NCBI GenBank assembly: GCA_963701295.1
Contig: OY969585.1
Coordinates: forward strand, 1,312,001-1,376,000
Source of the DNA: Ignavibacteriota bacterium
Lineage (GTDB): Bacteria; Bacteroidota; Ignavibacteria; UBA10030
Direction of reading: 5' to 3'
Length of the DNA stretch: 64,000 nt
Shown: one piece after another, positions 1 to 64,000 of the stretch
Layout of the letters: the number at the start of each line of letters is the position of its first letter
Numbering within the stretch: position 1 is the first letter of the stretch
Program-made: the position numbers and the translations under genes
Notes under the pieces: model-generated
Databases searched by the model: none
Seen by the model: the letters and a program-made list of their open reading frames with translations, nothing else
What the model was told of the DNA's origin: nothing

Positions 1-1070
1 GCCAGGATATAAATATCGTTCGCATATTTGATTAAGTATTCGAAGTGTTTGAACAGCGCTAAGCGTTCAACCTTTGCTTGATACTGTTTGTTTTGCCACC
101 AGAAACCGAGAAACGTACCGGATGCAAGAATGAGAATGATTATCATGCCACCAATCAGCCAGGCTTCTAACCGAAGTGGTGCAAAAACTTCTTCTTGATC
201 TACTTTTGAAACCATAAACCAGGGGGAATCAGAAATTTGTCTCATTACCGCAAGCACGGGAACTCCGCGATAATCTATTCCTTCCACAATCCCTTCAATG
301 CCGCGTACCGCCATCGCTGCAGGAAGTTTTTCGTTTGAAATCGGCAGTCTCAATGTGGATGGAATGTTCTTCTGATGACGAAGTTCATTCAAGAAGACAA
401 CATCATCACTGTCGCGTTCTATCAGCAGTGTCTCGGATGAAGGGCTCGGTGTGGGCCACAATTTAATGAGAGGGAACAATAATTTGTTTGGATCGATGCG
501 TAACAATAATACACCGATAACAGTACTATTATTCTGTCTGGACAACAAGAGCGGGACTATGAGAGAGAGGTGGATTCTTGATGAGTCATCTGTCCGTTGG
601 AAATCAGTAAGAATTACCTTCTTTTGAATGATCGCTTCCTTGCTTAATTCTTGAACCTGCGCCTGAATGGTATCCGTGAAAGCGGAACTTGAAAGGCGAA
701 TGATTCCTAATGTATCAAGTAAATAGGCGGCTGAATATTCATTATACTTTTGGAAGGAATGCAACCATGACGAGACTTCATTTTTTCGATTCAGTTCATT
801 TGGTGACTGAAAATAGAATTGTATTTGATGAGCCACAAGCGTATTTTTAGAAACCATTTCAGCATCACTGAGCCGTCCATTTCTCCATTGAGTGATTTGC
901 CATATTTTTAAATCCGCAATAGCCGCAAGTTCATTCTGCTTCTCGTCGACAATTCGTTTTTGCTGGAATCGATAATAAAAAGATGCTGTAATAAAAATAC
1001 TTGCTATCAGGAAGAGAAAAATAAGAATGAGTGTCCATGGTATTTGGCGGTTTTTCTTATGAACGCTCAT
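1..1070 (-). CDS. Membrane sensor protein (TM - Cache-like periplasmic domain - TM - PAS start), probably a histidine kinase; runs off the window edge
   Basis: Not in the ORF track; manual translation from ATG at 1070 is open to the edge: MSVHKKNRQIPWTLILIFLFL...EGIDYRGVPVLAV...PWFMVSKVDQEEVFAP...second TM...FEYLIKYANDIYIL. Confidence 0.8.
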   Translation of the reverse strand, partial: MSVHKKNRQIPWTLILIFLFLIASIFITASFYYRFQQKRIVDEKQNELAAIADLKIWQITQWRNGRLSDAEMVSKNTLVAHQIQFYFQSPNELNRKNEVSSWLHSFQKYNEYSAAYLLDTLGIIRLSSSAFTDTIQAQVQELSKEAIIQKKVILTDFQRTDDSSRIHLSLIVPLLLSRQNNSTVIGVLLLRIDPNKLLFPLIKLWPTPSPSSETLLIERDSDDVVFLNELRHQKNIPSTLRLPISNEKLPAAMAVRGIEGIVEGIDYRGVPVLAVMRQISDSPWFMVSKVDQEEVFAPLRLEAWLIGGMIIILILASGTFLGFWWQNKQYQAKVERLALFKHFEYLIKYANDIYIL

Positions 1071-1336
1071 ACGTCGTGCCGTTCTTATTGAATACTACGG
1101 TTGTGAAATAATGTTCTTATGGGGAACCATAGGAAATCAAGACTGTTCTTGATGAAAAACAATTCAGCATACATAAGGACCTATCATAGATGCTGCAGAT
1201 TATATTGGTTCATTCCCGTATGCTCAAGCATAAATCTTGAAAGACATACCAGGGAACGTGTATGATATAAACATACCTCAGGACTTTTCATATCCCCCAA
1301 ACCTATAAAATTTCGCAAACGGAAGCAACAGGCAAG

Positions 1337-1371
1337 AAAAAAAATGCTCAAGATACTTCATCAAGAGCATT
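1337..1371 (-). terminator. Putative intrinsic terminator downstream of the ABC exporter operon
   Basis: On the minus strand, stem AATGCTC...GAGCATT followed by a T run. Confidence 0.45.
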
Positions 1372-1451
1372 ATGAAGAACTGCCAGAATTTTTTGAAGCA
1401 ATATCTTCTTCAGAACTTTATCAAAGAAGATAAACTTTGTTCATGGGGAAG

Positions 1452-2669
1452 TTATTCGTATCTCAGAGCATCAATGGGATTCAGCATGGCCGCTTTCCTT
1501 GCCGGATAGAAACCGAAAAAGATGCCGATGGCAATCGAAAACCCGAATGAAAGAATAATCGAAAATGCCGTGATAATTGTAGGCCATTTTGCGATACTGG
1601 AAATCACATTTGAGCCGATTACTCCAAGGATGATTCCTGTAATCCCGCCGAGCAAGCTCAAAACAAGCGCTTCAATCAAAAATTGTGTAAGAATATCTCT
1701 AGCGCGAGCACCAATGGACATGCGTATACCTATTTCACGCGTTCTTTCGGTGACAGAGACAAGCATAATATTCATAATGCCAATGCCTCCAACAAGCAAC
1801 GAGACCGATGCAATACTTGCCAGAAGGATAGTGAGTACCTGCGTAGTCGCCGTCGCTGTAGCGGCTAGGTCTGTCTGGTTTCGAATTGTGAAATCGTCTG
1901 CATCATAAGGTTGTATCTTGTGCCTCATTCGTAAGAGCTCAGAAATTTGTGTTTGCGCTGCAGCAATATCCTTCAAACTTGTTGCAGAGACAAGGACATA
2001 TCGTAAGTTGGGCCAGTGTGAGAGTCTGCGAATAACGGTTGTATACGGTGCAAGGATGACATCATCCTGATCCTGGCCCATCGCGTTTTGTCCTTTTTTT
2101 GTTAGCACACCGGCCACTTTAAAAGGAACACTGCGAATACGAATTGTCTGATCGACAGGACTTGCATCAGGAAAAAGATTATCGGCAACAGTTCTTCCAA
2201 GTATACAGACCTTTGCAGCAGCTTTAACGTCTTGATCCGTAAAGAAATCTCCGTATTCAATAAGCCACTGTCGTATTTCAAGATAATCGGTACCTACTCC
2301 TTGAATGCTTGTTGACCAATTCAAATTGCCTGCGATGACCTGGCCGCCAGCCATTGATCCAGGAGAAATATATTGAACGGCGGAGCATTCTTTTGCAATT
2401 GCGAGAGCATCATCTTCTGTGAGGGTTGTTGCCGACCCCGCTCCGCTTCGTACACCTGCCTGCTGTTGTGCACCTGGAAAGACCATGAGTACGTTGGTTC
2501 CTAATGCCGCAATTTGTTCCTTCACCGAATATTCTGCCCCCTGTCCGATGGCAAGCATCGCAATAACGGCTGCGACTCCGATGATGATCCCAAGCATGGT
2601 CAGGAAGGATCGCATTTTATTGCGCTGCAATGCTCTAAATGCGGAAAGAAGAATATTTAATATCTTCAT
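1452..2669 (-). CDS. MacB/FtsX-family ABC transporter permease
   Basis: RSFLTMLGIIIGVAAV N-terminus, GGIGIMNIMLVSVTERTREIGIR motif, PARKAA..NPIDALRYE end. Confidence 0.95.
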   Translation of the reverse strand: MKILNILLSAFRALQRNKMRSFLTMLGIIIGVAAVIAMLAIGQGAEYSVKEQIAALGTNVLMVFPGAQQQAGVRSGAGSATTLTEDDALAIAKECSAVQYISPGSMAGGQVIAGNLNWSTSIQGVGTDYLEIRQWLIEYGDFFTDQDVKAAAKVCILGRTVADNLFPDASPVDQTIRIRSVPFKVAGVLTKKGQNAMGQDQDDVILAPYTTVIRRLSHWPNLRYVLVSATSLKDIAAAQTQISELLRMRHKIQPYDADDFTIRNQTDLAATATATTQVLTILLASIASVSLLVGGIGIMNIMLVSVTERTREIGIRMSIGARARDILTQFLIEALVLSLLGGITGIILGVIGSNVISSIAKWPTIITAFSIILSFGFSIAIGIFFGFYPARKAAMLNPIDALRYE

Positions 2670-3454
2670 GCTGCTTCCTCCTCATCGTCGATCATAGGAA
2701 GTCCTTTGATCACTTCAGATGCAATTTTGGGTTTGGTGTTGATTTTGTCTGCTCGGATCCTGCCGTCCCGAAAGACAATGTGACGTTTCGCAAAGTCGGC
2801 AATATCCGGCTCGTGTGTCACAAGAACGACGGTGATACCGTTCTCATTTAAATCCTGAAAAATCCCCATAACCTCAACGCTCGTTCGGCTATCAAGATTG
2901 CCGGTTGGCTCGTCGGCGAGAATAATGCTTGGATCATTCACTAACGATCGTGCGATTGCAACGCGTTGTTGTTGTCCACCAGAGAGCTGGTTCGGATAAT
3001 GATGGACTCTGTCTCCGAGACCGACTCTTTCGAGCGACTCCATCGCCTTCACCTTTCGAACTTTGTTTGATGTTGGACCATAGAACAGCGGAAGTTCCAC
3101 GTTCTCAAGTGCCGAAGTGCGCGAAAGCAGATTGAATCCTTGGAATACGAAACCAATTTTTTTGTTTCGTATCGCAGCAAGCTCATCTCTGGATAATTTC
3201 CCCACATCAATCCCTTCAAGGATGTACGATCCCTTTGTCGGTTTGTCGAGACATCCCAAAATATTCATAAATGTGGATTTACCTGATCCAGATGCTCCCA
3301 TGATTGCAACGAACTCTCCTTTTGATACATTGACCGATACCCCGCGGAGCGCATGCACATCAACCTCGCCAAGTTGATAGACCTTGGTTAGGTGCTCTAT
3401 GTGAATAAGAGTTCCATTCGTACCGGACGATGATTGAGTGAGATTCTGGATCAT
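2666..3454 (-). CDS. ABC transporter ATP-binding protein (MacB/LolD-like)
   Basis: Walker [10 protein letters not shown], signature [20 protein letters not shown]. Confidence 0.95.
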
Positions 3455-4968
3455 CGGAAGCCACCTCCTCCGCCAGGACGTTGCTGCTGTCCTGATCCCG
3501 CGAGAGGATTCTGTACTGATCCGCTTCCGGAATCGTTGTTCGATGTTGCACCAAGTACAATCTGATCTCCAGGCTTCAATTTCGAAGTAGTGATTTCGGT
3601 GAATCGCCCATCGTTCAATCCAGTCCGGACGAAGACTGACTCAAGCAATCCATTCGATTTCAAAATCCAAACTCTACCTCTTCCTGATTGATGAGAGGGG
3701 ACGTAAGCGTTCTTTTGGTATTCGGGATAATTCGATATAACGCTGAAATCATTTGATTCTTTCTGTGTTTTCATTTTAGGTTTGTTTTGCTGCGCAATTA
3801 GATTACTCCGTTTCATTCTGCCCACGAATAACTTCTGCATTTCGCCTCGTAACTCCTCTTGACTCAACTTCCCTCCATGTGCCGCTTGAATTGAATCTCT
3901 GAGAGCTCGGAAGCGCTCTCTATCACCTTGCGAAAATTGTCCTTCATTCTGTACACTCTGGCCATCGGATTGAATCTTAGAAGAATCTCCAGTATCTGTT
4001 CGTCTACTCGTGAAATCACTTCGCATCAAACTAGAACCGGTTGTGTCAATAATATCATTGGGTGGCTGGAACCTGAGAGCCATATTCGAAACTTTCATAA
4101 CATCATTTGCACTTCCAACGAGAATTTTGACGTTTGCAGTCAATCCCGGCATGAGTTTCAGTTGGTCATTGTTCACATCGATGATGACGATGTAGTTGAC
4201 GACGTTTTGAATGGACTGGGGAGCAAGCCTGATCTGCGATACCGTGCCTGCGAATTTATCGTCCGGGTATGCATCAACGGTAAAAGTTGCCTGCTGACCG
4301 ATGCTAACCCTGCCAATATCTGTTTCATCAACTGTCGTCTCCACCTGCATCTTCTTCAGATCGTTTGCGATAGTATAGAGTGTGGGAGAAGAAAAGCTTG
4401 CTGCTACTGTCTGTCCAATATTAACCGCACGGTTGATTACGACGCCGTCTATGGGGGCATAGATTGTCGCGTATGCCAGGTTAATTTTTGCTCTATCAAG
4501 AGTGGCTTCCGCAGATTTTAGATTGGCTTCATTTGATTCGTACGTTGTCAATGCCGCATCGTAATTGAGCTGAGAATCAAGCCCGTGATCGAGGAGGGAT
4601 TTCTCCCGGTCAAGGTTTCTTTTGCTGTCCGCGAACTGTGCCTTTGCCTTGTCGAGACTTGCTTCAGCATCTTTTACCGATTGGACAAGGAAGGTAGAAT
4701 CTATTTGAGCAATGATTTGCCCTTTTTTCACAACTGAGTTGAAGTCAGCGTACAACTTTGCAATGATTCCGGAAACCTGAGTTCCGACATCGACTGATGT
4801 CACCGCATTGATTGTTCCCGTTGCAGTAACGAAGACAGTAAGATCGCCTTGCGAGACTTTATCGAATTTGAAGTTGTAGATCTGACTATGGTTTCGTGCA
4901 AAGAGAAGATACGCGACTATAATAATCACAACGACCGCTGCACCAGAGATATAGATTGTTCTTTTCAT
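3451..4968 (-). CDS. MacA-like efflux periplasmic adaptor (membrane fusion protein)
   Basis: N-terminal TM, VGTQVSG / IYAPIDGVVI lipoyl-hairpin motifs, VDETDIG, LMPGLTANV; overlaps the ABC genes. Confidence 0.92.
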   Translation of the reverse strand: MKRTIYISGAAVVVIIIVAYLLFARNHSQIYNFKFDKVSQGDLTVFVTATGTINAVTSVDVGTQVSGIIAKLYADFNSVVKKGQIIAQIDSTFLVQSVKDAEASLDKAKAQFADSKRNLDREKSLLDHGLDSQLNYDAALTTYESNEANLKSAEATLDRAKINLAYATIYAPIDGVVINRAVNIGQTVAASFSSPTLYTIANDLKKMQVETTVDETDIGRVSIGQQATFTVDAYPDDKFAGTVSQIRLAPQSIQNVVNYIVIIDVNNDQLKLMPGLTANVKILVGSANDVMKVSNMALRFQPPNDIIDTTGSSLMRSDFTSRRTDTGDSSKIQSDGQSVQNEGQFSQGDRERFRALRDSIQAAHGGKLSQEELRGEMQKLFVGRMKRSNLIAQQNKPKMKTQKESNDFSVISNYPEYQKNAYVPSHQSGRGRVWILKSNGLLESVFVRTGLNDGRFTEITTSKLKPGDQIVLGATSNNDSGSGSVQNPLAGSGQQQRPGGGGGFR

Positions 4969-5021
4969 TGTTCACTCCTAATCAACATATATGGAAATCG
5001 TACACTGCTTACATGAATAAA

Positions 5022-5044
5022 GACGAGCGAAAAACCGAAAAGTT
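5022..5044 (-). promoter_or_regulatory. Possible ECF-sigma promoter for the exporter operon
   Basis: Minus strand AAC-N16-CGTC, about 55 nt upstream of the adaptor start. Confidence 0.35.
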
Positions 5045-5505
5045 GTTTGAATAATAAATATAAAAGAGGTTTAGCAATGATTCATTGCTGCTCCAGGTTT
5101 AGACAACATCAAATATACGAGGTTTTACGGAAATACAAATACTTCATCAATATCTGCAACTTGAACGTGTGATTTAAAAAAAATCAAGTAGTCTAACTAA
5201 AGAACCATGAGACCTTTTTGTAAATAAAGAAAAATTAATGTGTGGAGTAATTATATCATAGAAGCAAGCTGGAAATCATTGTCTTTCTTAAAACGCGGTG
5301 GACGCATTCGTTCTTTAAAATTCGGGTTTATAAATGATGGGGTAATGGATTCATTCGTGACGAAGAGCTTTATACGTATTAATAGACTGCCAATCCAGGA
5401 CTTATGTAACCCCTTAATTTATTCATTTTCGGGAAAGCGGTTTCCTCTTTTTTGCATAACTGAAAAGCGATAAGCTTGTTTTGTCCGAAAGTAGACGAAT
5501 GCGAA

Positions 5506-5521
5506 TCGGTACGTTTCTTGC
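5506..5521 (+). promoter_or_regulatory. Putative sigma-54 (-24/-12) promoter of the hyp/hox operon
   Basis: TCGGTAC-GTTTC-TTGC with exact GG-N10-GC spacing, 36 nt before the hypA ATG. Confidence 0.55.
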
Positions 5522-5557
5522 CCTGTAAAATAGTAATTCTTTGAGACATAGACAGTT

Positions 5558-5918
5558 ATGCATGAACTTTCAATTGCGCAGAATATTATTGAGATAATCC
5601 AGCAACGTATTCCCGAGACGGAATGGAAACAAGTAACCGCAGTGCGTGTAAGAATTGGGGCAGTAGCGGGCATCGTACCGGATTCATTAAAATTTTCTTT
5701 TCAAGCAATCACAACAGAATCGGCACTCTGCAATGCACGGTTGATTACTGAACATATTCCGTTCCGTGTTCATTGTCGTACCTGTCACACAACTACAGAG
5801 AATGAAGATGGATTTGCCATGTGCGGTGAATGCGAGAGTACCTGATATTCAAGTACTCTCTGGTACTGAGTTGCATGTTGTAGAGATTGAATTGGACGAG
5901 ACTGTACAGGTACTATGA
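5558..5918 (+). pseudogene. hypA: Hydrogenase nickel chaperone HypA, frameshifted in this sequence (likely a sequencing error)
   Basis: MHELSIA start, CRTC and CGEC motifs; removing one base at about 5842 restores TDIQVLSGTELHVVEIELDETVQVL* whose TGA overlaps the hypB ATG. Confidence 0.88.
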
Positions 5919-6571
5919 GTATTATTACGGTAGAACGAAAAGTACTTGAGAAAAACGATGAGCTTGCGGCCCGAAACCGTGAAGTTTTTCGTTCCCATGG
6001 TGTGTTCGTGGTAAACATGGTCAGCTCGCCCGGCTCCGGTAAAACAAGTATCCTAGAACGAACGCTTGAATACTTGAAAGACAGTTTTCGGGTGACAGTG
6101 ATTGAAGGAGACGTGCAGACGGACTTGGATGCGCAGCGTGTAGCAAAGTTTAGTGTACCCGTGGTGCAAATTATTACGAACGGCGGATGTCATCTCGAAG
6201 CAAATTTGATACAAGATGCACTCGGTACTATCAACCTCAATGGAGTTCAACTCTTGATTATTGAGAATGTCGGCAATCTTGTCTGTCCCGCTAATTATGA
6301 TTTGGGAGAAAACATGAAAATTGTCGTTGCGAGCACCACGGAAGGTGACGACAAACCGCTGAAGTACCCTGGAATGTTTCGGAATGCATCAGCCCTCATT
6401 ATCAATAAAATAGATCTCCTCCCGTATGTCAACTGTCATCTTGAAGAATTGAAAAGCAATGCTCTCCGCATCAATCCGACATTAAACGTGTTTGAAACAT
6501 CATGTACAACAAAGCAAGGAATTGTAGAGTGGTGTATGTGGTTGAAGGGGCAAGTAACAAGAAAGAAGTAA
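5915..6571 (+). CDS. hypB: Hydrogenase nickel incorporation GTPase HypB
   Basis: SSPGSGKT, GGCHLEA, ENVGNLVCPA, EGDDKPLKYP, NKID. Confidence 0.97.
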   Translation: MSIITVERKVLEKNDELAARNREVFRSHGVFVVNMVSSPGSGKTSILERTLEYLKDSFRVTVIEGDVQTDLDAQRVAKFSVPVVQIITNGGCHLEANLIQDALGTINLNGVQLLIIENVGNLVCPANYDLGENMKIVVASTTEGDDKPLKYPGMFRNASALIINKIDLLPYVNCHLEELKSNALRINPTLNVFETSCTTKQGIVEWCMWLKGQVTRKK

Positions 6572-6678
6572 AAAATGAAAGTAAGAAGCTTTTAAAGCAG
6601 AAGGTATCAAGAGAGATCGATTTATAAACACAAAGGTATCATCAACTAACAACGAAGAACGGACTTCAAACAACAACT

Positions 6679-7194
6679 ATGGTACAACCAGAACCTAAGA
6701 ACCATCCAAGTGGCGACAACCGATTCAAGTTGCTCGACCGTGCCATCACAAAACATCACGCAAGCGGCGATGCTTTAATCGAGATTCTGCATGTGGCGCA
6801 GGGGATTTTTGGATTTCTCGAAAACGACCTGATGGTATATATTGCCAATGCACTCAAACTTCCCCTCAGCCGTGTGTACGGCGTCGCAACATTTTATCAT
6901 TTCTTCCGCCTCAAACCGCAAGGCGAACACACTTTCGTACTCTGTACGGGTACCGCTTGTTACGTGAAAGGTGCGAACGAAATCCAAAAAAGCGTCGAGC
7001 ATCATTGCGGCTGCAAATTCGGTGAAACAACAAGAGACAATAAAGTATCTCTCATTTCAGCGCGGTGTGTCGGCTCATGCGGTTTAGCACCTGTCGCAGT
7101 GCTTGATGATGCAGTCGCAGGCAAGCTCACAACGAGTGAAGCTGTGAGACGCATTCAACAGTGGCAGGAAGAGAAAAAGGAGGTTGCAGCATGA
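6679..7194 (+). CDS. hoxE: Bidirectional hydrogenase diaphorase subunit HoxE ([2Fe-2S], NuoE-like)
   Basis: [30 protein letters not shown]; position in the hox operon. Confidence 0.9.
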
Positions 7195-8852
7195 CCGTAG
7201 AAGATCTCCGTGAATTAGCGGAAAAGGAGCAAGCACGGCAAGCGGAATATGAGCATCGCATTTTATACTGCTCTTCTGCAGGGTGTGTTTCAAGTGGATG
7301 CAACGCAGTTAAAAATGAATTGAAGAAAGCAATCGATGAACTTGGTTTATCAAAAAAGTGTGAAATGACCGGCACCGGCTGCCTTGGCCTCTGCGGTGAA
7401 GGTCCGCTTGTTTTTATGCATTCAGACCCGACACTCTATCAGCACGTCGATGTAGCAGTAGCGCGCAGAATCGTAGAAGAGCATATTGGGCAGGGCAAGA
7501 AGGTGAAAGAGAACGAGATCGACTTGAATGATCCCTTCTTCGCATCGCAAAAGAAAATCGTACTTGAAAATATGGGTAAGATCAATGCCGAGAGCATCGA
7601 AGAGTACATTGCAGCAGATGGCTACGAAGCGCTCGCGAAAGCACTGACCGAAATGGTGCCGGAAGAAGTCATTAGCGAAATTCGCAAAGCCGGATTGCGC
7701 GGGCGCGGCGGCGCAGGCTATCCAACAGGATTGAAGTGGGATATTGTCCGCAAAGGAGTCGCTGATCAGAAGTACATTGTGTGTAATGCTGATGAAGGAG
7801 ATCCCGGTGCATTTATGGATCGTAGCGTACTGGAAGGTGATCCGCATCGAGTACTGGAAGGAATGGCTATCGCAGGGTATGCTGTCGGTGCGAACCAGGG
7901 ATTCATCTATGTTCGTGCGGAATATCCGTTAGCCATCGATCGATTAAAAACGGCGATTAAACAAGCCGAAAGACTTGGTCTGCTGGGAAACGGAATTTTC
8001 GAATCACATTTTAATTTTCGCATCGATATCCGTATTGGCGCCGGTGCATTTGTCTGCGGTGAAGAGACAGCCCTGCTGCGTTCCGTGATGGGCCGCCGCG
8101 GCCGGCCGAAAGTACGTCCACCCTATCCTTCTGAGAAAGGATTATGGGACAAACCAACGGTTATTAATAACGTGGAAACGTATGCGAATGTTGCTCCAAT
8201 CTTGAGGAACGGCAACGCATGGTTTGCAGCAATTGGAACGCAAAAGAGTCCCGGCACGAAAGTATTTGCGATTGCCGGAAATGTGAAACGGCCCGGTCTT
8301 ATAGAAGTGCCGATGGGTATTGCACTGAGGAAAATTATTTTCGACATCGGCGGCGGAACACCGGAAGGAACGAAGTTCAAAGCAGCCCAAGCCGGCGGGC
8401 CCTCCGGCGGATGCATTCCGACAGAACATCTCGATATACCCGTTGATTATGAATCGCTCCAAACAGTCGGTGCCATGATGGGCAGCGGCGGTATGATTGT
8501 TATTGATAACACGTCCAATATGGTGGAGGTAGCAAAATATTTTTCCGAATTCTGTATGGATGAATCATGCGGTAAGTGTATTCCTTGCCGTGTCGGAACA
8601 AAGCACATTTACATGATGCTTGATAAGATCGTTAAGGGTGAGGCGACAGAGAACGATTTTGAATTACTGAAAGAACTTTGTGTCATGGTAAAAGAGACAA
8701 GTCTCTGTGGTCTTGGTCAATCAGCCCCCAATGGCGTGCTTTCCACTGTTCGATTTTTCAAGGACGAGTATCTTTCGAAGTTGAAAAAATCGGCCGAGGG
8801 CAATATACATCCCAATGAATTCTCATCAGTACCTGTTGTGAAGGAGGCTTAG
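7191..8852 (+). CDS. hoxF: Diaphorase flavoprotein subunit HoxF (NuoF-like)
   Basis: [51 protein letters not shown]; ATG at 7191 overlaps the hoxE stop. Confidence 0.93.
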
Positions 8853-8855
8853 ACT

Positions 8856-9590
8856 ATGTCCGTTATTACATTTACCATCGATGGAGAACAATATAGCGCG
8901 AAAGAAGACGATACGATCCTTCAAGTGGCGCGTGATAATAAAATTCCTATTCCCACACTGTGCTATCTCGAAGGTTTATCCACGTTTGGCGCTTGCCGTT
9001 TATGCGTTGTTGAAATCGAAGGATCACCAAAGTTATTTCCGGCATGCACATCAAAACCGACTGAAAATATGGTTGTCCGTACGAGCACCGATAAGCTGAA
9101 AAAATACCGAAGAATGATCGTCGAATTGTTGGCATCTGAAGGAAACCACCAATGTGCCGTATGTGTCGTCAACGGGCATTGTGAATTGCAAGATCTGGCG
9201 TACGAAGTCGAACTCGATCACGTGCGGTTTCCATATCTCTTTCCCAAAAAATCCCTCGATGCAACACATAAAGATTTTGTGATGGATCGAAACCGCTGCG
9301 TTCTATGCACTCGCTGTGTACGCGTTTGCCATGAAGTGGAAGCAGCACATGTTTGGGATATTGCAGGCCGCGGGATCGATTGCGAGATCATCGCCGATCT
9401 CAATCAGCCATGGGGTACTTCTCCAAGCTGCACGTCATGCGGCAAGTGTGTCCGTGTATGTCCGACGGGTGCTTTATTTGAGAAAGGTGCTGCTGTCGGC
9501 GAAATGCAAAAAGAACGCGGCTTTATCAAGTTTATTGTGAACGCGCGTAATAAACACGAATGGGTACGAACAGCACATGAAGAAGAATAG
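8856..9590 (+). CDS. hoxU: Diaphorase Fe-S subunit HoxU
   Basis: IPTLC..GACRLC, HQCAVC, RCVLCTRCVRVC, CTSCGKCVRVCPTGAL. Confidence 0.92.
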   Translation: MSVITFTIDGEQYSAKEDDTILQVARDNKIPIPTLCYLEGLSTFGACRLCVVEIEGSPKLFPACTSKPTENMVVRTSTDKLKKYRRMIVELLASEGNHQCAVCVVNGHCELQDLAYEVELDHVRFPYLFPKKSLDATHKDFVMDRNRCVLCTRCVRVCHEVEAAHVWDIAGRGIDCEIIADLNQPWGTSPSCTSCGKCVRVCPTGALFEKGAAVGEMQKERGFIKFIVNARNKHEWVRTAHEEE

Positions 9591-9670
9591 GATTAATAAA
9601 AAATGATCGAAAAAATGCGCATGAAAACCAACAACGAAAACTGATAATTTAAAACTAGAAATACAAAACT

Positions 9671-10207
9671 ATGAGACCAAGAATAGCAACAGCATGGCTC
9701 GGTGGATGTTCAGGCTGTCATATGTCATTCCTCGACATGGATGAACGGCTGATCGAATTGGCAGACAATATCGAACTTGTGTATTCGCCCATCATCGATA
9801 TAAAAAAATTTCCGGTGAATGTGGATGTCACTCTTGTAGAGGGTGCAGTGACTAATTCTGAAAACGAAGAAATGGCGCACATTATTCGCAAGAACTCGCG
9901 CATCGTCATTGCATTTGGAGATTGTGCAACGACGGGGAACGTCACCGCAATGCGCAATCCGTTCAAGGTCGAAGATATCCAGCGGCGTGCCTATATTGAA
10001 CTTGCCGATAAGAACCAGCACATCCCTGATGAGTATATCACCATTGCACAACTGTTAAAAACGGCCAAACCGCTGCATGAAGTGATCAAGGTGGATGTAT
10101 GGCTGCACGGATGTCCACCGACTGCCGACCAAATTTGGTTTGCTGTAAATGAATTGCTGCAAGGCAGAATCCCGGTACTACCGCCTGCGTATTTGAGATA
10201 TGGATAA
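9671..10207 (+). CDS. hoxY: [NiFe]-hydrogenase small subunit HoxY
   Basis: WLGGCSGCHMSFLD, GDCA, GCPP; 178 aa single-cluster size. Confidence 0.93.
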   Translation: MRPRIATAWLGGCSGCHMSFLDMDERLIELADNIELVYSPIIDIKKFPVNVDVTLVEGAVTNSENEEMAHIIRKNSRIVIAFGDCATTGNVTAMRNPFKVEDIQRRAYIELADKNQHIPDEYITIAQLLKTAKPLHEVIKVDVWLHGCPPTADQIWFAVNELLQGRIPVLPPAYLRYG

Positions 10208-10265
10208 ATGAAACATGACCCTGAATATGGTTGAGGGTTTCTGATAAAAAAGAAATGAGAAGATT

Positions 10266-11699
10266 ATGTCTAAAATGATTACAATATCGCCGGTGACTCG
10301 TATTGAAGGTCATGCAAAAATCACAATACAACTGGATGACAAGAATGATGTGATCGATGCCCGATTTCATGTGAACGAATTTCGCGGCTTTGAAAAGTTC
10401 ACAGAAGGACGCCTGCTGTGGGAAATGCCCGGTATCACATCGCGCATTTGCGGTATCTGTCCGGCCAGCCATCTTGTAACGTCGGCAAAAGCAGGTGATG
10501 ATATTCTTGCGGTGGAAATTCCCGAAACCGCAGAAAAACTTCGCCGCCTCCTGACGCTTGCACAATGGTTGCAATCCCATGCGCTCAGCTTTTTCCATCT
10601 CTCCGCACCGGATTTTCTGCTGGGTTTCGACTCCGATCCTGCAATACGGAACGTATTTGGCCTTATCGCTGCTGATAAAGAATTTACGAAACGCGGAATT
10701 CGTTTGCGAAAATTTGGACAGGAGATCATCGAAATTCTTGGCGGCCGACGCATACACACTCCGTGGACGGTTCCCGGCGGTGTGCGCGAACCGCTCGAAC
10801 TGGCGAAAAAGAATCACATGCTCACATGGATTCCCGAAGCAAGGGAAACCGTCGGGCTTGCATTAGATGCATTGAAAAAAATCCATAAGAAGTACGCAAA
10901 AGAAATTCCCGAGTTCGGCAATTTCCGCACATTGCTGGTCGGGCTTGTATCCAAAGACGGCGGATTGGAATATTATGACGGATTCCTCCGCATCAAAGAC
11001 GGCAACGACAATACGATTGCCAATGCGATTGAACCGAAAAAATATTTCGAACATTTTGGCGAAGCTGTAGAACCATGGTCATACTTAAAATTCCCGTATT
11101 ACAAACCGTTCGATTATCCAAAGGGAATGTACCGTGTCGGTCCGCTGGCGCGTGTCAACATCTGTGATTATATCGAAACGCCGCTGGCAGAAGCCGAGCG
11201 TAAAATTTTTAAATCACTCAGCGGGAATGTCAATGTCGTGAACAATTCGTTCTATTATCACTATGCACGCTGCATTGAAATGCTCTTTACTGTGGAAAAG
11301 ATCGAGATGCTCTTGAAGGATCCGGCAATTCTCGGAGAAACCATTCGCGCACAAGCATCCATCAATCGGCTGGAAGGCATTGGGTGCACCGAAGCGCCGC
11401 GCGGTGTGCTGTTCCATCATTACCATGTCAATAAAGACGGCGTTATCCAGAAAGCGAATCTGCTCATTGCCACAGCACAGAATAATCTTGCCATGAACCG
11501 CACGGTACGCCAGATTGCTTCGCACTTCATCGATGGCAAGAAAGGAAAGATTACCGAAGGTATTTTGAACCGTGTGGAAGCCGGTATCCGTTGTTACGAT
11601 CCGTGCCTCTCCTGTTCGACACATGCACTCGGACAAATGCCTCTGCATGTGGAATTGCTCAGTGCGGGCGGTGAGGTGCTCGACGAAGTTCGCCGATGA
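10266..11699 (+). CDS. hoxH: [NiFe]-hydrogenase large subunit HoxH (group 3d-like)
   Basis: PVTRIEGH, L1 [17 protein letters not shown]2 DPCLSCSTH followed by a cleavable tail. Confidence 0.95.
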
Positions 11700-12145
11700 A
11701 GAAGGTGCTCGTTATCGGCTATGGCAACACACTCCGCGGTGACGATGCTGCGGGGATTCGTGCCGCCGAGTTGATTGCGAAGCGCCGCCCTGAAATCGAA
11801 TGTGTCTGCATGCACCAGCTGATGCCGGAACTGGCTGAACAGATTGCAGTAAGCGATATCGTAATTTTTATTGATGCAGATGTGAATGTTGCAGAACCGA
11901 ATGTGCGTTTGGTTGTGCCCAGTGTTGAGGACGATCAGCCGCGCACACATTTTATCTCCCCGGAATCCTTGTTTCGTCTGAGTCAACAGCTCTATCAGCG
12001 TATGCCGTTGAAAGCGTACGTCATCGGTATTCCTGCCTCACAATTTGAATTCAGTGAAGAATTGTCGGAATCGACGAAGAGAGCAGTAGAGGAAAGTGTA
12101 ATACTGATGGAATCTTTGTTGCTCTCTGGGAATTCAAAGCACTGA
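11696..12145 (+). CDS. hoxW: Hydrogenase maturation protease (HoxW-like)
   Basis: [30 protein letters not shown]; overlaps the hoxH stop. Confidence 0.88.
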
Positions 12146-12205
12146 AGTCACTGCTGTACCTTTCAAAGAAAAATTACTGCACGCATCTTCAGTATCCTTT
12201 GGTTA

Positions 12206-12574
12206 TCAACGTTTGCCTCTTTGCACTCCCGAATCTCGAGTTCCATTGTTATTATTATCATTCTTTACCGGCGGTGGATTCGGATTGACTGAACCTCGTC
12301 CTGTTTGTATCGGTCGGTGATCATTCGAACTCGGCGGTGGTGAGGATGATCTATCGGAGACATACGTGGCTGGTGGTAAATATTGTGGTTGTCCCGGCAT
12401 ATGTTCCGGAACTGAGGTTGGATAATATACTTGAATATATTCATCAGTTGGCTGAGGAGCCGGAGCGGGTTCAACATAACCATTTTCCGTGGCATCTCCC
12501 ACAAGAAGAACTGAATAGCATCCGGAAAATAAGAAACTAGTAATAAGAAGAGTAAAAACTAATTTCGATTTCAT
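12206..12574 (-). CDS. Hypothetical Pro-rich lipoprotein
   Basis: MKSKLVFTLLITSFLFSGC signal with lipobox, then low-complexity Pro/Ser/Asn tail. Confidence 0.7.
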   Translation of the reverse strand: MKSKLVFTLLITSFLFSGCYSVLLVGDATENGYVEPAPAPQPTDEYIQVYYPTSVPEHMPGQPQYLPPATYVSDRSSSPPPSSNDHRPIQTGRGSVNPNPPPVKNDNNNNGTRDSGVQRGKR

Positions 12575-12977
12575 GTGGGTTATTCTCCATTCATTTTTTA
12601 ATCGTAATGGTATTAACAAGATACTATATATATGCCACAATAAGTAATTGATTTTAAGAGAATTTGTGTAGGCATGGAAGTATAGCGACTTCTTTTATCG
12701 ACAGTGGTGTAGAGAATTTTGTACGAATATGCATTTGCTCGGTAAGCATGTTGCATAGCAGAGCAAATAATCTATCCTCTCAGTTCTTTTCCTAAATTCT
12801 TACTACATTCTTAATACTTATCTTGGAAGTACCTTTAAGGGAAGCACTATCAACTTGAGCACAGTCAAATGTGAGTTTGTTAAGAGGTTGTCGCAATTGG
12901 TTTTGAGCTGACTGTCTTGATTTCTTCGTAACGCCTCATGGAACTGTGAAGAAGAGGTAAGTGTTTTGAAAGGTGCA

Positions 12978-13913
12978 ATGTCGGTGCAACGTAAATATAC
13001 ATTTGGTCCCGTCCCTTCGCGGCGATTAGGATTATCGCTCGGAGTTGATGTTATTCCGAAAAAACTATGCACTCTCGATTGTGTGTACTGCGAAGTCGGA
13101 GTGACCGATAAACGCGGACTCGCGAGGAAAGAATATTTTCTTGCGAAAGATATCCTTGCTGAAGTGAAGGAAGTCATTGCGGAATATCCGAATCTCGATC
13201 ACATCACCATTTCCGGTTCCGGAGAACCGACGCTGAACTCCAAAATCGGCGATATCATTCGCGGTATTAAACAAATGACGGCAGTGCCTGTTGCCGTGCT
13301 GACAAACGGGACATTGCTGGATGATCCAATAGTTCGTCGTGATTTGATGGATGCCGATATCGTTTCACCTTCGCTGGATGCAGTGACGCCGGAAGTGTTC
13401 GGAAAAGTCGACCGGCCTAATCCGAAACTTCGTATAGATAATATCATCGATGGCATTAAAAAATTCCGGCAGGAATACCGCGGCAGAATGTGGATGGAAA
13501 TTCTCTTTGTCAGTGGAATCAATGATCAAAACAATGAAGTTTACAAAATGAAGCACGTGATCGATGAGATTCAACCGGAGAAAGTTCACCTCAACACGGT
13601 TATTCGTCCGCCGGCGTATTCATTTGCCCAACCTACGAGTCAAGAACGCCTAAGGGAAATCCAAAAAATATTGGGTGAGCGAAGCGAAATTGTCTGCATC
13701 TTCAAAGAAACGCATAAAACGCAAGCACATACTACAGACGGGCAAGCGATTCTTGCGCTCCTCAAACGCCGTGCAATGACTGTCGATCAGATGACCATTT
13801 CGTTGGAAATGAAAAAGGAAGAGATCGTAAGCTCGCTCGATCAATTGCTGAAAGGAAAATTTATTAAGACATACATCTTCAACGGGGAAGAATACTTTCA
13901 AGCAGTGTCATAA
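12978..13913 (+). CDS. Radical SAM Fe-S oxidoreductase (COG0731-like)
   Basis: FGPVPSRRLGLSLG, CTLDCVYC (CxxxCxxC), SGSGEPTL, LTNG. Confidence 0.88.
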   Translation: MSVQRKYTFGPVPSRRLGLSLGVDVIPKKLCTLDCVYCEVGVTDKRGLARKEYFLAKDILAEVKEVIAEYPNLDHITISGSGEPTLNSKIGDIIRGIKQMTAVPVAVLTNGTLLDDPIVRRDLMDADIVSPSLDAVTPEVFGKVDRPNPKLRIDNIIDGIKKFRQEYRGRMWMEILFVSGINDQNNEVYKMKHVIDEIQPEKVHLNTVIRPPAYSFAQPTSQERLREIQKILGERSEIVCIFKETHKTQAHTTDGQAILALLKRRAMTVDQMTISLEMKKEEIVSSLDQLLKGKFIKTYIFNGEEYFQAVS

Positions 13914-14119
13914 TCTCACCGGCTCATTCGAGAAAAAATTACAAGCCAAGAAATTGTATTGCGATTCCGCAGAGAAGAATAGAAACGCCTGCAGATGCGT
14001 GGGTGTGCCGCTCGAGCTGTCCGGTGGGGAGGATATTTTTTCTTCCTTAAGATATAGAAGAGATTTTTTTTTCGATACCAACCAAGTCAGAATTCCTTTA
14101 GAATAAAGGATAGAACTTG

Positions 14120-14393
14120 TCACTTGTAGTAGCAGATGTAAGAAACATCGGCATCGGCTTCGACATCGAAGAATGCCTTTGCCGGCACAATGAACTCAGT
14201 TTTTTTTCATTGCTACCCAATCTTTCCCTGGGAGTTTCACTTTCAGTGTTCCTGAAGTAATAGCCATACGTTCTTCTGTCGAAGTCGAAAAAGTAAACTT
14301 ACCGGGTGAAATAACCCCGACTGTTGCATTGCCTCCTTCCGTAGTGAGTCCAAAACTTTGCACTTTACCGTCAAAATAGATATTGTGTTTCAT
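14120..14393 (-). pseudogene. ppnP: Pyrimidine/purine nucleoside phosphorylase PpnP (YaiE), frameshifted in an 8-nt homopolymer
   Basis: HNIYFDGKVQS...ATVGVI.PG.FTFST...E.M; removing one base from the T8 run at 14200-14207 restores EFIVPAKAFFDVEADADVSYICYYK*. Confidence 0.8.
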
Positions 14394-14432
14394 GGTCGTT
14401 CCATTGCATGTGGTTTGATAATAAATATTGTG

Positions 14433-14455
14433 ATGTCAGGACTTATGCCTGACAT
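14433..14455. repeat. Short palindrome between the cupin gene and ppnP
   Basis: ATGTCAGG-N7-CCTGACAT. Confidence 0.35.
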
Positions 14456-14473
14456 GAACATTGATTGATACGA

Positions 14474-14824
14474 TCATAAAGTGATGGAATCGGTGTCCAA
14501 GTACTTCTTATAGTCCTCACGTGGTGGCGAAAAAATTTCCAATACTATTGAGTCTTCTTGTACATCCGCTTGATGTGAAATATTTTTATGAATACACCAA
14601 CTATCGCCTTTTTTCATTTCATATTTCTTCTCTTCTATATGAAGAACGATAGTACCGGAGACCAAATATCCCGTTTGTTCATAAGGATGGCTATGACGTG
14701 GTACGAGGGTACTCTTCGATAATTTAAATTCTGTCATGAGTGTTGCTTCACCGAGTACGAGTGTCTTAATTAGAATTCCCTGTGCCACTACTTGAAAGTT
14801 CTTATCGGAATGACGGCTAATCAT
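14474..14824 (-). CDS. Cupin domain protein
   Basis: PRHSHPYEQTGY and GDSWCI..NISH metal-binding motifs, EIFSPPREDY. Confidence 0.88.
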   Translation of the reverse strand: MISRHSDKNFQVVAQGILIKTLVLGEATLMTEFKLSKSTLVPRHSHPYEQTGYLVSGTIVLHIEEKKYEMKKGDSWCIHKNISHQADVQEDSIVLEIFSPPREDYKKYLDTDSITL

Positions 14825-14912
14825 CTTGTCTCCATAATATGAGTGTCATTGCAATAGTTCATATACATCCTTTAGTTAGAAATGTGAATGCACCTTGCCC
14901 CATTCAACATTA

Positions 14913-15443
14913 TCATTGAGCTAAAAAACGATCCAGGCGTTTTTTCTGACGCAGGTGATGGCGAAAGTGCATCTCGATTAGCTGAAACCATTCCCGCGCA
15001 TTCAAAAAACCAAAAGCAGGATGACCAGTCTTTTGAATTTCAGAAGCGCCGGATAATTTCTGTTCTGTTTCCCGAATTATTTTTATGAGTTTTTCCAAAC
15101 CTGTTTTCATTGCCTCAATATTCGGCGGTTGCTTGGGGGTATATGTTTTCGAAGGCGGAACTTTGATCCGCATTGGAGGGAAGTTTTCAAGAAAAAATAT
15201 AAGCTTCCCCGGAAGCTTCTTTCCCACATTTCTCTCAGTTTGTTTACCTTCAAGACATTGCGCGATTTGTTGTAAATGATAAAGGCGGGCACCGGCAATC
15301 AAATGGTTGTACACCTGCCCGATCGACCAAGAATCTGCATTGGGTTTTTTGGCAAACTCTTCTTCGGAGTATTGGCTCAGGGAAGCCAGCCAGACTTCAG
15401 CAGTTTTTTCAAATTGAGATAAAATCGATTGTGTAATTTTCAT
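14913..15443 (-). CDS. DinB family protein
   Basis: WSIGQVYNHL, HPAFGFL, MHFRHH. Confidence 0.88.
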   Translation of the reverse strand: MKITQSILSQFEKTAEVWLASLSQYSEEEFAKKPNADSWSIGQVYNHLIAGARLYHLQQIAQCLEGKQTERNVGKKLPGKLIFFLENFPPMRIKVPPSKTYTPKQPPNIEAMKTGLEKLIKIIRETEQKLSGASEIQKTGHPAFGFLNAREWFQLIEMHFRHHLRQKKRLDRFLAQ

Positions 15444-16160
15444 GGTTTATAGATCCGGAATATGAACACTGAAAGTCAAAATAAATTCAAATGACACACA
15501 AAAATCAAATTGCTCGTTGAAGAAAAAGAAGTATTGTAGTTAAATTTGTGGCATTGCATTTTGTGACCTCAGATCATATCCTATAGGTGAAAAAAACCGT
15601 TGGATAAAAATGCAGATGCTTCAAAAGTGTAATGAGTTTTCCGTTCAATCGCAATGTGAACCCAATTCGAATCATATTACAGGTAATTGTACGTATTAAT
15701 TAAACGTCTCTTGTTCTCGCAGCTTGAGATATTTTTGCGCTAATCGGAACTCCTGCCGCTCCTATGTCGTCAAACACCGGAAAACAAAATGAGTTTAAAA
15801 CTTGTGATTTAGAAGCAAAATTATGGCGGAGGCTGGGTGCTCTTGGCATCAAGCGGTCAAATCCAACAAGCGGCAACCTCCTTCTTGCTATGCTTGTTCA
15901 TCCGCCATATTTTTTCCACGAGTGTTGGTTAAATTTGCCTTTCCCGATTTGCCTTCAAAATAATTCATTTATTATCCCTCCAAGCATACACTGATGGTGT
16001 GCAATGAAGTTACTGAGAGATAGCTGCCTACTAAAATCTGCAATCTCTGTTGATTTCTATCTTAAAACTGCGAATTCCGTTTGTAGTTGCGGACATTTTT
16101 TGCGAAATTGAATGAAAATTGACTCTGGAAGACGGAACAATTCTTGCCTGAGAAGATTGA

Positions 16161-16178
16161 CTGTGAACATTTTCATCA
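16161..16178 (+). promoter_or_regulatory. Possible Rex-like operator upstream of PFOR
   Basis: CTGTGAA-CATT-TTCATCA, an imperfect match to TTGTGAA-N4-TTCACAA, 22 nt before the ATG. Confidence 0.25.
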
Positions 16179-16200
16179 ACGAATAAAAGAGAAAAATACA

Positions 16201-19200
16201 ATGTCAGACGCGAAGAATGGACGAATAAAAGTTACAATTGACGGCAACGAGGCAGCCGCCTATGTTGCCCATAAACTCAACGAGGTCATAGCAATTTACC
16301 CCATCACCCCTTCATCAAATATGGGCGAATGGGCAGATGAATGGTCGGCATTAGGACGCAAGAACCTGTGGGGCACAATTCCTCAGATAGTCGAAATGCA
16401 GAGTGAAGGCGGCGCTGCAGGTGCAGTGCATGGTGCATTACAAGCCGGAGGTCTTTCCTGCACGTTTACAGCTTCGCAAGGTCTGCTCCTGATGATCCCC
16501 AATATGTTCAAGATCGCCGGTGAACTCACCTCGACAGTCTTTCATATTGCTGCGCGCACCGTTGCAACGCATGCGTTATCGATTTTCGGTGATCATAGTG
16601 ATGTAATGGCAACGCGTGCGACCGGTTGGGCAATGCTCGCGGCAAACTCGGTACAGGAAACGATGGATCTTGCACTCATCGCATATTCATCAACGTTCGA
16701 ATCACGCGTGCCGTTTATCCATTTCTTTGATGGCTTCCGCACATCGCACGAAGTAATGAAGATTGAGCAATTGAGCGATTCCGATTTGAAAGCAATGATC
16801 AACGACGAGTTGATCCAGAAGCTACGCGAACGCGCACTTACACCGGAACATCCGGTGCTTCGAGGTTCTGCACAGAATCCCGATGTTTTTTTTCAGGCGC
16901 GTGAAGCGGCAAACCTCTATTATGATGCTGTTCCCGGCATTGTACAGAAAACTATGGACAAGTTTAAACAGGTCGTTGGTCGTGAATACAAACTCTTCGA
17001 TTACGTCGGTGCACCAGATGCAGAACGTGTTATTGTAATGATGGGCTCTGGTGCCGAGACAGCTCACGAGACAGTGGAATATCTTACGGAGAAAGGTGAG
17101 AACGTTGGCTTACTGAAAATCCGGCTGTATCGCCCATTCTCTATTGAACATTTTGTAAAAGCGCTTCCAGCCACTATAAAGCACATTGCTGTACTGGATC
17201 GCACGAAGGAATCCGGTTCCACCGGCGAGCCGATGTACTTAGATGTCGTAACGGCATTGAGTGAGACTTTTGCCGCCGGTAAAGCTCCGTTCAAAGAGAT
17301 GCCGCGTGTCATCGGTGGACGGTATGGATTATCGTCTAAAGAGTTCACACCGACGATGGTGAAGGCAGTCTTCGATGAAATAAAAAAACCTCAGCCGAAG
17401 AATCACTTTACGGTCGGAATCAATGATGATGTTTCACACACAAGCTTAACTTACGATCCAAACTTCAGTGTTGAGCGAGACGATGTGGTTCGCGCTGTCT
17501 TCTACGGTTTGGGTGCAGACGGAACGGTCGGTGCCAATAAGAACTCTATCAAAATTATCGGCGAAGATACAGACAACTACGCACAAGGGTATTTTGTGTA
17601 CGACTCGAAGAAATCCGGTTCCACCACGACATCGCATTTACGTTTCGGGCCGCGTCCGATCCATTCCATCTATCTCATCGACCGTGCCAGCTTCGTTGCG
17701 TGTCATCAGTGGTTCTTCCTTGAAAAATTTGACGTACTGCAATCGGCAATTCCAGGAAGTACATTTCTATTGAACAGTCTCTATGGGAAGGATGAAGTTT
17801 GGGATCACTTGCCGCGCCACATTCAAAAACAGCTTATCGATAAAAAAATGAAATTGTATGTCATCGATGCATATGATGTGGCAAAGAAAACCGGCATGGG
17901 CAGCCGCGTAAATACAATTATGCAAACTTGCTTTTTTGCCATCTCCGGCGTTCTGCCGAAGGACGAAGCGATTAAAGCCATCAAGTACTCAATTGAAAAA
18001 ACGTACGGGAGAAAAGGCGAAGCGGTTGTTCAGAAAAACTATGAGGCAGTCGATCAGACGCTGGCGAATTTATTTGAAGTTAAAATTCCGTCCAGTGTAA
18101 CGAGCAAGATCGAAATGCCGCCGGTTGTTTCCGACAAGGCGCCGGATTTTGTCAAAAAAGTCACTGCAATGATTATTGCCGGTAATGGTGAACAACTTCC
18201 TGTTTCTGCAATGCCGGTAGATGGCACATTCCCGACAGGGACTGCACAATGGGAGAAGCGAAACATCGCTCTCGAAATCCCTGTGTGGGAAACAGATATC
18301 TGTATTCAGTGCAATAAATGTGCAATGGTTTGTCCGCATGCGGCAATTCGTACCAAGGTATACGATCCTGCAAAATTTGTATCAGTTCCAGCCACTTACA
18401 AATCGATGGATTACAAAGGTGCTGAGTATAAAGGTATGAAGTATACTGTACAGATTGCACCGGAAGATTGCACCGGCTGTACTTTGTGCGTGGAAGTTTG
18501 CCCGGCGAAGAGTAAGAAGGAAGCCAAAGTGAAGGCGATTAACATGAAGCCACAGCCGATTATTCGCGAACAGGAGAAAGCAAATTACGAATTCTTCCTC
18601 GCTTTGCCCGAAGTCGATCGCCGCAATGTGAAGGCCGATTCTGTAAAAGGATCGCAGTTCTTTCTGCCGTTGTTTGAGTACAGCGGCGCATGCTCAGGAT
18701 GCGGTGAAACCCCGTACATAAAACTTGCAAGCCAGTTATTTGGCGACCGAATGCTTATTGCAAATGCAACCGGCTGCACTTCTATCTATGGCGGCAATCT
18801 CCCGACAACGCCGTGGACAAAAAACAGCGACCAGCGAGGTCCAGCATGGTCAAACTCATTGTTTGAGGACAATGCAGAGTTCGGACTCGGTATGCGCCTG
18901 ACGGTTGACAAGCTAAACGAAATGGCGAAAGAGTATGTGACACAGCTTTCGACCGATATCGGTATTGATCTCGCAACTGCACTCATCGATGCTGTCCAAA
19001 GAGACGAAGCGACTATTTATGAGCAGCGTGAACGCGTGAAAATTTTAAAAGATAAGTTGACAGCCATCAAGAAACCCGAAGCGAGGCGTTTATTGAGTAT
19101 CGCAGACAATCTCGTGAAACGCAGCGTGTGGATTATGGGCGGGGATGGCTGGGCATACGATATCGGCTATGGCGGATTAGATCATGTGCTTGCCTCCGGC

Positions 19201-19791
19201 AAAAATGTGAATGTTCTCGTACTAGATACAGAAGTATATTCCAATACCGGCGGTCAGATGTCGAAATCAACAAACCGTGCTGCGGTTGCAAAATTTGCTG
19301 CAGCCGGCAAACCGACTGCCAAGAAAGATCTTAGTTTAATGGCAATGATGTACAATAACGTGTATGTTGCCCGAGTGGCGATGGGTGCCAATGATGCACA
19401 AACAGTACGTGCCTTTATTGAAGCAGAAGCATATAATGGTCCGTCGATCATCATCGCGTATTCACACTGCATTGCGCATGGAATCGATATGGCACGCGGC
19501 ATGACAAATCAAAAAGTGGCGGTCGAGACTGGATATTTTCCGCTTTTCCGGTACAATCCGGAATTAATAAAAGAAGGAAAAAATCCGTTCAAGCTTGATT
19601 CGAAAGCACCAAAAGGAGCGCTCTCAGAATTCACGTCGTTGGAAACACGATTCAATGTGCTGACCAAGAGCAATCCAGGTCGTGCAAAAGAATTGCTGAA
19701 ATTAGCAGAAGGAGATATCAAAGTACGTTGGGCAATATACGAGCAGTTTGCACATGAAGGCAGTGATGTGCAAAAACCTGCTTCGAATTGA
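16201..19791 (+). CDS. nifJ: Pyruvate:ferredoxin (flavodoxin) oxidoreductase, single-chain
   Basis: YPITPSS, MQSEGGAAG, DGFRTSHE, two CxxCxxCxxxCP motifs, GACSGCGETPY, GGDGWAYDIG. Confidence 0.97.
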   Translation: MSDAKNGRIKVTIDGNEAAAYVAHKLNEVIAIYPITPSSNMGEWADEWSALGRKNLWGTIPQIVEMQSEGGAAGAVHGALQAGGLSCTFTASQGLLLMIPNMFKIAGELTSTVFHIAARTVATHALSIFGDHSDVMATRATGWAMLAANSVQETMDLALIAYSSTFESRVPFIHFFDGFRTSHEVMKIEQLSDSDLKAMINDELIQKLRERALTPEHPVLRGSAQNPDVFFQAREAANLYYDAVPGIVQKTMDKFKQVVGREYKLFDYVGAPDAERVIVMMGSGAETAHETVEYLTEKGENVGLLKIRLYRPFSIEHFVKALPATIKHIAVLDRTKESGSTGEPMYLDVVTALSETFAAGKAPFKEMPRVIGGRYGLSSKEFTPTMVKAVFDEIKKPQPKNHFTVGINDDVSHTSLTYDPNFSVERDDVVRAVFYGLGADGTVGANKNSIKIIGEDTDNYAQGYFVYDSKKSGSTTTSHLRFGPRPIHSIYLIDRASFVACHQWFFLEKFDVLQSAIPGSTFLLNSLYGKDEVWDHLPRHIQKQLIDKKMKLYVIDAYDVAKKTGMGSRVNTIMQTCFFAISGVLPKDEAIKAIKYSIEKTYGRKGEAVVQKNYEAVDQTLANLFEVKIPSSVTSKIEMPPVVSDKAPDFVKKVTAMIIAGNGEQLPVSAMPVDGTFPTGTAQWEKRNIALEIPVWETDICIQCNKCAMVCPHAAIRTKVYDPAKFVSVPATYKSMDYKGAEYKGMKYTVQIAPEDCTGCTLCVEVCPAKSKKEAKVKAINMKPQPIIREQEKANYEFFLALPEVDRRNVKADSVKGSQFFLPLFEYSGACSGCGETPYIKLASQLFGDRMLIANATGCTSIYGGNLPTTPWTKNSDQRGPAWSNSLFEDNAEFGLGMRLTVDKLNEMAKEYVTQLSTDIGIDLATALIDAVQRDEATIYEQRERVKILKDKLTAIKKPEARRLLSIADNLVKRSVWIMGGDGWAYDIGYGGLDHVLASGKNVNVLVLDTEVYSNTGGQMSKSTNRAAVAKFAAAGKPTAKKDLSLMAMMYNNVYVARVAMGANDAQTVRAFIEAEAYNGPSIIIAYSHCIAHGIDMARGMTNQKVAVETGYFPLFRYNPELIKEGKNPFKLDSKAPKGALSEFTSLETRFNVLTKSNPGRAKELLKLAEGDIKVRWAIYEQFAHEGSDVQKPASN

Positions 19792-19911
19792 TTCGGAGTA
19801 CTTAACACAATGAAATCGATGGTGCTCAAACCGCTCCGGAATCTTCTGGGCGGTATCTGAAGTTTATGGTGAATGAGTGTGGTCATCCCAAAACTGTGAG
19901 GAGTGGAAGAT

Positions 19912-20910
19912 ATGGAACTATCAACAACTTATCTTGGACTGAAATTAAAAAATCCCATCGTTGCATCAGCGAGTCCATTGTCGCGTTCCATGGATTCGAT
20001 GCGCCAGCTAGAAGATGCAGGCGCGTCGGCCATTGTGATGCATTCCCTCTTTGAAGAACAAATCACGCATGAGGCTGAATCGCTTGATCACTATAAGTCA
20101 TATGGAACGGAGAGTTACGCCGAAGCGCTGACATATTTTCCCGATACTGGCGATTATCATTTTGCACCGGAAGAATATTTAGAACTCGTTGCGAAAGCAG
20201 CCAACAAATTAGATATCCCTGTTATTGCAAGTATGAATGGTTTTACTCCTGGCGGCTGGACAAGCTATGCAAAAAAAATGGCTGAAGCGGGAGCCTCGGC
20301 GTTGGAGTTGAATGTCTACTATTTACCTACTGAAGGAACCATGGCTGGCGTGGACGTTGAGAATCGTTATTCGGATGTTTTGAACCAAGTGCGCGGTGCG
20401 GTGAAGATTCCGATTGCAGTGAAACTGAGTCCGTTTTTCAGTTCGATACCGAATATTGTGCAGCGTCTTGTGAGTGAAGGCGCTGATGGCTTGGTGCTTT
20501 TCAACAGGTTCTATCAGCCTGATATCGATCTGGAAGAATTGGATGTGAAGCCGGGCGTCGAACTAAGCAATTCCTATGCAAATCGTCTGCCCCTGCGCTG
20601 GATTGGGATTTTATTTGGGAAAACAAAAGCAAGCCTTGCAGCAACAAGCGGTGTTCATACAGCTGAAGATGTGCTGAAGTTGACGATGGTGGGTGCAGAT
20701 GTGACGATGATGTGCTCGGCATTACTCATGCACGGCCCGGAATATATCGGCAAAGTATTAAAAGATCTTGAACGCTGGATGCAAGAACATGAGTACGAAT
20801 CCATCGAGCAGATGAAAGGGAGTCTGAGCCATAAATCCATTGCCGAACCTTCTGCGTACGAGCGTGCAAATTATATGAAGGCGCTTAACCGTTACAAGCT
20901 TCTTGCGTAG
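19912..20910 (+). CDS. Dihydroorotate dehydrogenase-like flavoprotein (PFOR-associated family)
   Basis: LSTTYLGLKLKNPIVASASP, SLFEEQI, AVKLSPFFS, LFNRFYQPDID. Confidence 0.88.
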   Translation: MELSTTYLGLKLKNPIVASASPLSRSMDSMRQLEDAGASAIVMHSLFEEQITHEAESLDHYKSYGTESYAEALTYFPDTGDYHFAPEEYLELVAKAANKLDIPVIASMNGFTPGGWTSYAKKMAEAGASALELNVYYLPTEGTMAGVDVENRYSDVLNQVRGAVKIPIAVKLSPFFSSIPNIVQRLVSEGADGLVLFNRFYQPDIDLEELDVKPGVELSNSYANRLPLRWIGILFGKTKASLAATSGVHTAEDVLKLTMVGADVTMMCSALLMHGPEYIGKVLKDLERWMQEHEYESIEQMKGSLSHKSIAEPSAYERANYMKALNRYKLLA

Positions 20911-20955
20911 GAACCGAATCCTCTTTCTCTGTGTTAGCAGGATGAGAGGATTGGA

Positions 20956-21339
20956 ATGAAAAGATTTGCAGAGAACCAAATGAAAAAAAAGATCTTGGTG
21001 AAAGCGCTCAGCAAGAATCTGGAGAAAATGTCTAAATCTCCATGGGTGCGTTCACTTAAAGATGGTAAAGATTTTATCTGTCCCTATTGTGACCAGCCGG
21101 TAAAACCATGCAAATCGAATCCCGCTGCAATGTGCGAAAAAATGCTTCGTGCTGGATCGGAAGGAAAACAAATTGAGGAAGCGTTGAAAGACTACGACGA
21201 AAACAAGTATGGCGTATGTCTTTCTTGTGGCAAAGAAATTTCGACAGCGCATTTGAAGAAGCATCCAACGGCTGAATTGTGTACTCACTGTGTCCGCAAA
21301 GGACACAAAACAGGGAAGAAAAAAACGACAAACGCTTGA
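20956..21339 (+). CDS. TraR/DksA-type C4 zinc-finger protein, atypical
   Basis: IEEAL...YGVCLSCGKEI...L...P.AELCTHC; extra CPYC motif. Confidence 0.7.
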   Translation: MKRFAENQMKKKILVKALSKNLEKMSKSPWVRSLKDGKDFICPYCDQPVKPCKSNPAAMCEKMLRAGSEGKQIEEALKDYDENKYGVCLSCGKEISTAHLKKHPTAELCTHCVRKGHKTGKKKTTNA

Positions 21340-21381
21340 TCGTTATCTTTGTATTTGTGGCCACGTAACGACAAATTTAAT

Positions 21382-22767
21382 ATGTCCCTTATTGACGATC
21401 ATCTCCTTTCTATTCTGAAACAATTCGACCAGCCAGGCCCGCGCTACACCAGTTATCCCACTGCGCCGGTGTTCTCTGCTGAATACACGGCACAGCGATT
21501 TGAAAATGATCTCATCGAAAACAACCGTAACAGCTCTGCTCCTGTGTCGCTATATTTGCATATTCCATTTTGCGATACATTATGTTATTTCTGCGGTTGC
21601 AACACAATCATTACTCGTAATCATGAAAAAATATCCGAATATCTCATTGCACTCAAAAAAGAAATTGACCGTACAGCATCATTCATTTCAAAGAAACGAA
21701 ACGTTGTTCAGATGGCGTGGGGGGGCGGGACACCATCGTATCTCTCGACGGAAGAAATCCGTGATCTTGCAAACTATATTCGAGGGAGATTCACATTCGC
21801 TTCCGATGTCGAGATCAGCGTTGAGATTGATCCCCGCGAATTGACGTTTAATCATTTAAAAGCTTTTGTGGATGGCGGAGCGAATCGGTTCAGTCTCGGT
21901 GTGCAAGATTTTGACGACGAAGTTCAGGTTGCAGTAAACCGCATCCAGCCGGAATTGCTCACGCATCAAGTATTTCAATGGTCGCGTGAACTTGGAATCA
22001 AGAGCATCAACATTGATTTGATCTATGGATTACCGCTGCAGACAGTGAAGTCGTTCAAAGCAACACTTGACAAAGTGATTGAGCTTTCGCCGGAACGCAT
22101 TGCCGTTTTCAACTTTGCATATGTACCATGGATGAAGCAGCATCAAAAGCTCATTCATCAGGATCAATTACCGGCAGCTGAAAACAAATTATACATCCTT
22201 CAGCTTACTATCAATACGTTGATAAGTGCTGGATATGTGTATGTAGGAATGGATCACTTTGCCAAGCCGGCTGATGAATTAGCGCGTGAGCAGAAGAACA
22301 AAAATCTTAATCGTAACTTTCAAGGTTATTCCATCAAAGCCGGCGCGGATTTATTCGGCTTCGGCATGTCTGCGATATCGCATTTCGGAGTGGTGTACGC
22401 ACAGAATGCAAAAGACCTACCCGCGTACTATGAAGCGATCAATAACGGACGATTTTCCACTATTCTTGGTTACAAAATGACGCGAGACGATGAACTTCGC
22501 AAATTTGTGATTATGCGATTGATGTGCGATCTGGAATTGGATAAACGAAACATTGAGCGGCGATTCGGAATATTATTTGATGAATATTTTGCGGATGCGC
22601 TCGTGAAACTTGAAGAATTTCTACCGCTGAATTTGCTTGCGCTGGAAACGGATCGCATTGTCATCCTAGAAGCGGGACGCTTTGTTCTCCGCAATATTGC
22701 GATGTGTTTCGATGCCTACCTACCCAAGATGGCGAAGGGAAAACCGATTTTCTCGCGCACTGTGTAG
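21382..22767 (+). CDS. hemN: Oxygen-independent coproporphyrinogen III dehydrogenase HemN
   Basis: PGPRYTSYPTA, HIPFCDTLCYFCGC, GGGTP, GMDHFA, RNFQGYS. Confidence 0.95.
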   Translation: MSLIDDHLLSILKQFDQPGPRYTSYPTAPVFSAEYTAQRFENDLIENNRNSSAPVSLYLHIPFCDTLCYFCGCNTIITRNHEKISEYLIALKKEIDRTASFISKKRNVVQMAWGGGTPSYLSTEEIRDLANYIRGRFTFASDVEISVEIDPRELTFNHLKAFVDGGANRFSLGVQDFDDEVQVAVNRIQPELLTHQVFQWSRELGIKSINIDLIYGLPLQTVKSFKATLDKVIELSPERIAVFNFAYVPWMKQHQKLIHQDQLPAAENKLYILQLTINTLISAGYVYVGMDHFAKPADELAREQKNKNLNRNFQGYSIKAGADLFGFGMSAISHFGVVYAQNAKDLPAYYEAINNGRFSTILGYKMTRDDELRKFVIMRLMCDLELDKRNIERRFGILFDEYFADALVKLEEFLPLNLLALETDRIVILEAGRFVLRNIAMCFDAYLPKMAKGKPIFSRTV

Positions 22768-22829
22768 TTAAGAAAACCTTGACAAGGGTCTCTTAACTAT
22801 GACTTAGAAAAACCTTGTCAAGGTTTCTA
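22765..22829. repeat. Double hairpin (two AACCTTG(A/T)CAAGG palindromes) between convergent hemN and malic enzyme genes; REP-like and/or terminator
   Basis: TAGTTAAGAAAACCTT-GAC-AAGGGTCTCTTAACTA and TAGAAAAACCTT-GTC-AAGGTTTCTA. Confidence 0.6.
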
Positions 22830-22841
22830 CGATACCTCTCC

Positions 22842-24296
22842 TTACTTCACCGCATCGACCGCTTTCTTTACGGCGGTTTCGATCAATGCCATGTCCGGTT
22901 TCTTGACAAAATTTTTCTTCATCAACAAATTCAAAATATCGCGTGACTCCTTGATTTCACGAAGTGTTGTATCATACACCTGTTGATGGCTCAATTGAAT
23001 TCGTGCAACACCTTGCTTCACAGCCTGTGTGGCAACGTCAGCGGCTTCTTGTGCAAACACTTCGGTTTCTTCCATCGTCGGCATAATGTAATCAGGATTG
23101 AGTCCTTTCTTCATCGCGAAATTTGCCATGGAATAGGCGGCGGTAATTGCCATCTCGTCTGTAATCTTGCGTGCACGCACCATCAAAGCACCTTTGAGAA
23201 TGCCGGGGAAACCCATCGAATTATTAACTTGATTGGGAAAATCGCCGCGCCCAGTAGCAATGATATACGCACCGGCTTCTTTTGCAGCGTATGGGTAAAT
23301 TTCCGGTACCGGGTTTGCACATGCGAAGATGATCGACTTCTTTGCCATCTTCTGTATCCAAGACGCCTTAATGACGTCTGGCCCGGGTCTGCTCAATGCA
23401 ATCAGCACATCGGCTCCAGTCAGTGCAGTTTCAATGTCTTCAATGCTTGATGGATTGGTCTCTCGGCAAATTTCCCATTTGCGGTAGAATGCTTTATCTG
23501 CTTCGATATCTTTGCGTTTTTTATTGAGTGAACCTTTGGTATCGAACATAACCACTTTACCAGGATCGGCCCCGTCCTTGAGAATCAATCTGGCGATAGT
23601 GGTGTTTGATGCACCCGCACCGTAGAAGACAATCTTCACATTCTTCATTTCCTTTCCAGCAACCCGCAGAGCATTGATCAAACCGGCGAGAGTCACGCTG
23701 CCCGTCCCCTGAGCATCGTCATGCCACACAGGAATGTTGCACTCCTCGCGCAACGTATCAAGCACTTTGAAGCAATTGGGCTGGGAAATATCCTCGAGGT
23801 TCACAGCTCCGAAACTCGGTTCCAGCATTTTTACAAACTCGATAATCTTATCTGGGTCATGTTCTCCTTTTATGCTTTTCGAGTTGATACAGAGAGCAAC
23901 ACCGTCGACACCGCCGAGATATTTCATAAGGAACGCCTTTCCTTCCATCACACCTAAACCGCCGGAAGGCGTGCAGTCGCCGTCGCCGAGCACGCGCGTG
24001 GAATCCGAAACGACAGCAACAAGGTTCCCTCGGTTGGTGAGCTCAAACGAAGCGTCATTATTGTCGCGAATAGTGGTTGAGATTTTAGAAACGCCGGGGG
24101 TGTACCAAACATTAAACCAATTGAAACCATAAATACCTGCCTTAGGTACTGTAGCCATTTTGCCTCCGTAGAATTTATGGCACGAAAGCGAAAGTTCTTT
24201 CAAGAAAATAGTTTTCGCTTTTGCTTTCTGCTCTTCATTGAAATTTTCAGGGAAAAAATTGTTCAAATCTTTGAGAGTCAAATCGAAGTTCTGCAT
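22842..24296 (-). CDS. NAD(P)-dependent malic enzyme
   Basis: YTPGV, VLGDGD, VMEGKA, VNLEDI, HDDAQGT, GAGAS, ANPVPEI, TGRGDFPNQVNN. Confidence 0.92.
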   Translation of the reverse strand: MQNFDLTLKDLNNFFPENFNEEQKAKAKTIFLKELSLSCHKFYGGKMATVPKAGIYGFNWFNVWYTPGVSKISTTIRDNNDASFELTNRGNLVAVVSDSTRVLGDGDCTPSGGLGVMEGKAFLMKYLGGVDGVALCINSKSIKGEHDPDKIIEFVKMLEPSFGAVNLEDISQPNCFKVLDTLREECNIPVWHDDAQGTGSVTLAGLINALRVAGKEMKNVKIVFYGAGASNTTIARLILKDGADPGKVVMFDTKGSLNKKRKDIEADKAFYRKWEICRETNPSSIEDIETALTGADVLIALSRPGPDVIKASWIQKMAKKSIIFACANPVPEIYPYAAKEAGAYIIATGRGDFPNQVNNSMGFPGILKGALMVRARKITDEMAITAAYSMANFAMKKGLNPDYIMPTMEETEVFAQEAADVATQAVKQGVARIQLSHQQVYDTTLREIKESRDILNLLMKKNFVKKPDMALIETAVKKAVDAVK

Positions 24297-24835
24297 TGCA
24301 TTCTCCAGTATATGTAATGAGAAGACTTAATAATTTTGAAATCATTGTAATTTATTTTCCTTCTATATTCAAGCGATTCTGATATGTCTTTAGAGATTTG
24401 TATAAGCATTATGTTGTATTTTTCTACAGCTAGAGAAGTCAAAGAGGATGTACATGTCTTACGTTTGCCTATGTCGGATATCTGCATTCATGGAAATTGT
24501 CGATAGGGCTTGGCAGCCCAATGGTAATAGGACTGATGCTGTTAGGTATTCGACGGCTTGTGTATTTCATGATGCCGAGTTTTTAATATATTGTTAACAT
24601 AATAATTGTAACGGTTGGAGAAACGCGGTGTCATGCAGATTACTTTCTCACGGTGCTCAGTATGAAGTTCTTCGGAGCAGAGTGAGAAAGTAACTTCGTA
24701 GGAACGCAGTAATTTGTTGGAAAAATATTTTTCTGCTTTCAGGAATTCCATCAAAATATCTTCTCAAAAGTGCTAAGTAACCCCTTTTTTCTTCTGAAAT
24801 CTTGCAATTAAGTCTTTATGTCGTAAATTACTGAT

Positions 24836-24852
24836 GTGGCACAATACTTGAG
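24836..24852 (+). promoter_or_regulatory. Possible sigma-54-like promoter of the Vor/Kor operon
   Basis: TGGCAC-AATAC-TTGA; perfect -24 element, -12 GC replaced by GA. Confidence 0.35.
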
Positions 24853-24924
24853 CATTGACAAGTATATTATTATGCGATTCCCTCCTTGGTCGTCGCACAA
24901 GATCTTTTTACGAGGAGAATATAT

Positions 24925-25173
24925 ATGATTCGAGGAGCGATTATCGTTGCCACGGATATTTGCAAAGCATGTGAACTGTGTATTACGGCATGTCCGCAGG
25001 ATTGTTTGGAGATGTCGCCCAATCTCAATGTTAAAAGTTATCACTATGTTCAGCTGAAGAATGATACATGCACTGGATGTGTGAATTGCGCTATCGTCTG
25101 TCCGGATAGTGCGATCACTGTGTATAGACAAGCAAAATCCTCATCGCCAAAAAGCTCAGCAATATCGTCTTGA
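24925..25173 (+). CDS. 2-oxoacid:ferredoxin oxidoreductase delta subunit (2x[4Fe-4S] ferredoxin)
   Basis: CKACELCITACP and CTGCVNCAIVCPD; GAGGAG RBS upstream. Confidence 0.9.
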   Translation: MIRGAIIVATDICKACELCITACPQDCLEMSPNLNVKSYHYVQLKNDTCTGCVNCAIVCPDSAITVYRQAKSSSPKSSAISS

Positions 25174-25206
25174 AACGAATTCTGAACCCAACGAATGTGA
25201 GTAGTT

Positions 25207-26313
25207 ATGGAAAACGAAAAAGAAACTTCTGAAACTCGATTAATGAAGGGCAATGAAGCTCTTGCTGAAGCAGCATTCAGAGCAGGGATGCAGGCGTATT
25301 TTGGGTATCCTATTACACCGCAATCGGAAGTATTGGAATATCTTGCGGCGCAGGCGCCGAATCATCCGGATGTCGTTATTCTCCAGGCAGAAAGTGAATT
25401 AGCGGCAATCAATATGGTTCATGGTGCAGCGGGTGCAGGTGCGCGTGCTATGATTTCATCTTCTAGTCCCGGTATAAGTCTGATGCAGGAATGCCTTTCG
25501 TATATGACATGCGCTCAACTTCCCGCATTAATAGTTAATGTACAGCGTGGCGGTCCAGGACTTGGTACGATCCAACCGTCGCAAGGAGATTACTTCCAGG
25601 CAGTAAAAGGCGGCGGTCACGGTGATTATCATCTCATTGTTCTTGCGCCTGCATCTGTGCAAGAAATGGTGGATTTTGTCTTTGATGCATTTCGTTTGAG
25701 CGAGAAGTACCGTAATCCGGCAATGATTCTTGCTGACGGTGCGATCGGTCAGATGATGGAAAAAGTAACTCTCCCAGCGGCGGGATCGCTGCCGAAGATG
25801 GACGCGCCATGGGCAACAACAGGGAAGAGTCACACCCGCGAGCGTGATATTATTACATCGCTCTATATTGAGGCTGAGCGGATGGAAAAACACAATTTAC
25901 TATTGCAAGCAAAATACAGTCAAATGCAGAAAGAAGTACGCTGGGAAGAAATTCAAACAGAAGATGCAGCCATCGTCCTCGTTGCGTTTGGACTTTCCTC
26001 CCGTATTTGTGAAAAGGCAGTGGATCTTGCCCGCGAAAAAGGATTGAATGTCGGACTCCTGCGGCCGATCACTCTTTATCCATTTCCGGCAAGCGCCATT
26101 GCGAAGTTAGCAAAAAGTGCAAAAGCATTCCTTACAGTCGAAATGAATGCCGGGCAGATGGTAGAAGATGTACGGCTTGCTGTTGATGGAAAACGGCCGG
26201 TAGATTTCTATGGCCGGATGGGTGGTATGATCCCATCGCCTGAAGAAGTGTTGGTGCGCGTGGAATCGATTGCTGAGAAACTTCAAGCGGTTCCGGCATT
26301 ATTAAAGGAATGA
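25207..26313 (+). CDS. vorB: 2-oxoacid:ferredoxin oxidoreductase alpha subunit (VorB-like)
   Basis: MKGNEA, FGYPITPQSE, SSSPGISL, RGGPGLG, KGGGHGDY, VEMNAGQMVEDV. Confidence 0.88.
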   Translation: MENEKETSETRLMKGNEALAEAAFRAGMQAYFGYPITPQSEVLEYLAAQAPNHPDVVILQAESELAAINMVHGAAGAGARAMISSSSPGISLMQECLSYMTCAQLPALIVNVQRGGPGLGTIQPSQGDYFQAVKGGGHGDYHLIVLAPASVQEMVDFVFDAFRLSEKYRNPAMILADGAIGQMMEKVTLPAAGSLPKMDAPWATTGKSHTRERDIITSLYIEAERMEKHNLLLQAKYSQMQKEVRWEEIQTEDAAIVLVAFGLSSRICEKAVDLAREKGLNVGLLRPITLYPFPASAIAKLAKSAKAFLTVEMNAGQMVEDVRLAVDGKRPVDFYGRMGGMIPSPEEVLVRVESIAEKLQAVPALLKE

Positions 26314-26317
26314 AGAC

Positions 26318-27085
26318 ATGGAACCTGTAGCAAACATTGATGGCATGGAACTCGTTTACAAAAAACCGCATACGCTTACCGAAATACCAATGCACTATTG
26401 CCCCGGCTGCGGTCATGGTGTTGTGCACAAAATTCTCATGGAAGTTATCGATGAGATGGGAATTCAAGAAGAAACGATCGGTGTGGCACCGGTAGGATGT
26501 TCGGTGTTTGCATATGAATATATGAACATCGATATGCAAGAAGCTGCGCACGGACGCGCAAGCGCTGTGGCGACCGGTATCAAGCGTGTACTTCCCGATA
26601 AATATGTTTTCTCGTACCAAGGTGATGGTGATCTTGCGGCAATCGGTACGGGTGAAACTATACACACGGTAAATCGCGGCGAGAATATTCTGATGCTTTT
26701 TATCAACAACGGAATCTACGGCATGACAGGCGGGCAGATGGCTCCGACTTCGTTGATTGGCATGAAGACTACTACAACGCCATTCGGACGCGAAGCATCA
26801 AAGATGGGCAATCCGCTGAAGATTACGGAATTACTTGCGCAGCTTCCCGGCTCGTACTTCGTCACACGGCATGCGGTACACAATACAGCAGCTGTACGCA
26901 AACTCAAGAAAGCAATCGAAGCGTCGTTCAAGTATCAAAAATTAAATAAAGGAACATGTTTTATTGAGGTAGTTTCCAATTGTCCATCCGGATGGAAAAT
27001 GACACCGGTGGAATCCAACGAATGGTTAGAGAAGAACATGTTTCCGTTCTATCCCCTTGGTGATATCAAAGTACCGAAATCGTAG
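26318..27085 (+). CDS. 2-oxoacid:ferredoxin oxidoreductase beta (TPP-binding) subunit
   Basis: HYCPGCGHG, PVGC, YQGDGDL, NNGIYGMTGGQ. Confidence 0.92.
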   Translation: MEPVANIDGMELVYKKPHTLTEIPMHYCPGCGHGVVHKILMEVIDEMGIQEETIGVAPVGCSVFAYEYMNIDMQEAAHGRASAVATGIKRVLPDKYVFSYQGDGDLAAIGTGETIHTVNRGENILMLFINNGIYGMTGGQMAPTSLIGMKTTTTPFGREASKMGNPLKITELLAQLPGSYFVTRHAVHNTAAVRKLKKAIEASFKYQKLNKGTCFIEVVSNCPSGWKMTPVESNEWLEKNMFPFYPLGDIKVPKS

Positions 27086-27130
27086 TAAGACAGAATGGAG
27101 TCGTGTCTAAGAAAATTGCAGGAGTGAAGA

Positions 27131-27700
27131 ATGAAGAGTGCGCACGAAATTATCATAGCAGGATTTGGCGGTCAAGGTGTTCTCTCGATGGGACAAATTA
27201 TTGCCTATGCTGCGATGAAAGAAGGCAAAGAAGTAAGCTGGATGCCGTCCTATGGGCCGGAGATGCGCGGCGGCACGGCAAACTGCATCGTCATCGTGTC
27301 AGATTCGCGCATCAGTTCACCCATCATCACAAAATTTGATACTGCGATTCTCCTGAATCAACCATCCTTAGAAAAATTTGAGTCTTCAGTGAAACCGGGT
27401 GGACTGTTGATCTATGAAAAATCCAGCATCATTCGTCCGCCGACAAGAACAGATATAGAAATTTTAGGTATTCATGGATTGGAAGAGGCACAAAAATTGA
27501 CAAGTAAGCAGGTAGCGAATATGGTGCTGCTTGGTGCATTCCTGGACCGGCGTCCGATCGTACAACCAGAACATGTTATCAATGTCCTATGTAACGTTCT
27601 GCCGGTGCATCGACAACATTTAATTCCGATGAACGAGAAAGCATTGATACGGGGAAAAGAATTAGCACGGGAAACAGCTTCAGAAATGGTGGAACGATGA
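27131..27700 (+). CDS. 2-oxoacid:ferredoxin oxidoreductase gamma subunit
   Basis: AGFGGQG, PSYGPEMRGG, ANMVLLGA. Confidence 0.92.
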   Translation: MKSAHEIIIAGFGGQGVLSMGQIIAYAAMKEGKEVSWMPSYGPEMRGGTANCIVIVSDSRISSPIITKFDTAILLNQPSLEKFESSVKPGGLLIYEKSSIIRPPTRTDIEILGIHGLEEAQKLTSKQVANMVLLGAFLDRRPIVQPEHVINVLCNVLPVHRQHLIPMNEKALIRGKELARETASEMVER

Positions 27701-28020
27701 ATCAGATGGGTAAAGAACGGTCTGCAATTCAGACGTGGAAAGAGCAGACAATGGAACCAAGCGGAATAGACTGCAATCACGACTGCCGTATTACGTGCAA
27801 AATGTTGACAGAGGCAATGCGGAAAGAGGCGGAAATGATTCATTTCTATGAAAATTTGATGGTTGAATGCGACTATCCAGATGTGAATGCTTTTGTCCGG
27901 GAACTGCTTGAAGAAAAAAGCCGTATTGTCCTACACATTAATCAGAAATTGAACGAAATCCGCGCCCGAGGGCAAGTGAGTGAAGGGATTATTTCCAGCT
28001 TTAAGCCAGATGTAATATAG
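27697..28020 (+). CDS. Small hypothetical protein, possible ferritin/rubrerythrin-like helix pair
   Basis: ATGA overlap with the gamma subunit; AMRKEAEMIHFYE...ELLEEK pattern; Cys triplet; start may instead be the ATG at 27751. Confidence 0.6.
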   Translation: MNQMGKERSAIQTWKEQTMEPSGIDCNHDCRITCKMLTEAMRKEAEMIHFYENLMVECDYPDVNAFVRELLEEKSRIVLHINQKLNEIRARGQVSEGIISSFKPDVI

Positions 28021-28115
28021 CAGGATGCGGAAGAAATCCTGTGTTATCTAGGAAAAATAGTATCGGGACTTTCGTTCTAACACTGAACCGTCAGTTTCTG
28101 AAAAATTATGCGCGT

Positions 28116-28150
28116 TAGCGTCAGGAGGCAACTCCTGACGCTATTTTTTT
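28116..28150 (+). terminator. Intrinsic terminator after the Vor/Kor operon
   Basis: TAGCGTCAGGAG-GCAA-CTCCTGACGCTA perfect 12-bp stem with GNRA loop, then T7. Confidence 0.85.
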
Positions 28151-28293
28151 AACAGCTTGATAGAGGTTTTTGATGGACTTTCTCGATCAGAGTTCGTATC
28201 ATAGAATGGACGTAGTACTGAGACGAGAAAGAATTCTACGCCAAAGCAGCCCGATCGTACTCTTGCTCACGTCTAAGAAAGAGAAGGTGTGCG

Positions 28294-28671
28294 ATGAAAG
28301 GAAAAGAACTTCAGCGTGTCAAAGCCGCCCTTTTATCGGAGTTAGATATTACACTCCAGAAATGTTGCCACCAGCGCCTCAAAGATGTAGTGAACGATCT
28401 CCAAATTCGTTACGCCAGCATTAAGCCCGATTCTTCTCCAGACGAAGTCTTTTCCGTGTTTCTTCAAAGCGGCGTGCTGAAAACAATGACCGCAGCGCCG
28501 ATTGTGCGTATGCGCGAATCGCTTGAACGCATTCGGACGGGAACATTCGGTTTGTGTATTTCATGCGGAAGAAATATTTCCGCAAAATATCTTGAACAAA
28601 ATCCGACAACGACACATTGCGCTTCATGCGACCGGGAGTCGCAAAAACTTATGCGTCCGGCAGGTTTGTGA
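28294..28671 (+). CDS. TraR/DksA-type C4 zinc-finger protein, atypical
   Basis: SLERIRTGTFGLCISCGRNI...LEQNPTTTHCASC. Confidence 0.75.
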   Translation: MKGKELQRVKAALLSELDITLQKCCHQRLKDVVNDLQIRYASIKPDSSPDEVFSVFLQSGVLKTMTAAPIVRMRESLERIRTGTFGLCISCGRNISAKYLEQNPTTTHCASCDRESQKLMRPAGL

Positions 28672-28886
28672 AGTGGAACAAACTATATAAGAAAGTTCTT
28701 CATTTTCCATCCTCAGAGGCATGTCTAAGCAGGGTTTTATATACAATAGTGAGCTTGCCCCAACCAGTCGATATTTGCGGCTTTATTATACCTCAACTTT
28801 GAATTTCTATTCAATACTTTCTTGCACTTCAAATAATCATTTCCTAATGTTGAGCACGTTGAATCAGAGCTAAAAGGAATATTCTC

Positions 28887-30026
28887 ATGAATATAGGCAT
28901 CTTAAAAGAAGTATTTCCATCGGAACGAAGGATCGCACTGACACCCGGCGGCGTACAGACACTCGTCGGTTTGGGTGCCACAGTCTATATCGAACGAAAT
29001 GCAGGAGCATTAAGTTATTTTTCGGATGATGAGTATCGTACTGCCGGCGGAACTATTGTTTATAGTCCGGAAGAGGTCATCAACCGTTCTGATATTGTTC
29101 TCAAAGTTGCTCCGCCCACAGAGAGTGAACTGAATTTTCTTCATGAAGAGCAAACTCTTTTTTCTGCGCTTCATTTGGCAATTTCTAAACGCAAAACAAT
29201 CGAAACGCTTCTCAAAAAAAACATTACTGCTATCGCCCATGAACTGATTGAGAATGAACGGGGTGATCTGCCGATTGTCCAGACCATGGCGGAAATTGCC
29301 GGACAGATTTCAATTCAGGTTGCAGCGCATTATTTGCAGACGCGTGAAGGCGGCCGCGGTGTACTATTGGGAAGCATTCCTGGTGTTCCTGCTGCCGATG
29401 TACTGATTCTTGGCGCAGGAACTGTTGGCAGAACTGCGGCACGTGTGGCACTTGGCCTTGGGGCAAAAGTGATGATCATCGATAAGAATATCAACCAGTT
29501 GCGCGAGGTGGAAAATCTCTTTCAATGGAGAGTCTCTACCGCTGTTTCTGATCAATACAATATCGAATGTGCCGTGCGTGAAGCCGATGTGCTCATCGGA
29601 GCCGTCCTTCTGAAAGGCGAAAAAACGCCTCATTTAGTATCTGAAAGCTTAGTAAAACAAATGAAACCCGGTTCTGTTATCGTCGACATCTCCATTGATC
29701 AGGGCGGATGCGTCGAAACGAGCCGGCCAACAACATTATTGGATCCGACATTTGTTATGCATGGTATCGTACATTATTGTGTTCCGAATACACCGGCATC
29801 CGTACCACGCACGGCAACTGTCGGATGGACGAACGTGCTTCTTCCATTCCTGCGCGAGGCAACTGAGTTAGGGATGGAAAAAGTTCTCCGTGCTGATATC
29901 GGCCTTTCAAAAGGTGTTTGTACATTCCGTGGACAGTGCACCAATTACGCGGCAGCGAAAGCGTTCGACCTCAAAGTAATAGACATTCAACAAATGCTCA
30001 AGTCAACGTCGACTACCAACCGTTAG
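28887..30026 (+). CDS. ald: Alanine dehydrogenase-family protein
   Basis: GILKE..ERRIALTP, MAEIAG, GGRGVLLG, GAGTVG, DISIDQGGCVETS, HYCVPN. Confidence 0.82.
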   Translation: MNIGILKEVFPSERRIALTPGGVQTLVGLGATVYIERNAGALSYFSDDEYRTAGGTIVYSPEEVINRSDIVLKVAPPTESELNFLHEEQTLFSALHLAISKRKTIETLLKKNITAIAHELIENERGDLPIVQTMAEIAGQISIQVAAHYLQTREGGRGVLLGSIPGVPAADVLILGAGTVGRTAARVALGLGAKVMIIDKNINQLREVENLFQWRVSTAVSDQYNIECAVREADVLIGAVLLKGEKTPHLVSESLVKQMKPGSVIVDISIDQGGCVETSRPTTLLDPTFVMHGIVHYCVPNTPASVPRTATVGWTNVLLPFLREATELGMEKVLRADIGLSKGVCTFRGQCTNYAAAKAFDLKVIDIQQMLKSTSTTNR

Positions 30027-30034
30027 GAACGAGT

Positions 30035-31348
30035 ATGAACTGGCTTGATCAATATAAATCAAAAGTTGTTTCCGTCGAAGAAGCGGTACGTGTCGTCAAA
30101 TCAAACGATCGAATTTTTTTAAGTGGCAATGCAGCAACACCTCTTCTTCTTACGAACACACTGGCCCAACGTGCACCTGAACTCTTTAACGTTGAGGTCA
30201 ATCATATCTTATTGTTGGGGAGCGATCCGCTTTCCACGCTGGGAATGGCACGGCACTTTCGACACAACTCGTTCTTTGTCGGTCCTGGGGATCGAGAGTC
30301 CATTGCAGAGGGGAATTCGGACTTTGTACCTGTTCATCTCTCTCAAATACCGGCGCTCTTCCGTTCAGAATATATTCCTCTTGATGTTGCTTTGGTGCAT
30401 CTCTCTCCGCCGGATCCGCATGGGTTCATGAGTTTTGGTGCTGAATGTGGCGCATCGAAAGCGGCAGCAGAGAATGCAAAGATTGTCGTTGCGCAAGTTA
30501 ATGAACGCATGCCGCGTACATTGGGCGATGTTTTTATTCATGTCTCTCGAGTGCATAGAATTGTAGAATGCTCTGTACCAATTATTGAAGGGAAACAGGT
30601 CGTTGCATCGGATATCGAGGAAAAAATTGCCGATTTCATTGCTCCGATGATCGAAAATGGTGCCACTCTGCAATTAGGAATCGGCGGCATTCCGGACGCT
30701 GTGCTGGCGCGCATCGAAGGAAAACAGCATTTGGGTATTCACACAGAAATGATTTCTGATGGAGTTGTGAGTGCAATTGAAAAAGGAATCATTACCAGCC
30801 AAAAGAAAACACTTCATCCAGGGAAGGTTGTAGGGACATTCGTATTAGGTTCTCAACAACTCTATGATTATGTCCACAACAATCCGCTCTTTGAACTGCA
30901 TCCGTGCGACTACACGAACAATCCGTTTATTATCGCACAGAATGAAAAAATGATCTCGATCAATTCTTGCATTGAAGTAGATATCACAGGACAGGTTTGT
31001 TCGGATTCCATCGGCACGAAAATCTATAGCGGATTTGGCGGACAAGTAGACTTCGTCCGGGGATGTGCATATTCCAAGGGGGGCAAGGCATTCATCGCAT
31101 TGCCTTCTACAACGAAGAATGATACAGTCTCTCGAATTGTACCCCAATTAAAACCTGGAGCGGGAGTAGTAACTTCCAGAGCGGACGTTCAATATGTTGT
31201 GACAGAATATGGCGTAGCTTTCCTTCATGGAAAAAATCTGCGTCAACGCGCAGAAGCTCTCATTGCAATAGCGCATCCTTCATTCCGTCCACAGCTTGAA
31301 GAGTACTTGCGGACAATCAGGAAAAGCGATTTGAATGCATGTGCTTGA
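30035..31348 (+). CDS. Acetyl-CoA hydrolase/transferase family (4-hydroxybutyrate CoA-transferase-like)
   Basis: TLQLGIGGIPD, GIHTEM, SGFGGQVDF, VVTEYG, LIAIAHP. Confidence 0.92.
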   Translation: MNWLDQYKSKVVSVEEAVRVVKSNDRIFLSGNAATPLLLTNTLAQRAPELFNVEVNHILLLGSDPLSTLGMARHFRHNSFFVGPGDRESIAEGNSDFVPVHLSQIPALFRSEYIPLDVALVHLSPPDPHGFMSFGAECGASKAAAENAKIVVAQVNERMPRTLGDVFIHVSRVHRIVECSVPIIEGKQVVASDIEEKIADFIAPMIENGATLQLGIGGIPDAVLARIEGKQHLGIHTEMISDGVVSAIEKGIITSQKKTLHPGKVVGTFVLGSQQLYDYVHNNPLFELHPCDYTNNPFIIAQNEKMISINSCIEVDITGQVCSDSIGTKIYSGFGGQVDFVRGCAYSKGGKAFIALPSTTKNDTVSRIVPQLKPGAGVVTSRADVQYVVTEYGVAFLHGKNLRQRAEALIAIAHPSFRPQLEEYLRTIRKSDLNACA

Positions 31349-31539
31349 ATTTCGGTTCCTTTATTCGCTGTGAACGGAAAAAAACCATTTCAAATTATAT
31401 ACACTTGGATTTTTCGTTTATCCTTCAACACTTTTATTCCTGTTTTTAGCAAAAAATTCCAATTCTCAAGATAAAACGGTGAGTTATACAACACAATCAT
31501 TGATAATACGCTTAAATAACAAACACTTTGCTTGATTTC

Positions 31540-31555
31540 TTGGTACAATCATTGC
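31540..31555 (+). promoter_or_regulatory. Putative sigma-54 promoter of the multiheme cytochrome locus
   Basis: TTGGTAC-AATCA-TTGC with exact GG-N10-GC spacing in an AT-rich intergenic region, about 165 nt before the first ATG. Confidence 0.6.
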
Positions 31556-31721
31556 CAATTGTTCAATGTTTTAGGTTATCAAAAAGAATCGGTGAATGTG
31601 TTTGAATAACGAATTTCTGAATGCTTGATAATCAAAATATGATTTGTCACCTTATGCGTGCCTTCATCCGTCATAATGTTTGTAGAAAAAGAATTCAGGT
31701 TGTTACCAGCGAAAAAAATCG

Positions 31722-33932
31722 ATGCAGAAACCTAAGCATTTAAGAATAAATCATTTCATAATCATCATATTAGCAAGTGTGTTACTTCCTTGTCTCGTTT
31801 CTGGGCAGACCGTGGATGATTGTCTTGCATGTCATTCAGACAATACGTTGACGATAGAGAAGAAGGGAAAAACAATTTCCCTGTTTGCGGATCAATCGAT
31901 ATTAAAAAAATCATCCCATGCAAAACTTATCTGCATTGCCTGCCATGTTAGTTTCGATGCCGGCAATGTTCCCCACAAAGAGAAGATCGATCCGGTCAAT
32001 TGTTTAAACTGTCACAAAGATGCGATCACCAAACATCTTATTCACAGCCCGATATTGGAATCAAAAACAAGCGATTCAGAACTTATCGTTTCATGCAAAC
32101 AATGTCATGGCACGCATAACGTTCAACGCACAAAAATAAGGACTACCGGAATGATATCGGCAGAATCGGTTGATATCTGTGCGACCTGCCATGAACAACA
32201 AGCGCGGCATTATCGCCTTTCGGCACATGGCAAAGCGTCGAACTCTGGAGTTATAGGTGCACCTGTTTGTATGTCGTGCCATCGAAGTCAGATCACAAGA
32301 TTAAAAGATAGTTCCGATTCTGCGAAAGTGAAACTTATGCAGGAAAAGCTTTGTCTCTCATGTCATCTGGATGATCCCAATGTACGTAGGCAGGTTTCGC
32401 CGACGGCAGGTTTTATTGCTGCCTATGAAAAAAGTGTCCATGGCTCTGAGCTATTGAAAGGAAATGCTTCCGCCGCGAATTGTATCAATTGTCATAGCAG
32501 CCATGAAATTGAGAAGGGAAAAGAGTCAACGTCACTTGTAAATCGCAATCACATTCCGGAGACATGCGGTACTTGTCATGCTTCCATAGGGCACGAGTAT
32601 CGGGAAAGTATTCATGGAACCGCATCGATCAAGGGCAATAAAGAAGCACCTGTGTGTACGGATTGCCATGGTGAACATAATATTCTTTCGCCATCAAATC
32701 CGAATTCTCCTGTTTCAGCACGCAATGTTTCTGCTCAGGTCTGTGCGCCATGTCACAGTTCAGTCACATTAATGGAAAAATTTGGACTTGCCGGGGATCG
32801 ATTTAAAACATTTTCATCCAGTTTCCATGGTCTAGCAACGAGTTCTGGGAGTACAGAAGTTGCAAATTGTGCAAGTTGTCACGGAGTGCATAACATCAAA
32901 CCATCCAGCGATTCCACTTCTTTGGTTCATAAATCCAAGCTTGCAACAACCTGTGGTAAATGTCACCCTGGAGCGAATGAACGATTTACTGTAGGTTCCA
33001 TTCATTCCTCAAATACAGACAAAAATGAAGAACCTGTACTCTATTGGGTGTCATTGCTCTATGTTCTTCTTATTGCATCGATCATCGGCGTGATGACATT
33101 GCACAACCTTCTCGACTTCTATCGAAAATCAAAACGAAGGTTGATGATCAGGCGTGGATTAGTAGCCGAGGAACACTATGGACACACATTATATGTACGT
33201 ATGACTTTGAATGAACGCATTCAGCATATTTTACTCATGCTCAGTTTCTTTACGCTTGTTTTTACGGGTTTTATGCTCCGGTATCCAGAGGCATTTTGGG
33301 TTGTCGCAATCAGAAATCTGAACACAAACGTTTTCGATATGCGCGGCATCATACATCGGATTTCTGCAGCAGTGATGGTAACGGCAAGCTTGTATCATCT
33401 TTATTATATTATTTTTGTGCCGCGCGGGAAACAATTGATTCGTGACTTGTTGCCGGTTAGGAATGATATTATTGATGCGATTTCTGTACTGAAGTACAAT
33501 CTTGGCTTTTCACCGATCAAACCAAAATTTGACAGGTTCAATTACATCGAGAAGAGTGAATATTGGGCGCTGGTATGGGGAACCGTTGTGATGAGTGTAA
33601 CTGGTGTCATTCTATGGTTCGATAACACATTTATGGGATTATTTACAAAGCTTGGTTGGGATGTCGCTCGTGCGGTACATTTCTATGAAGCATGGTTAGC
33701 CTTCCTTGCTATCATTATCTGGCATATATATTTTGTCATTTTTAATCCGGATATTTATCCAATGAATCTTGCTTGGCTCAAAGGTTCGTTAACAGAATCG
33801 GAAATGGCAGAAGAACACGCGAAGGAGCTTGCTACATTAAAGCGCGCAGCGCTGGAAGAGGAGAGGAAAATGATATCCGTAATTGTTGATGAAGAAGATG
33901 CAGCGAACACATCAGAGGAGAAGTCCATATAA
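31722..33932 (+). CDS. CbcL-like fusion: 13-heme c domain plus membrane di-heme b (FdnI/HydC-type) domain
   Basis: Signal peptide, 13 CxxCH motifs counted, then TM region with ERIQH, IIHR, YHLYY, FNYIEKSEYWA, VHFYEA, WHIY. Confidence 0.88.
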   Translation: MQKPKHLRINHFIIIILASVLLPCLVSGQTVDDCLACHSDNTLTIEKKGKTISLFADQSILKKSSHAKLICIACHVSFDAGNVPHKEKIDPVNCLNCHKDAITKHLIHSPILESKTSDSELIVSCKQCHGTHNVQRTKIRTTGMISAESVDICATCHEQQARHYRLSAHGKASNSGVIGAPVCMSCHRSQITRLKDSSDSAKVKLMQEKLCLSCHLDDPNVRRQVSPTAGFIAAYEKSVHGSELLKGNASAANCINCHSSHEIEKGKESTSLVNRNHIPETCGTCHASIGHEYRESIHGTASIKGNKEAPVCTDCHGEHNILSPSNPNSPVSARNVSAQVCAPCHSSVTLMEKFGLAGDRFKTFSSSFHGLATSSGSTEVANCASCHGVHNIKPSSDSTSLVHKSKLATTCGKCHPGANERFTVGSIHSSNTDKNEEPVLYWVSLLYVLLIASIIGVMTLHNLLDFYRKSKRRLMIRRGLVAEEHYGHTLYVRMTLNERIQHILLMLSFFTLVFTGFMLRYPEAFWVVAIRNLNTNVFDMRGIIHRISAAVMVTASLYHLYYIIFVPRGKQLIRDLLPVRNDIIDAISVLKYNLGFSPIKPKFDRFNYIEKSEYWALVWGTVVMSVTGVILWFDNTFMGLFTKLGWDVARAVHFYEAWLAFLAIIIWHIYFVIFNPDIYPMNLAWLKGSLTESEMAEEHAKELATLKRAALEEERKMISVIVDEEDAANTSEEKSI

Positions 33933-33970
33933 CACAGGTATGATTACGATTAAGGCCGAAGAAATCTTGC

Positions 33971-35464
33971 ATGAAAAAAATATTTCCTGATTCATTTTAC
34001 AATCCCATTACACTCCTTGGGGGCGCTATTGCTTCTATCAGTTTCGGCTTGATTGTGTTTCTTGCTGTACTTGATGCATTGGCTAAGGAACAAAAGCCGT
34101 ATATGGGCATTATTACTTTTATTGTCTTGCCTATATTTCTTATCGGGGCACTTATACTGATTGTATTCGGCGTGATGAGAGAACATCGGCGAAAAAAACA
34201 CGGACTTGTCACCGAACATCGCCTGCCGCGCATCGACTTAAATGATTCCAAACAACGAACAGCTTTCGTAACGGTTTCTCTCGTGAGTCTTCTTCTTTTG
34301 GGATTCAGCGCTTTTGGGAGTTTCAAAGCCTATGAGTACACCGATTCTGATCAATTCTGTGGAACTATGTGTCACAAGGTTATGCATCCGGAATATACGG
34401 CATATCAATATTCACCTCATGCGAGAGTCGGTTGTGTACAATGTCATATTGGTCCCGGGGCAGGATGGTATGTGCGCTCAAAATTCTCTGGTGCCTATCA
34501 AGTGTATTCTGTTCTCTTCAACAAATATTCACGACCTATTCCTACACCGATAGAGAATTTACGTCCAGCCCAGCAAACCTGCGAGCAGTGCCATTGGCCC
34601 CAGCACTTCTTTAGCGAGAAATTTCTACACAACACATACTATCTTTCAGATGATAAGAATAGCAAATGGACACTAGATCTCCTTGTCCGTATTGGCGGAG
34701 GAAATATCGAGGCGGGCCCCACATCGGGAATCCATTGGCACATGAACATTGGCAATGAAGTCATGTATGTCCCGACCGATTCCCAACGACAAGTGATTCC
34801 CTGGGTTCGCGCGAAGGACCTCAACGGTAAAGTTACCGTTTATCGATCGATTGATCAACCGATGAGTGATTCAGCGGCAGCGCAAAAAGAAATGCGGCGG
34901 ATGGATTGCATCGATTGTCACAATCGCCCAACGCATATTTATCATCCTCCAGCACGATCTGTGAATCATGTTATATCTCTTGGCTGGATCGACCCCGAAC
35001 TTCCGAGTATTAAAAGTCTTGCCGTCAAAGTTCTTGAACAATCCTACACATCAGAGGCGCAGGCTGGCGAAGGCATTAAACAAAAGATCAAAGAATTTTA
35101 TTCGCTCAACCATCCGGATATTGCACGGGATAAGCAAAAAAATATTGACCGTGCCATTGAGGAGGTCCAAAAGATATATTCGCGGAATTATTTTCCAGAA
35201 ATGAATGTATCGTGGAAGCGATTTAATGATAACGTTGGGCACATGTATTATCCAGGTTGTTTCCGATGTCATGATGGAAAGCATGTTTCTGACAATGGAA
35301 AAGTGTTGTCACGGGAATGCAATGTCTGTCATACAATTCTCTCGCAGCAATTCGAGAAAAAAGGCTTGCGAATGTCATTAAGCGGAGTTGAGTATCAACA
35401 TCCAGTTGATATTGGAAATGCATGGAAAGAAATGAACTGTAGCGATTGTCATAATGCCCAATAG
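33971..35464 (+). CDS. ImcH-like NapC/NirT-family quinol dehydrogenase (7 hemes)
   Basis: Three N-terminal TM helices, FCGTMCH (CX3CH) plus 6 CxxCH, MHPEY..Y..SPHARV.CVQCHIG, LRPAQQTCEQCHWP. Confidence 0.88.
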   Translation: MKKIFPDSFYNPITLLGGAIASISFGLIVFLAVLDALAKEQKPYMGIITFIVLPIFLIGALILIVFGVMREHRRKKHGLVTEHRLPRIDLNDSKQRTAFVTVSLVSLLLLGFSAFGSFKAYEYTDSDQFCGTMCHKVMHPEYTAYQYSPHARVGCVQCHIGPGAGWYVRSKFSGAYQVYSVLFNKYSRPIPTPIENLRPAQQTCEQCHWPQHFFSEKFLHNTYYLSDDKNSKWTLDLLVRIGGGNIEAGPTSGIHWHMNIGNEVMYVPTDSQRQVIPWVRAKDLNGKVTVYRSIDQPMSDSAAAQKEMRRMDCIDCHNRPTHIYHPPARSVNHVISLGWIDPELPSIKSLAVKVLEQSYTSEAQAGEGIKQKIKEFYSLNHPDIARDKQKNIDRAIEEVQKIYSRNYFPEMNVSWKRFNDNVGHMYYPGCFRCHDGKHVSDNGKVLSRECNVCHTILSQQFEKKGLRMSLSGVEYQHPVDIGNAWKEMNCSDCHNAQ

Positions 35465-35478
35465 AAAGTAATTCTTCT

Positions 35479-35934
35479 ATGAATCAAATACCTGAGATTC
35501 CAGAGAACCAAAGTAAAAGAGATTTCCTTCAATGGATTCTGGCTGGTGGTGTCACAGCTTTTTTAGCAGCTGTATTGTACCCAATTTTTGCGTACCTCAA
35601 TCCACCGAAACAACCAGAGGTTGAAGTCTCGAGCGTTAAAGCGGGAAAGCTCAGTGAAATGGAAAAGGAGAGCGGAAAAATTATCAAGTTCGGCACAAAA
35701 CCAGTGATTATAATCAGGACTGCAAACGGTGAAGTACGTGCATTTTCCGCAACCTGTACGCATCTCGATTGCACCATTCAATTCCGGAAAGATTTTGGTA
35801 CAATTTGGTGCGCCTGTCATAATGGAAAGTATGATCTTAACGGAAGAAATATCTCTGGCCCGCCGCCGCGACCTCTTGATGAGTTCAGAGTCGTGGTTCA
35901 AGGTGATGAAATCCTTATTTCGAAAAAAACATGA
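35479..35934 (+). CDS. Rieske [2Fe-2S] subunit of a Rieske/cytochrome b complex
   Basis: KRDFL Tat-like anchor, CTHLDC and CACHNGKY boxes, GPPPRPL. Confidence 0.93.
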
Positions 35935-37004
35935 AAACATTCCTACAACGAATTTACTCATGGATTGACGAGCGAGTTGAGATTCAGGGACTCGTGGAAT
36001 ATATGGGAAAAAAATATGTTCCTGTACATCGCCATTCAATTTGGTACTATTTTGGAGGAGTATCACTCTTCCTCTTTATTATACAGGTTGTCACAGGCAT
36101 CCTTTTGCTTCTCTATTACAAAAGCGGAGAAGAACTTGCATTCGAAAGCATTAACTTTATCATGTCAAAGGTGCAATTCGGCTGGCTCATTCGGTCGATC
36201 CATAGCTGGACTGCAAACTTATTTATTCTCTCGGCGATGATTCATATGTTCAGTGTGTTTTTTGAAAAAGCCTACCGAAAGCCACGCGAAATTACATGGG
36301 TAACAGGTATGTTTATGTTCTTCCTTGCGCTTGGATTCGGATTCAGCGGGTATCTTCTTCCATGGAATGAACTCGCATTTTTTGCTACAAAGGTCGGAAC
36401 AGACATCGCAGGTGTTGTTCCAATTATTGGCAAGCCGTTGATGATCTTCCTTCGAGGCGGAGAAGAGGTGACCGGGGCAACACTTTCACGGTTCTTTGGT
36501 TTCCACGTCGCTGTGCTTCCGGGACTCTTCACAGTGTTTCTCGGTGTTCATCTTCTTCTGGTTCAACGACAAGGAATGAGTGAACCATTGGATATCAAAA
36601 AAGAAACTGAACAAAAGACGATGCCTTTCTTTCCGAATTTCATTTTACGTGATCTCACTCTCTGGCTCCTTGTTCTCAATCTTCTCGCTATTCTTGCAGT
36701 ATTTTTTCCATGGGAATTGGGCAAGAAAGCTGATGCATTTGCACCTGCACCTGCCGGAATAAAACCAGAATGGTACTTCCTCTATATGTTTCAGACATTG
36801 AAATATATCCCAGGCAAATTATTGTTTTTGGATGGCGAAATCCTGGGTATCCTTCTCTTTGGAATTGCAGGACTTTTGTGGACGGTGGTGCCGTTTTGGG
36901 ATCGCAAGAGTTCGCGGGGAGAACAGAATCGTTTTGTGAATTATATTGGACTCTTCGCTATCGTATACATTATCATTTTCACGATCATTGGATGGCTCGC
37001 ATGA
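35931..37004 (+). CDS. Cytochrome b of a Rieske/cytochrome b complex (b6 plus subunit IV-type fusion)
   Basis: [31 protein letters not shown]; ATGA overlap with the Rieske gene. Confidence 0.93.
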
Positions 37005-38476
37005 AACAGAGAATTATTCTTTTTGCCACAACTCTAATAGCTGTCCTTGTTTCAAGAGAATGTGTTCTTGCAAACGACAAGTGTCTTGAGTGCCATCGAA
37101 ATACAGAGGACAAACCTTCAGCATTATTTTTAAATGATATTCATTATACCAAGGGAATTACATGTGCCGGGTGCCATGGAGGCAATCCCAACACTGAAGA
37201 GATGGAACGAGCAATGGACAAAAAGGTCGGTTTCATCGGAGCGCCGAAAGGAGACGATATCTCCAAGATATGTGCTGCATGCCATTCTTCTCCTGAAAAG
37301 ATGAAATCGGTTGGTTCGTCTCTTCCAACAAATCAGTGGGAGATATTGCAGACGAGTGTCCACGCAAAGCTTTCACTAAAAGGAAAAGAACACATTACGC
37401 AGTGTGTTACTTGCCACAATTCACATGGAATTGTCTCCGTCAAAGATCCATCTTCGCCTGTGTATCCTCTGAATGTTGTCAAAACGTGTGTGAAGTGCCA
37501 TGCAAATATAACAATGATAAAATCCTATAATACATCTCTTCCAGTTGATCAATTGGAAAAATATCGAACGAGTGTTCATGGTATACTCAATGCAAAGGGG
37601 GATCCTAAGACTGCTGAATGTGCAAGTTGCCATGGAAGTCATGACATCCGATCTGCAAAGGATGTGAAATCAAAAGTATATGCTTCAAACCTTCCGGGAA
37701 CATGTGCAACCTGTCATAGCAACGCTGAATATATGAAGGCGTATAAAATTCCTACAAATCAATACGAAAAATATGCAAGGAGCATTCATGGTGTTGCATT
37801 ACTTCAAAAGCATGACGCAGGAGCTCCAGCATGCAACAATTGTCATGGAAATCATGGTGCAGTACCTCCGGGTGTAGAATCGGTCTCAAAAGTGTGCGGC
37901 ACATGTCATGCACTCAATGCTGATCTTTTTTCATCAAGTCCTCATAAGAAAGCGTTTGATCAGCGCAAGCTCCCTGAGTGCGAAACATGCCACAGCAATC
38001 ATGAAATTATAGCTGCGACCGATAAATTATTAGGTGTTACACCAGAGGCTATTTGCAGCAAGTGTCACAATGAAACTCAAAACGTCAAAGGGTATCAAGT
38101 GGCAAAAAAAATGCGTGGATTGATAGATAGTTTAGAAGCAGCTGAGAGAAGGGATCAAGAATTGGTCTATGAAGCTGAACAGAAAGGAATGGAAATCAGC
38201 GAGGCGAAGTTCAGGCTCCGGGATGTTCGACAAGCTCGGCTTCAATCTCGAACAGCGGTTCATGCTTTTAGCGAAGAGAAATTCGCCGAAGTTATTAGTA
38301 ATGGCTTAAAAACAGCTGCTTCAATTGTAGTGGAATCCGAAAGTGCAATCCGTGAATATTATTTTCGAAGAATTGGATTGGCTGTCTTGACAAGTATTAT
38401 CACAATCCTGGCAATATCATTATTCTTATATATCAAGCAGCTTGAGAATAAACAAGGTAAAAATAAGAAAAATTGA
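37001..38476 (+). CDS. 11-heme cytochrome c with C-terminal membrane anchor
   Basis: Signal peptide from ATG 37001 (overlaps the cytb stop), 11 CxxCH counted, coiled region, C-terminal [25 protein letters not shown]. Confidence 0.9.
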
Positions 38477-38709
38477 GGAATATTTAGCAACTTCTGGACT
38501 CTTCTTACATTCCTTTTACTCCAATACCCTATTTGTTTTTTCTCCATTTAGAAGCAAAAAAGAACATAATTGTGGAACTCTAAAGTTTAAAGATTTGTTC
38601 CAATCACTTGCTTTTATATTATTACTCTATTACCTTAATATTGTATAATTAATATACAATTTTATTTAATTATAGTTGATAATTAAAACATTTTTGAAAG
38701 GAAAACTCT

Positions 38710-39225
38710 ATGCGAACAATAATACTTCTTTTTGCCATCCTCCTTATTGTTCCTTTCATATTAAACGCTCAAAACAAGTATGTTGGTGTCAAGATGTGCA
38801 AAATTTGTCATCAATCAGAGAAGCAAGGAAAACAATTTGATGTCTGGCAAAAGAGCAAGCATGCGGAAGCATTTAAAACCTTGTCTTCAGATACAGCGAA
38901 TGCAATTGCAAAAGCGAAAGGATTGAAGAAGACTGCTGCGGAATCTCCGGAGTGTCTTGAATGTCATGCAATTACAGCTGATCCAAAATTGATGGCTGAT
39001 GGTGTTCAATGCGAAATGTGCCACGGTGCAGGTTCTTCTTATAAGAACATGGCGATTATGAAAGATTCAGTGAAGGCTGTAGCAGCTGGTTTGGTCATCT
39101 ACAAAGATAAAGCGGCAATCGAAAAGAAGTGCAAGGCATGTCATAATGAAAAGAGTCCGTTCTATAAGACATTCAAATTTGAAGAAATGTGGGCGAAAAT
39201 TAAACATCCAATTCCAAAAGGATGA
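38710..39225 (+). CDS. Periplasmic tetraheme cytochrome (c554-like)
   Basis: Signal peptide, YVGVKMCKICH, W..SKHA.AF, CLECH, GVQCEMCHG.GS.Y, CKACH. Confidence 0.88.
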   Translation: MRTIILLFAILLIVPFILNAQNKYVGVKMCKICHQSEKQGKQFDVWQKSKHAEAFKTLSSDTANAIAKAKGLKKTAAESPECLECHAITADPKLMADGVQCEMCHGAGSSYKNMAIMKDSVKAVAAGLVIYKDKAAIEKKCKACHNEKSPFYKTFKFEEMWAKIKHPIPKG

Positions 39226-39348
39226 CATTTTATCTCGATTGAAAACTTTGATTTTACTGTAAAGTGGGACACAAAAGGTGTTTAGTCTTTAAAATTAATT
39301 GAATTATCATTTAATCGCTTTAACTAAACCATTCATGGGCGATGAACA

Positions 39349-40662
39349 ATGAAACGTCTGATATCGCAATGCACTTTTACGTTTACAATTGTGCTTGGAG
39401 TGCTTTTCTGTATTATAAGCTCTGAAGCGTCAGGTCAATTTTTTCAATTGCGTCTTGTATCATCAGCCTATGCATGGCAGCGGCAGGATACTGTGGGGCA
39501 ATCCTCAAACCATCTTTTCGGATATCAGACAGCTCAACTTTCGTTCGCCGGTGAACATCTTTCATTCCATACGTACATGCAGGGGTTCAATGATTTTACC
39601 GGTCCGTTGAAAAACGAAGGTACTGTCCGGTTTTATGATTTTTATTTAAAATACTCCGACTTACTCGATAAGATTGATCTCAGTCTTGGACGTCAAACAA
39701 TCTTTGCTGGTGTTGGCAATGGCACCATCGATGGCGGTGTTGCTTCAATCAGATTACTTGATTCTAGATTAAAGGTGCTTGGATATTACGGTTCACTTCC
39801 CAGTCCAGAGCAAAAGTTGGAAATGATCGGAGATCAAAAGAATAATAGCATGCTTGGTGCTCAAGTTATTGGTACGCCGACCGAATATGCGCGTGTGTCA
39901 CTGAGTTATATGCATGAGAATTTGAAACCGGAAACATATTGGGCAAAACGTGCATACGATTCCACATATAATGTGCACGATGTCGAGATTACTCCACTCG
40001 CAACTGCAGAAGAATATGTAAGCGGAGATGTCAATATAGAATACAACATCGTCTCTGCGTATGCACGCAGCGATTATGATATGATTTTGGATAGGCTCTC
40101 AAGAATCCAGCTTTTTACTCGTGTCAAAGTTACGGAACCACTTTCATTAACCGGCGAATATATTCACCGTGAGCCTCGCTTATCTTATAATTCCATCTTC
40201 TGGGTGTTTGCATATAACACGATCAGCGAATATGAACTCGGTGCTGAATATGCAATCTGCAAAGACTGCCAAGTCTTTGGGAAATTCGGATCTGTTTCAT
40301 ATGGCGACGACAATTCCAACCGCATTACTTTGGGTGGCAGCACGAAATACACCTCTGTAAGTTTTAGCTGGAATACAGGTTATGGCGGAGAATTAGCAGC
40401 ATTTTCTGTAAATGCCGGTTATCCATTGATGAACAATAAACTAACCCCAACCGTGATGGTGGGATATGCGCATTATAAATTAAGCAGCGATGCCCCGACA
40501 TTAGATGCGTTGAGCGGCGCGCTAGGAGTTGTATATCGGCCTGTTCCAGTGTTTTCGCTGGATACACAAGCACAGTGGATTAAAAATAAAATTTATAGCA
40601 ACGATGTACGCCTCTTTGTTCGAGGCAGCTATTATTTCGGCGAACGATTGAACATTTTCTGA
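39349..40662 (+). CDS. Putative outer-membrane beta-barrel porin of a porin-cytochrome complex
   Basis: Signal peptide, alternating amphipathic Tyr/Phe/Gly-rich strands, no heme motif, C-terminal Phe; 7 nt before a multiheme gene. Confidence 0.75.
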   Translation: MKRLISQCTFTFTIVLGVLFCIISSEASGQFFQLRLVSSAYAWQRQDTVGQSSNHLFGYQTAQLSFAGEHLSFHTYMQGFNDFTGPLKNEGTVRFYDFYLKYSDLLDKIDLSLGRQTIFAGVGNGTIDGGVASIRLLDSRLKVLGYYGSLPSPEQKLEMIGDQKNNSMLGAQVIGTPTEYARVSLSYMHENLKPETYWAKRAYDSTYNVHDVEITPLATAEEYVSGDVNIEYNIVSAYARSDYDMILDRLSRIQLFTRVKVTEPLSLTGEYIHREPRLSYNSIFWVFAYNTISEYELGAEYAICKDCQVFGKFGSVSYGDDNSNRITLGGSTKYTSVSFSWNTGYGGELAAFSVNAGYPLMNNKLTPTVMVGYAHYKLSSDAPTLDALSGALGVVYRPVPVFSLDTQAQWIKNKIYSNDVRLFVRGSYYFGERLNIF

Positions 40663-40669
40663 GATCAAC

Positions 40670-41908
40670 ATGCCAACAACTCGAACGAACACTTTGTTTA
40701 TTATAAAGAATGGATACCTGTGTTTCGGTCTGGTACTCATCCTATTGCTTAGTTTCACTGCTGTATTGAAATCCCGAGAAACAACCGGTGATAACAAACA
40801 ACGGAAGTGCGTAAAATTCTCGCACCAATTCCATGTAAAAGAATCCGGTATTGCGTGTATAGATTGTCATGCAAACGCATCGAAAAGCGTGAATGCATCG
40901 GACAATCTTCTCGCGAAAATGGAATCATGCAAAAGCTGCCATGAAGATCAGGTTAAAAGCAATTGTACTTACTGCCACACTAGCGCCGATTCCGCAACAT
41001 ATACAGCTTCTCAAAACCCGGTGCGCGAATTTCGTTTTTCACATCAACAGCATGTAGAAGATCAAAAAATCGATTGTGAGAGTTGTCATACAATGCTTGA
41101 TAAAGCTGGAGCTGCAATTGGAGAGCTTGTACCTGCAATGACGATCTGTGTAACTTGCCATAATGATGTGAAAGCAACCGGTGCATGCGAGAAATGTCAT
41201 ACGAATTTGGCTGCACTGAGGCCCGCGGAACATAACCGATCAGATTTTTTACATGAGCACAAGCAATTGGCGCGTATGGGCGATGCCAAGTGTGGTACGT
41301 GCCATACACAAGAAAGTTGTCTTGATTGCCATAATGGTTCGGCATTAGTGAAGGTTGACGTTCCGGGCCGTGATTTGATGTCACAATATTCGCCGCGACT
41401 TACTTCAATAGACCGCGGTCAAGGAATGGTGTTAACAAAAGTGCATGATCTGAATTTCCGATTCACGCATGGCATTGCCGCAAAGGGCAAAACGATGGAA
41501 TGCCAGACCTGTCATAGTCAGGAACAATTTTGCTCCACATGCCATCAAGCAGGGGGCAATGTCAATCAAGGTGCATTTAAACCATCATCACATATGGCTG
41601 CTGGATTTACAACGCTGGGCGTTGGAAGCGGTGGCGGTGAACATGCACGTCTGGCAAAACGAGATATTGAATCGTGCGCAGCCTGCCATAGTGCAGAGGG
41701 TGCCGATCCAGTGTGTATCACCTGCCATGTCGATCCTGACGGAATAAAGGGTAATGATCCGAAAACGCATGACCCTGGCTTCATGTCCAATACACATGGG
41801 CCCTGGCATAGTGATCCCGGCGCCAATTGTTACATGTGCCATACAGATGTCAACGCACATCCGGGCGGAGTGAAAGGACAGAAATTCTGCGGTTATTGCC
41901 ACCGATAA
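40670..41908 (+). CDS. 14-heme cytochrome c (c7/c3-like repeats), periplasmic or porin-embedded
   Basis: 14 CxxCH counted; two FSHxxH...CxxCH c7-like units, then paired hemes. Confidence 0.9.
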   Translation: MPTTRTNTLFIIKNGYLCFGLVLILLLSFTAVLKSRETTGDNKQRKCVKFSHQFHVKESGIACIDCHANASKSVNASDNLLAKMESCKSCHEDQVKSNCTYCHTSADSATYTASQNPVREFRFSHQQHVEDQKIDCESCHTMLDKAGAAIGELVPAMTICVTCHNDVKATGACEKCHTNLAALRPAEHNRSDFLHEHKQLARMGDAKCGTCHTQESCLDCHNGSALVKVDVPGRDLMSQYSPRLTSIDRGQGMVLTKVHDLNFRFTHGIAAKGKTMECQTCHSQEQFCSTCHQAGGNVNQGAFKPSSHMAAGFTTLGVGSGGGEHARLAKRDIESCAACHSAEGADPVCITCHVDPDGIKGNDPKTHDPGFMSNTHGPWHSDPGANCYMCHTDVNAHPGGVKGQKFCGYCHR

Positions 41909-41923
41909 TGGGATGGATTGACT

Positions 41924-42793
41924 ATGAAGAAACTCTATATCATTCTCATTTTGATGTTATTGATAATATCAGCACTTCTCACTTCATGCAGTGATTTAAA
42001 GAAAGATCTACCGACAGCAACAAGTGCTGAAGTACAGATTCATGGACAAGGATGGATCGATACCGGCTCTGTAAATTTCCATGGCAAGTATATTCAAAAC
42101 ATTAATTACAATCTTGCAATTTGCAAGCAGTGTCATGGAAGTAATTATGAAGGCGGTACATCAAACAGTTCATGCTGGCAATGTCACTCAGGACCCGGCG
42201 GGCCGGAAAATTGTGCTACATGTCATGGCATGCCTCCTGCGCCGGATCGTTATGGAAATACTTCCTCTACCGCCCCTGGAGTTGGGGCGCATTATATACA
42301 TTATACAGGAACAGGAACAATTTCCTCCACAGCGATGCATTGCGAAGATTGCCATCATTTGCCCAACGGAGTTTCTGACTCAACACATATCACCGCAACG
42401 AGAATTGCGCAAGTACAGATAAGTAATTTAGGCGCTCTGCAAACGAATGGTGTTGTTCCATCAGCTTCGTTTAGCCAGTCGACTTTAAAATGCACAAATA
42501 CATTTTGTCATGGTAGTTGGATGTTACCGAAATCCGGATTGGCAACCGATTCTGTGTTTTCCGGTACTGTAATGAGTGGAGCAAATTATTCGCCGATATG
42601 GAATGGCGGATCTTCCCAAGACAGTTGCGGCTCTTGTCATGGAATTCCTCCATCCGGCCATAATTCTTACGGCCCATCTAATTCTCAAGGTTGTTCACTC
42701 TGTCATGAAGATGTTACAACCGCTTCCGGAAAACTCATGCATATGAACGGAAAGATTAATCTTGCAGGCGGAGTGGTAAGAAACTTCCGATAA
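41924..42793 (+). CDS. Lipoprotein multiheme cytochrome (6 CxxCH plus 1 CX4CH)
   Basis: LLTSC lipobox; CTNTFCHG...P.W...CGSCHG.PP matches the CxxxxCH...CxxCH repeat seen in Geobacter-type surface cytochromes. Confidence 0.87.
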   Translation: MKKLYIILILMLLIISALLTSCSDLKKDLPTATSAEVQIHGQGWIDTGSVNFHGKYIQNINYNLAICKQCHGSNYEGGTSNSSCWQCHSGPGGPENCATCHGMPPAPDRYGNTSSTAPGVGAHYIHYTGTGTISSTAMHCEDCHHLPNGVSDSTHITATRIAQVQISNLGALQTNGVVPSASFSQSTLKCTNTFCHGSWMLPKSGLATDSVFSGTVMSGANYSPIWNGGSSQDSCGSCHGIPPSGHNSYGPSNSQGCSLCHEDVTTASGKLMHMNGKINLAGGVVRNFR

Positions 42794-42901
42794 TAAAATT
42801 AAATAATTCTTTATAGGTACGCATATTCTAAAGAATATGCTCATTTATAGGATGATAAAGATAAATAATTAAATTTTAACCTTTAACGAAAAAGGTGTTA
42901 T

Positions 42902-44176
42902 ATGATGAACAAAATATTCGGGAGTTTCGCTACCTGTTTGGTTAGCCTCTTTGTGATTGTGGTCATGTCAGGTTGTAAAGAAGGTCCCACAGGTCCTGCA
43001 GGTAAAGATGCTTTTGTCGGCGCTCTCGAAGGCTATGCCCCTGGCATTCAATGCGCTACATGTCATAGTGCAGATTCTGATACAACATATCGAGTTGTTG
43101 CAAGGGATGTTCAATATGCTACATCAGAGCATGCTGTGGGTGGTGATTTTGCACGCAATACGTATGATTGCGCTGGTTGCCATACGAATGAAGGTTTCTA
43201 CGACCGTTATAATAGGGGTTTTACAAATGAAACATTTAACATCAATGCTCCTTCAGTAGAAATTTGTACCCAGGGTTATCCTAATGCAACACCTCCCGGC
43301 TGCTTTACCTGCCATGCACCTCATCAACGTGCCAATTTCACAGTACGTGATTCCGGTGCAGTAAATATCTTTACGCTTGTTGCTGGACAGACAACACAGA
43401 TATGGAACAGCAGTGCAGCATCCAATTTGTGCGTAAAGTGCCATCAACCGCGAATGACTTCGACATTTATGTGGGCAACTACCTCTTCCAGTGGCATAAC
43501 ACCAGCGTCTTGGCAGCCGGATCCATCAAAAATAAATATAACAGATACGGCAAAAATCTACACATCGCGTTGGAATAACCACGTCTCAGGTGAGCCGGCG
43601 CAAACTTTACTTGGTACCGGTGGATTTGAATTCACGGATTATTCGAATTATCAAAGCTCATATCATACTACTTTAATAAACAACAAAGCGCTGGGTTGCG
43701 AAGATTGTCACATGGCAACTGTGAATGGCGGTAATCAAAACGGCGGGCATACATTCTGGGTGCGTTATCTTGCATCAGGCTCGACAAGCCCATCCTATAA
43801 TGTAAATGGCTGTAATGTATCCGGGTGTCATACAGGCCTTACAGCTTCAGCGTCCGATGCACACTGGGGAGAGCGTGCAACAATTATTGGAGAGACTGCA
43901 CAACTTGCTAAAATGTTGATGGATACATCAATTACAAATAAGTGGTCACAGAAAAGTAAAATTCCTTGGGTGACAGTAACTGCTGGCACGATTGCAGGTG
44001 ATTCCACTTATGGAGTCAATGCAACGGGGAGTAAGCCGCTGATTATTGCTCCAGCTTATAAAGCCGGTGCGATTTGGAATTTGCAACAGGTTCAATATGA
44101 AAAGAGCCATGGTATTCACAATTATAAATATGTTAAGGCTCTGTTGGATAATTCGATTGCAGAGCTTAATAAGTAA
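42902..44176 (+). CDS. Lipoprotein multiheme cytochrome (5 CxxCH plus 1 CX4CH), putative cell-surface reductase
   Basis: VMSGC lipobox, short GPTGPAG linker, CATCH/CAGCH/CFTCH/CVKCH/CEDCH/CNVSGCH, C-terminal EKSHGIHNYKY. Confidence 0.87.
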   Translation: MMNKIFGSFATCLVSLFVIVVMSGCKEGPTGPAGKDAFVGALEGYAPGIQCATCHSADSDTTYRVVARDVQYATSEHAVGGDFARNTYDCAGCHTNEGFYDRYNRGFTNETFNINAPSVEICTQGYPNATPPGCFTCHAPHQRANFTVRDSGAVNIFTLVAGQTTQIWNSSAASNLCVKCHQPRMTSTFMWATTSSSGITPASWQPDPSKINITDTAKIYTSRWNNHVSGEPAQTLLGTGGFEFTDYSNYQSSYHTTLINNKALGCEDCHMATVNGGNQNGGHTFWVRYLASGSTSPSYNVNGCNVSGCHTGLTASASDAHWGERATIIGETAQLAKMLMDTSITNKWSQKSKIPWVTVTAGTIAGDSTYGVNATGSKPLIIAPAYKAGAIWNLQQVQYEKSHGIHNYKYVKALLDNSIAELNK

Positions 44177-44222
44177 GACCAGGTGCTGCAATACCTAAGC
44201 ATTATCATGTATTGTTTCAACA

Positions 44223-44255
44223 TGTGCGGGAGTAAATCTCCCGCACACTTGTTTT
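44223..44255 (+). terminator. Intrinsic terminator or stabilising hairpin after the last cytochrome
   Basis: TGTGCGGGAG-TAAAT-CTCCCGCACA then CTTGTTTT. Confidence 0.65.
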
Positions 44256-44356
44256 CAATTAAATCCCTTCTAAGTGAAACCTTCATATTCAGTTCTGTGT
44301 TGTATTTCGCAGAGTGATTGTTTATTATCTTAATCATCGAATAAAAGGAATATGCC

Positions 44357-46604
44357 ATGATCGGTACTGTTGTCATCTGGATTGCTTGTCTTGCTGGTTT
44401 TACTTCGGCTGTGCTGTATGCATCGTCTATAAAAAAACCAAAAAATCTTCTCAAAGCCCGCAGCGGTTTTATCCTGACGGTTATCAGTGTCATTTTAGGT
44501 TCTGCGCTTCTTATGATTTATATACTCCAGCACCGGTTTGAATATAGCTATGTCACAAATTATAGTTCTCGCGATTTACCAACTGCGTTGCTGATCACAA
44601 CCTTCTGGGCAGGGCAGGAAGGGAGTTTTTTATTGTGGGCATTATTTGCTGTAATCATCGGTATTATTCTTCAGCGATACAGCCGACACAAAGGAATGGA
44701 AGCGGAAGTGATGTCCGCATACTCTCTGGTGATTGCTTTCCTTATTCTGTTGATCTCTATAAAATCTCCATTTCAATATCTTTGGGAAGATCATCCGAGC
44801 GAAGTTCAACCAGGGTTCATTCCTCAAGATGGACGTGGTCTCAATCCGCTTTTACAGAATTTTTGGATGATAATTCATCCGCCGGTACTCTTCATTGGAT
44901 TTGCATCATTGGCAGTTCCGTTTGTCCTCGCTATGGCAGCTCTTTGGCAGAAAAAGTACAATGAATGGATTCGTTCAGCACTTCCGTGGGTGCTTTTTAG
45001 CGGATTGTCACTTGGTTCTGGACTTATATTTGGAGGCTATTGGGCATATGGTGTGCTTGGCTGGGGCGGATGGTGGGGCTGGGATCCGGTAGAAAACTCA
45101 TCGCTCATTCCATGGATCGTTGCCGTTATCCTTGTTCATACGATGCTTATTCAGATGTTAACCGGCAAACTTGTACGAACAAATTTTATTCTTACAGTGT
45201 TAGCGTATCTGTTGATTATCTACAGCACGTTTCTGACACGCAGTGGAGTTCTCGCGAATGCTTCTGTGCATTCGTTTGTAGACCCTGGTTCGCTTGTTTA
45301 TACATTCCTGGTTGTATGGCTGGCGCTCATTGCCATTGGTGGCTTTGGAATGATTATTCTGCGGCGAAAGGATCTGATGAGTAAAAAACCAGCCAGCGCT
45401 TTGATGACACGTGAGTCCCTCCTGTCCATTGCCACGATTGTGCTGGGTGTTTGCGCGGCGATTATTCTGTTTGGAACAAGCAAACCTTTGTTTTCCGATT
45501 CGGTCGTTGAACCTGCTTTCTATGACCGCACGACTCTTCCTCTTGCGACGTTGATGACATTGTTACTGGGATTCAGCCTGCGGGTTAAATGGAATCAGGA
45601 GGATCGACAACTACTTTTCAAGCGCCTTATAATTCCAGGTACTTTCTCTGTTCTTGTTCTTGCTGTTCTTGTCTTTTTAGGCCTGCATGATGTGTTTGCA
45701 GTACCTGCTTGTTTTGACATCACTCTTCGCTTTTTTTGTTAGTGTCGATCAAGGATTTCGTTTGGCAAAGGAACGACTGCTTTTTATCGGCGGGGCGCTT
45801 GCTCATACAGGATTAGCCGTATTGTTCATTGGCATTATAGCTTCTGGGCGTTATGGACAGAAACAATCCGTTGCGCTTCCACTCAATCAGTCTCAATGGG
45901 TTTTCGGGTACAAGTTGACCTATAACGGCACTCAACCGACAGAAGATGGTAAAACAAAATTTATTGTCCATGTGGATCAAGAGGGAAAGCGTAAAACGTT
46001 TGAACCGGTTATGTTTGAGAGTATTTACAATAATAGCCTCATGCGTAATCCAGACTATAGCAGTTACTGGACAAAGGATTTTTACATCGAACCGGTTTCT
46101 CTTGAACAGAATAACACAGAACAACAAAACATTATCGATTTACTAAAAGGAGAAACTATTCCTTACGGTCCCATGACGATCACATTCCATAAATTTGATC
46201 TTTCATCACATGACAAAGGCAAAATGTCGGGAGGCAGCGATGGTGCTATGACTATCGGTGTTGTGCTTGAAGTGAAAACAGAAAAAGACATTCAGACCGT
46301 TGTACCAGTAACAACGTATACTTCGAAAGGCGCAATGGAAATGAAAACTGCCTATTTACAGAATAGTCATATTGGATTCCAACTAGTATCGATGAATATA
46401 GGGACAGGCAAAGGAGAAAGATCCCATGTGCGCATCAATGTCGTGGGAGCGGGGGAAAATCATGGAATGAATCAGAAGCCTGAAACACTCATCGCTGAAG
46501 TGAGTGTGAAACCGTTTATGAATTTTGTATGGATTGCTGCTGTGTTGATTATAAGCGGTTTGACAGTAGCGATGGTGAGACGATTGAAGCCGAATAACAT
46601 CTGA
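44357..46604 (+). pseudogene. ccmF: CcmF/NrfE-family cytochrome c heme lyase, split by a +1 frameshift near 45704 (likely a sequencing error)
   Basis: WAGQEGSFLLW, GLNPLLQN, IHPP, WGGWWGWDPVEN, TRSG, SVHSF; removing one C joins ...LHDVFAV-LLVLTSLF... to the C-terminal ORF (AHTG, VSVKPFMNFVW). Confidence 0.88.
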
Positions 46605-46666
46605 AGTAATCCTAAAGGGTTTTTCCCACGTACAGCATACCAGATTGTTTCCCTCCCACCAAACAC

Positions 46667-46692
46667 AACGGGCGGCACAAATGCCGCCCGTT
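46667..46692. terminator. Hairpin between convergent ccmF and the hem operon tail
   Basis: AACGGGCGGCA-CAAA-TGCCGCCCGTT perfect 11-bp stem. Confidence 0.7.
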
Positions 46693-46737
46693 CAACTTCA
46701 CACGTAACTATGGCTGTTGAATAAATACTATCACACT

Positions 46738-47454
46738 TTATTCTTCTGATTGAAGAATATTCTCTTTGAGATAGATGAATTTATTTGCTTGGTTCATCAC
46801 GAGCATATCTTTCGGAACAATTTTTAGCAGTCCACGATTCTGAAAATTATCTAACATCAAATTCAAAATAAAGTGTACTTTAAAGTACAAACCTGATTCA
46901 GTACTCTTTGCCTTCATTGCCTCGTTTCGAACGACAGTCCATTTGAAATCGGGATCGAATTTCAAATAAATACGAGATTGTCGATAACCACCCTGAATAC
47001 TATCCGATAGACCAACATAAGGATTTTTCGGAATGACGCAACCAGTTGTTGGAATTTCGTATGGCGCTTCAACTCGTGTTGGGGATTTCACAGAATACAC
47101 TCCTGCATCAGCATCGTACTGGATGAGTGTTGCCTTGAACCACACACCAAATACTCTTCGTTCCAGCTTGGCATCCTTGATATGTCCGTTCAGTTTATCC
47201 ATAAATGTCTGCCGTGCTTTCGCCGCGCGCGTATGGAATTCCGCTGTTGTCTCGAACTCATCACGAGTTCCAGTCTCCTTGATAAGCTGGTCAGTTGTCT
47301 CTCTTAAATAAGTCCACTCATCTTTCAGAATCAGAGAAAACAACTCAGGTGTAAGATCATCGTCTTGAAATGCCGGTTGTTGTGCTTCTGCCAGCTGCAC
47401 AGTGGCTGTGAGTAAAACCAAAAGAGAAAATATGACGGTGATATTCTTCTTCAT
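46738..47454 (-). CDS. Hypothetical exported protein
   Basis: AAGGA RBS; MKKNITVIFSLLVLLTATVQLAEA signal; DEFETTAEF..R and YDAD motifs. Confidence 0.75.
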   Translation of the reverse strand: MKKNITVIFSLLVLLTATVQLAEAQQPAFQDDDLTPELFSLILKDEWTYLRETTDQLIKETGTRDEFETTAEFHTRAAKARQTFMDKLNGHIKDAKLERRVFGVWFKATLIQYDADAGVYSVKSPTRVEAPYEIPTTGCVIPKNPYVGLSDSIQGGYRQSRIYLKFDPDFKWTVVRNEAMKAKSTESGLYFKVHFILNLMLDNFQNRGLLKIVPKDMLVMNQANKFIYLKENILQSEE

Positions 47455-47488
47455 ACTACATCCTTTCAAAAAGTACATTGAACATGAT

Positions 47489-48910
47489 CTATCGTATCGA
47501 TATAATATTCGCAGAGAGTGTTTTTGCAATCCCATGCGCATTTTGTACACAGTCCCCTACCGATATGCCACCGCGATAATTTCCGGCAAGCACAATGCCC
47601 GGATGGGATTCTTCAAATTGTGTTAGTGCATCTATTTTGTGCTGGTAACCGATTTCATACTGTGGAATCGATTTCTGCCAGCGTGTCAAATGTAAATATA
47701 CAGGATTTCCGGAAAGTTGCATGATAGATTTAAGTTCATCCAGCGTTATTTGAATGATGCGTTCATCGTTCAGGGTTGTCAATTCAGGCTGCCGTGCGCC
47801 GCCGATAAAGGCATTCAACGCAGCCATTCCTGCCGGTGCACGATGAGCAAAAAGGCAGGAATTCCATAAACAGCCGAGAATCTTCCTTTTCTCCTTCGAT
47901 GGAATCAGGAATCCAAAACCATCTAACCGATGTTCTATCTGTTCGCGCTTCACCCCTAAAAAAATAGAAACGATGGGTGAATAGTAAATGGAAGATAACA
48001 CGTGTGCTGTATTCACAGACAGCGATTTAATGAGTGGGGAAGCGTCGTATGCGGGGATGGCGAACACGACACTATCCGCTTCCATTTCTGTTTCTTGATC
48101 ATTATGAAGATATTCAACAAGATAGCGGCGTGCATCGGGTTCGTTCGATGGCTCGTTGCGCGCGGTGGTTAAATTTCTGATGTTGGTGACTTTTGCATTA
48201 AGAATAACCGAATTGCCAAGTGAAGTGGCAATGGCACACGGAAGCATTTGCATTCCGCTAACAAATGAAAAGGTCTCTGCGCGGTCTTTTGCTTTCTCGG
48301 CTCTCTGTTTTCTTTCCCGTGCACCTTTAATCATTCCTTTGACAAGTCCGCCGTACTTTTCTTCCAAGGCGTAGAGTTTGGGAAAAGCGGAACGCACACT
48401 GAGTTGTTCCGGCTTTCCAGCAAAAACTCCGGCAACAAATGGATCGATAGCATAGTCAAGGAAATCCCTGCCCAATCGTCGCTCCACGAATTCAGCAATG
48501 CTTTCTTCTTTTGTTGCTTTTCCGATGAACGGGTCTTTCATCACTCGGAATTTTGCAGCGGGAGAAAAGAGTTTTGTCGAAAGGAACGAACTAGGTCCAA
48601 GTGGCATGGAATGTAAAATACTATCCCGGAGAATGTACCGATTCTTGCCTTCAGGGTTTGCATATACAAATTCCGATTCTAATTTCAAGTCGGAGACAAG
48701 TTCCTTAATGAACGGAGTCGTTTCCAAACCGGTGTTTGCGCCTGTCTCGTACAAGAAGCCATGATCCTGTACGGATTTCATCGTTCCACCGACTTCGCGT
48801 TCTTTCGCCAGGACGGTTACCTTGATGCCGCGTTTTTTCAACCAATACGCAACGCAAAGTCCCGTGATACCTTCGCCGATAACGATGACATCTGTTTTCG
48901 TTGGTCCCAT
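47489..48910 (-). CDS. hemG: Protoporphyrinogen oxidase, HemY-type flavoprotein
   Basis: VIGEGITGL dinucleotide fold, GVFAG.PEQLS, GFGFLIP, IPQY, GNYRGGISVGDC; in the hem operon. Confidence 0.92.
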   Translation of the reverse strand: MGPTKTDVIVIGEGITGLCVAYWLKKRGIKVTVLAKEREVGGTMKSVQDHGFLYETGANTGLETTPFIKELVSDLKLESEFVYANPEGKNRYILRDSILHSMPLGPSSFLSTKLFSPAAKFRVMKDPFIGKATKEESIAEFVERRLGRDFLDYAIDPFVAGVFAGKPEQLSVRSAFPKLYALEEKYGGLVKGMIKGARERKQRAEKAKDRAETFSFVSGMQMLPCAIATSLGNSVILNAKVTNIRNLTTARNEPSNEPDARRYLVEYLHNDQETEMEADSVVFAIPAYDASPLIKSLSVNTAHVLSSIYYSPIVSIFLGVKREQIEHRLDGFGFLIPSKEKRKILGCLWNSCLFAHRAPAGMAALNAFIGGARQPELTTLNDERIIQITLDELKSIMQLSGNPVYLHLTRWQKSIPQYEIGYQHKIDALTQFEESHPGIVLAGNYRGGISVGDCVQNAHGIAKTLSANIISIR

Positions 48911-48986
48911 AGGTGTCTAAGTATAGAGTAAAAGGTGATAAGTAAAAAGTATAACAAACATGTATTTGAGATTTTGTTCTTAGAAT

Positions 48987-50093
48987 TTAAGATTTATTCT
49001 TTGCGATTTGAAATTTGCTCCAAGGACAGAGAACAGGCATTGATCGATCTGTACAATTCTTCCAGAGTACCTCGCACGTTCTGGGCTGTACGTCTGATGC
49101 AAGTTGTGCTTGAACGAGTTCAGCTAGACATTGGATATATTTTAGATGATCATTCAATGCAGGCATCACTTCGAATTGTTCAATGCCATATGCCATCGCG
49201 TGCCCGCGCACGTCGATATTGATTTCGTGCAGCGTCTCAATATGATCGGTGACGAATGAAACCGGGATAACCAATAGATGTTTACGGTCTTTACTGGCAA
49301 TGTGTTCGATTGTTTCAATGAGTGATGGTTTCAGCCATTTCATTGATCCGACCTTACTTTGATAACAAAGTGAATGTGGAGAGTTCCACTTTCCACGCTC
49401 TACGATACATCGCACTGTCTCTTCCACCTGCATTTGGTACGGATCGCCGCGTTTGATGTAGCTTAGCGGGACACCATGCGCGCTAAAAATAAGATCGATG
49501 TCTGTCGATGCGATGTTATGAAACCGTATGAGTGCTGAGTTTATATTTTCTACTACAGCTTCGACAAACAATGGTTGACTGGGATAACAACAGACAAGTT
49601 TTGTCGGGATGACGCATCCTTGTTTCTTCGTTTGACGTTTCCATTCGTTCATGCTTGAAAGCGTTGTTGATTGCGAGAATTGAGGATAGAGCGGCAATAG
49701 GATTACTTGCTCAAATTCATCTGCTTTAATTTTTTTTACTACTTCATCAATCAGCGGATGCCAATAGCGCATTGCAATGAAGACGCGTGCATTAATATTT
49801 CGAGATCGCAACCTGGACTCTAAAGCAGAAGCTTGACGTTGTGTGAGATCGAGAATTGGAGACTTACCTCCTATTTGCTTGTAATTCTCTACAACCTTCA
49901 CTGATCGACGACTTGAAATAAATTTTGCCAGAGGTCTCCGTGTAAGAAATGCACAGGGGAAATCGATGATGTCAGGATCTATAAAGAGATTGAAGAGAAA
50001 TGGTTCAATCGCTTCAAGTGAATCCGGTCCGCCAAGCTGAAAGAGGACAACAGCCGTTTTTTTTTGAAAAGTAAATTTCAAGTTACCAGTCAT
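48987..50093 (-). CDS. hemH: Ferrochelatase
   Basis: QLGGP, IGGKSP, AMRYWHP, PLYPQFS, FSAHG, GDPY, FVTDHIETLHEI. Confidence 0.95.
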   Translation of the reverse strand: MTGNLKFTFQKKTAVVLFQLGGPDSLEAIEPFLFNLFIDPDIIDFPCAFLTRRPLAKFISSRRSVKVVENYKQIGGKSPILDLTQRQASALESRLRSRNINARVFIAMRYWHPLIDEVVKKIKADEFEQVILLPLYPQFSQSTTLSSMNEWKRQTKKQGCVIPTKLVCCYPSQPLFVEAVVENINSALIRFHNIASTDIDLIFSAHGVPLSYIKRGDPYQMQVEETVRCIVERGKWNSPHSLCYQSKVGSMKWLKPSLIETIEHIASKDRKHLLVIPVSFVTDHIETLHEINIDVRGHAMAYGIEQFEVMPALNDHLKYIQCLAELVQAQLASDVQPRTCEVLWKNCTDRSMPVLCPWSKFQIAKNKS

Positions 50094-50146
50094 GAGTTCT
50101 TCGATTTCGGTTTCAGTCTATCATCTCTGCAATCTCACATCTCCAA

Positions 50147-51190
50147 TTATGTATGATATTTTACACTTTCTTCCTTCACTGCTTGCACAAATGCTTTCGC
50201 ATGTTCAACAGGAATATCCGGTAAAATACCATGCCCCAGGTTGAAAATATGACCTGAGCCTTTGCCAAATTTTTCTAATATTTTCTTCACGCCTTCGCGT
50301 ATACGTTCCGGAGGTGCATAAAGTATGGTCGGATCGAGATTGCCTTGCAGTGCCGCATAACTGCCAACCATCATTCTTGCTTTGCCGATGTCGATGGACC
50401 AATCTAAGCCGACGACATCGCATCCAATATCGGCGATCGCTTCAAGAGAATGAGCACAATCCTTGCAAAAGACAATTGTAGGAGCACCATTGCGCTTGAG
50501 CAGTTTTAGCACCTGATCAATATAACGAAGTGAGAACTCACGGAACTCATCTGGAGGTAGTATGCCGCCCCACGTATCGAAGATTTGCACGGCTTGAGCT
50601 CCGGCTTCAATCTTTGCACTCAGATAAGCAGCAACTGAACGTGCAAGTTTATCGAGCAGCACATGTGCGTCTTTAGGATGAGAATAAATAAGTTCTTTCA
50701 TCGCACGGAAATTCTTCGATCCTTTTCCTTCTACCATATATGTTGCGAGCGTCCACGGTGAGCCGGCAAAACCAATAAGCGGAACACGGTTGTTTAGACT
50801 TTTACGCGTTAAGCGAAGCGCGTCCATTACATACTTGAGTTTGTGATTCGGATCCGGCACAATAAGTTTATCAATGTCGGCACGTGAACGTATTGGATTG
50901 TCAAAGCGCGGTCCGCCAGTACCTTCTTCTACAAATAATTTCATACCCATTGCTTCCGGTAGAACGAGAATATCGGAGAAAATGATGCATGCATCTACAT
51001 CGATGATATCGATAGGCTGGATGGATACTTCTGACGCAAGTTCCGGTGTCTTGCAGAGTGTAAGAAAATCCACTTTTGCACGGATAGCGCGGTATTCCGG
51101 CAAATAACGTCCAGCTTGACGCATCATCCATACGGGTGTGCGTTCGGTAGGTTCTCTTTTGCAGGCACGTAGGAACAAGTCATTGATCAT
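50147..51190 (-). CDS. hemE: Uroporphyrinogen decarboxylase
   Basis: PVWMMRQAGRYLPEY, FSDIL, QIFDTW, QGNLDP, FNLGHG. Confidence 0.97.
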   Translation of the reverse strand: MINDLFLRACKREPTERTPVWMMRQAGRYLPEYRAIRAKVDFLTLCKTPELASEVSIQPIDIIDVDACIIFSDILVLPEAMGMKLFVEEGTGGPRFDNPIRSRADIDKLIVPDPNHKLKYVMDALRLTRKSLNNRVPLIGFAGSPWTLATYMVEGKGSKNFRAMKELIYSHPKDAHVLLDKLARSVAAYLSAKIEAGAQAVQIFDTWGGILPPDEFREFSLRYIDQVLKLLKRNGAPTIVFCKDCAHSLEAIADIGCDVVGLDWSIDIGKARMMVGSYAALQGNLDPTILYAPPERIREGVKKILEKFGKGSGHIFNLGHGILPDIPVEHAKAFVQAVKEESVKYHT

Positions 51191-51288
51191 CTTTGTAGAT
51201 CCTCTTTCGGTTTTAAAATTACAAATTGGAGGCTGAAGTAATCTTAATCCTTAATCCTAAATTTTAACTTACCAATTCTATTTTTAAT

Positions 51289-52062
51289 TTATTGAACATA
51301 GTTTTCTAGTGCTTCAACCAACCCTTCGGCTGTAGCTTGCTGAGCGAGAATGGCTACGGTCAATCCGAGCTGTTGTGCGGTTTCTGCCGTTGTCGGACCG
51401 ATTGCAGCTATTGCTGCATGTGCCAGAACTTCTGAGCCAATCATTTCTGTAAAGTTGAGAATACTTGAGGGACTAAAAAAGGTTGCAACATCAATTTTGT
51501 TTTCCAGGAACATTTGGCGAATTCGTTCAAGGTTATCTGGGTCCGGAATAATAGTTTGATACACAATAATTTCATCCACTTCCGCACCCATGGAACGGAG
51601 ATGCTTTGGCAATTCTTCTCTCGCGATACTGCTTTTCGGAAACAGAATCTTTGCACCCTTGATCTGGTGTGCCTGTAGCATTGCCGTGAGTTCTTCTGCC
51701 GATGCATGTTTCGGTGTTGCAAGAACCGAAAAACCGCAAGATTCAAGAGACGTTTTCGTCTTTTCTCCGACAGCAAAGATGTTACGTGTTGCAAGTGTAT
51801 CGACAGCTTGTGGACGTATGGAACGAATACGATCTATAAATTTTGTCACCGCATTCTTACTAGTAAAACAAACACTCGAATATTCTGCTAACTTCCAGAT
51901 AGCTTTATCGCATACATCCCAAGACTCAGGATTTTTAATTTCAATGGTCGGGAAACAGATCACAGATACTTTCTGGGATTCTAGTAGTGAGCGAAGCTCA
52001 GCGCTTGAATCCTTTGATCGTGTTACGAGTATGGTTTTACCTGAAAGTATCAAAATGGTCAA
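51289..52062 (-). CDS. hemD: Uroporphyrinogen-III synthase
   Basis: ILVTR, FTSKNAV, AVGEKT, VYQT, FFSPS, AIGPTTA. Confidence 0.92.
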   Translation of the reverse strand: MTILILSGKTILVTRSKDSSAELRSLLESQKVSVICFPTIEIKNPESWDVCDKAIWKLAEYSSVCFTSKNAVTKFIDRIRSIRPQAVDTLATRNIFAVGEKTKTSLESCGFSVLATPKHASAEELTAMLQAHQIKGAKILFPKSSIAREELPKHLRSMGAEVDEIIVYQTIIPDPDNLERIRQMFLENKIDVATFFSPSSILNFTEMIGSEVLAHAAIAAIGPTTAETAQQLGLTVAILAQQATAEGLVEALENYVQ

Positions 52063-53003
52063 GAAGAAGTTGTATGTCTGATTTCGTTTAAAATTTCTTT
52101 GCTGCCTTGTTTTAGTAATTTTTCTGCAAGCTCAATTCCTATTCGTTCCGCATCCGCGTGACTTCCACTCAGGCTTCCTTTCACAATGCGTTTCCCATCC
52201 AGGCTTCCGATCACTGCATCGAGCCGAAATTCGTTCCCTTGTACCTGTCCGTATGCACCAATAGGAATTTGACAACCGCCTTCGAGATGACGAAGAAGAG
52301 ATCGCTCGGCAGCCACAGTGAGAGCAGTCGGAACGTGATGAAAAGTGCGAAGGAGCTCTTCAATGCGCTTATCACCATTCCTTATTTCAACAGCCAGAGC
52401 TCCTTGACCGACAGCAGGGAGCATGATTTCATAAGGCAGGATTTCAGTGATTCGCTGTGCCCAGCCCAACCGCGTCACACCAGCTTTGGCGAGAATCATT
52501 CCATCCCAATTTGATTCATCAAGTTTTTTTATTCGCGTGTTGAGATTTCCGCGAATGTCGACAATCTGTATGTCTTGCCGCGCGTTGAGTACCTGACATT
52601 TACGTCGCAGACTTCCGGTCGCGATAACAGCATGACGTGGAAGAGTCGTGAATAATTGGTTCGGGCTCTTCGGATGACCAATAAAGATATCGTGTACGTC
52701 TTCACGTTCCAAAACAGCGGCAATCGCAAGACCTTTAGGAATAGCAATCGGAACATCCTTGAAACTGTGAACAGCGAGATCTATGCGTTCGTCTAACAAT
52801 GCCACTTCAAGTTCTTTTGTGAAAAGCCCTTTATCTCCGATCTTTGCAAGCGGCGTGTCGATAATCTTATCGCCTGTGGTTTTGATTATCTGCACATCGA
52901 TGACGATGCCGGGAAAGCGTCCTTCTAAGAGTGCTTTCACGTGACGTGTTTGCCAAAGTGCCAGCTCACTGCTGCGCGTGCCAATGCGAACATTAATCGG
53001 CAT
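52059..53003 (-). CDS. hemC: Hydroxymethylbilane synthase
   Basis: IGTRSSELALWQ, KGLFTKE, AVHSFKD, SLRR, IRGN, EGGCQIP. Confidence 0.97.
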   Translation of the reverse strand: MPINVRIGTRSSELALWQTRHVKALLEGRFPGIVIDVQIIKTTGDKIIDTPLAKIGDKGLFTKELEVALLDERIDLAVHSFKDVPIAIPKGLAIAAVLEREDVHDIFIGHPKSPNQLFTTLPRHAVIATGSLRRKCQVLNARQDIQIVDIRGNLNTRIKKLDESNWDGMILAKAGVTRLGWAQRITEILPYEIMLPAVGQGALAVEIRNGDKRIEELLRTFHHVPTALTVAAERSLLRHLEGGCQIPIGAYGQVQGNEFRLDAVIGSLDGKRIVKGSLSGSHADAERIGIELAEKLLKQGSKEILNEIRHTTSS

Positions 53004-54279
53004 GAAAATCTTCCTTGGATGACTTGGCAAGTCCGAATAATTTCTGAATGGCGTTCATTTTCTGCAATCGCTCAGTGAGCGATGTCTCTTGTCCATTGCG
53101 CAGATTAACGATGGGTGCGTGTATGATCTTGTTGATGATGCGTTTCGTGATCAGCTCTACTAATTCACGATCCTTGGGATTGAAGCGATTAATATTCTTT
53201 GCTACTTCTTCCTGTCGGATGGATTCCATGAATTGTGTGAGCGCTGTAATCGTGGGATTCACTTCCAAGGACGCGTACCATTGCGTCAATTCTGCCAATA
53301 CATCGACAATGATCGCATCGACTTTAGGAATTTCCGCTTTCCGATGCTGCAGGTTTTCATCGATCATAGTATTTAGGGTGTCAAGATCGTAGAGAAAAAT
53401 ATTTTCCAATTCCTTAATCTGCGGATCGATGTTGCGCGGTACACCAAGATCGATGACAAACAACGGTCCATTTCTATTCTTTCGAATTAAACTTTGAATA
53501 TCGCTCGGTTGAATAATGTAACGGTTGACTTCAACGGATGAGATAACAATATCAGATTCCGCTAAGGCATCACACCAAGAGTCGAACGGAATTGCAGTGC
53601 CATGAACTTTCTGTGCTAATTGTTCGGCGCGCTCCTGTGTGCGGTTGGTAATAAGGAGTTTCCCGATATTTTTTCCGCGCAGATGAGTGGCAGTTAATTC
53701 CGCTGTCTCGCCCGCACCTATAACGAAAGCGGTTTTCTTCTGCAAGTCATCAAATATTTTTTCTGCCAATTCTACAGCTGCATAGCTAATAGAAACAGCT
53801 CCTTCACCGATTTCGGTCTCCGTTCGTGTGCGTTTTCCGACACGGAAAGCAAGCTGGAAGAGGCGATTCATAAAAATGCCGGCGGTCCTGAGTTCTATAG
53901 CAAGGTTGAATCCTTCCTTCACCTGTGCGAGAATCTGTGCATCTCCTAACACCATCGAATCAAGACTTGCTGCAACACGAAAGAGGTGCCGTGCTGCATC
54001 GCCAGCGGTCATAAGAAACATATCGGAGGGTTGTACTTTTCCTGCTGCGGACTTCTGTGCAATTAAAAGCTTCTTTAGCACATCCGGCTCGATTGTTCCG
54101 TTTTCCATCAGTACATATAATTCCGTGCGGTTGCATGTGGAGAATAAAACACTCTCGCTGGCACTCAGCGGCTTCAACAACGGCAAGGTGTGGCGAATCT
54201 CATCCGAAGAAAACCATAATCGCTCACGAACATCCAGCGGGGCTGTGTGATGTGATATACCGACGCAGAGAAGATTCAT
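52993..54279 (-). CDS. hemA: Glutamyl-tRNA reductase
   Basis: GISHHTAP, STCNRTE, HLFRVAASLDS, GAGETA, NRT, DLGVPRNI. Confidence 0.96.
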   Translation of the reverse strand: MNLLCVGISHHTAPLDVRERLWFSSDEIRHTLPLLKPLSASESVLFSTCNRTELYVLMENGTIEPDVLKKLLIAQKSAAGKVQPSDMFLMTAGDAARHLFRVAASLDSMVLGDAQILAQVKEGFNLAIELRTAGIFMNRLFQLAFRVGKRTRTETEIGEGAVSISYAAVELAEKIFDDLQKKTAFVIGAGETAELTATHLRGKNIGKLLITNRTQERAEQLAQKVHGTAIPFDSWCDALAESDIVISSVEVNRYIIQPSDIQSLIRKNRNGPLFVIDLGVPRNIDPQIKELENIFLYDLDTLNTMIDENLQHRKAEIPKVDAIIVDVLAELTQWYASLEVNPTITALTQFMESIRQEEVAKNINRFNPKDRELVELITKRIINKIIHAPIVNLRNGQETSLTERLQKMNAIQKLFGLAKSSKEDFHAD

Positions 54280-54280
54280 G

Positions 54281-55097
54281 TTAATAAAACTTGTGGAATC
54301 CGCTGAAGAAGATGTTAATAATGGTCATCGAGAAAATGGAAATGAGAAACCCCGCAATGGAGAGTATCATGACTTTCCGTCCTTGAACGCCAAAATATTT
54401 ATTTGCGATTACCAGAGATCCTGTACATAATCCAAACCATGACAGTACCAATGAGTTTTGGGTCGTCAAAATGTGCATTCTGATATACGTGGTGGAGCCA
54501 GACGATGCCAAAACAAATGGCTACGCCAAGAAGGGCAACGACAAGTTTTATCGCTGTCATGGTCATGCGTTCTAATGATTCGAGCGTAGGAAGTTTTTTA
54601 TAGATGACGCCAAAGCGTGAAGCTTTCATTTCATGGTATAACATTAAATACATGAAGCTGTATGCGCCTGCTATGGTACTCGCGGCATAGCCAATCAATG
54701 CACAAGAGACGTGCACGCCAAAAAGCGGGCTGCGGAGAATTTCCGGCACGACAGGTGTATCTTTAATAAAGAAAGTCGATGCGAGCTGAAAGAAGAACGC
54801 AATGTTGAGAATAAAATATCCGGTTTCTTTCCGATGCGAGCGGAGTTCAATGATCCAGTACGTAGCGGTAACCGAAAATGCCAACATGCCGAAAATTTCA
54901 AAGACCGTCGTGACAGGCGGATGTTGAAATGTGATCGTTCTGACTGCGAGATACAATACATGGAATGCCAAGGTGCCGATGAGGAGCGGTGTTTTCGTTT
55001 GCTTTGCCCAGAGTTTATCCGCGAAAAATGCCTTTCCGTAAGTCCACACTAAAAAAAAGTATAAAACAGGCAAAATGTAATTTAAATAACCGCTCAC
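54281..55097 (-). pseudogene. HemX/YpjD-like membrane protein (CcsA superfamily), split by a +1 frameshift near 54421
   Basis: Multiple TM helices, GVHV, KKLPTLESLE, DPK; removing one base joins WIMY to GSLVIANKYFGVQGRK...SGFHKFY; first gene of the hem operon. Confidence 0.8.
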
Positions 55098-55441
55098 GAA
55101 GGTTCCCTTTACAGAGTATTCATGAAAAAGGTAGAGAAATGTTGCTGGAGAAACAAGAAGAGGGGGAAGGAGGAAAAGAGATGAATTGTAATTATCTACT
55201 CTATACTTAGTTACTCGTCGACTCTGTGCTTACGGCTCAGACTTCTCAACTGCTCATCTGCTCTCGGGCTCATTTACTCAACAATTCATTTTACATTTTT
55301 GCTGTTGTTATATGCCGCCCAAAAGCTGCTGCCGGAGAAACAAGTCGAACGATCCTATAAAGTAGTTCTGCAAACAGAAGCATTCGGGAATGATCGTGGC
55401 AGGTTAGTCTTTCTTACCCTCCACAATCTTTATCTCTTTTC

Positions 55442-55474
55442 GTCATTGCGAACAGTTTTATCGTGAAGCAATCT
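55442..55474. repeat. REP-like element of the GTCATTGCGA...GAAGCAATC type
   Basis: GTCATTGCGAACAGTTTTATCGTGAAGCAATCT directly after the copy-1 stop. Confidence 0.5.
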
Positions 55475-55478
55475 CTCT

Positions 55479-55901
55479 TTATTTCTTCATTTCCTCCGCG
55501 GCCTTCTTTTCGAGATCTGTGGGCACTTTCACAAGAAGCGTTTTAATGTGCTTTGGAAATCGTCCATTTTCCTTTTCTTGCTTGATAAGCTCAACCATTG
55601 ATTTATCTGTAAATGCAAACACAATTTCCTGCGGTTTTTCGCTGAGGGAACCTGCCCAAAAAGCATTCGAGCGGACTTTGGCAAGCTCATCTACTCCAGG
55701 TTTTTCGCTTGTCGTTTTACTTGAGCTTGTTGAGATAAAACAGACTATTGTGCCGTCTTCAGAAACGGCATCGCATTCAAATTCTCCACCGGACTGTACT
55801 CCTAATTTGCGTTTTGCAAAAGCTTGATGATACTTCTTGGAAAGGAATTCGTGCCGTATCCAATTTTCAACATCTCTTGTAACTATCGTTGAGTCTGCCA
55901 T
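55479..55901 (-). CDS. Hypothetical protein, copy 1 (possible restriction-endonuclease-like fold)
   Basis: MADSTIV... with AAGGA RBS; strongly similar to 57077-57514. Confidence 0.8.
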   Translation of the reverse strand: MADSTIVTRDVENWIRHEFLSKKYHQAFAKRKLGVQSGGEFECDAVSEDGTIVCFISTSSSKTTSEKPGVDELAKVRSNAFWAGSLSEKPQEIVFAFTDKSMVELIKQEKENGRFPKHIKTLLVKVPTDLEKKAAEEMKK

Positions 55902-55924
55902 TGAATATTCCTTAGCGTCCATCT

Positions 55925-56018
55925 GTAGCCGAGGTCGTTGACCTCGGCAAATTCTTCAGTTTCCTTAAAACCGCGATCACCCGCCATTAAGATTGGCGGG
56001 CAGGCCGGTCGCGGCTAT
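55925..56018. repeat. GTAG-type REP doublet with a second palindrome nested in one arm
   Basis: GTAG-CCGAGGTC-GTT-GACCTCGG and inverted CCGCGATC...GGTCGCGG-CTAT interrupted by CCCGCCA-N7-TGGCGGG. Confidence 0.6.
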
Positions 56019-57073
56019 AAAATCTTTTCGCGTTGATTGCGCCACTCTTGAATATCCGCAGGCGGTACTAGAATCTCTCCCGATCCACGCCGCTCGAGAT
56101 GAATCGCGTCCTCCGGACATACCAGCACACATAATCCGCACCCAACACACCGTTTCAGGTCGGCCTTGAGAACAATATCCGGTATCGACAGCGCTTTGAA
56201 CTGACATCGGTCGATGCATACACCGCACACCGAGCAGTTTTCTTCTACGACTGCGATTTGATAATCAGAATGCGCAATAGCGCTCATGATTCCATACTCT
56301 GCAATACCCCGCATGATTCCGCAGCAGCAAGTACAGCAATTACAGATGTACTCGATCCCGTCTTTATAATTTCCTGAGGAGTGCACAAGCCCCGCTTCTT
56401 CGGTTTCCCGCAAAATGCTGAACGCTTCTTCTTTCGTGAGAGCCCGGTCCACTGTGCTGCGGTTGAAGGCATTCTTGACCGGTGCAAAGACCAGACATGT
56501 CTCCAGCTTATGGTGACATTGTTTTCCGAGCAGTTGCTGCTGCTTGCGGCAAATACAGTCCCGCACACCCCACGATTGTGCTTTCTCCAGCAGTTCTGAG
56601 GCGCGTTCGTATGGTTCGATGTTCACTTTAATTGGAATCGCCCTATCGACAGGTATAACCCGATGCAAAGCAGGCGTTGGACGCAGCACACCGCCCTGCG
56701 TTTCCCGATAATAGTGCTCAAACAATTCCGCCATTTCCACATCCATGCGGGCAAGCTGACCTTCATAGAATCCGACAACAAAAGGACGCAGTGCATATGC
56801 AAATTCTCCCTCGCCTTTTTTCAGATCGACCAATCCTTTCGCGACCATCCGCTTGAGTGTATCGCGCGTTTCTTTCGGATCGACACCTGCGTGTTCCGCG
56901 ATCGCAGACGCCGGTTCAGCTTTCAGATGCATCGCACAAGCAAGTAACGCTTCTTCAGGCGTAAACACCTTTGCCAGCATTGCAAATTCGATTCCGCTTT
57001 TTGCAGGCGGGAATCGGTTTGGCAGTTCGTCTAACCTTTTTGCCAGCCGTTTATAGATTTCATTTGAGATCAA
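56015..57073 (-). CDS. 4Fe-4S dicluster domain protein with N-terminal HTH-like region
   Basis: DCICR, ICNCCTCCCG, CSVCGVCIDRCQF, CVGCGLCVLVCP. Confidence 0.88.
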   Translation of the reverse strand: MISNEIYKRLAKRLDELPNRFPPAKSGIEFAMLAKVFTPEEALLACAMHLKAEPASAIAEHAGVDPKETRDTLKRMVAKGLVDLKKGEGEFAYALRPFVVGFYEGQLARMDVEMAELFEHYYRETQGGVLRPTPALHRVIPVDRAIPIKVNIEPYERASELLEKAQSWGVRDCICRKQQQLLGKQCHHKLETCLVFAPVKNAFNRSTVDRALTKEEAFSILRETEEAGLVHSSGNYKDGIEYICNCCTCCCGIMRGIAEYGIMSAIAHSDYQIAVVEENCSVCGVCIDRCQFKALSIPDIVLKADLKRCVGCGLCVLVCPEDAIHLERRGSGEILVPPADIQEWRNQREKIL

Positions 57074-57076
57074 TGT

Positions 57077-57514
57077 TTATTTCCTTTGTTTTGATATTTC
57101 CTCCGCCGCATTCTTCTTCATCTCTGCAAGTTTCTTTTCGAGGTCTGCCGGCAATTTGACAAGAAGCGTCTTAATGTACTTTGGGAAGCGTCCATTTTCT
57201 TTTTCTTGCTTGATAAGCTCGACCATTGATTTATCTGTAAATGCAAACACAATTTCCTGCGGTTTTTCACTGAGGGAACCTGCCCAAAAAGCATTATCCC
57301 GGATTTTCGCAATCACACCCGTGTCTGTCTTACTTGAGCTTGTTGAGATAAAGCAGACAGTTTTACCATCTTCAGAAACAGCGTCGCATTCAAATTCTCC
57401 GCCGGACTGTACGCCTAATTTGCGTTTTGCAAAACCTTGGTGATATTTCTTAGGAAGGAATTCGCTTCTTATCCAATATTCAACATCTTTTGTGGCTATG
57501 GTTGAGTCTGCCAT
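57077..57514 (-). CDS. Hypothetical protein, copy 2 (possible restriction-endonuclease-like fold)
   Basis: MADSTIA...GGEFECDAVSEDG...FWAGSLSEKPQEIVFAFTDKSM; paralogue of 55479-55901. Confidence 0.8.
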   Translation of the reverse strand: MADSTIATKDVEYWIRSEFLPKKYHQGFAKRKLGVQSGGEFECDAVSEDGKTVCFISTSSSKTDTGVIAKIRDNAFWAGSLSEKPQEIVFAFTDKSMVELIKQEKENGRFPKYIKTLLVKLPADLEKKLAEMKKNAAEEISKQRK

Positions 57515-57523
57515 AATATTATG

Positions 57524-57895
57524 CTACCTCTTCCTTAACTCGTCAACAGCATTATACACATTCTGACATACTCCATCGACATTCTTACAAACATCCTCGT
57601 TGGTAAAACGGAGAAACCGTATTCCAAATGCCTCAATGTGTTCCTGACGTGTTTTGTCTTGCTCCTGTGCGCCTTGCATAAAGTGTGAATCGCCATCGAC
57701 TTCAATGGCAAGCTTCAACCGTGGACAATAGAAATCGAGCACATATTGATTGACACTATATTGTCGAAGAAATCGCTCTCCGAGTATCTGTTTATTTTTT
57801 AGTTTAGACCAGAGTATAACTTCCGCTATCGGCATGTTCTTGCGAAGTGATCTTCTTCGTGCTTTTAATTCCTCTTTATTAAACGTTTCAGTCAT
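57524..57895 (-). CDS. DUF559 (Vsr-like) endonuclease domain protein
   Basis: LRKNM..AE..LW, FLRQY, YVLDFYC, AIEVDGDSH, GIRFLRFTNEDV. Confidence 0.92.
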   Translation of the reverse strand: MTETFNKEELKARRRSLRKNMPIAEVILWSKLKNKQILGERFLRQYSVNQYVLDFYCPRLKLAIEVDGDSHFMQGAQEQDKTRQEHIEAFGIRFLRFTNEDVCKNVDGVCQNVYNAVDELRKR

Positions 57896-57904
57896 AATTT
57901 TGAT

Positions 57905-57949
57905 AACCCCCTTTTCTCCCCCCTTTCAGAAAGGGGGGATTGGGGGGTT
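57905..57949. repeat. C/G-rich REP-like palindrome upstream of DUF559
   Basis: AACCCCC..TCCCCCCTTTC-A-GAAAGGGGGGA..GGGGGGTT. Confidence 0.7.
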
Positions 57950-57950
57950 C

Positions 57951-58074
57951 ATAACACTCCGCCGGACTGCACTCCTAATTTCTGTTTTGAGAATGCTTGA
58001 TGATATTTCTTGGGAAGGAATTCGCTTCTTATCCAATTTTCAACATCTCATATTGCTATCGCTGAGTCTGCCAT
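57951..58074 (-). pseudogene. 5' fragment (third copy) of the MADS... hypothetical gene
   Basis: Manual translation MADSAIAI*DVENWIRSEFLPKKYHQAFSKQKLGVQSGG, with an internal stop, cut off at the palindrome. Confidence 0.85.
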
Positions 58075-58228
58075 TGTGGTATTAACTATGAGTTGCAATT
58101 GAGACTATTTGGTAAATATCTTCACCCTTTTTTAGAGCCTCTAATAATTTCTTAAACATATACGCATCGTGATAATTTGTCTTTTCTTGTATCATCAGCA
58201 ACTTGGCAATTAAGATTAAAAATTTACA

Positions 58229-58807
58229 CTATACTTTCCCTTCGCTAGAGATAATAATCTTCATATTTTCTTTACTATTATTAAATCGAACGGAAGAGAT
58301 AACTGGAACATTTAGTTTGTATGGATTCTCGAGTTCTGGGTAGAATATTACAATACTTGAAGGAAATGGTGCGGATTGCTCACTATTCCCAAAAGATAAT
58401 CTTCCAGCAATAAGACGCACTTCGCCCGCTTTCATTGCCCAATCATGCCACCATCTTGTATCGGTACGAGAAGGAACAAGACATACCACCAATGCACCCC
58501 GTTGGCTTTCCTGATAAGCTTTCTTCATCCAATGGGAAATGTTTTTGCCATAAGGTGGATTCATCCAGCAACGAAAAGGGCTCCATTCTTGATTAAGGCC
58601 ATTCACCTGCTTATCGAAATATACTTTGCATTTAGCATTTTCTGAAGTTGCGCACACGTCTACCTGAAAATTGAATTCCTTATTGAGAATGCTAAAAACA
58701 TGTTGCGGGGTTTCCCATTCTTCCGTTCTACTTGTAAAAAGACCAGAGGTCAATCTCGATTTATCATTCGCTTTTTCTATAGCTTTGGCTGGGACGCTTT
58801 TTATCAT
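58229..58807 (-). CDS. Phage-type DNA N6-adenine methyltransferase
   Basis: EWETPQ, DVCA...NAKC, WMNPPYG, VPSRTDTRWWH, GRLSFG, APFPS. Confidence 0.88.
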   Translation of the reverse strand: MIKSVPAKAIEKANDKSRLTSGLFTSRTEEWETPQHVFSILNKEFNFQVDVCATSENAKCKVYFDKQVNGLNQEWSPFRCWMNPPYGKNISHWMKKAYQESQRGALVVCLVPSRTDTRWWHDWAMKAGEVRLIAGRLSFGNSEQSAPFPSSIVIFYPELENPYKLNVPVISSVRFNNSKENMKIIISSEGKV

Positions 58808-58812
58808 AAATA

Positions 58813-59538
58813 TTAAAATTTTCCTTCAACAATACTCAATTCAACTTGTTTTGTATGCAGTTCAGCCACGATGTCATAGGAAATAAACTTCACTCTATGA
58901 GCTATATTTCTAAAAGCATTCATACTGATAATAGACTGATACTGTCTTTCCCTTTTGTTGTCTGCCACAACCCTGAATTCAACATTAAAATCCTGAAGCT
59001 CAACGAATTTTAATAAAGAGTTTTTAAAATCTGTTGAATGTTCTATTTCAAAAAAAGAGTGTGGAAGCTTTCTTTCATTGAACCAAGAGACATCTATCGT
59101 AGCTGCTCTATCTACTATATGATCATAACTAAAATTATAGAATTGATCAATCGTTGCTATTTCACCCAGCAAATGAGATAGATATTTTCTGTTCTTATCT
59201 TGCGATGGAACGTATGTTGTCATCTTCTTTATATTCCCAAGTTCAAGAAGAAGTCCTTGATAATATGAATGATTGAAAGCTTCATCATTTTTGCCTTTCC
59301 TTTCTGCTATTTCAAACACTTTGAGAATTTGTTCTCTCTCTGATTTTAACGCCCATAATCCCGGTCTGATTTTAAAGAAGAACCTCTCGTCTTGAACAAT
59401 ACGTCTAATAGTGGCAAAGGGAGTTTGTGTGCCCCATTTTACATTTTCTATTTTGAAAACTTCTATATACAAGTTGCCTAAAGTTGAGAATCCACCATTA
59501 GCTTTCATCACTTCTATCACTGCTTCATATTGCTTCAT
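58813..59538 (-). CDS. Winged-HTH plus PD-(D/E)xK-like nuclease-fold protein
   Basis: WGTQTPFATIRRIVQ...PGLWAL N-terminal domain; HSYYQG, IDVSW...FFEIEHSTD core. Confidence 0.7.
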   Translation of the reverse strand: MKQYEAVIEVMKANGGFSTLGNLYIEVFKIENVKWGTQTPFATIRRIVQDERFFFKIRPGLWALKSEREQILKVFEIAERKGKNDEAFNHSYYQGLLLELGNIKKMTTYVPSQDKNRKYLSHLLGEIATIDQFYNFSYDHIVDRAATIDVSWFNERKLPHSFFEIEHSTDFKNSLLKFVELQDFNVEFRVVADNKRERQYQSIISMNAFRNIAHRVKFISYDIVAELHTKQVELSIVEGKF

Positions 59539-59783
59539 CGTATTTTCTCCTGAGACAAACGGAAGTATTTTCAATTAAATCACCAATCCCTCTTCTAGTT
59601 TACAATGAACATTTCCAGTTTTGAAAAATCTTTTGAATAATTGCCATCGGTGAGTCGCTCAATCCCCGATCACCTACCCGCCGAAACAACTGTGCCGGTA
59701 GGACATCTGTTAAGAAGTTATGCAAAAGGGATGGGAATCTCAATGGTAAGAGACTTTTAGATTCCTGAAATTTCTCAAGGTTT

Positions 59784-59832
59784 AGATTCTCGAAGTTTCT
59801 CACAAGAGACAACAGGTAAACTTCGAGAATCT
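59784..59832. repeat. Perfect 15-bp inverted repeat at the edge of the accessory patch
   Basis: AGATTCTCGAAGTTT-N19-AAACTTCGAGAATCT. Confidence 0.75.
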
Positions 59833-59938
59833 TCTCTGAGATACGCAGGACTTTCCCTGGTAATTACTTACCATGACCGCCCTTTTGCGTGGCACTTCGC
59901 ACCTGACCTTGTTTCACTTCAAATGCACATCTGCATGC

Positions 59939-60577
59939 TCATTCAAACAACAGCATCTGTGGTAAACGGTATTTCACACGCGCCAGGATATAGTTGAGGT
60001 CGACTGGATTATTGACGAAATCGAGGTCGTCACTTTCGATGATGAGAAGTGGACCAAGCTTATATCGGGCAATCCAATCTTCATAGAGCTTATTGAGCTG
60101 CTCGAGATAGGAACGCTGGATTCCTTGTTCAAAATCTCGTCCGCGTTTGGAGATTTGTTTCATAAGCGTATCTACATTTGCCCGTAAGTAGATCATTAAG
60201 CCGGGGGGTTTGAGGTATTCCGTCATCACGTGGAAGAGTGAGACATAGCTGGTGTAGTCACGCTCCGTCATTTTTCCAATATCATAGAGGTTGCGCGCAA
60301 AGATCTCGGCGTCTTCATAAATAGAACGATCTTGAATCACTGATTCGCTCGATTCGACGATCTCTTTGTGACGCTTGAAACGATTGGCAAGGAAATAAAT
60401 TTGCAGGTGAAACGACCAGCGCGACATATCGGCATAGAAATCAGAAATATAAGGATTATCATCCACCGACTCAATGTGCGGTTTCCATTGGAAATGCTCG
60501 CCAAGTAATCGTGACAGCGACGATTTCCCGGCGCCAATATTACCTGCAACAGCGACGAAGAGGGGATGGGAGGGCAT
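59939..60577 (-). CDS. Deoxynucleoside kinase
   Basis: AGNIGAGKS, QIYFL..RF, QDRSIYED, RGRDFE. Confidence 0.93.
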   Translation of the reverse strand: MPSHPLFVAVAGNIGAGKSSLSRLLGEHFQWKPHIESVDDNPYISDFYADMSRWSFHLQIYFLANRFKRHKEIVESSESVIQDRSIYEDAEIFARNLYDIGKMTERDYTSYVSLFHVMTEYLKPPGLMIYLRANVDTLMKQISKRGRDFEQGIQRSYLEQLNKLYEDWIARYKLGPLLIIESDDLDFVNNPVDLNYILARVKYRLPQMLLFE

Positions 60578-60612
60578 GGTGGTTTTATATGATGGAGTGA
60601 ATGTCAGAAGCA

Positions 60613-60647
60613 ATCAAGTGCGGATGCTGACTTCATCCACACTTGAT
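60613..60647. terminator. Hairpin directly downstream of the STAS gene
   Basis: ATCAAGTGCGGATG-N7-CATCCACACTTGAT with one mismatch. Confidence 0.45.
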
Positions 60648-60653
60648 ACATTA

Positions 60654-60989
60654 CTAAAATGATGCTATCGCGTCATTCACATTCTTGTGAAGATCGAATA
60701 CCTTCAGCAATTTTGTCACCTCTAGGAGGTGTTCGACTTTCTTTGACGCACGTGCGAGTTTCAAATCGCCGCCGGAGTGGCGCAGTGTTGTTAATCCGCC
60801 GATGAGCATGCCAAGTCCGGAGCTATTGATGAAGCTAACCGTTTTGAGATCAACGACGACGTTCTTTTTATCTTCGGTGATAAGCTTGTGCAAGTAGTCG
60901 TTTAAGGCAGACACATCAGGACCGCCTATGACATTGCCGTCCAGTTCGATGACCGTAATGCCTTTGATCTCTTTCGTTTTCAATTTCAT
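60654..60989 (-). CDS. STAS-domain anti-sigma factor antagonist
   Basis: VDL..V.FINSSGLGML, GGDLKL, LLEVTKL. Confidence 0.92.
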   Translation of the reverse strand: MKLKTKEIKGITVIELDGNVIGGPDVSALNDYLHKLITEDKKNVVVDLKTVSFINSSGLGMLIGGLTTLRHSGGDLKLARASKKVEHLLEVTKLLKVFDLHKNVNDAIASF

Positions 60990-61027
60990 CGTATACCTTC
61001 CTGATGATCTTTCTCAAGCGGATAGAC

Positions 61028-61948
61028 CTATTTCTTAATCAATTGTTTCTGGCGTTCGGTCCATTCCAGTACCACTGCGCTGGCAATATAGATAGAAGAA
61101 TATGTGCCTGTGATGATGCCGATCGTCATTACGAATGCGAACCCTCTGGTCACTTCACCGCCGACAAAGAGCAGTACTAGCAAAACGACGAAGATAGTAC
61201 CGGATGTTATGATTGTGCGGCTCAAAGTTTCATTCAAACTCTTATTCATAATATCGTGTAGTGACATACTCTTGAATAACTTTAAATTTTCACGAATACG
61301 GTCAAAGACAACAATAGTGTCATTGTTTGAAACACCGAGCAGTGTAAGGAATGCTGCAATTACCTCTTGGGTTATTTCCAGATTCAATCCCGGAATCACG
61401 CCATCAAGCAAGGACACTATTCCAATGGTTAGCAGTGTGTCATGCATTAATGCAAGTATTGCACCGACACCGAACACAAATTTGAACCGCAGGGCAATAT
61501 AAAGTAAAATGGCAATGAGGGATACAAGGACGGCGTAAAATGCATCACGCCGCAATTCCCGCCCGATCTTCGGTCCAATCTTGTCCTCTTTGAGTAATTC
61601 AAGCCGTTCGTTTGGAAATGTCTGACGCATGGCATCTTTAATTTTTATAGCAATGATATTACCTTCAGCTTGTTCGGCCGTTCGGATAAGAAGGTTTTTC
61701 TCATTGCCTAGGAATTTGATTTCGCTCTTTCCGAGGCCTACTTTATCAAGGGCACCTCGTACCAGCGAAATATCCGGTTTTTGGTCAAAACCTAGCACGA
61801 GTTCCGTGCCGCCGCGGAAATCGATACCATAATTTACACCCTTAAAGATGAGCGAACAGATGCCGGCGATTATGATGGTTGCCGAAACCAGGTACATTTT
61901 ACGCCGGATTGCAAGAAAGTCAATATTTGTTTTTTTGAATATCCGCAT
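61028..61948 (-). CDS. secF: Protein translocase subunit SecF
   Basis: GIDFRGG, IGP.IG.EL, NDTIVVFDRIREN, TLSRTIITS, GTYSSIYIA. Confidence 0.97.
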   Translation of the reverse strand: MRIFKKTNIDFLAIRRKMYLVSATIIIAGICSLIFKGVNYGIDFRGGTELVLGFDQKPDISLVRGALDKVGLGKSEIKFLGNEKNLLIRTAEQAEGNIIAIKIKDAMRQTFPNERLELLKEDKIGPKIGRELRRDAFYAVLVSLIAILLYIALRFKFVFGVGAILALMHDTLLTIGIVSLLDGVIPGLNLEITQEVIAAFLTLLGVSNNDTIVVFDRIRENLKLFKSMSLHDIMNKSLNETLSRTIITSGTIFVVLLVLLFVGGEVTRGFAFVMTIGIITGTYSSIYIASAVVLEWTERQKQLIKK

Positions 61949-62013
61949 GGAACGATAAACTCCTTTTTCAATTCAATGACAACATATACTCACAAATAAT
62001 TAATACGGTCTGA

Positions 62014-63897
62014 TCAACCAAAATTTGGATTCAGACCGCGCTCGGTCATCACATCGAAGATGACCCGCGTGATGATGATGGCGCTGAAGAGACTCGTCCC
62101 TAAACCAATCATCAGTGTCAGTGCAAAGCCCTGTACAGGCCCGGTGCCGTAGTTGAATAGAATAAGGGCCGTAATGAAGGTGATAAAATTGGAATCGATG
62201 ATGGCGCTGAGCGCTTTTGAATATCCCGCATCGATTGCCGCACGCAGCGTTTTTCCTCCAGCAAGTTCTTCGCGTATACGTTCATCGATCAGCACGTTCG
62301 CATCTACAGCCATTCCAATAGTAAGAATTATACCTGAGATGCCGGGCAGTGTGAGTGTGGCATTGAAGCCCGCCAGCACGCCAAGCAGGAACAATACGTT
62401 AAAGAGCAACGCAACATCGGCAATGCTGCCTGCAGAGTGATAATAGATCATCATAAAAAAAACAGTGAACATCAGCGCGACTAATCCTGCAGTGATGCCG
62501 GAACGGATGGAATCTTCTCCGAGCGATGGTCCCACTGAACGCTGTTCAATAATTGATACCGGCGCTGGTAATGCGCCTGCTTTTAAAACAATTTCTAATA
62601 AACGAGCTTCTGCAGGCGAGTCCATTCCTGTAATTCGTGAGCGTCCGCCCGTAATTTTTGCTTGCACAACCGGTGCAGAGAAAACACCTTTATCGAGGAC
62701 GATCGCAACGCGTTTGCCGATATTAGCGCCGGTGATGCGAGCCCAATCGCGTGCGCCTTCGCTGCTCATTTCCATATTAACGATAGAGCGGTTATCTTCC
62801 GGATCTACACTTGCCTGCGCATTTGTAACGACATTGCCGGTTAGTTCCGGGGTCTTTTTCACAGGATACAGAAGATAGTATTTCTGTTCATCTTTGAATG
62901 TTTGAACTTTTGCAGACCACAAGAATTCAAGATCGGTAGGAATAAGCCGTTGTACTTCCGGGCGTTCAAGCAAACGAACAACACGATCTTTATCCTTTTC
63001 AGCGACATATCCTTCGCCGGATCCGCGTTGGTCCGGTTTGACATACATAAAGAAAGGATGCTCGCGTGCGAATTGCGCTTCCTTTGATGTATCGGATTCA
63101 GGAACTGCAGCGTTGCCTGTAAGTTCAGAAAGAGCATCTTTCCGTTTTTCAGGTTTCTTTCCCTTTTCAGTTAATGTAGCAGTTTCCGCCGTGTCTGTTT
63201 CTAGTTTGCCGGTAAGGAATTTATCGATGGATACCATCACCTTATAAGAAATTTGTGGATCCTTCAGCATCCTAAACTCAAGCATTGCCGTTCCCTGCAG
63301 TAATTGGCGCACTTCATTTTCGTCCTTCACGCCAGGCAATTCCACGATGATACGGCGCCCGCCTTGTTTCTGAATATTTGGTTCCGAGACACGGTACTGA
63401 TCTACTCGGTTTCGTACAATCTCGATCGCACGGTCAATTGATTTATCGAATTCGTCAGATAACATCTTTTCGATTTTTGCATCGTCGTCGCGGATGCTTC
63501 CGTAATAGCGCGCCAATCGGATAGTATCCATTTTAAATTTATTTACAAATGCTGGAATGATCGATAGATCATTTGTTGTTGTTTCACTTCTCACTTCCTT
63601 TATGATAGAATGAAATTTATCATCCTTGTTTTTAGCCATATCATCGAGCAATTGGATAAGGTCTACTTCGAGGACAACGCGCATACCGCCCTGCAAATCA
63701 AGACCTAGCTTCAGGCGCTTGAGTTTCGCATTCAGAATATCATCACGATGCGTGTCCATATATGCAATGCTGTCCTGCCCAGTGAACTGGCTAAGTTTTT
63801 TACGATAATTGTAATCCTGAATCGTCGGCCATAGAAAATAGACCGCAAGAATGACGAAACAGACAGTAAGAATGATTCTAGTAAGCTGGTTTCTCAC
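62014..63897 (-). CDS. secD: Protein translocase subunit SecD
   Basis: LKLGLDLQGG, IVELPG, LKAGALPAP, VGPSLG, GMAVDANVLI.ERIREE. Confidence 0.97.
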   Translation of the reverse strand: MRNQLTRIILTVCFVILAVYFLWPTIQDYNYRKKLSQFTGQDSIAYMDTHRDDILNAKLKRLKLGLDLQGGMRVVLEVDLIQLLDDMAKNKDDKFHSIIKEVRSETTTNDLSIIPAFVNKFKMDTIRLARYYGSIRDDDAKIEKMLSDEFDKSIDRAIEIVRNRVDQYRVSEPNIQKQGGRRIIVELPGVKDENEVRQLLQGTAMLEFRMLKDPQISYKVMVSIDKFLTGKLETDTAETATLTEKGKKPEKRKDALSELTGNAAVPESDTSKEAQFAREHPFFMYVKPDQRGSGEGYVAEKDKDRVVRLLERPEVQRLIPTDLEFLWSAKVQTFKDEQKYYLLYPVKKTPELTGNVVTNAQASVDPEDNRSIVNMEMSSEGARDWARITGANIGKRVAIVLDKGVFSAPVVQAKITGGRSRITGMDSPAEARLLEIVLKAGALPAPVSIIEQRSVGPSLGEDSIRSGITAGLVALMFTVFFMMIYYHSAGSIADVALLFNVLFLLGVLAGFNATLTLPGISGIILTIGMAVDANVLIDERIREELAGGKTLRAAIDAGYSKALSAIIDSNFITFITALILFNYGTGPVQGFALTLMIGLGTSLFSAIIITRVIFDVMTERGLNPNFG

Positions 63898-63932
63898 AAA
63901 TTGTCTCCAAACTTAGAACGTTGGTAATCGAT

Positions 63933-63969
63933 GAAGAAAGCAAAGCGCGATATCACAACCATCGCGCTT
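63933..63969 (-). terminator. Possible terminator hairpin upstream of secD
   Basis: AAGCGCGAT-N9-ATCGCGCTT followed on the minus strand by TGCTTTCTTC. Confidence 0.4.
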
Positions 63970-64000
63970 CCGAAAGAATATTACATTCGTTGTTATTTTT

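Follow-up and report, generated by a model that had tools for sequence, protein, structure and literature searches.

A candidate menaquinol-to-surface electron transfer locus with an inserted Rieske/cytochrome b/11-haem module in an Ignavibacteria-type genome

Described conduits and the layout of the locus

In Geobacter sulfurreducens, ImcH (GSU3259) and CbcL (GSU0274) are not encoded beside outer-membrane conduits, whereas in the locus described here an ImcH-family and a CbcL-like protein share a locus with a candidate one. Adjacent accession numbers in Desulfuromonas acetexigens (PMC12133095) suggest that the pairing of ImcH with CbcL is not unique. The all-in-one design also has precedents, since Rhodoferax ferrireducens cymA-cymA-mtrH-mtrABC places several quinol oxidases alongside a porin-cytochrome conduit (PMC6295460), Geobacter extHIJKLMNOPQS encodes a porin-like protein, the Rieske protein ExtO, the cytochrome b proteins ExtP/ExtQ and 10-12-haem cytochromes (PMC5877670), and the pcc loci of Thermovibrio/Desulfurobacterium include a CbcL-like gene. 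However, the ext cluster as described has no ImcH/CbcL, its cytochrome b is split and it is tied to selenite/tellurite reduction; ExtI resembles phosphate-selective porins, and the cluster was called non-analogous to pcc (Jahan et al., 2018, PMC5877670). Shewanella MtrCAB (6R2Q) follows the same principle, with a cytochrome inside a barrel and a lipoprotein outside, but the conduit proteins of the Rhodoferax and Shewanella Mtr systems are unrelated to those described here (G and H in Table 1), and these systems have no Rieske/b module.

The closest described system is the seven-gene cluster JNFKJAOJ_00295-00301 of Bacteroidetes_1, proposed as an uncharacterised extracellular electron transfer (EET) cluster (Berger et al., 2021, PMC8258643) in a metagenome-assembled genome that was enriched 39-fold on an anode. 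Matched by eye, rather than by alignment, on the printed and partly cut sequences, its 726-aa multihaem protein corresponds to A, the 516-aa protein to B, the tetrahaem protein to F, the barrel to G and the 417-aa protein to H, followed by I and J, in the order of the present locus. In the printed list no Rieske, cytochrome b or 11-haem genes stand between the B and F equivalents and no ccmF appears, and the A and B equivalents are not recognised in the published text as CbcL- and ImcH-like. Similarly, the Pcc cluster IALB_1840-1839-1838-1837 of Ignavibacterium album (Shi et al., 2014, PMC4245776) consists of a periplasmic cytochrome, a porin-like protein, a 400-aa 14-haem periplasmic cytochrome and an outer cytochrome with an atypical motif, and thus has the F-G-H-I layout, the probable orthology being judged from gene order, protein sizes and numbers of haems; unlike the present locus, it is described without inner-membrane modules, and alternative complex III (ACIII) is reported for this organism instead of a Rieske/b complex (PMC3362086). 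Most of the all-in-one architecture, for which the sequence-only reading had proposed novelty, is therefore already published. We did not find the inserted Rieske/cytochrome b/11-haem module in print, and it is this module that the present locus adds to an already reported seven-gene cluster.

Table 1. Features of the locus, with positions counted from the first base of the window
Gene	Feature	Length (aa)	Position	Strand	Remarks
A	CbcL/MtrH/MtoC-like fusion	736	31722..33932	+	13 CxxCH; PF01292 over cut-off at 494-676
B	ImcH-family menaquinol oxidase	497	33971..35464	+	PF03264; CX3CH + 6 CX2CH
C	Rieske 2Fe-2S protein	151	35479..35934	+	PF00355; Tat-like K/R-R-D-F signal anchor
D	Rieske/b-type cytochrome b	357	35931..37004	+	PF00033, PF00032
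E	11-haem cytochrome	491	37001..38476	+	N-terminal signal, C-terminal TM anchor
F	Soluble tetrahaem, c554/NapM-like	171	38710..39225	+	PF13435 over cut-off
G	Predicted outer-membrane beta-barrel	437	39349..40662	+	AlphaFold2 model, predicted 22 strands
H	14-haem cytochrome	412	40670..41908	+	14 CxxCH; predicted to thread through G
I	Lipoprotein cytochrome		41918..42793	+	6 CxxCH + 1 CX4CH; PF09698, TIGR01904 over cut-off
J	Lipoprotein hexahaem		42902..44176	+	5 CxxCH + 1 CX4CH; PF22113 over cut-off
	Terminator-like hairpin between J and ccmF		44223..44247	+	10 pairs, 7 G-C, T-rich tail
K/L	ccmF haem lyase, two frames		44357..46604	+	PF01578, PF16327, TIGR00353/TIGR03145 similarity

The locus lies in a 64,000-nucleotide stretch (the window) of the genome of an uncultured Ignavibacteriota bacterium (GCA_963701295.1, OY969585.1:1312001-1376000), a genome that is one contig and 99.3% complete; an Ignavibacteria-like host, as first read from the sequence, is supported. 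The eleven genes previously noted as co-oriented all lie on the plus strand and span about 15 kb, within which three candidate entries for quinol electrons accompany a single conduit. The 62 haem c motifs counted in them hold as 59 CxxCH (A 13, B 6, E 11, F 4, H 14, I 6, J 5) and three atypical motifs, one each in B (CX3CH), I (CX4CH) and J (CX4CH), whose His is kept in 100%, 97% and 100% of 50, 38 and 29 aligned homologues, respectively. When all 12,322 ORFs of at least 60 aa in the genome were counted, including those in shadow frames, just eight carried two or more CxxCH; seven of these lie in the locus, so that 59 of the 66 multihaem motifs of the genome are here, and this clustering is not chance. 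The successive intergenic gaps from A to K are 38, 14, -4, -4, 233, 123, 7, 9, 108 and 180 bases, the 233-base E-F gap being AT-rich, and a terminator-like hairpin precedes ccmF, although such sites are near chance overall (15 versus 12.8 +/- 3.9). Given these gaps and the hairpin, the genes form a single locus but not necessarily a single operon. Fermentative enzymes are also encoded near the locus, within the window.

The haem lyase gene read at the end of the locus is present, but it is split over two frames (44357-45742 and 45687-46604) by a frameshift near 45705. It is the only ccmF copy in the genome, the remaining PF01578 matches being ccmC and a CcsA-like gene. In all four same-genus genomes ccmF is one ORF of 747-749 aa, relatives' contigs from three runs have one base fewer at 45705, and 7 of 200 orthologues tested genome-wide are frameshifted, a pattern that indel errors in the assembly would produce; the frameshift is thus likely an assembly error. 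Alternatively, the locus might not support growth by respiration, either because it stores or takes up surplus electrons during fermentation, as a capacitor or sink, or because, were the frameshift real, it is decaying in this strain. This we consider very improbable. I. album is reported not to grow on Fe(III) or Mn(IV) oxides despite its Pcc core (PMC4245776), a second frameshift affects an octahaem (Otr) gene elsewhere in the genome, and fermentative enzymes are close by, all of which would fit such a role; on the other hand, the ten other genes are all intact with invariant ligands, and the frequency of frameshifts matches an indel-prone assembly.

Candidate inner-membrane entry modules

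Protein A comprises a signal segment, 13 c-haems and a C-terminal FdnI-type cytochrome b domain (TIGR01583 similarity, below cut-off), and its His461, 502, 545, 559, 653, 668 and 699 are invariant in 20/20 aligned 13-haem sequences. It shares with CbcL of G. sulfurreducens the N-terminal multihaem part fused to a transmembrane cytochrome b domain with conserved His that characterises the CbcL/MtrH/MtoC family, which ranges from 3 to 23 haems and from 416 to 1034 aa (PMC6295460). A hydropathy scan gave the signal segment and four clear helices, where the family definition has six transmembrane helices, rarely 4-5.

The seven motifs read in the next inner-membrane protein were confirmed, and the protein belongs to the ImcH family. 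B has three N-terminal transmembrane helices, an adjoining CX3CH and six CX2CH, as in the published definition of ImcH (~495-519 aa; PMC6295460), and its motif positions (130, 155, 204, 313, 430, 450 and 490) track those of the Ignavibacteria ImcH PIP78050.1 (129, 153, 202, 311, 428, 448 and 488). When the correspondence to G. sulfurreducens ImcH is set by spacing, not by sequence alignment, H135, Q177, K171, Y186 and D125 of B fall on H137, Q179, K173, Y188 and E127 with a constant offset of 2, so that B keeps the modelled haem-1 His/Gln and quinol-site residues; Q177 and K171 are each found in 50/50 homologues, with Y/F at position 186 and D/E at 125.

These two proteins bear on the direction of electron flow. 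No feature distinguishes the CbcL/MtrH/MtoC homologues of reducers from those of oxidisers, while ImcH is implicated in quinol oxidation only (PMC6295460). A MtoC-like A could belong to an inward chain, in which a partner cell, a cathode, Fe(II) or reduced humics would supply electrons that pass through G-H to menaquinone and on to the bd oxidase encoded in this genome. We regard this as decidedly unlikely, because the genome has no match to a haem-copper oxidase, outer lipoprotein cytochromes are typical for the conduits of reducers, known Fe(II) oxidisers were described as lacking a pcc cluster as of 2014 (PMC4245776), and the carrier of the orthologous Bacteroidetes_1 cluster was enriched on an anode (PMC8258643).

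C, D and E form the inserted module. The Rieske ligands of C (C93, H95, C111 and H114), together with C98/C113, are invariant in 38/38 sequences, Gly116 is likewise invariant, and its best NCBIfam match is PetC of b6f, below cut-off. In D, the b6 and subunit IV parts are fused into one polypeptide with a PEWY Qo motif, and the haem-b ligands H91, H105, H192 and H207 are invariant in 39/39 sequences; similarity to PRK03735 and ExtP/ExtQ is below cut-off, and D has no Cys and thus no haem ci. Gene E likely begins at 37001, with a 4-base overlap with the cytochrome b stop, rather than at the longest-ORF start at 36770, since its homologues are usually 484-500 aa. Its haem domain is related to that of A (26-30% identity, E 2e-29); E has 3229 relatives, and among the 120 matches listed none is characterised by name. 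The Rieske ligands, the four haem-b His, PEWY and an adjacent c-type subunit, with E in the position of cytochrome c1/f, are those of a Rieske/cytochrome b complex. A cytochrome bc1/b6f complex proper was rejected, as E has 11 haems and D is unsplit and without the haem ci Cys. Judging from these motifs, C-D-E may translocate protons through a Q-cycle, and a PEWY-bearing Rieske/b complex in the locus suggests energy conservation, which is a further point against a mere electron sink.

The predicted conduit and its lipoprotein cytochromes

F, whose sole hydrophobic segment is N-terminal, is a predicted periplasmic carrier. The beta-barrel proposed for G was supported by an AlphaFold2 model, which is plug-less (mean pLDDT 83.9, pTM 0.70), and by its top structural matches, all to the barrel wall of transporters with 22-24 strands (344 aligned, Z 19.3, rmsd 3.8); against MtrB (6r2q_B) the values were Z 15.3, rmsd 7.2 and 359 aligned. 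The copy in this genome has no Pfam/NCBIfam match, weak porin Pfam matches occur in 5/20 G homologues, and a sequence search for a solved relative of G found none. H carries 12 invariant non-motif His, M157 (100%) and M372 (90%) among 73 sequences.

The modelled G-H complex scored 0.62, versus 0.00 for the best of three controls, the score mark being one that 116/157 solved complexes and 2/215 mismatched pairs reach; contact agreement between runs was at least 59% and partner pLDDT at least 64. In the model, alternating lumen-facing residues of nearly every G strand touch H, H residues ~166-394 lie in the lumen, and the C-terminal haems rest against a G loop (276-290) that is on the outer side by strand counting. 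G, H and I were neighbours in 20/20 loci picked across the class for long contigs, and G occurred with H in 58/58 and with I in 57/58 loci having at least 8.5 kb upstream. Loci of Ignavibacteriaceae, Melioribacter sp. and Stygiobacter electus have 14-haem H homologues (43-45% identity) with G and I. As modelled, G-H fits a Pcc conduit of the Ignavibacteria type, a barrel with an adjacent periplasmic multihaem cytochrome inserting in it and a neighbouring multihaem lipoprotein, here I and J. OmbB-like porins are reported in Ignavibacteria (PMC7399161, PMC6344600). MtrCAB was rejected: the MtrB barrel has 26 strands (PMC12133095) compared with the 22 predicted for G, none of the 20 G homologues matched the MtrB family, and H has 14 haems and a DmsE match far below cut-off.

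The 7 and 6 motifs read in the two lipoprotein cytochromes were confirmed in I and J. By a simple pattern, a lipobox-like Cys occurs in 67/80 ORFs homologous to I and 28/35 homologous to J, and no clear acidic run follows the lipid Cys in either. I contains the Geobacter CxxxxCH/CxxCH domain and may start at 41924. J, with a Gly-Pro linker and six invariant non-motif His, matches NrfA chains by profile (best E 5e-6) and, weakly, 6i5b (OcwA), and is a distant relative of the NrfA/OcwA group. NrfA nitrite reductase is marked by a CxxCK haem motif and active-site His, Tyr and Arg. In J every motif ends in His, no His or Tyr stands at the aligned NrfA active-site positions and PF02335 is below cut-off, and J was rejected as an NrfA nitrite reductase. 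Since NrfA variants without the Lys exist (10.1101/2022.02.24.481543), enzyme activity is still conceivable, and J, as kin of NrfA-group enzymes, may act on a soluble substrate.

Proposed electron path and its distribution

Family scans, the barrel and complex models, the ImcH residues and the lack of other cytochrome c sinks in the genome support the function first read from the sequence, and we consider that the locus probably encodes an outward EET chain from menaquinol to surface lipoprotein cytochromes. Three membrane modules (A, B and C-D-E) would oxidise menaquinol, to which the futalosine-pathway genes of the genome point. By analogy with Geobacter, ImcH-like B might serve higher-potential and CbcL-like A lower-potential acceptors. 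C-D-E might act as a bc-type complex in which E replaces cytochrome c1. The periplasm would be crossed by way of F, unless the first five haems of H, at its N-terminus, make the contact directly. Electrons would then pass through the predicted 14-haem wire H within the predicted 22-strand barrel G and reach lipoprotein cytochromes that probably face the cell exterior, I being dedicated and J an optional second. The natural acceptors may be Fe(III) or humic quinones. Against this chain weigh the inability of I. album, despite its Pcc core, to use Fe(III) or Mn(IV) oxides (PMC4245776) and the frameshift in the sole ccmF as assembled.

Because the genome has no match to COX1 or NrfD/ACIII and none over cut-off to NrfA, and its sole molybdopterin-family match is NuoG-like, the conduit is the most evident sink for C-D-E. 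The Otr-type octahaem, which has its own cytochrome b, could draw electrons away. In other genomes C-D-E may take part in respiration with oxygen, as COX1-family genes are present in 4/5 relatives tested and the module is frequently unlinked: among 70 genomes with D (picked copies), 66 also have G, within 15 kb in 29, and genomes without G include four with D-type cytochrome b copies and five with B. These observations, the E-F gap and the Otr locus would also suit two separately regulated units, with A-E as a menaquinol-to-periplasm hub for soluble or periplasmic acceptors (Otr, NrfA-like J, relatives' oxidases) and F-J as a Pcc conduit for other conditions. We judge this unlikely. Although C-D-E and B are often distant from G outside the order, where ImcH, D-type cytochrome b and porin are linked in 1/177 genomes, all three are linked in 16/24 genomes of the order, and 12 genomes from other orders have C-D-E immediately ahead of G; moreover, the present genome lacks matches to COX1 and NrfD and any match over cut-off to NrfA, Otr has its own cytochrome b and J lacks CxxCK and the NrfA active-site His and Tyr. 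G is present in 93/98 class genomes with B, compared with 125/201 class genomes searched overall, kin among these not being independent.

The outward chain allows a wider and more tentative proposal, which we hold to be possible rather than probable: in the order, a Q-cycling Rieske/b complex with an 11-haem wire for cytochrome c1 would be dedicated to the porin-cytochrome conduit as a third entry, which would translocate protons where ImcH and CbcL are electroneutral, and acceptor potential would select among the entries to one 22-strand/14-haem conduit. If this is true, the present genome, without a cytochrome c oxidase and with nearly all its multihaem motifs in this locus, would be a minimal model. 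The order consists of Ignavibacteria-type bacteria of peat, fen and sediment, and the closest relatives are in records titled peat and fen metagenomes.

Whereas the Geobacter export chain is spread over many redundant loci, one conduit and three candidate entries here lie in 15 kb, which makes it testable, in a single clone or a cultured relative, whether the entry module, not the conduit, sets the usable redox range and whether a bc-type complex can conserve extra energy in mineral or humic respiration. The conduit is widespread in the class, yet Pfam and NCBIfam miss its barrel, and in peat and fen methanogenesis faces competition from the reduction of humics and iron.

Gene content and integrity of the locus

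The sequence-only reading had proposed eleven co-oriented genes with 62 haem motifs, and the ORF list and a motif script recovered both: genes A to J plus the haem lyase gene ccmF, with 59 motifs of the CxxCH form, one CX3CH in B and one CX4CH each in I and J, the last three being atypical. The genome is one contig of 3.64 Mb, 99.3% complete, and a whole-genome ORF scan found two or more CxxCH motifs in only 8 of its 12,322 ORFs. Seven of these eight lie within the locus, which holds 59 of the 66 CxxCH motifs of the genome's multi-CxxCH ORFs and has the GC content of the remaining window. The sole other multihaem protein is of the octahaem Otr type (Table).

The ccmF gene is split over two frames, while it is a single ORF of 747-749 aa in 4/4 same-genus genomes, and contigs of relatives from three public runs have one base fewer at 45705. 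Frameshifts in this genome affect 7 of 200 orthologues from a close relative, ccmF among them, and an assembly error is therefore the more probable explanation. The ccmABCE genes are encoded away from the locus. That the system is non-respiratory or decaying, a reading that a true ccmF frameshift would favour, appears highly improbable. The locus may form one transcript or several, given gaps of 233, 123, 108 and 180 bases between some genes and a hairpin 3' of J. A promoter scan was at chance level (39 vs 39.1 ± 7.7), and thus no promoter is claimed. The public DNA runs with matches had at most 0.11 of words in common and came from relatives of about 88-90% identity; no RNA run was among those listed. 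Downstream, the haem synthesis run lies tail-to-tail with the locus and is headed by a CcsA/HemX-like gene, and its first genes also adjoin the locus in same-genus genomes, where the place of the 270-aa protein after ccmF is kept in 4/4 loci.

Table. Coordinates of the locus and of other features of the window and genome
Feature	Position	Strand	Remarks
Cytochrome locus	window 31722-46604		A to J plus ccmF
Barrel gene G	window 39349-40662
Hox-like NAD-linked NiFe hydrogenase	window 5915-12145		with maturation genes (by eye)
270-aa secreted-looking protein	window 46738-47550	minus	directly 3' of ccmF; no Pfam match
Haem synthesis run	window 47489-55097	minus	HemY/G-, HemH-, HemE-, HemD-, HemC-, HemA-like (by eye)
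Two near-duplicate ORFs, 145-147 aa	window 56015-57514 and 55479-55922		either side of a 352-aa Fe-S-like ORF
Otr-family octahaem gene (L126)	G000:C1:562400-565637		TIGR04315 over cut-off; frameshifted near end; then PhsC-like cytochrome b, YeeE/YedE-type genes, rhodanese-like ORF; MerR-like regulator upstream
358-aa ORF (L144)	G000:C1:2171732-2173480		one N-terminal CxxCH after signal segment, beta-rich tail; Cyc2-like layout (by eye); no NCBIfam match; then mono-haem lipoprotein

Inner-membrane modules and probable direction of electron flow

The product of A joins a domain of 13 haems to an FdnI-type cytochrome b and has seven invariant His within or beside the membrane part; it falls within the CbcL/MtrH/MtoC range published in PMC6295460, and a sequence search for its solved relatives returned none. 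B fits the ImcH definition of that paper exactly, and its motif spacing parallels that of a listed Ignavibacteria ImcH. The ImcH haem 1 and quinol-site residues modelled in 10.1101/2023.05.03.539133 have counterparts in B, each shifted by two positions, and are conserved across 50 sequences; the solved relative of B by sequence is NrfH. C is a Rieske protein whose signal is Tat-like; the cytochrome b encoded by D contains a PEWY motif and four invariant His and lacks Cys. The second Rieske box of C contains a Gly and the second His pair of D is spaced by 15 residues, both marks of low-potential, menaquinol-using, b6-like complexes, and the genome carries futalosine-pathway genes. E, an 11-haem protein anchored at its C terminus and related to the haem domain of A, begins in overlap with the D stop and stands where cytochrome c1 would be.

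We consider it likely that the conduit carries electrons outward. Menaquinol would be oxidised by one of the entry modules (B, A or C-D-E), electrons would reach the periplasmic end of the 14-haem protein H through the periplasmic tetrahaem protein F or by direct contact, cross the outer membrane in H inside G and arrive at the lipoprotein cytochromes I and J, where Fe(III), humic quinones, electrodes or partner cells would be reduced. In Geobacter, CbcL serves low potentials and ImcH is electroneutral; according to PMC4251993, ImcH is needed above about -0.1 V and another route below, and PMC5317091 describes a Rieske/b complex as electrogenic. From these properties, a three-tier use of redox potential by A, B and C-D-E may reasonably be inferred. 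Inward flow, to a bd oxidase, is very unlikely in our estimate, although the genome does encode such an oxidase. COX1, NrfD and NrfA were not found in the genome, and its one molybdopterin-family match is NuoG-like. Without COX1, the Rieske/b module has no such oxidase to feed here; COX1-family genes in 4/5 relatives tested argue against generalising this. The lack of NrfA also speaks against a role with nitrite only, though the Otr-type octahaem protein may reduce nitrite. Through the Hox-like hydrogenase, H2 might serve as an electron donor to the conduit.

Relatives differ in these modules. Beside the 13-haem CbcL-like gene, many have a second one with 19 haems, either fused or split, as in L022, L025, L026, L084, L085, L095, L101-L103 and L117, some of which have 8-haem or 17-haem NapC-like extras, and so the entry modules vary in number. 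In L067, L071 and L110, a 4-haem and 5-haem gene pair, NrfA/NrfH-like in size and unrelated to the window's proteins, lies between E and F/G.

Predicted structure of the outer-membrane conduit

F is a c554-like tetrahaem protein. The predicted beta-barrel encoded by G was borne out by a model built from a 20-sequence alignment, which folds as a barrel with 22 membrane strands counted and one loop hairpin. This copy of G has no family match in Pfam or NCBIfam, its Atlas matches are unnamed Ignavibacteriota/Bacteroidota clusters only, and a G profile search found no solved relatives by sequence. A VIA-align wide search placed the walls of TonB-dependent transporter and usher barrels first among structural matches and MtrB lower. 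An assignment of G as a TonB-dependent transporter was rejected, since the match covers the barrel wall alone and the mature chain of 410 residues has no plug.

The G-H complex model scored 0.62, against 0.00 for the highest-scoring of three controls, and its score may be helped by likeness to MtrAB. Of solved complexes, 116/157 attain this mark, as do 2/215 mismatched pairs, counts that are approximate for these alignments. Contact agreement between runs was at least 59% and partner pLDDT at least 64. In the model, alternating residues of almost all G strands, which correspond to the lumen, contact H residues 166-394, and H 333-337 and 386-387 contact the G loop 276-290, placed outside by strand counting. 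The confident interface does not include the first five haems of H, which would extend into the periplasm. For its 14 haems, H offers 12 additional invariant His and two conserved Met, the ligand pattern expected of a wire that lacks an open site; against solved structures, its sequence gave c7/ActA-like local matches only.

I and J look like lipoproteins and would probably sit at the cell surface. I carries a Geobacter CxxxxCH/CxxCH domain. The J profile matched NrfA chains (E 5e-6) and OcwA faintly; J lacks CxxCK and the His and Tyr at aligned positions, and its fold assignment draws on the profile match and Atlas look-alikes. The I position is highly variable: the 6-7-haem lipoprotein is replaced by 11-, 14- and 18-haem versions in L046, L065, L068 and L104, with G and H unchanged.

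Distribution, precedents and significance

Among 201 class genomes, G was found in 125, as a rule once, and B in 98, of which 93 also have G. The cytochrome b set comprised 70 genomes, taken from 150 listed of 233 matches: 66 full-length copies of at least 56% identity, three copies that are split or cut (61-72%) and one of 41% included since it lies beside G, other copies of 55% or less being excluded. G occurs in 66 of these 70 genomes, within 15 kb in 29. B, D and G are linked in 16/24 genomes of the organism's own order and 1/177 outside, counts lowered in both groups by fragmented assemblies. Of the 555 genome loci found by H alignment, the best 80 were taken, and an upstream stretch of 8.5 kb or more was available in 58; these contained A in 35, B in 48, C in 35, D in 35, E in 38, F in 46, G in 58, I in 57, J in 22 and ccmF in 38, and at least 19 held all of A-I (flank 10 kb). 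The system is thus modular, with a fixed G-H-I(-F) core and entry modules added in the own order. Division of the locus into two independent units seems unlikely to us. By record title, the best 80 loci come from MAGs of Bacteroidota/Ignavibacteria, those nearest to the window being from peat and fen projects, with single records labelled Kryptoniota, Acidobacteriota and Synechococcus. The last, L084, is an A-A-B-F-G-H-I-J cluster of Ignavibacteria type, and its title is probably a binning or labelling error. The isolate Stygiobacter electus has a CbcL-like gene and F-G-H-I, with no Rieske/b within the flank.

The all-in-one architecture had been put forward as possibly new. Its core and most of its genes prove to be published, and novelty would lie in the C-D-E insertion. 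Shi 2014 describes an I. album cluster of a periplasmic cytochrome, a porin, a 400-aa 14-haem protein and an outer cytochrome with an atypical motif, reports no use of Fe(III) or Mn(IV) oxides by I. album, and lists, for Thermovibrio and Desulfurobacterium, pcc clusters that include CbcL-like genes. By eye, the sequences printed in Berger 2021 for a seven-gene cluster of an anode-enriched MAG match A, B, F, G, H, I and J in order, and OmbB-like conduits have been reported from Ignavibacteria by Arbour 2020, He 2019 and Fortney 2018. Rhodoferax is a precedent for entry modules clustered with a porin, and Geobacter extHIJKLMNOPQS for a Rieske/b pair so clustered. In the literature searched, figures, subscription papers and some supplements apart, no locus with Rieske/b, ImcH, CbcL and Pcc (porin-cytochrome) genes was described, nor, figures and subscription papers apart, was the version with C-D-E inserted, the strand number of G or the G-H arrangement; the accessible portions of PMC3534657, PMC5492636 (Melioribacter), PMC3362086 (I. 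album) and PMC5317091 (Caldithrix) do not describe this locus.

The locus is real and coherent and probably functions as an outward electron conduit. What this copy contributes is the cluster in its fullest form, in a genome that lacks a cytochrome c oxidase, a structural model for the conduit, and the testable claim that a bc-type complex may serve extracellular respiration.

Follow-up and report, generated by a model that had tools for sequence, protein, structure and literature searches.

The closest described relatives of the cluster considered here belong to the Pcc family, founded on OmbB-OmaB-OmcB of Geobacter sulfurreducens, where a porin, a periplasmic cytochrome and a lipoprotein cytochrome follow one another in that order (PMC4245776). 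Barrels of this family have 18-22 strands, and its periplasmic cytochromes carry 5-14 hemes (PMC4245776). Another example was published in 2014 from Ignavibacterium album JCM 16511, where the porin IALB_1839 is partnered by IALB_1838, a protein of 400 aa with 14 motifs that was called periplasmic and is the largest Pcc periplasmic cytochrome named in that work; the two were placed outside the five Pcc sequence groups, distant from all of them (PMC4245776). Neither Fe(III) nor Mn(IV) oxides were used by I. album, and other substrates were proposed (PMC4245776); that an organism with the cluster makes no use of these oxides counts against the explanation favoured below. Such a porin is also found in Melioribacter roseus, an Fe(III) reducer (PMC6137239), and the passages available from two papers on Melioribacter do not describe the porin cluster (PMC5492636; PMC3534657). 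In a literature search whose coverage left most subscription journals outside, no biochemical study of the Ignavibacteria branch of Pcc was found.

The window, meaning the whole 64,000-nt stretch of DNA that was analysed, holds a same-strand locus spanning 31722-46604, wider than the 39349..44176 delimited in an earlier sequence-only reading, and seven of the genome's eight ORFs with at least three CxxCH motifs sit in it. Coordinates are positions in the window, and all the listed locus genes lie on the + strand:

31722..33932, +, CbcL-like protein, 13 CxxCH fused to an FdnI-type cytochrome b (PF01292, TIGR01583 below cut-off)
33971..35464, +, ImcH-like NapC/NirT cytochrome (PF03264; 6 CxxCH and 1 CX3CH)
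35479..38476, +, bc-type module of three genes (PF00355, PF00033, 11 CxxCH)
35479-35934, +, Rieske protein of the bc-type module
35931-37004, +, cytochrome b of the bc-type module
37001-38476, +, 11-heme cytochrome of the bc-type module, with a C-terminal membrane anchor
38710..39225, +, c554-like tetraheme periplasmic cytochrome, 171 aa, in the position of IALB_1840 (PF13435 over cut-off)
39349..40662, +, outer-membrane beta-barrel, 437 aa, no CxxCH (AlphaFold2 model; homology to IALB_1839)
40168..40221, +, outer loop of the barrel, residues 274-291, motif RxPxxxxNSIF (near-invariant columns, complex-model contacts, covariation)
40195-40197, +, codon of barrel Ile283, which covaries with the last heme pair
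40670..41908, +, 14-heme cytochrome c, 412 aa, N-terminal hydrophobic signal or anchor (14 CxxCH; 67-row family alignment)
40808..41203, +, two c7-type triheme domains (hemes 1-6), GSU1996-like, predicted periplasmic (PF14522, TIGR04257 below cut-off; profile match to PDB 3ov0)
41216..41905, +, four diheme repeats (hemes 7-14), predicted to thread the barrel (family alignment, covariation, complex model)
41756-41902, +, last diheme repeat of the cytochrome, missing from 14 of 67 homologues
41924..42793, +, lipoprotein cytochrome 1, 289 aa from its ATG, lipobox Cys22 (6 CxxCH and 1 CX4CH; TIGR01904)
42902..44176, +, lipoprotein cytochrome 2, 424 aa, lipobox Cys25 (5 CxxCH and 1 CX4CH)
44223..44247, +, terminator-like hairpin 3' of lipoprotein 2 (10 pairs, 7 G-C; consensus match only)
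44357..46604, +, ccmF heme lyase, split into 461-aa and 305-aa frames (family profiles; one extra base near 45704-45705)

An ORF and motif scan confirmed the four conduit genes as they had been described from sequence, namely a barrel-like protein, a cytochrome with 14 CxxCH motifs beginning 7 nt later, a lipoprotein cytochrome 15 nt after that, whose lipobox and heme motifs were both recovered, and a second lipoprotein cytochrome, separated from the first by 108 nt. Hairpins of the terminator-like class number 17 in the window as against 12.6 in shuffles, while a promoter scan gave 39 sites against 39.6 in shuffles, no excess over chance.

With this layout, 22 strands and 14 CxxCH motifs, the window cluster falls within Pcc, and it most resembles I. 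album IALB_1840-1837, which has in the same order a periplasmic cytochrome, a porin, a 14-heme cytochrome of about 400 aa and an outer-membrane cytochrome with an atypical motif. The barrels are homologous over their full length, at 32% identity to AFH49545.1 (368 columns, E 7e-58) and likewise 32% to WP_041294121.1 (424 columns, E 2e-65), whereas the likeness of the window cytochrome to IALB_1838 is drawn from the published description rather than by direct alignment. The window cytochrome is, however, 39-43% identical to the 400-401-aa, 14-heme proteins of loci L068-L071, and the barrel of L071 shares 86% identity with the representative of the sequence cluster holding IALB_1839. Unlike the I. 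album cluster, the window adds a second lipoprotein cytochrome and carries the conduit on a run of genes that also takes in the CbcL-like, ImcH-like, Rieske/cytochrome b and ccmF ones. Because a homologue of the barrel with a 14-heme partner has been in print since 2014, the cluster is not a new conduit type, and the proposal of a distinct one stood only in part: it does not hold against Pcc as a whole but does against the five sequence groups, outside which IALB_1839/1838 were placed. The premise behind that proposal, that Pcc and Ext partners have 5-12 hemes, was mistaken, since IALB_1838 has 14 and the range is 5-14 (PMC4245776).

The order of genes is also that of OmbB-OmaB-OmcB, although this link runs indirectly through IALB_1839, filed as Pcc, and is a comparison by description. 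The window barrel lies inside the Pcc range of 18-22 strands, and the eight hemes of OmaB equal in number those of the barrel-threading part; unlike OmaB, the window cytochrome has 14 hemes by virtue of two added c7 domains, and in place of the 12-heme OmcB there are lipoproteins of seven and six hemes. Like Geobacter ExtABCD, the cluster has one barrel, one large periplasmic cytochrome and two lipoprotein cytochromes behind the barrel (PMC6148476), but ExtB, compared by description, has 18 predicted strands as opposed to 22 (PMC6148476), and the gene for 12-heme ExtA precedes the barrel, whereas in the window the 14-heme gene lies downstream and a tetraheme gene upstream. Shewanella MtrCAB shares the design of a multiheme cytochrome within a barrel and a lipoprotein cytochrome outside, yet MtrB has 26 strands (PMC12133095) and the window lacks a decaheme MtrC. 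An MtrB-family assignment was rejected, as the 22-strand window barrel has no PF11854 match (2 of 102 members of its family do, weakly, best E 0.021), and so was a DmsE/MtrA decaheme (TIGR03508, 19.4 bits against a cut-off of 192.2; 14 hemes). At the inner membrane, the fusion of 13 CxxCH motifs to a cytochrome b matches the architecture of CbcL, and the CX3CH motif has been described for ImcH (PMC6295460).

The barrel, present as one full-length copy in the genome, is modelled by AlphaFold2 with 22 membrane strands (counted on the DSSP string; pLDDT 96.5, pTM 0.88) and without a plug domain, leaving the lumen free. It matches no Pfam or NCBIfam family at E 0.01, its 102 homologues give only weak, generic barrel matches to family profiles, and its profile finds nothing significant in the PDB by sequence (best E 0.013). 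The best Foldseek matches are ushers and porins (FimD, AlgE; TM at most 0.58, identity 7-12%) and are generic barrel matches. In the ESM Atlas the barrel falls among 30 unnamed clusters, with Ignavibacteriota/Bacteroidota the commonest taxa; of 20 distant homologues checked for names, the informative ones are from KSB1 and Calditrichia, and Geobacter is absent.

Within the class the family is widespread, occurring in 189 of 301 genomes, as against one weak match in 227 genomes from the other classes of the phylum. At all 67 loci with downstream DNA the barrel is followed by a cytochrome of the same family, with 11, 12 or 14 hemes, and a heme lipoprotein. A barrel without a cytochrome, which the sequence-only reading had named as telling against its porin-cytochrome conduit if common, was never seen among them. 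The c554-like tetraheme is present at 65 of 68 loci, directly upstream in 57, and CbcL-like, bc-type and ImcH-like modules occur within about 10 kb at 49, 25 and 22 of the 68, respectively. The inner-membrane modules are thus variable neighbours of the conduit, which counts against the full pathway outlined below.

Chance can be excluded as the source of the 14 CxxCH motifs, because 10,000 shuffles of the 412-aa protein reach at most 3. The family profile has its best PDB match in GSU1996 (3ov0, E 1.9e-27, positions 5-141), with which the cytochrome shares tandem c7-type triheme domains, although it has two of these rather than the four of the dodecaheme GSU1996, fused to four diheme repeats. 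In the 67-row alignment His52/55 and His125/128 are invariant, Met157, the methionine expected before the second CxxCH of a c7 domain, is kept in 65 rows, and position 84 is Met in 20, His in 20 and Lys in 16, so that the c7 signature is weaker in domain 1. A conserved Met fits the His-Met heme of GSU1996-type c7 domains. Each diheme repeat has two conserved distal His, and on these residues the 14 hemes would be ligated by twelve conserved distal His and two Met (Met157, Met84). For the repeats, no solved relative was found by PDB profile search or by Foldseek, which was run on a low-confidence model and gave no match at E 0.001. Modelled alone, the cytochrome folds poorly (pLDDT 57.9; below 50 at residues 203-308), a further point against the explanation preferred here.

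Modelled together, barrel and cytochrome reach an ipSAE of 0.71, against 0.00 for the best of three controls, with hemes left out of the model; 116 of 157 solved complexes score at or above the mark used, as do 2 of 215 mismatched pairs. Runs share at least 70% of contacts, the pLDDT of the partner is at least 71, and the barrel contacts fall, with one exception, in cytochrome residues 166-397, the best resolved being held by the conserved outer loop of the barrel. The predictor may owe this score to having memorised MtrAB, a solved complex with a similar arrangement. Covariation, on a quick tree, points to the same loop: of the 53 rows with 14 hemes, 52 have Ile at barrel residue 283, and the 14 rows without the last heme pair all have Tyr, Phe or Met there. 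Strict linkage (67/67), the complex model against its three null controls and the tracking of the last heme pair by Ile283 together argue for direct insertion of the cytochrome into the barrel. The strand count and the joint model of barrel and cytochrome agree with the sequence-only reading, and its arrangement, with the c7-like N-terminus in the periplasm and the paired C-terminal hemes in the barrel, fits the complex model and the covariation signal.

Of the lipoproteins, the first is of the GSu_C4xC__C2xCH type (TIGR01904, 54.9 bits against a cut-off of 27), has a lipobox conserved among homologues and is a constant partner of the conduit (67/67 loci), while a homologue of the second adjoins the conduit at 14 of 67 loci and is accessory. 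Neither has a PDB relative by sequence search, and both are likely exposed at the cell surface. Comparison of loci indicates that the outer lipoproteins have been exchanged between lineages.

Taken together, it is highly probable that the cluster is an Ignavibacteria branch of the Pcc family, in which the barrel likely holds the C-terminal eight hemes as an insulated wire. This wire would take up periplasmic electrons and deliver them to an acceptor outside the cell by way of one or two heme lipoproteins that are probably exposed at the surface. In such a system, which we infer to export electrons from the cell, menaquinol would be oxidised by the upstream CbcL-like, ImcH-like and Rieske/cytochrome b modules, and the c554-like tetraheme would carry electrons to the c7 domains. 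On the complex model, hemes 1-5 are predicted to hang in the periplasm with heme 6 at the barrel mouth, diheme repeats 1-2 to fill the lumen and repeats 3-4 to reach the outer loops, from where electrons would flow outward to Fe(III), humic quinones or an electrode.

It is possible, if doubtful, that metal oxides are not the main acceptors of this conduit, which would instead serve such others as humic quinones, elemental sulfur or partner cells, or would run inward to draw electrons from outside donors. I. album has the cluster without Fe(III) or Mn(IV) oxide reduction (PMC4245776), CbcL/MtoC homologues are known from Fe(II) oxidisers as well as Fe(III) reducers (PMC6295460), presence in 189 of 301 genomes suggests a general use, and the exchange of outer lipoproteins points the same way. 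Against this, the locus has an ImcH-like gene, and ImcH has so far been tied to quinol oxidation only, with homologues reported from Fe(III) reducers only (PMC6295460), while M. roseus reduces Fe(III) (PMC6137239); this alternative also alters the substrate or direction and not the conduit itself.

That the cluster is whole but silent, its cytochromes left unmatured by a truly broken ccmF, appears improbable. The sole ccmF is frameshifted in the assembly, which counts against the conduit explanation; one extra base splits it, and tblastn finds no second copy in the genome. However, none of the 59 CxxCH motifs is lost and no gene is broken among the nine upstream and the four of the conduit. 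Of 26 distinct loci from relatives in which ccmF was matched, 25 have it as one frame of 741-803 aa (the remaining one being a 170-aa piece at the edge of its stretch), contigs of related strains from three sequencing runs lack the extra base, and the window also has a CcsA-like gene (54399-55097). Among the sequencing runs searched for the window, no RNA run was listed and the best DNA share was 0.10. The split is more simply read as an assembly error of one base.

Very improbable, too, is an uncleaved N-terminus tethering the wire to the inner membrane as a fixed bridge across the periplasm. The N-terminus does contain a 19-residue window reaching 2.4 on the Kyte-Doolittle scale, and in a single-sequence search the nearest solved relatives of the cytochrome are ActA subunits of alternative complex III, which are membrane-anchored, but in many homologues the residues closing the hydrophobic stretch are small, as is usual at signal-peptidase sites, the periplasm is likely too wide for two c7 domains to bridge, and IALB_1838 was called periplasmic (PMC4245776). 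Hardly credible is the view that the barrel is an ordinary channel, or a scaffold for exporting and anchoring the lipoproteins, with the 14-heme protein storing electrons free in the periplasm as GSU1996 would. In its favour, the N-terminal half of the cytochrome resembles GSU1996, which has been described as both carrier and reservoir in the periplasm (PMC13591261), and ushers and porins are the best fold matches of the barrel, but these matches (FimD, AlgE) are generic, and linkage, the complex model and Ile283 covariation all speak against it.

For the conduit reading, the advance is modest as discovery, since the cluster type, including its 14-heme partner, has been in print since 2014. 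Within the same literature coverage, with most subscription journals outside it, three elements were not found in print: the orientation of the wire with named contact residues, the scale of the distribution (189/301 genomes against 1 weak match in 227), and the series of 11, 12 and 14 hemes with a matching change in the barrel. The compact, well-modelled barrel-cytochrome pair is a reasonable structural target, because PDB searches found no Pcc-type complex. The cluster also offers a way to spot those Ignavibacteria of anoxic soils and waters that are likely electroactive. We tentatively suggest, with somewhat less than even confidence, that Ignavibacteria possess a structural conduit class of their own, near-core in most families of the class, in which a GSU1996-like periplasmic wire is fused to an eight-heme chain through a 22-strand barrel, with an outer heme pair that can be dispensed with, aromatic substitution in the outer loop of the barrel having compensated for its loss repeatedly. 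If this is true, the 11/12/14-heme series would be a natural experiment on the length of heme wire needed to cross the membrane, and most of the class would be electroactive, so that in peat, sediment and groundwater its respiration would be wired to humic or mineral acceptors.

The four plus-strand genes of the conduit are as follows, and ORF calls bear out all four positions that the sequence-only reading had assigned to them within 39349-44176:

39349-40662, + strand, barrel gene (437 aa)
40670-41908, + strand, 14-heme cytochrome gene (412 aa, 14 CxxCH)
41924-42793, + strand, lipoprotein cytochrome 1 gene (289 aa from its ATG, 6 CxxCH and 1 CX4CH)
42902-44176, + strand, lipoprotein cytochrome 2 gene (424 aa, 5 CxxCH and 1 CX4CH)

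Successive genes are separated by 7, 15 and 108 nt, and in both lipoprotein cytochromes a lipobox cysteine, retained among homologues, lies downstream of a hydrophobic stretch. Shuffling the 412-aa cytochrome 10,000 times gave at most 3 CxxCH motifs, against the 14 observed. The conduit genes form the 3' end of a run of genes on one strand, which begins at 31722, contains 59 CxxCH motifs and includes seven of the eight ORFs in the genome with at least three such motifs; the sole other multiheme ORF (G000:C1:564366-565655, - strand, 7 CxxCH) lies outside the window. Upstream of the conduit, the run encodes a 13-heme protein fused to an FdnI-type cytochrome b, then a NapC/NirT-type protein carrying one CX3CH besides its 6 CxxCH; these are followed by a Rieske protein and a cytochrome b, an 11-heme protein anchored at its C-terminus, and a tetraheme cytochrome of c554-like type. 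The first two, named by architecture and not by alignment, fit the descriptions of CbcL and ImcH in passages of the published account (PMC6295460).

The conduit had been proposed as a distinct type, a claim that does not hold, as the window barrel is a homologue of IALB_1839 (AFH49545.1) from the Ignavibacterium album pcc cluster (32% identity in 368 aligned columns, E 7e-58; for the longer RefSeq form, 424 columns at the same identity, E 2e-65), and the I. album barrel/cytochrome pair was already described, outside the five Pcc groups (PMC4245776). In that work Pcc barrels have 18-22 strands and Pcc cytochromes 5-14 hemes; a full-text literature search for the IALB locus tags found no publication besides this 2014 paper. 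Clusters of the same sort in Ignavibacteria genomes are called OmbB-like in passages of three further reports (PMC7399161, PMC6137239, PMC6344600), and ExtABCD, as described in part of PMC6148476, shares the paired lipoprotein cytochromes of the window conduit, with outer conduit components there said to be frequently replaced. The cluster is well supported as a conduit and belongs to an already known kind, linked indirectly to Pcc through the homology of its barrel to IALB_1839.

The AlphaFold2 model of the barrel (102 sequences, pLDDT 96.5) has 22 membrane strands, the first of which begins at the second mature residue, leaving no plug domain. Foldseek searches with this model returned generic barrels only (TM ≤0.58). 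The backbone radius is about 20 Å, compared with 23-24 Å for 26 strands, by a geometric estimate with assumed shear numbers. TonB-dependent receptor barrels of 22 strands accommodate plug domains some 150 residues long, so the lumen, unplugged in the model, would be large enough for a narrow heme chain.

An alignment of 67 cytochromes (66 loci and the window, excluding L003 and L008) resolves the protein into two c7-type triheme domains followed by four diheme repeats, and the top PDB match of its profile is GSU1996 (3ov0, E 1.9e-27). Ten distal histidines are invariant and two more occur in all 53 rows that possess the last repeat; together with Met157 (65/67 rows) and Met84 (20/67), they would provide one axial ligand for each of the 14 hemes. 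Seven homologues have 12 hemes, lacking the last repeat, and seven have 11, lacking heme 3 as well. Folded alone and without hemes, the cytochrome is confident in its c7 part but not in the middle (mean pLDDT 57.9).

Within Ignavibacteria, the barrel profile matches 189 of 301 genomes, two of them marginally (E > 1e-4), and 169 of 264 near-complete genomes, with entire families positive or negative; in a phylum-wide sample it is present in 50 of 74 genomes of the class versus 1 of 227 outside, the latter weak. These counts are samples in which related genomes are not independent. The barrel family extends to KSB1 and Calditrichia. For linkage, 60 of the 150 matches listed were picked for long contigs and family spread, with neighbours unseen beforehand; ten more were added and two duplicates removed, giving 68 loci, of which 67 have downstream DNA (L008 ends at the barrel). 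The cytochrome directly follows the barrel in 67 of 67, so barrels without cytochromes are not common within the class; lipoprotein 1 lies within 3.2 kb in all 67, lipoprotein 2 is present in 14, and the tetraheme gene in 65 of 68. Outer components vary: locus L010 encodes a lipoprotein of 871 aa that carries 18+4 heme motifs (12486-15101), and in L051, L052 and L100 lipoprotein 1 is followed by a distinct protein, about 480 aa long and with 10+1 motifs. Upstream of the tetraheme gene, L007 (2876-9173) carries inserted 4-heme, 5-heme c7-like, 816-aa (twin-arginine-like start) and 447-aa membrane proteins, which look like an alternative-complex-III or Qrc-type module.

Beyond the genes, motifs, homology and linkage, which are observed, the fold, and the insertion of the cytochrome into the barrel, are predicted from models. 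Three runs of the barrel-cytochrome complex gave a score of 0.71, the best of three controls giving 0.00; the mark for this score, which 116 of 157 solved complexes attained, as did 2 of 215 mismatched pairs, is only roughly valid here, as our own alignments were used. At least 70% of contacts were common to the runs, with partner pLDDT of at least 71, and likeness to MtrAB, a solved complex of similar layout, may partly lie behind the pass. Confident contacts involve cytochrome residues 166-397 and residue 122, the tightest being those of cytochrome residues 329-337 (repeat 3) with barrel residues 276-290, and of 262/266 in the cytochrome (repeat 2) with 374/376/387/389 in the barrel; repeat 1 would lie in the lumen and repeat 4 would reach the outer loops. 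Barrels usually have their termini and short turns in the periplasm and their long loops outside, a rule that puts the barrel residues of the tightest contacts at the outer rim. Separately from the complex model, among 42 barrel columns with conservation of 90% or more across the 53 14-heme rows, Ile283 is the sole one to differ in all five short-form groups, where it is replaced by Tyr in nine rows, Phe in four and Met in one; Val286 is altered in four of the five groups. Both lie in the outer loop contacted in the model. In a control with five divergent 14-heme groups, none of 41 columns changed in more than three. A quick tree requires four changes of heme number, at least three forced by well-supported branches; the groups were drawn from it by eye, and the covariation is therefore a pointer to the same orientation and not a formal test. 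Together, contacts and covariation favour the geometry proposed earlier, with the c7 domains in the periplasm and the C-terminal paired hemes in the barrel, which we judge to be a good prediction.

After the conduit genes lies the genome's only ccmF, in which an additional base near 45704-45705 breaks the coding sequence into frames of 461 and 305 aa; genes of the ccmC and ccmE types occur at other sites of the genome. The extra base could be a strain-specific break, and three further assemblies (G102:C4:1056546-1057768; L003:10001-11253; L049) likewise have a barrel or lipoprotein gene that is split or shortened, so that breaks of this sort also affect the locus outside the window. An assembly error is the likely, if unproven, explanation: among 26 distinct loci of relatives with a match, 25 show ccmF as one uninterrupted frame of 741-803 aa, and the base is absent from related strains' contigs in three sequencing runs. 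Converging on the cytochrome locus is a heme-synthesis run (47489-55097, - strand; hemA, C, D, E, H and G/Y-like, named by translations) that includes a CcsA-like PF01578 gene (54399-55097); there is also a HemN-type gene at 21349-22767. A 270-aa ORF (46738-47550, - strand) without Pfam or NCBIfam match separates ccmF from the heme genes and retains this position in close relatives. Farther on, a pair of similar ORFs, each about 146 aa long and without Pfam match (55479-55922 and 57077-57514, - strand), flank a 352-aa 4Fe-4S protein, near a Dam-family methylase gene (58229-58807) in a stretch of lower GC.

A HypB-like gene together with genes for a NiFe hydrogenase of bidirectional type (5915-12145; NuoE/F/G-like diaphorase, small and large subunits), 20 kb upstream of the conduit, are a possible electron source; a pyruvate:ferredoxin oxidoreductase is encoded at 16144-19791. 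Melioribacter roseus is described in part of PMC6137239 as reducing Fe(III); I. album uses oxides of neither Fe(III) nor Mn(IV) (PMC4245776). The four-gene locus is well supported as a real electron conduit, predicted from sequence and models, for which quinol would be oxidised by the three upstream inner-membrane modules; the tetraheme cytochrome would shuttle electrons to the c7 domains, from where the electrons would pass through repeats 1-4 to the lipoproteins and flow outward.
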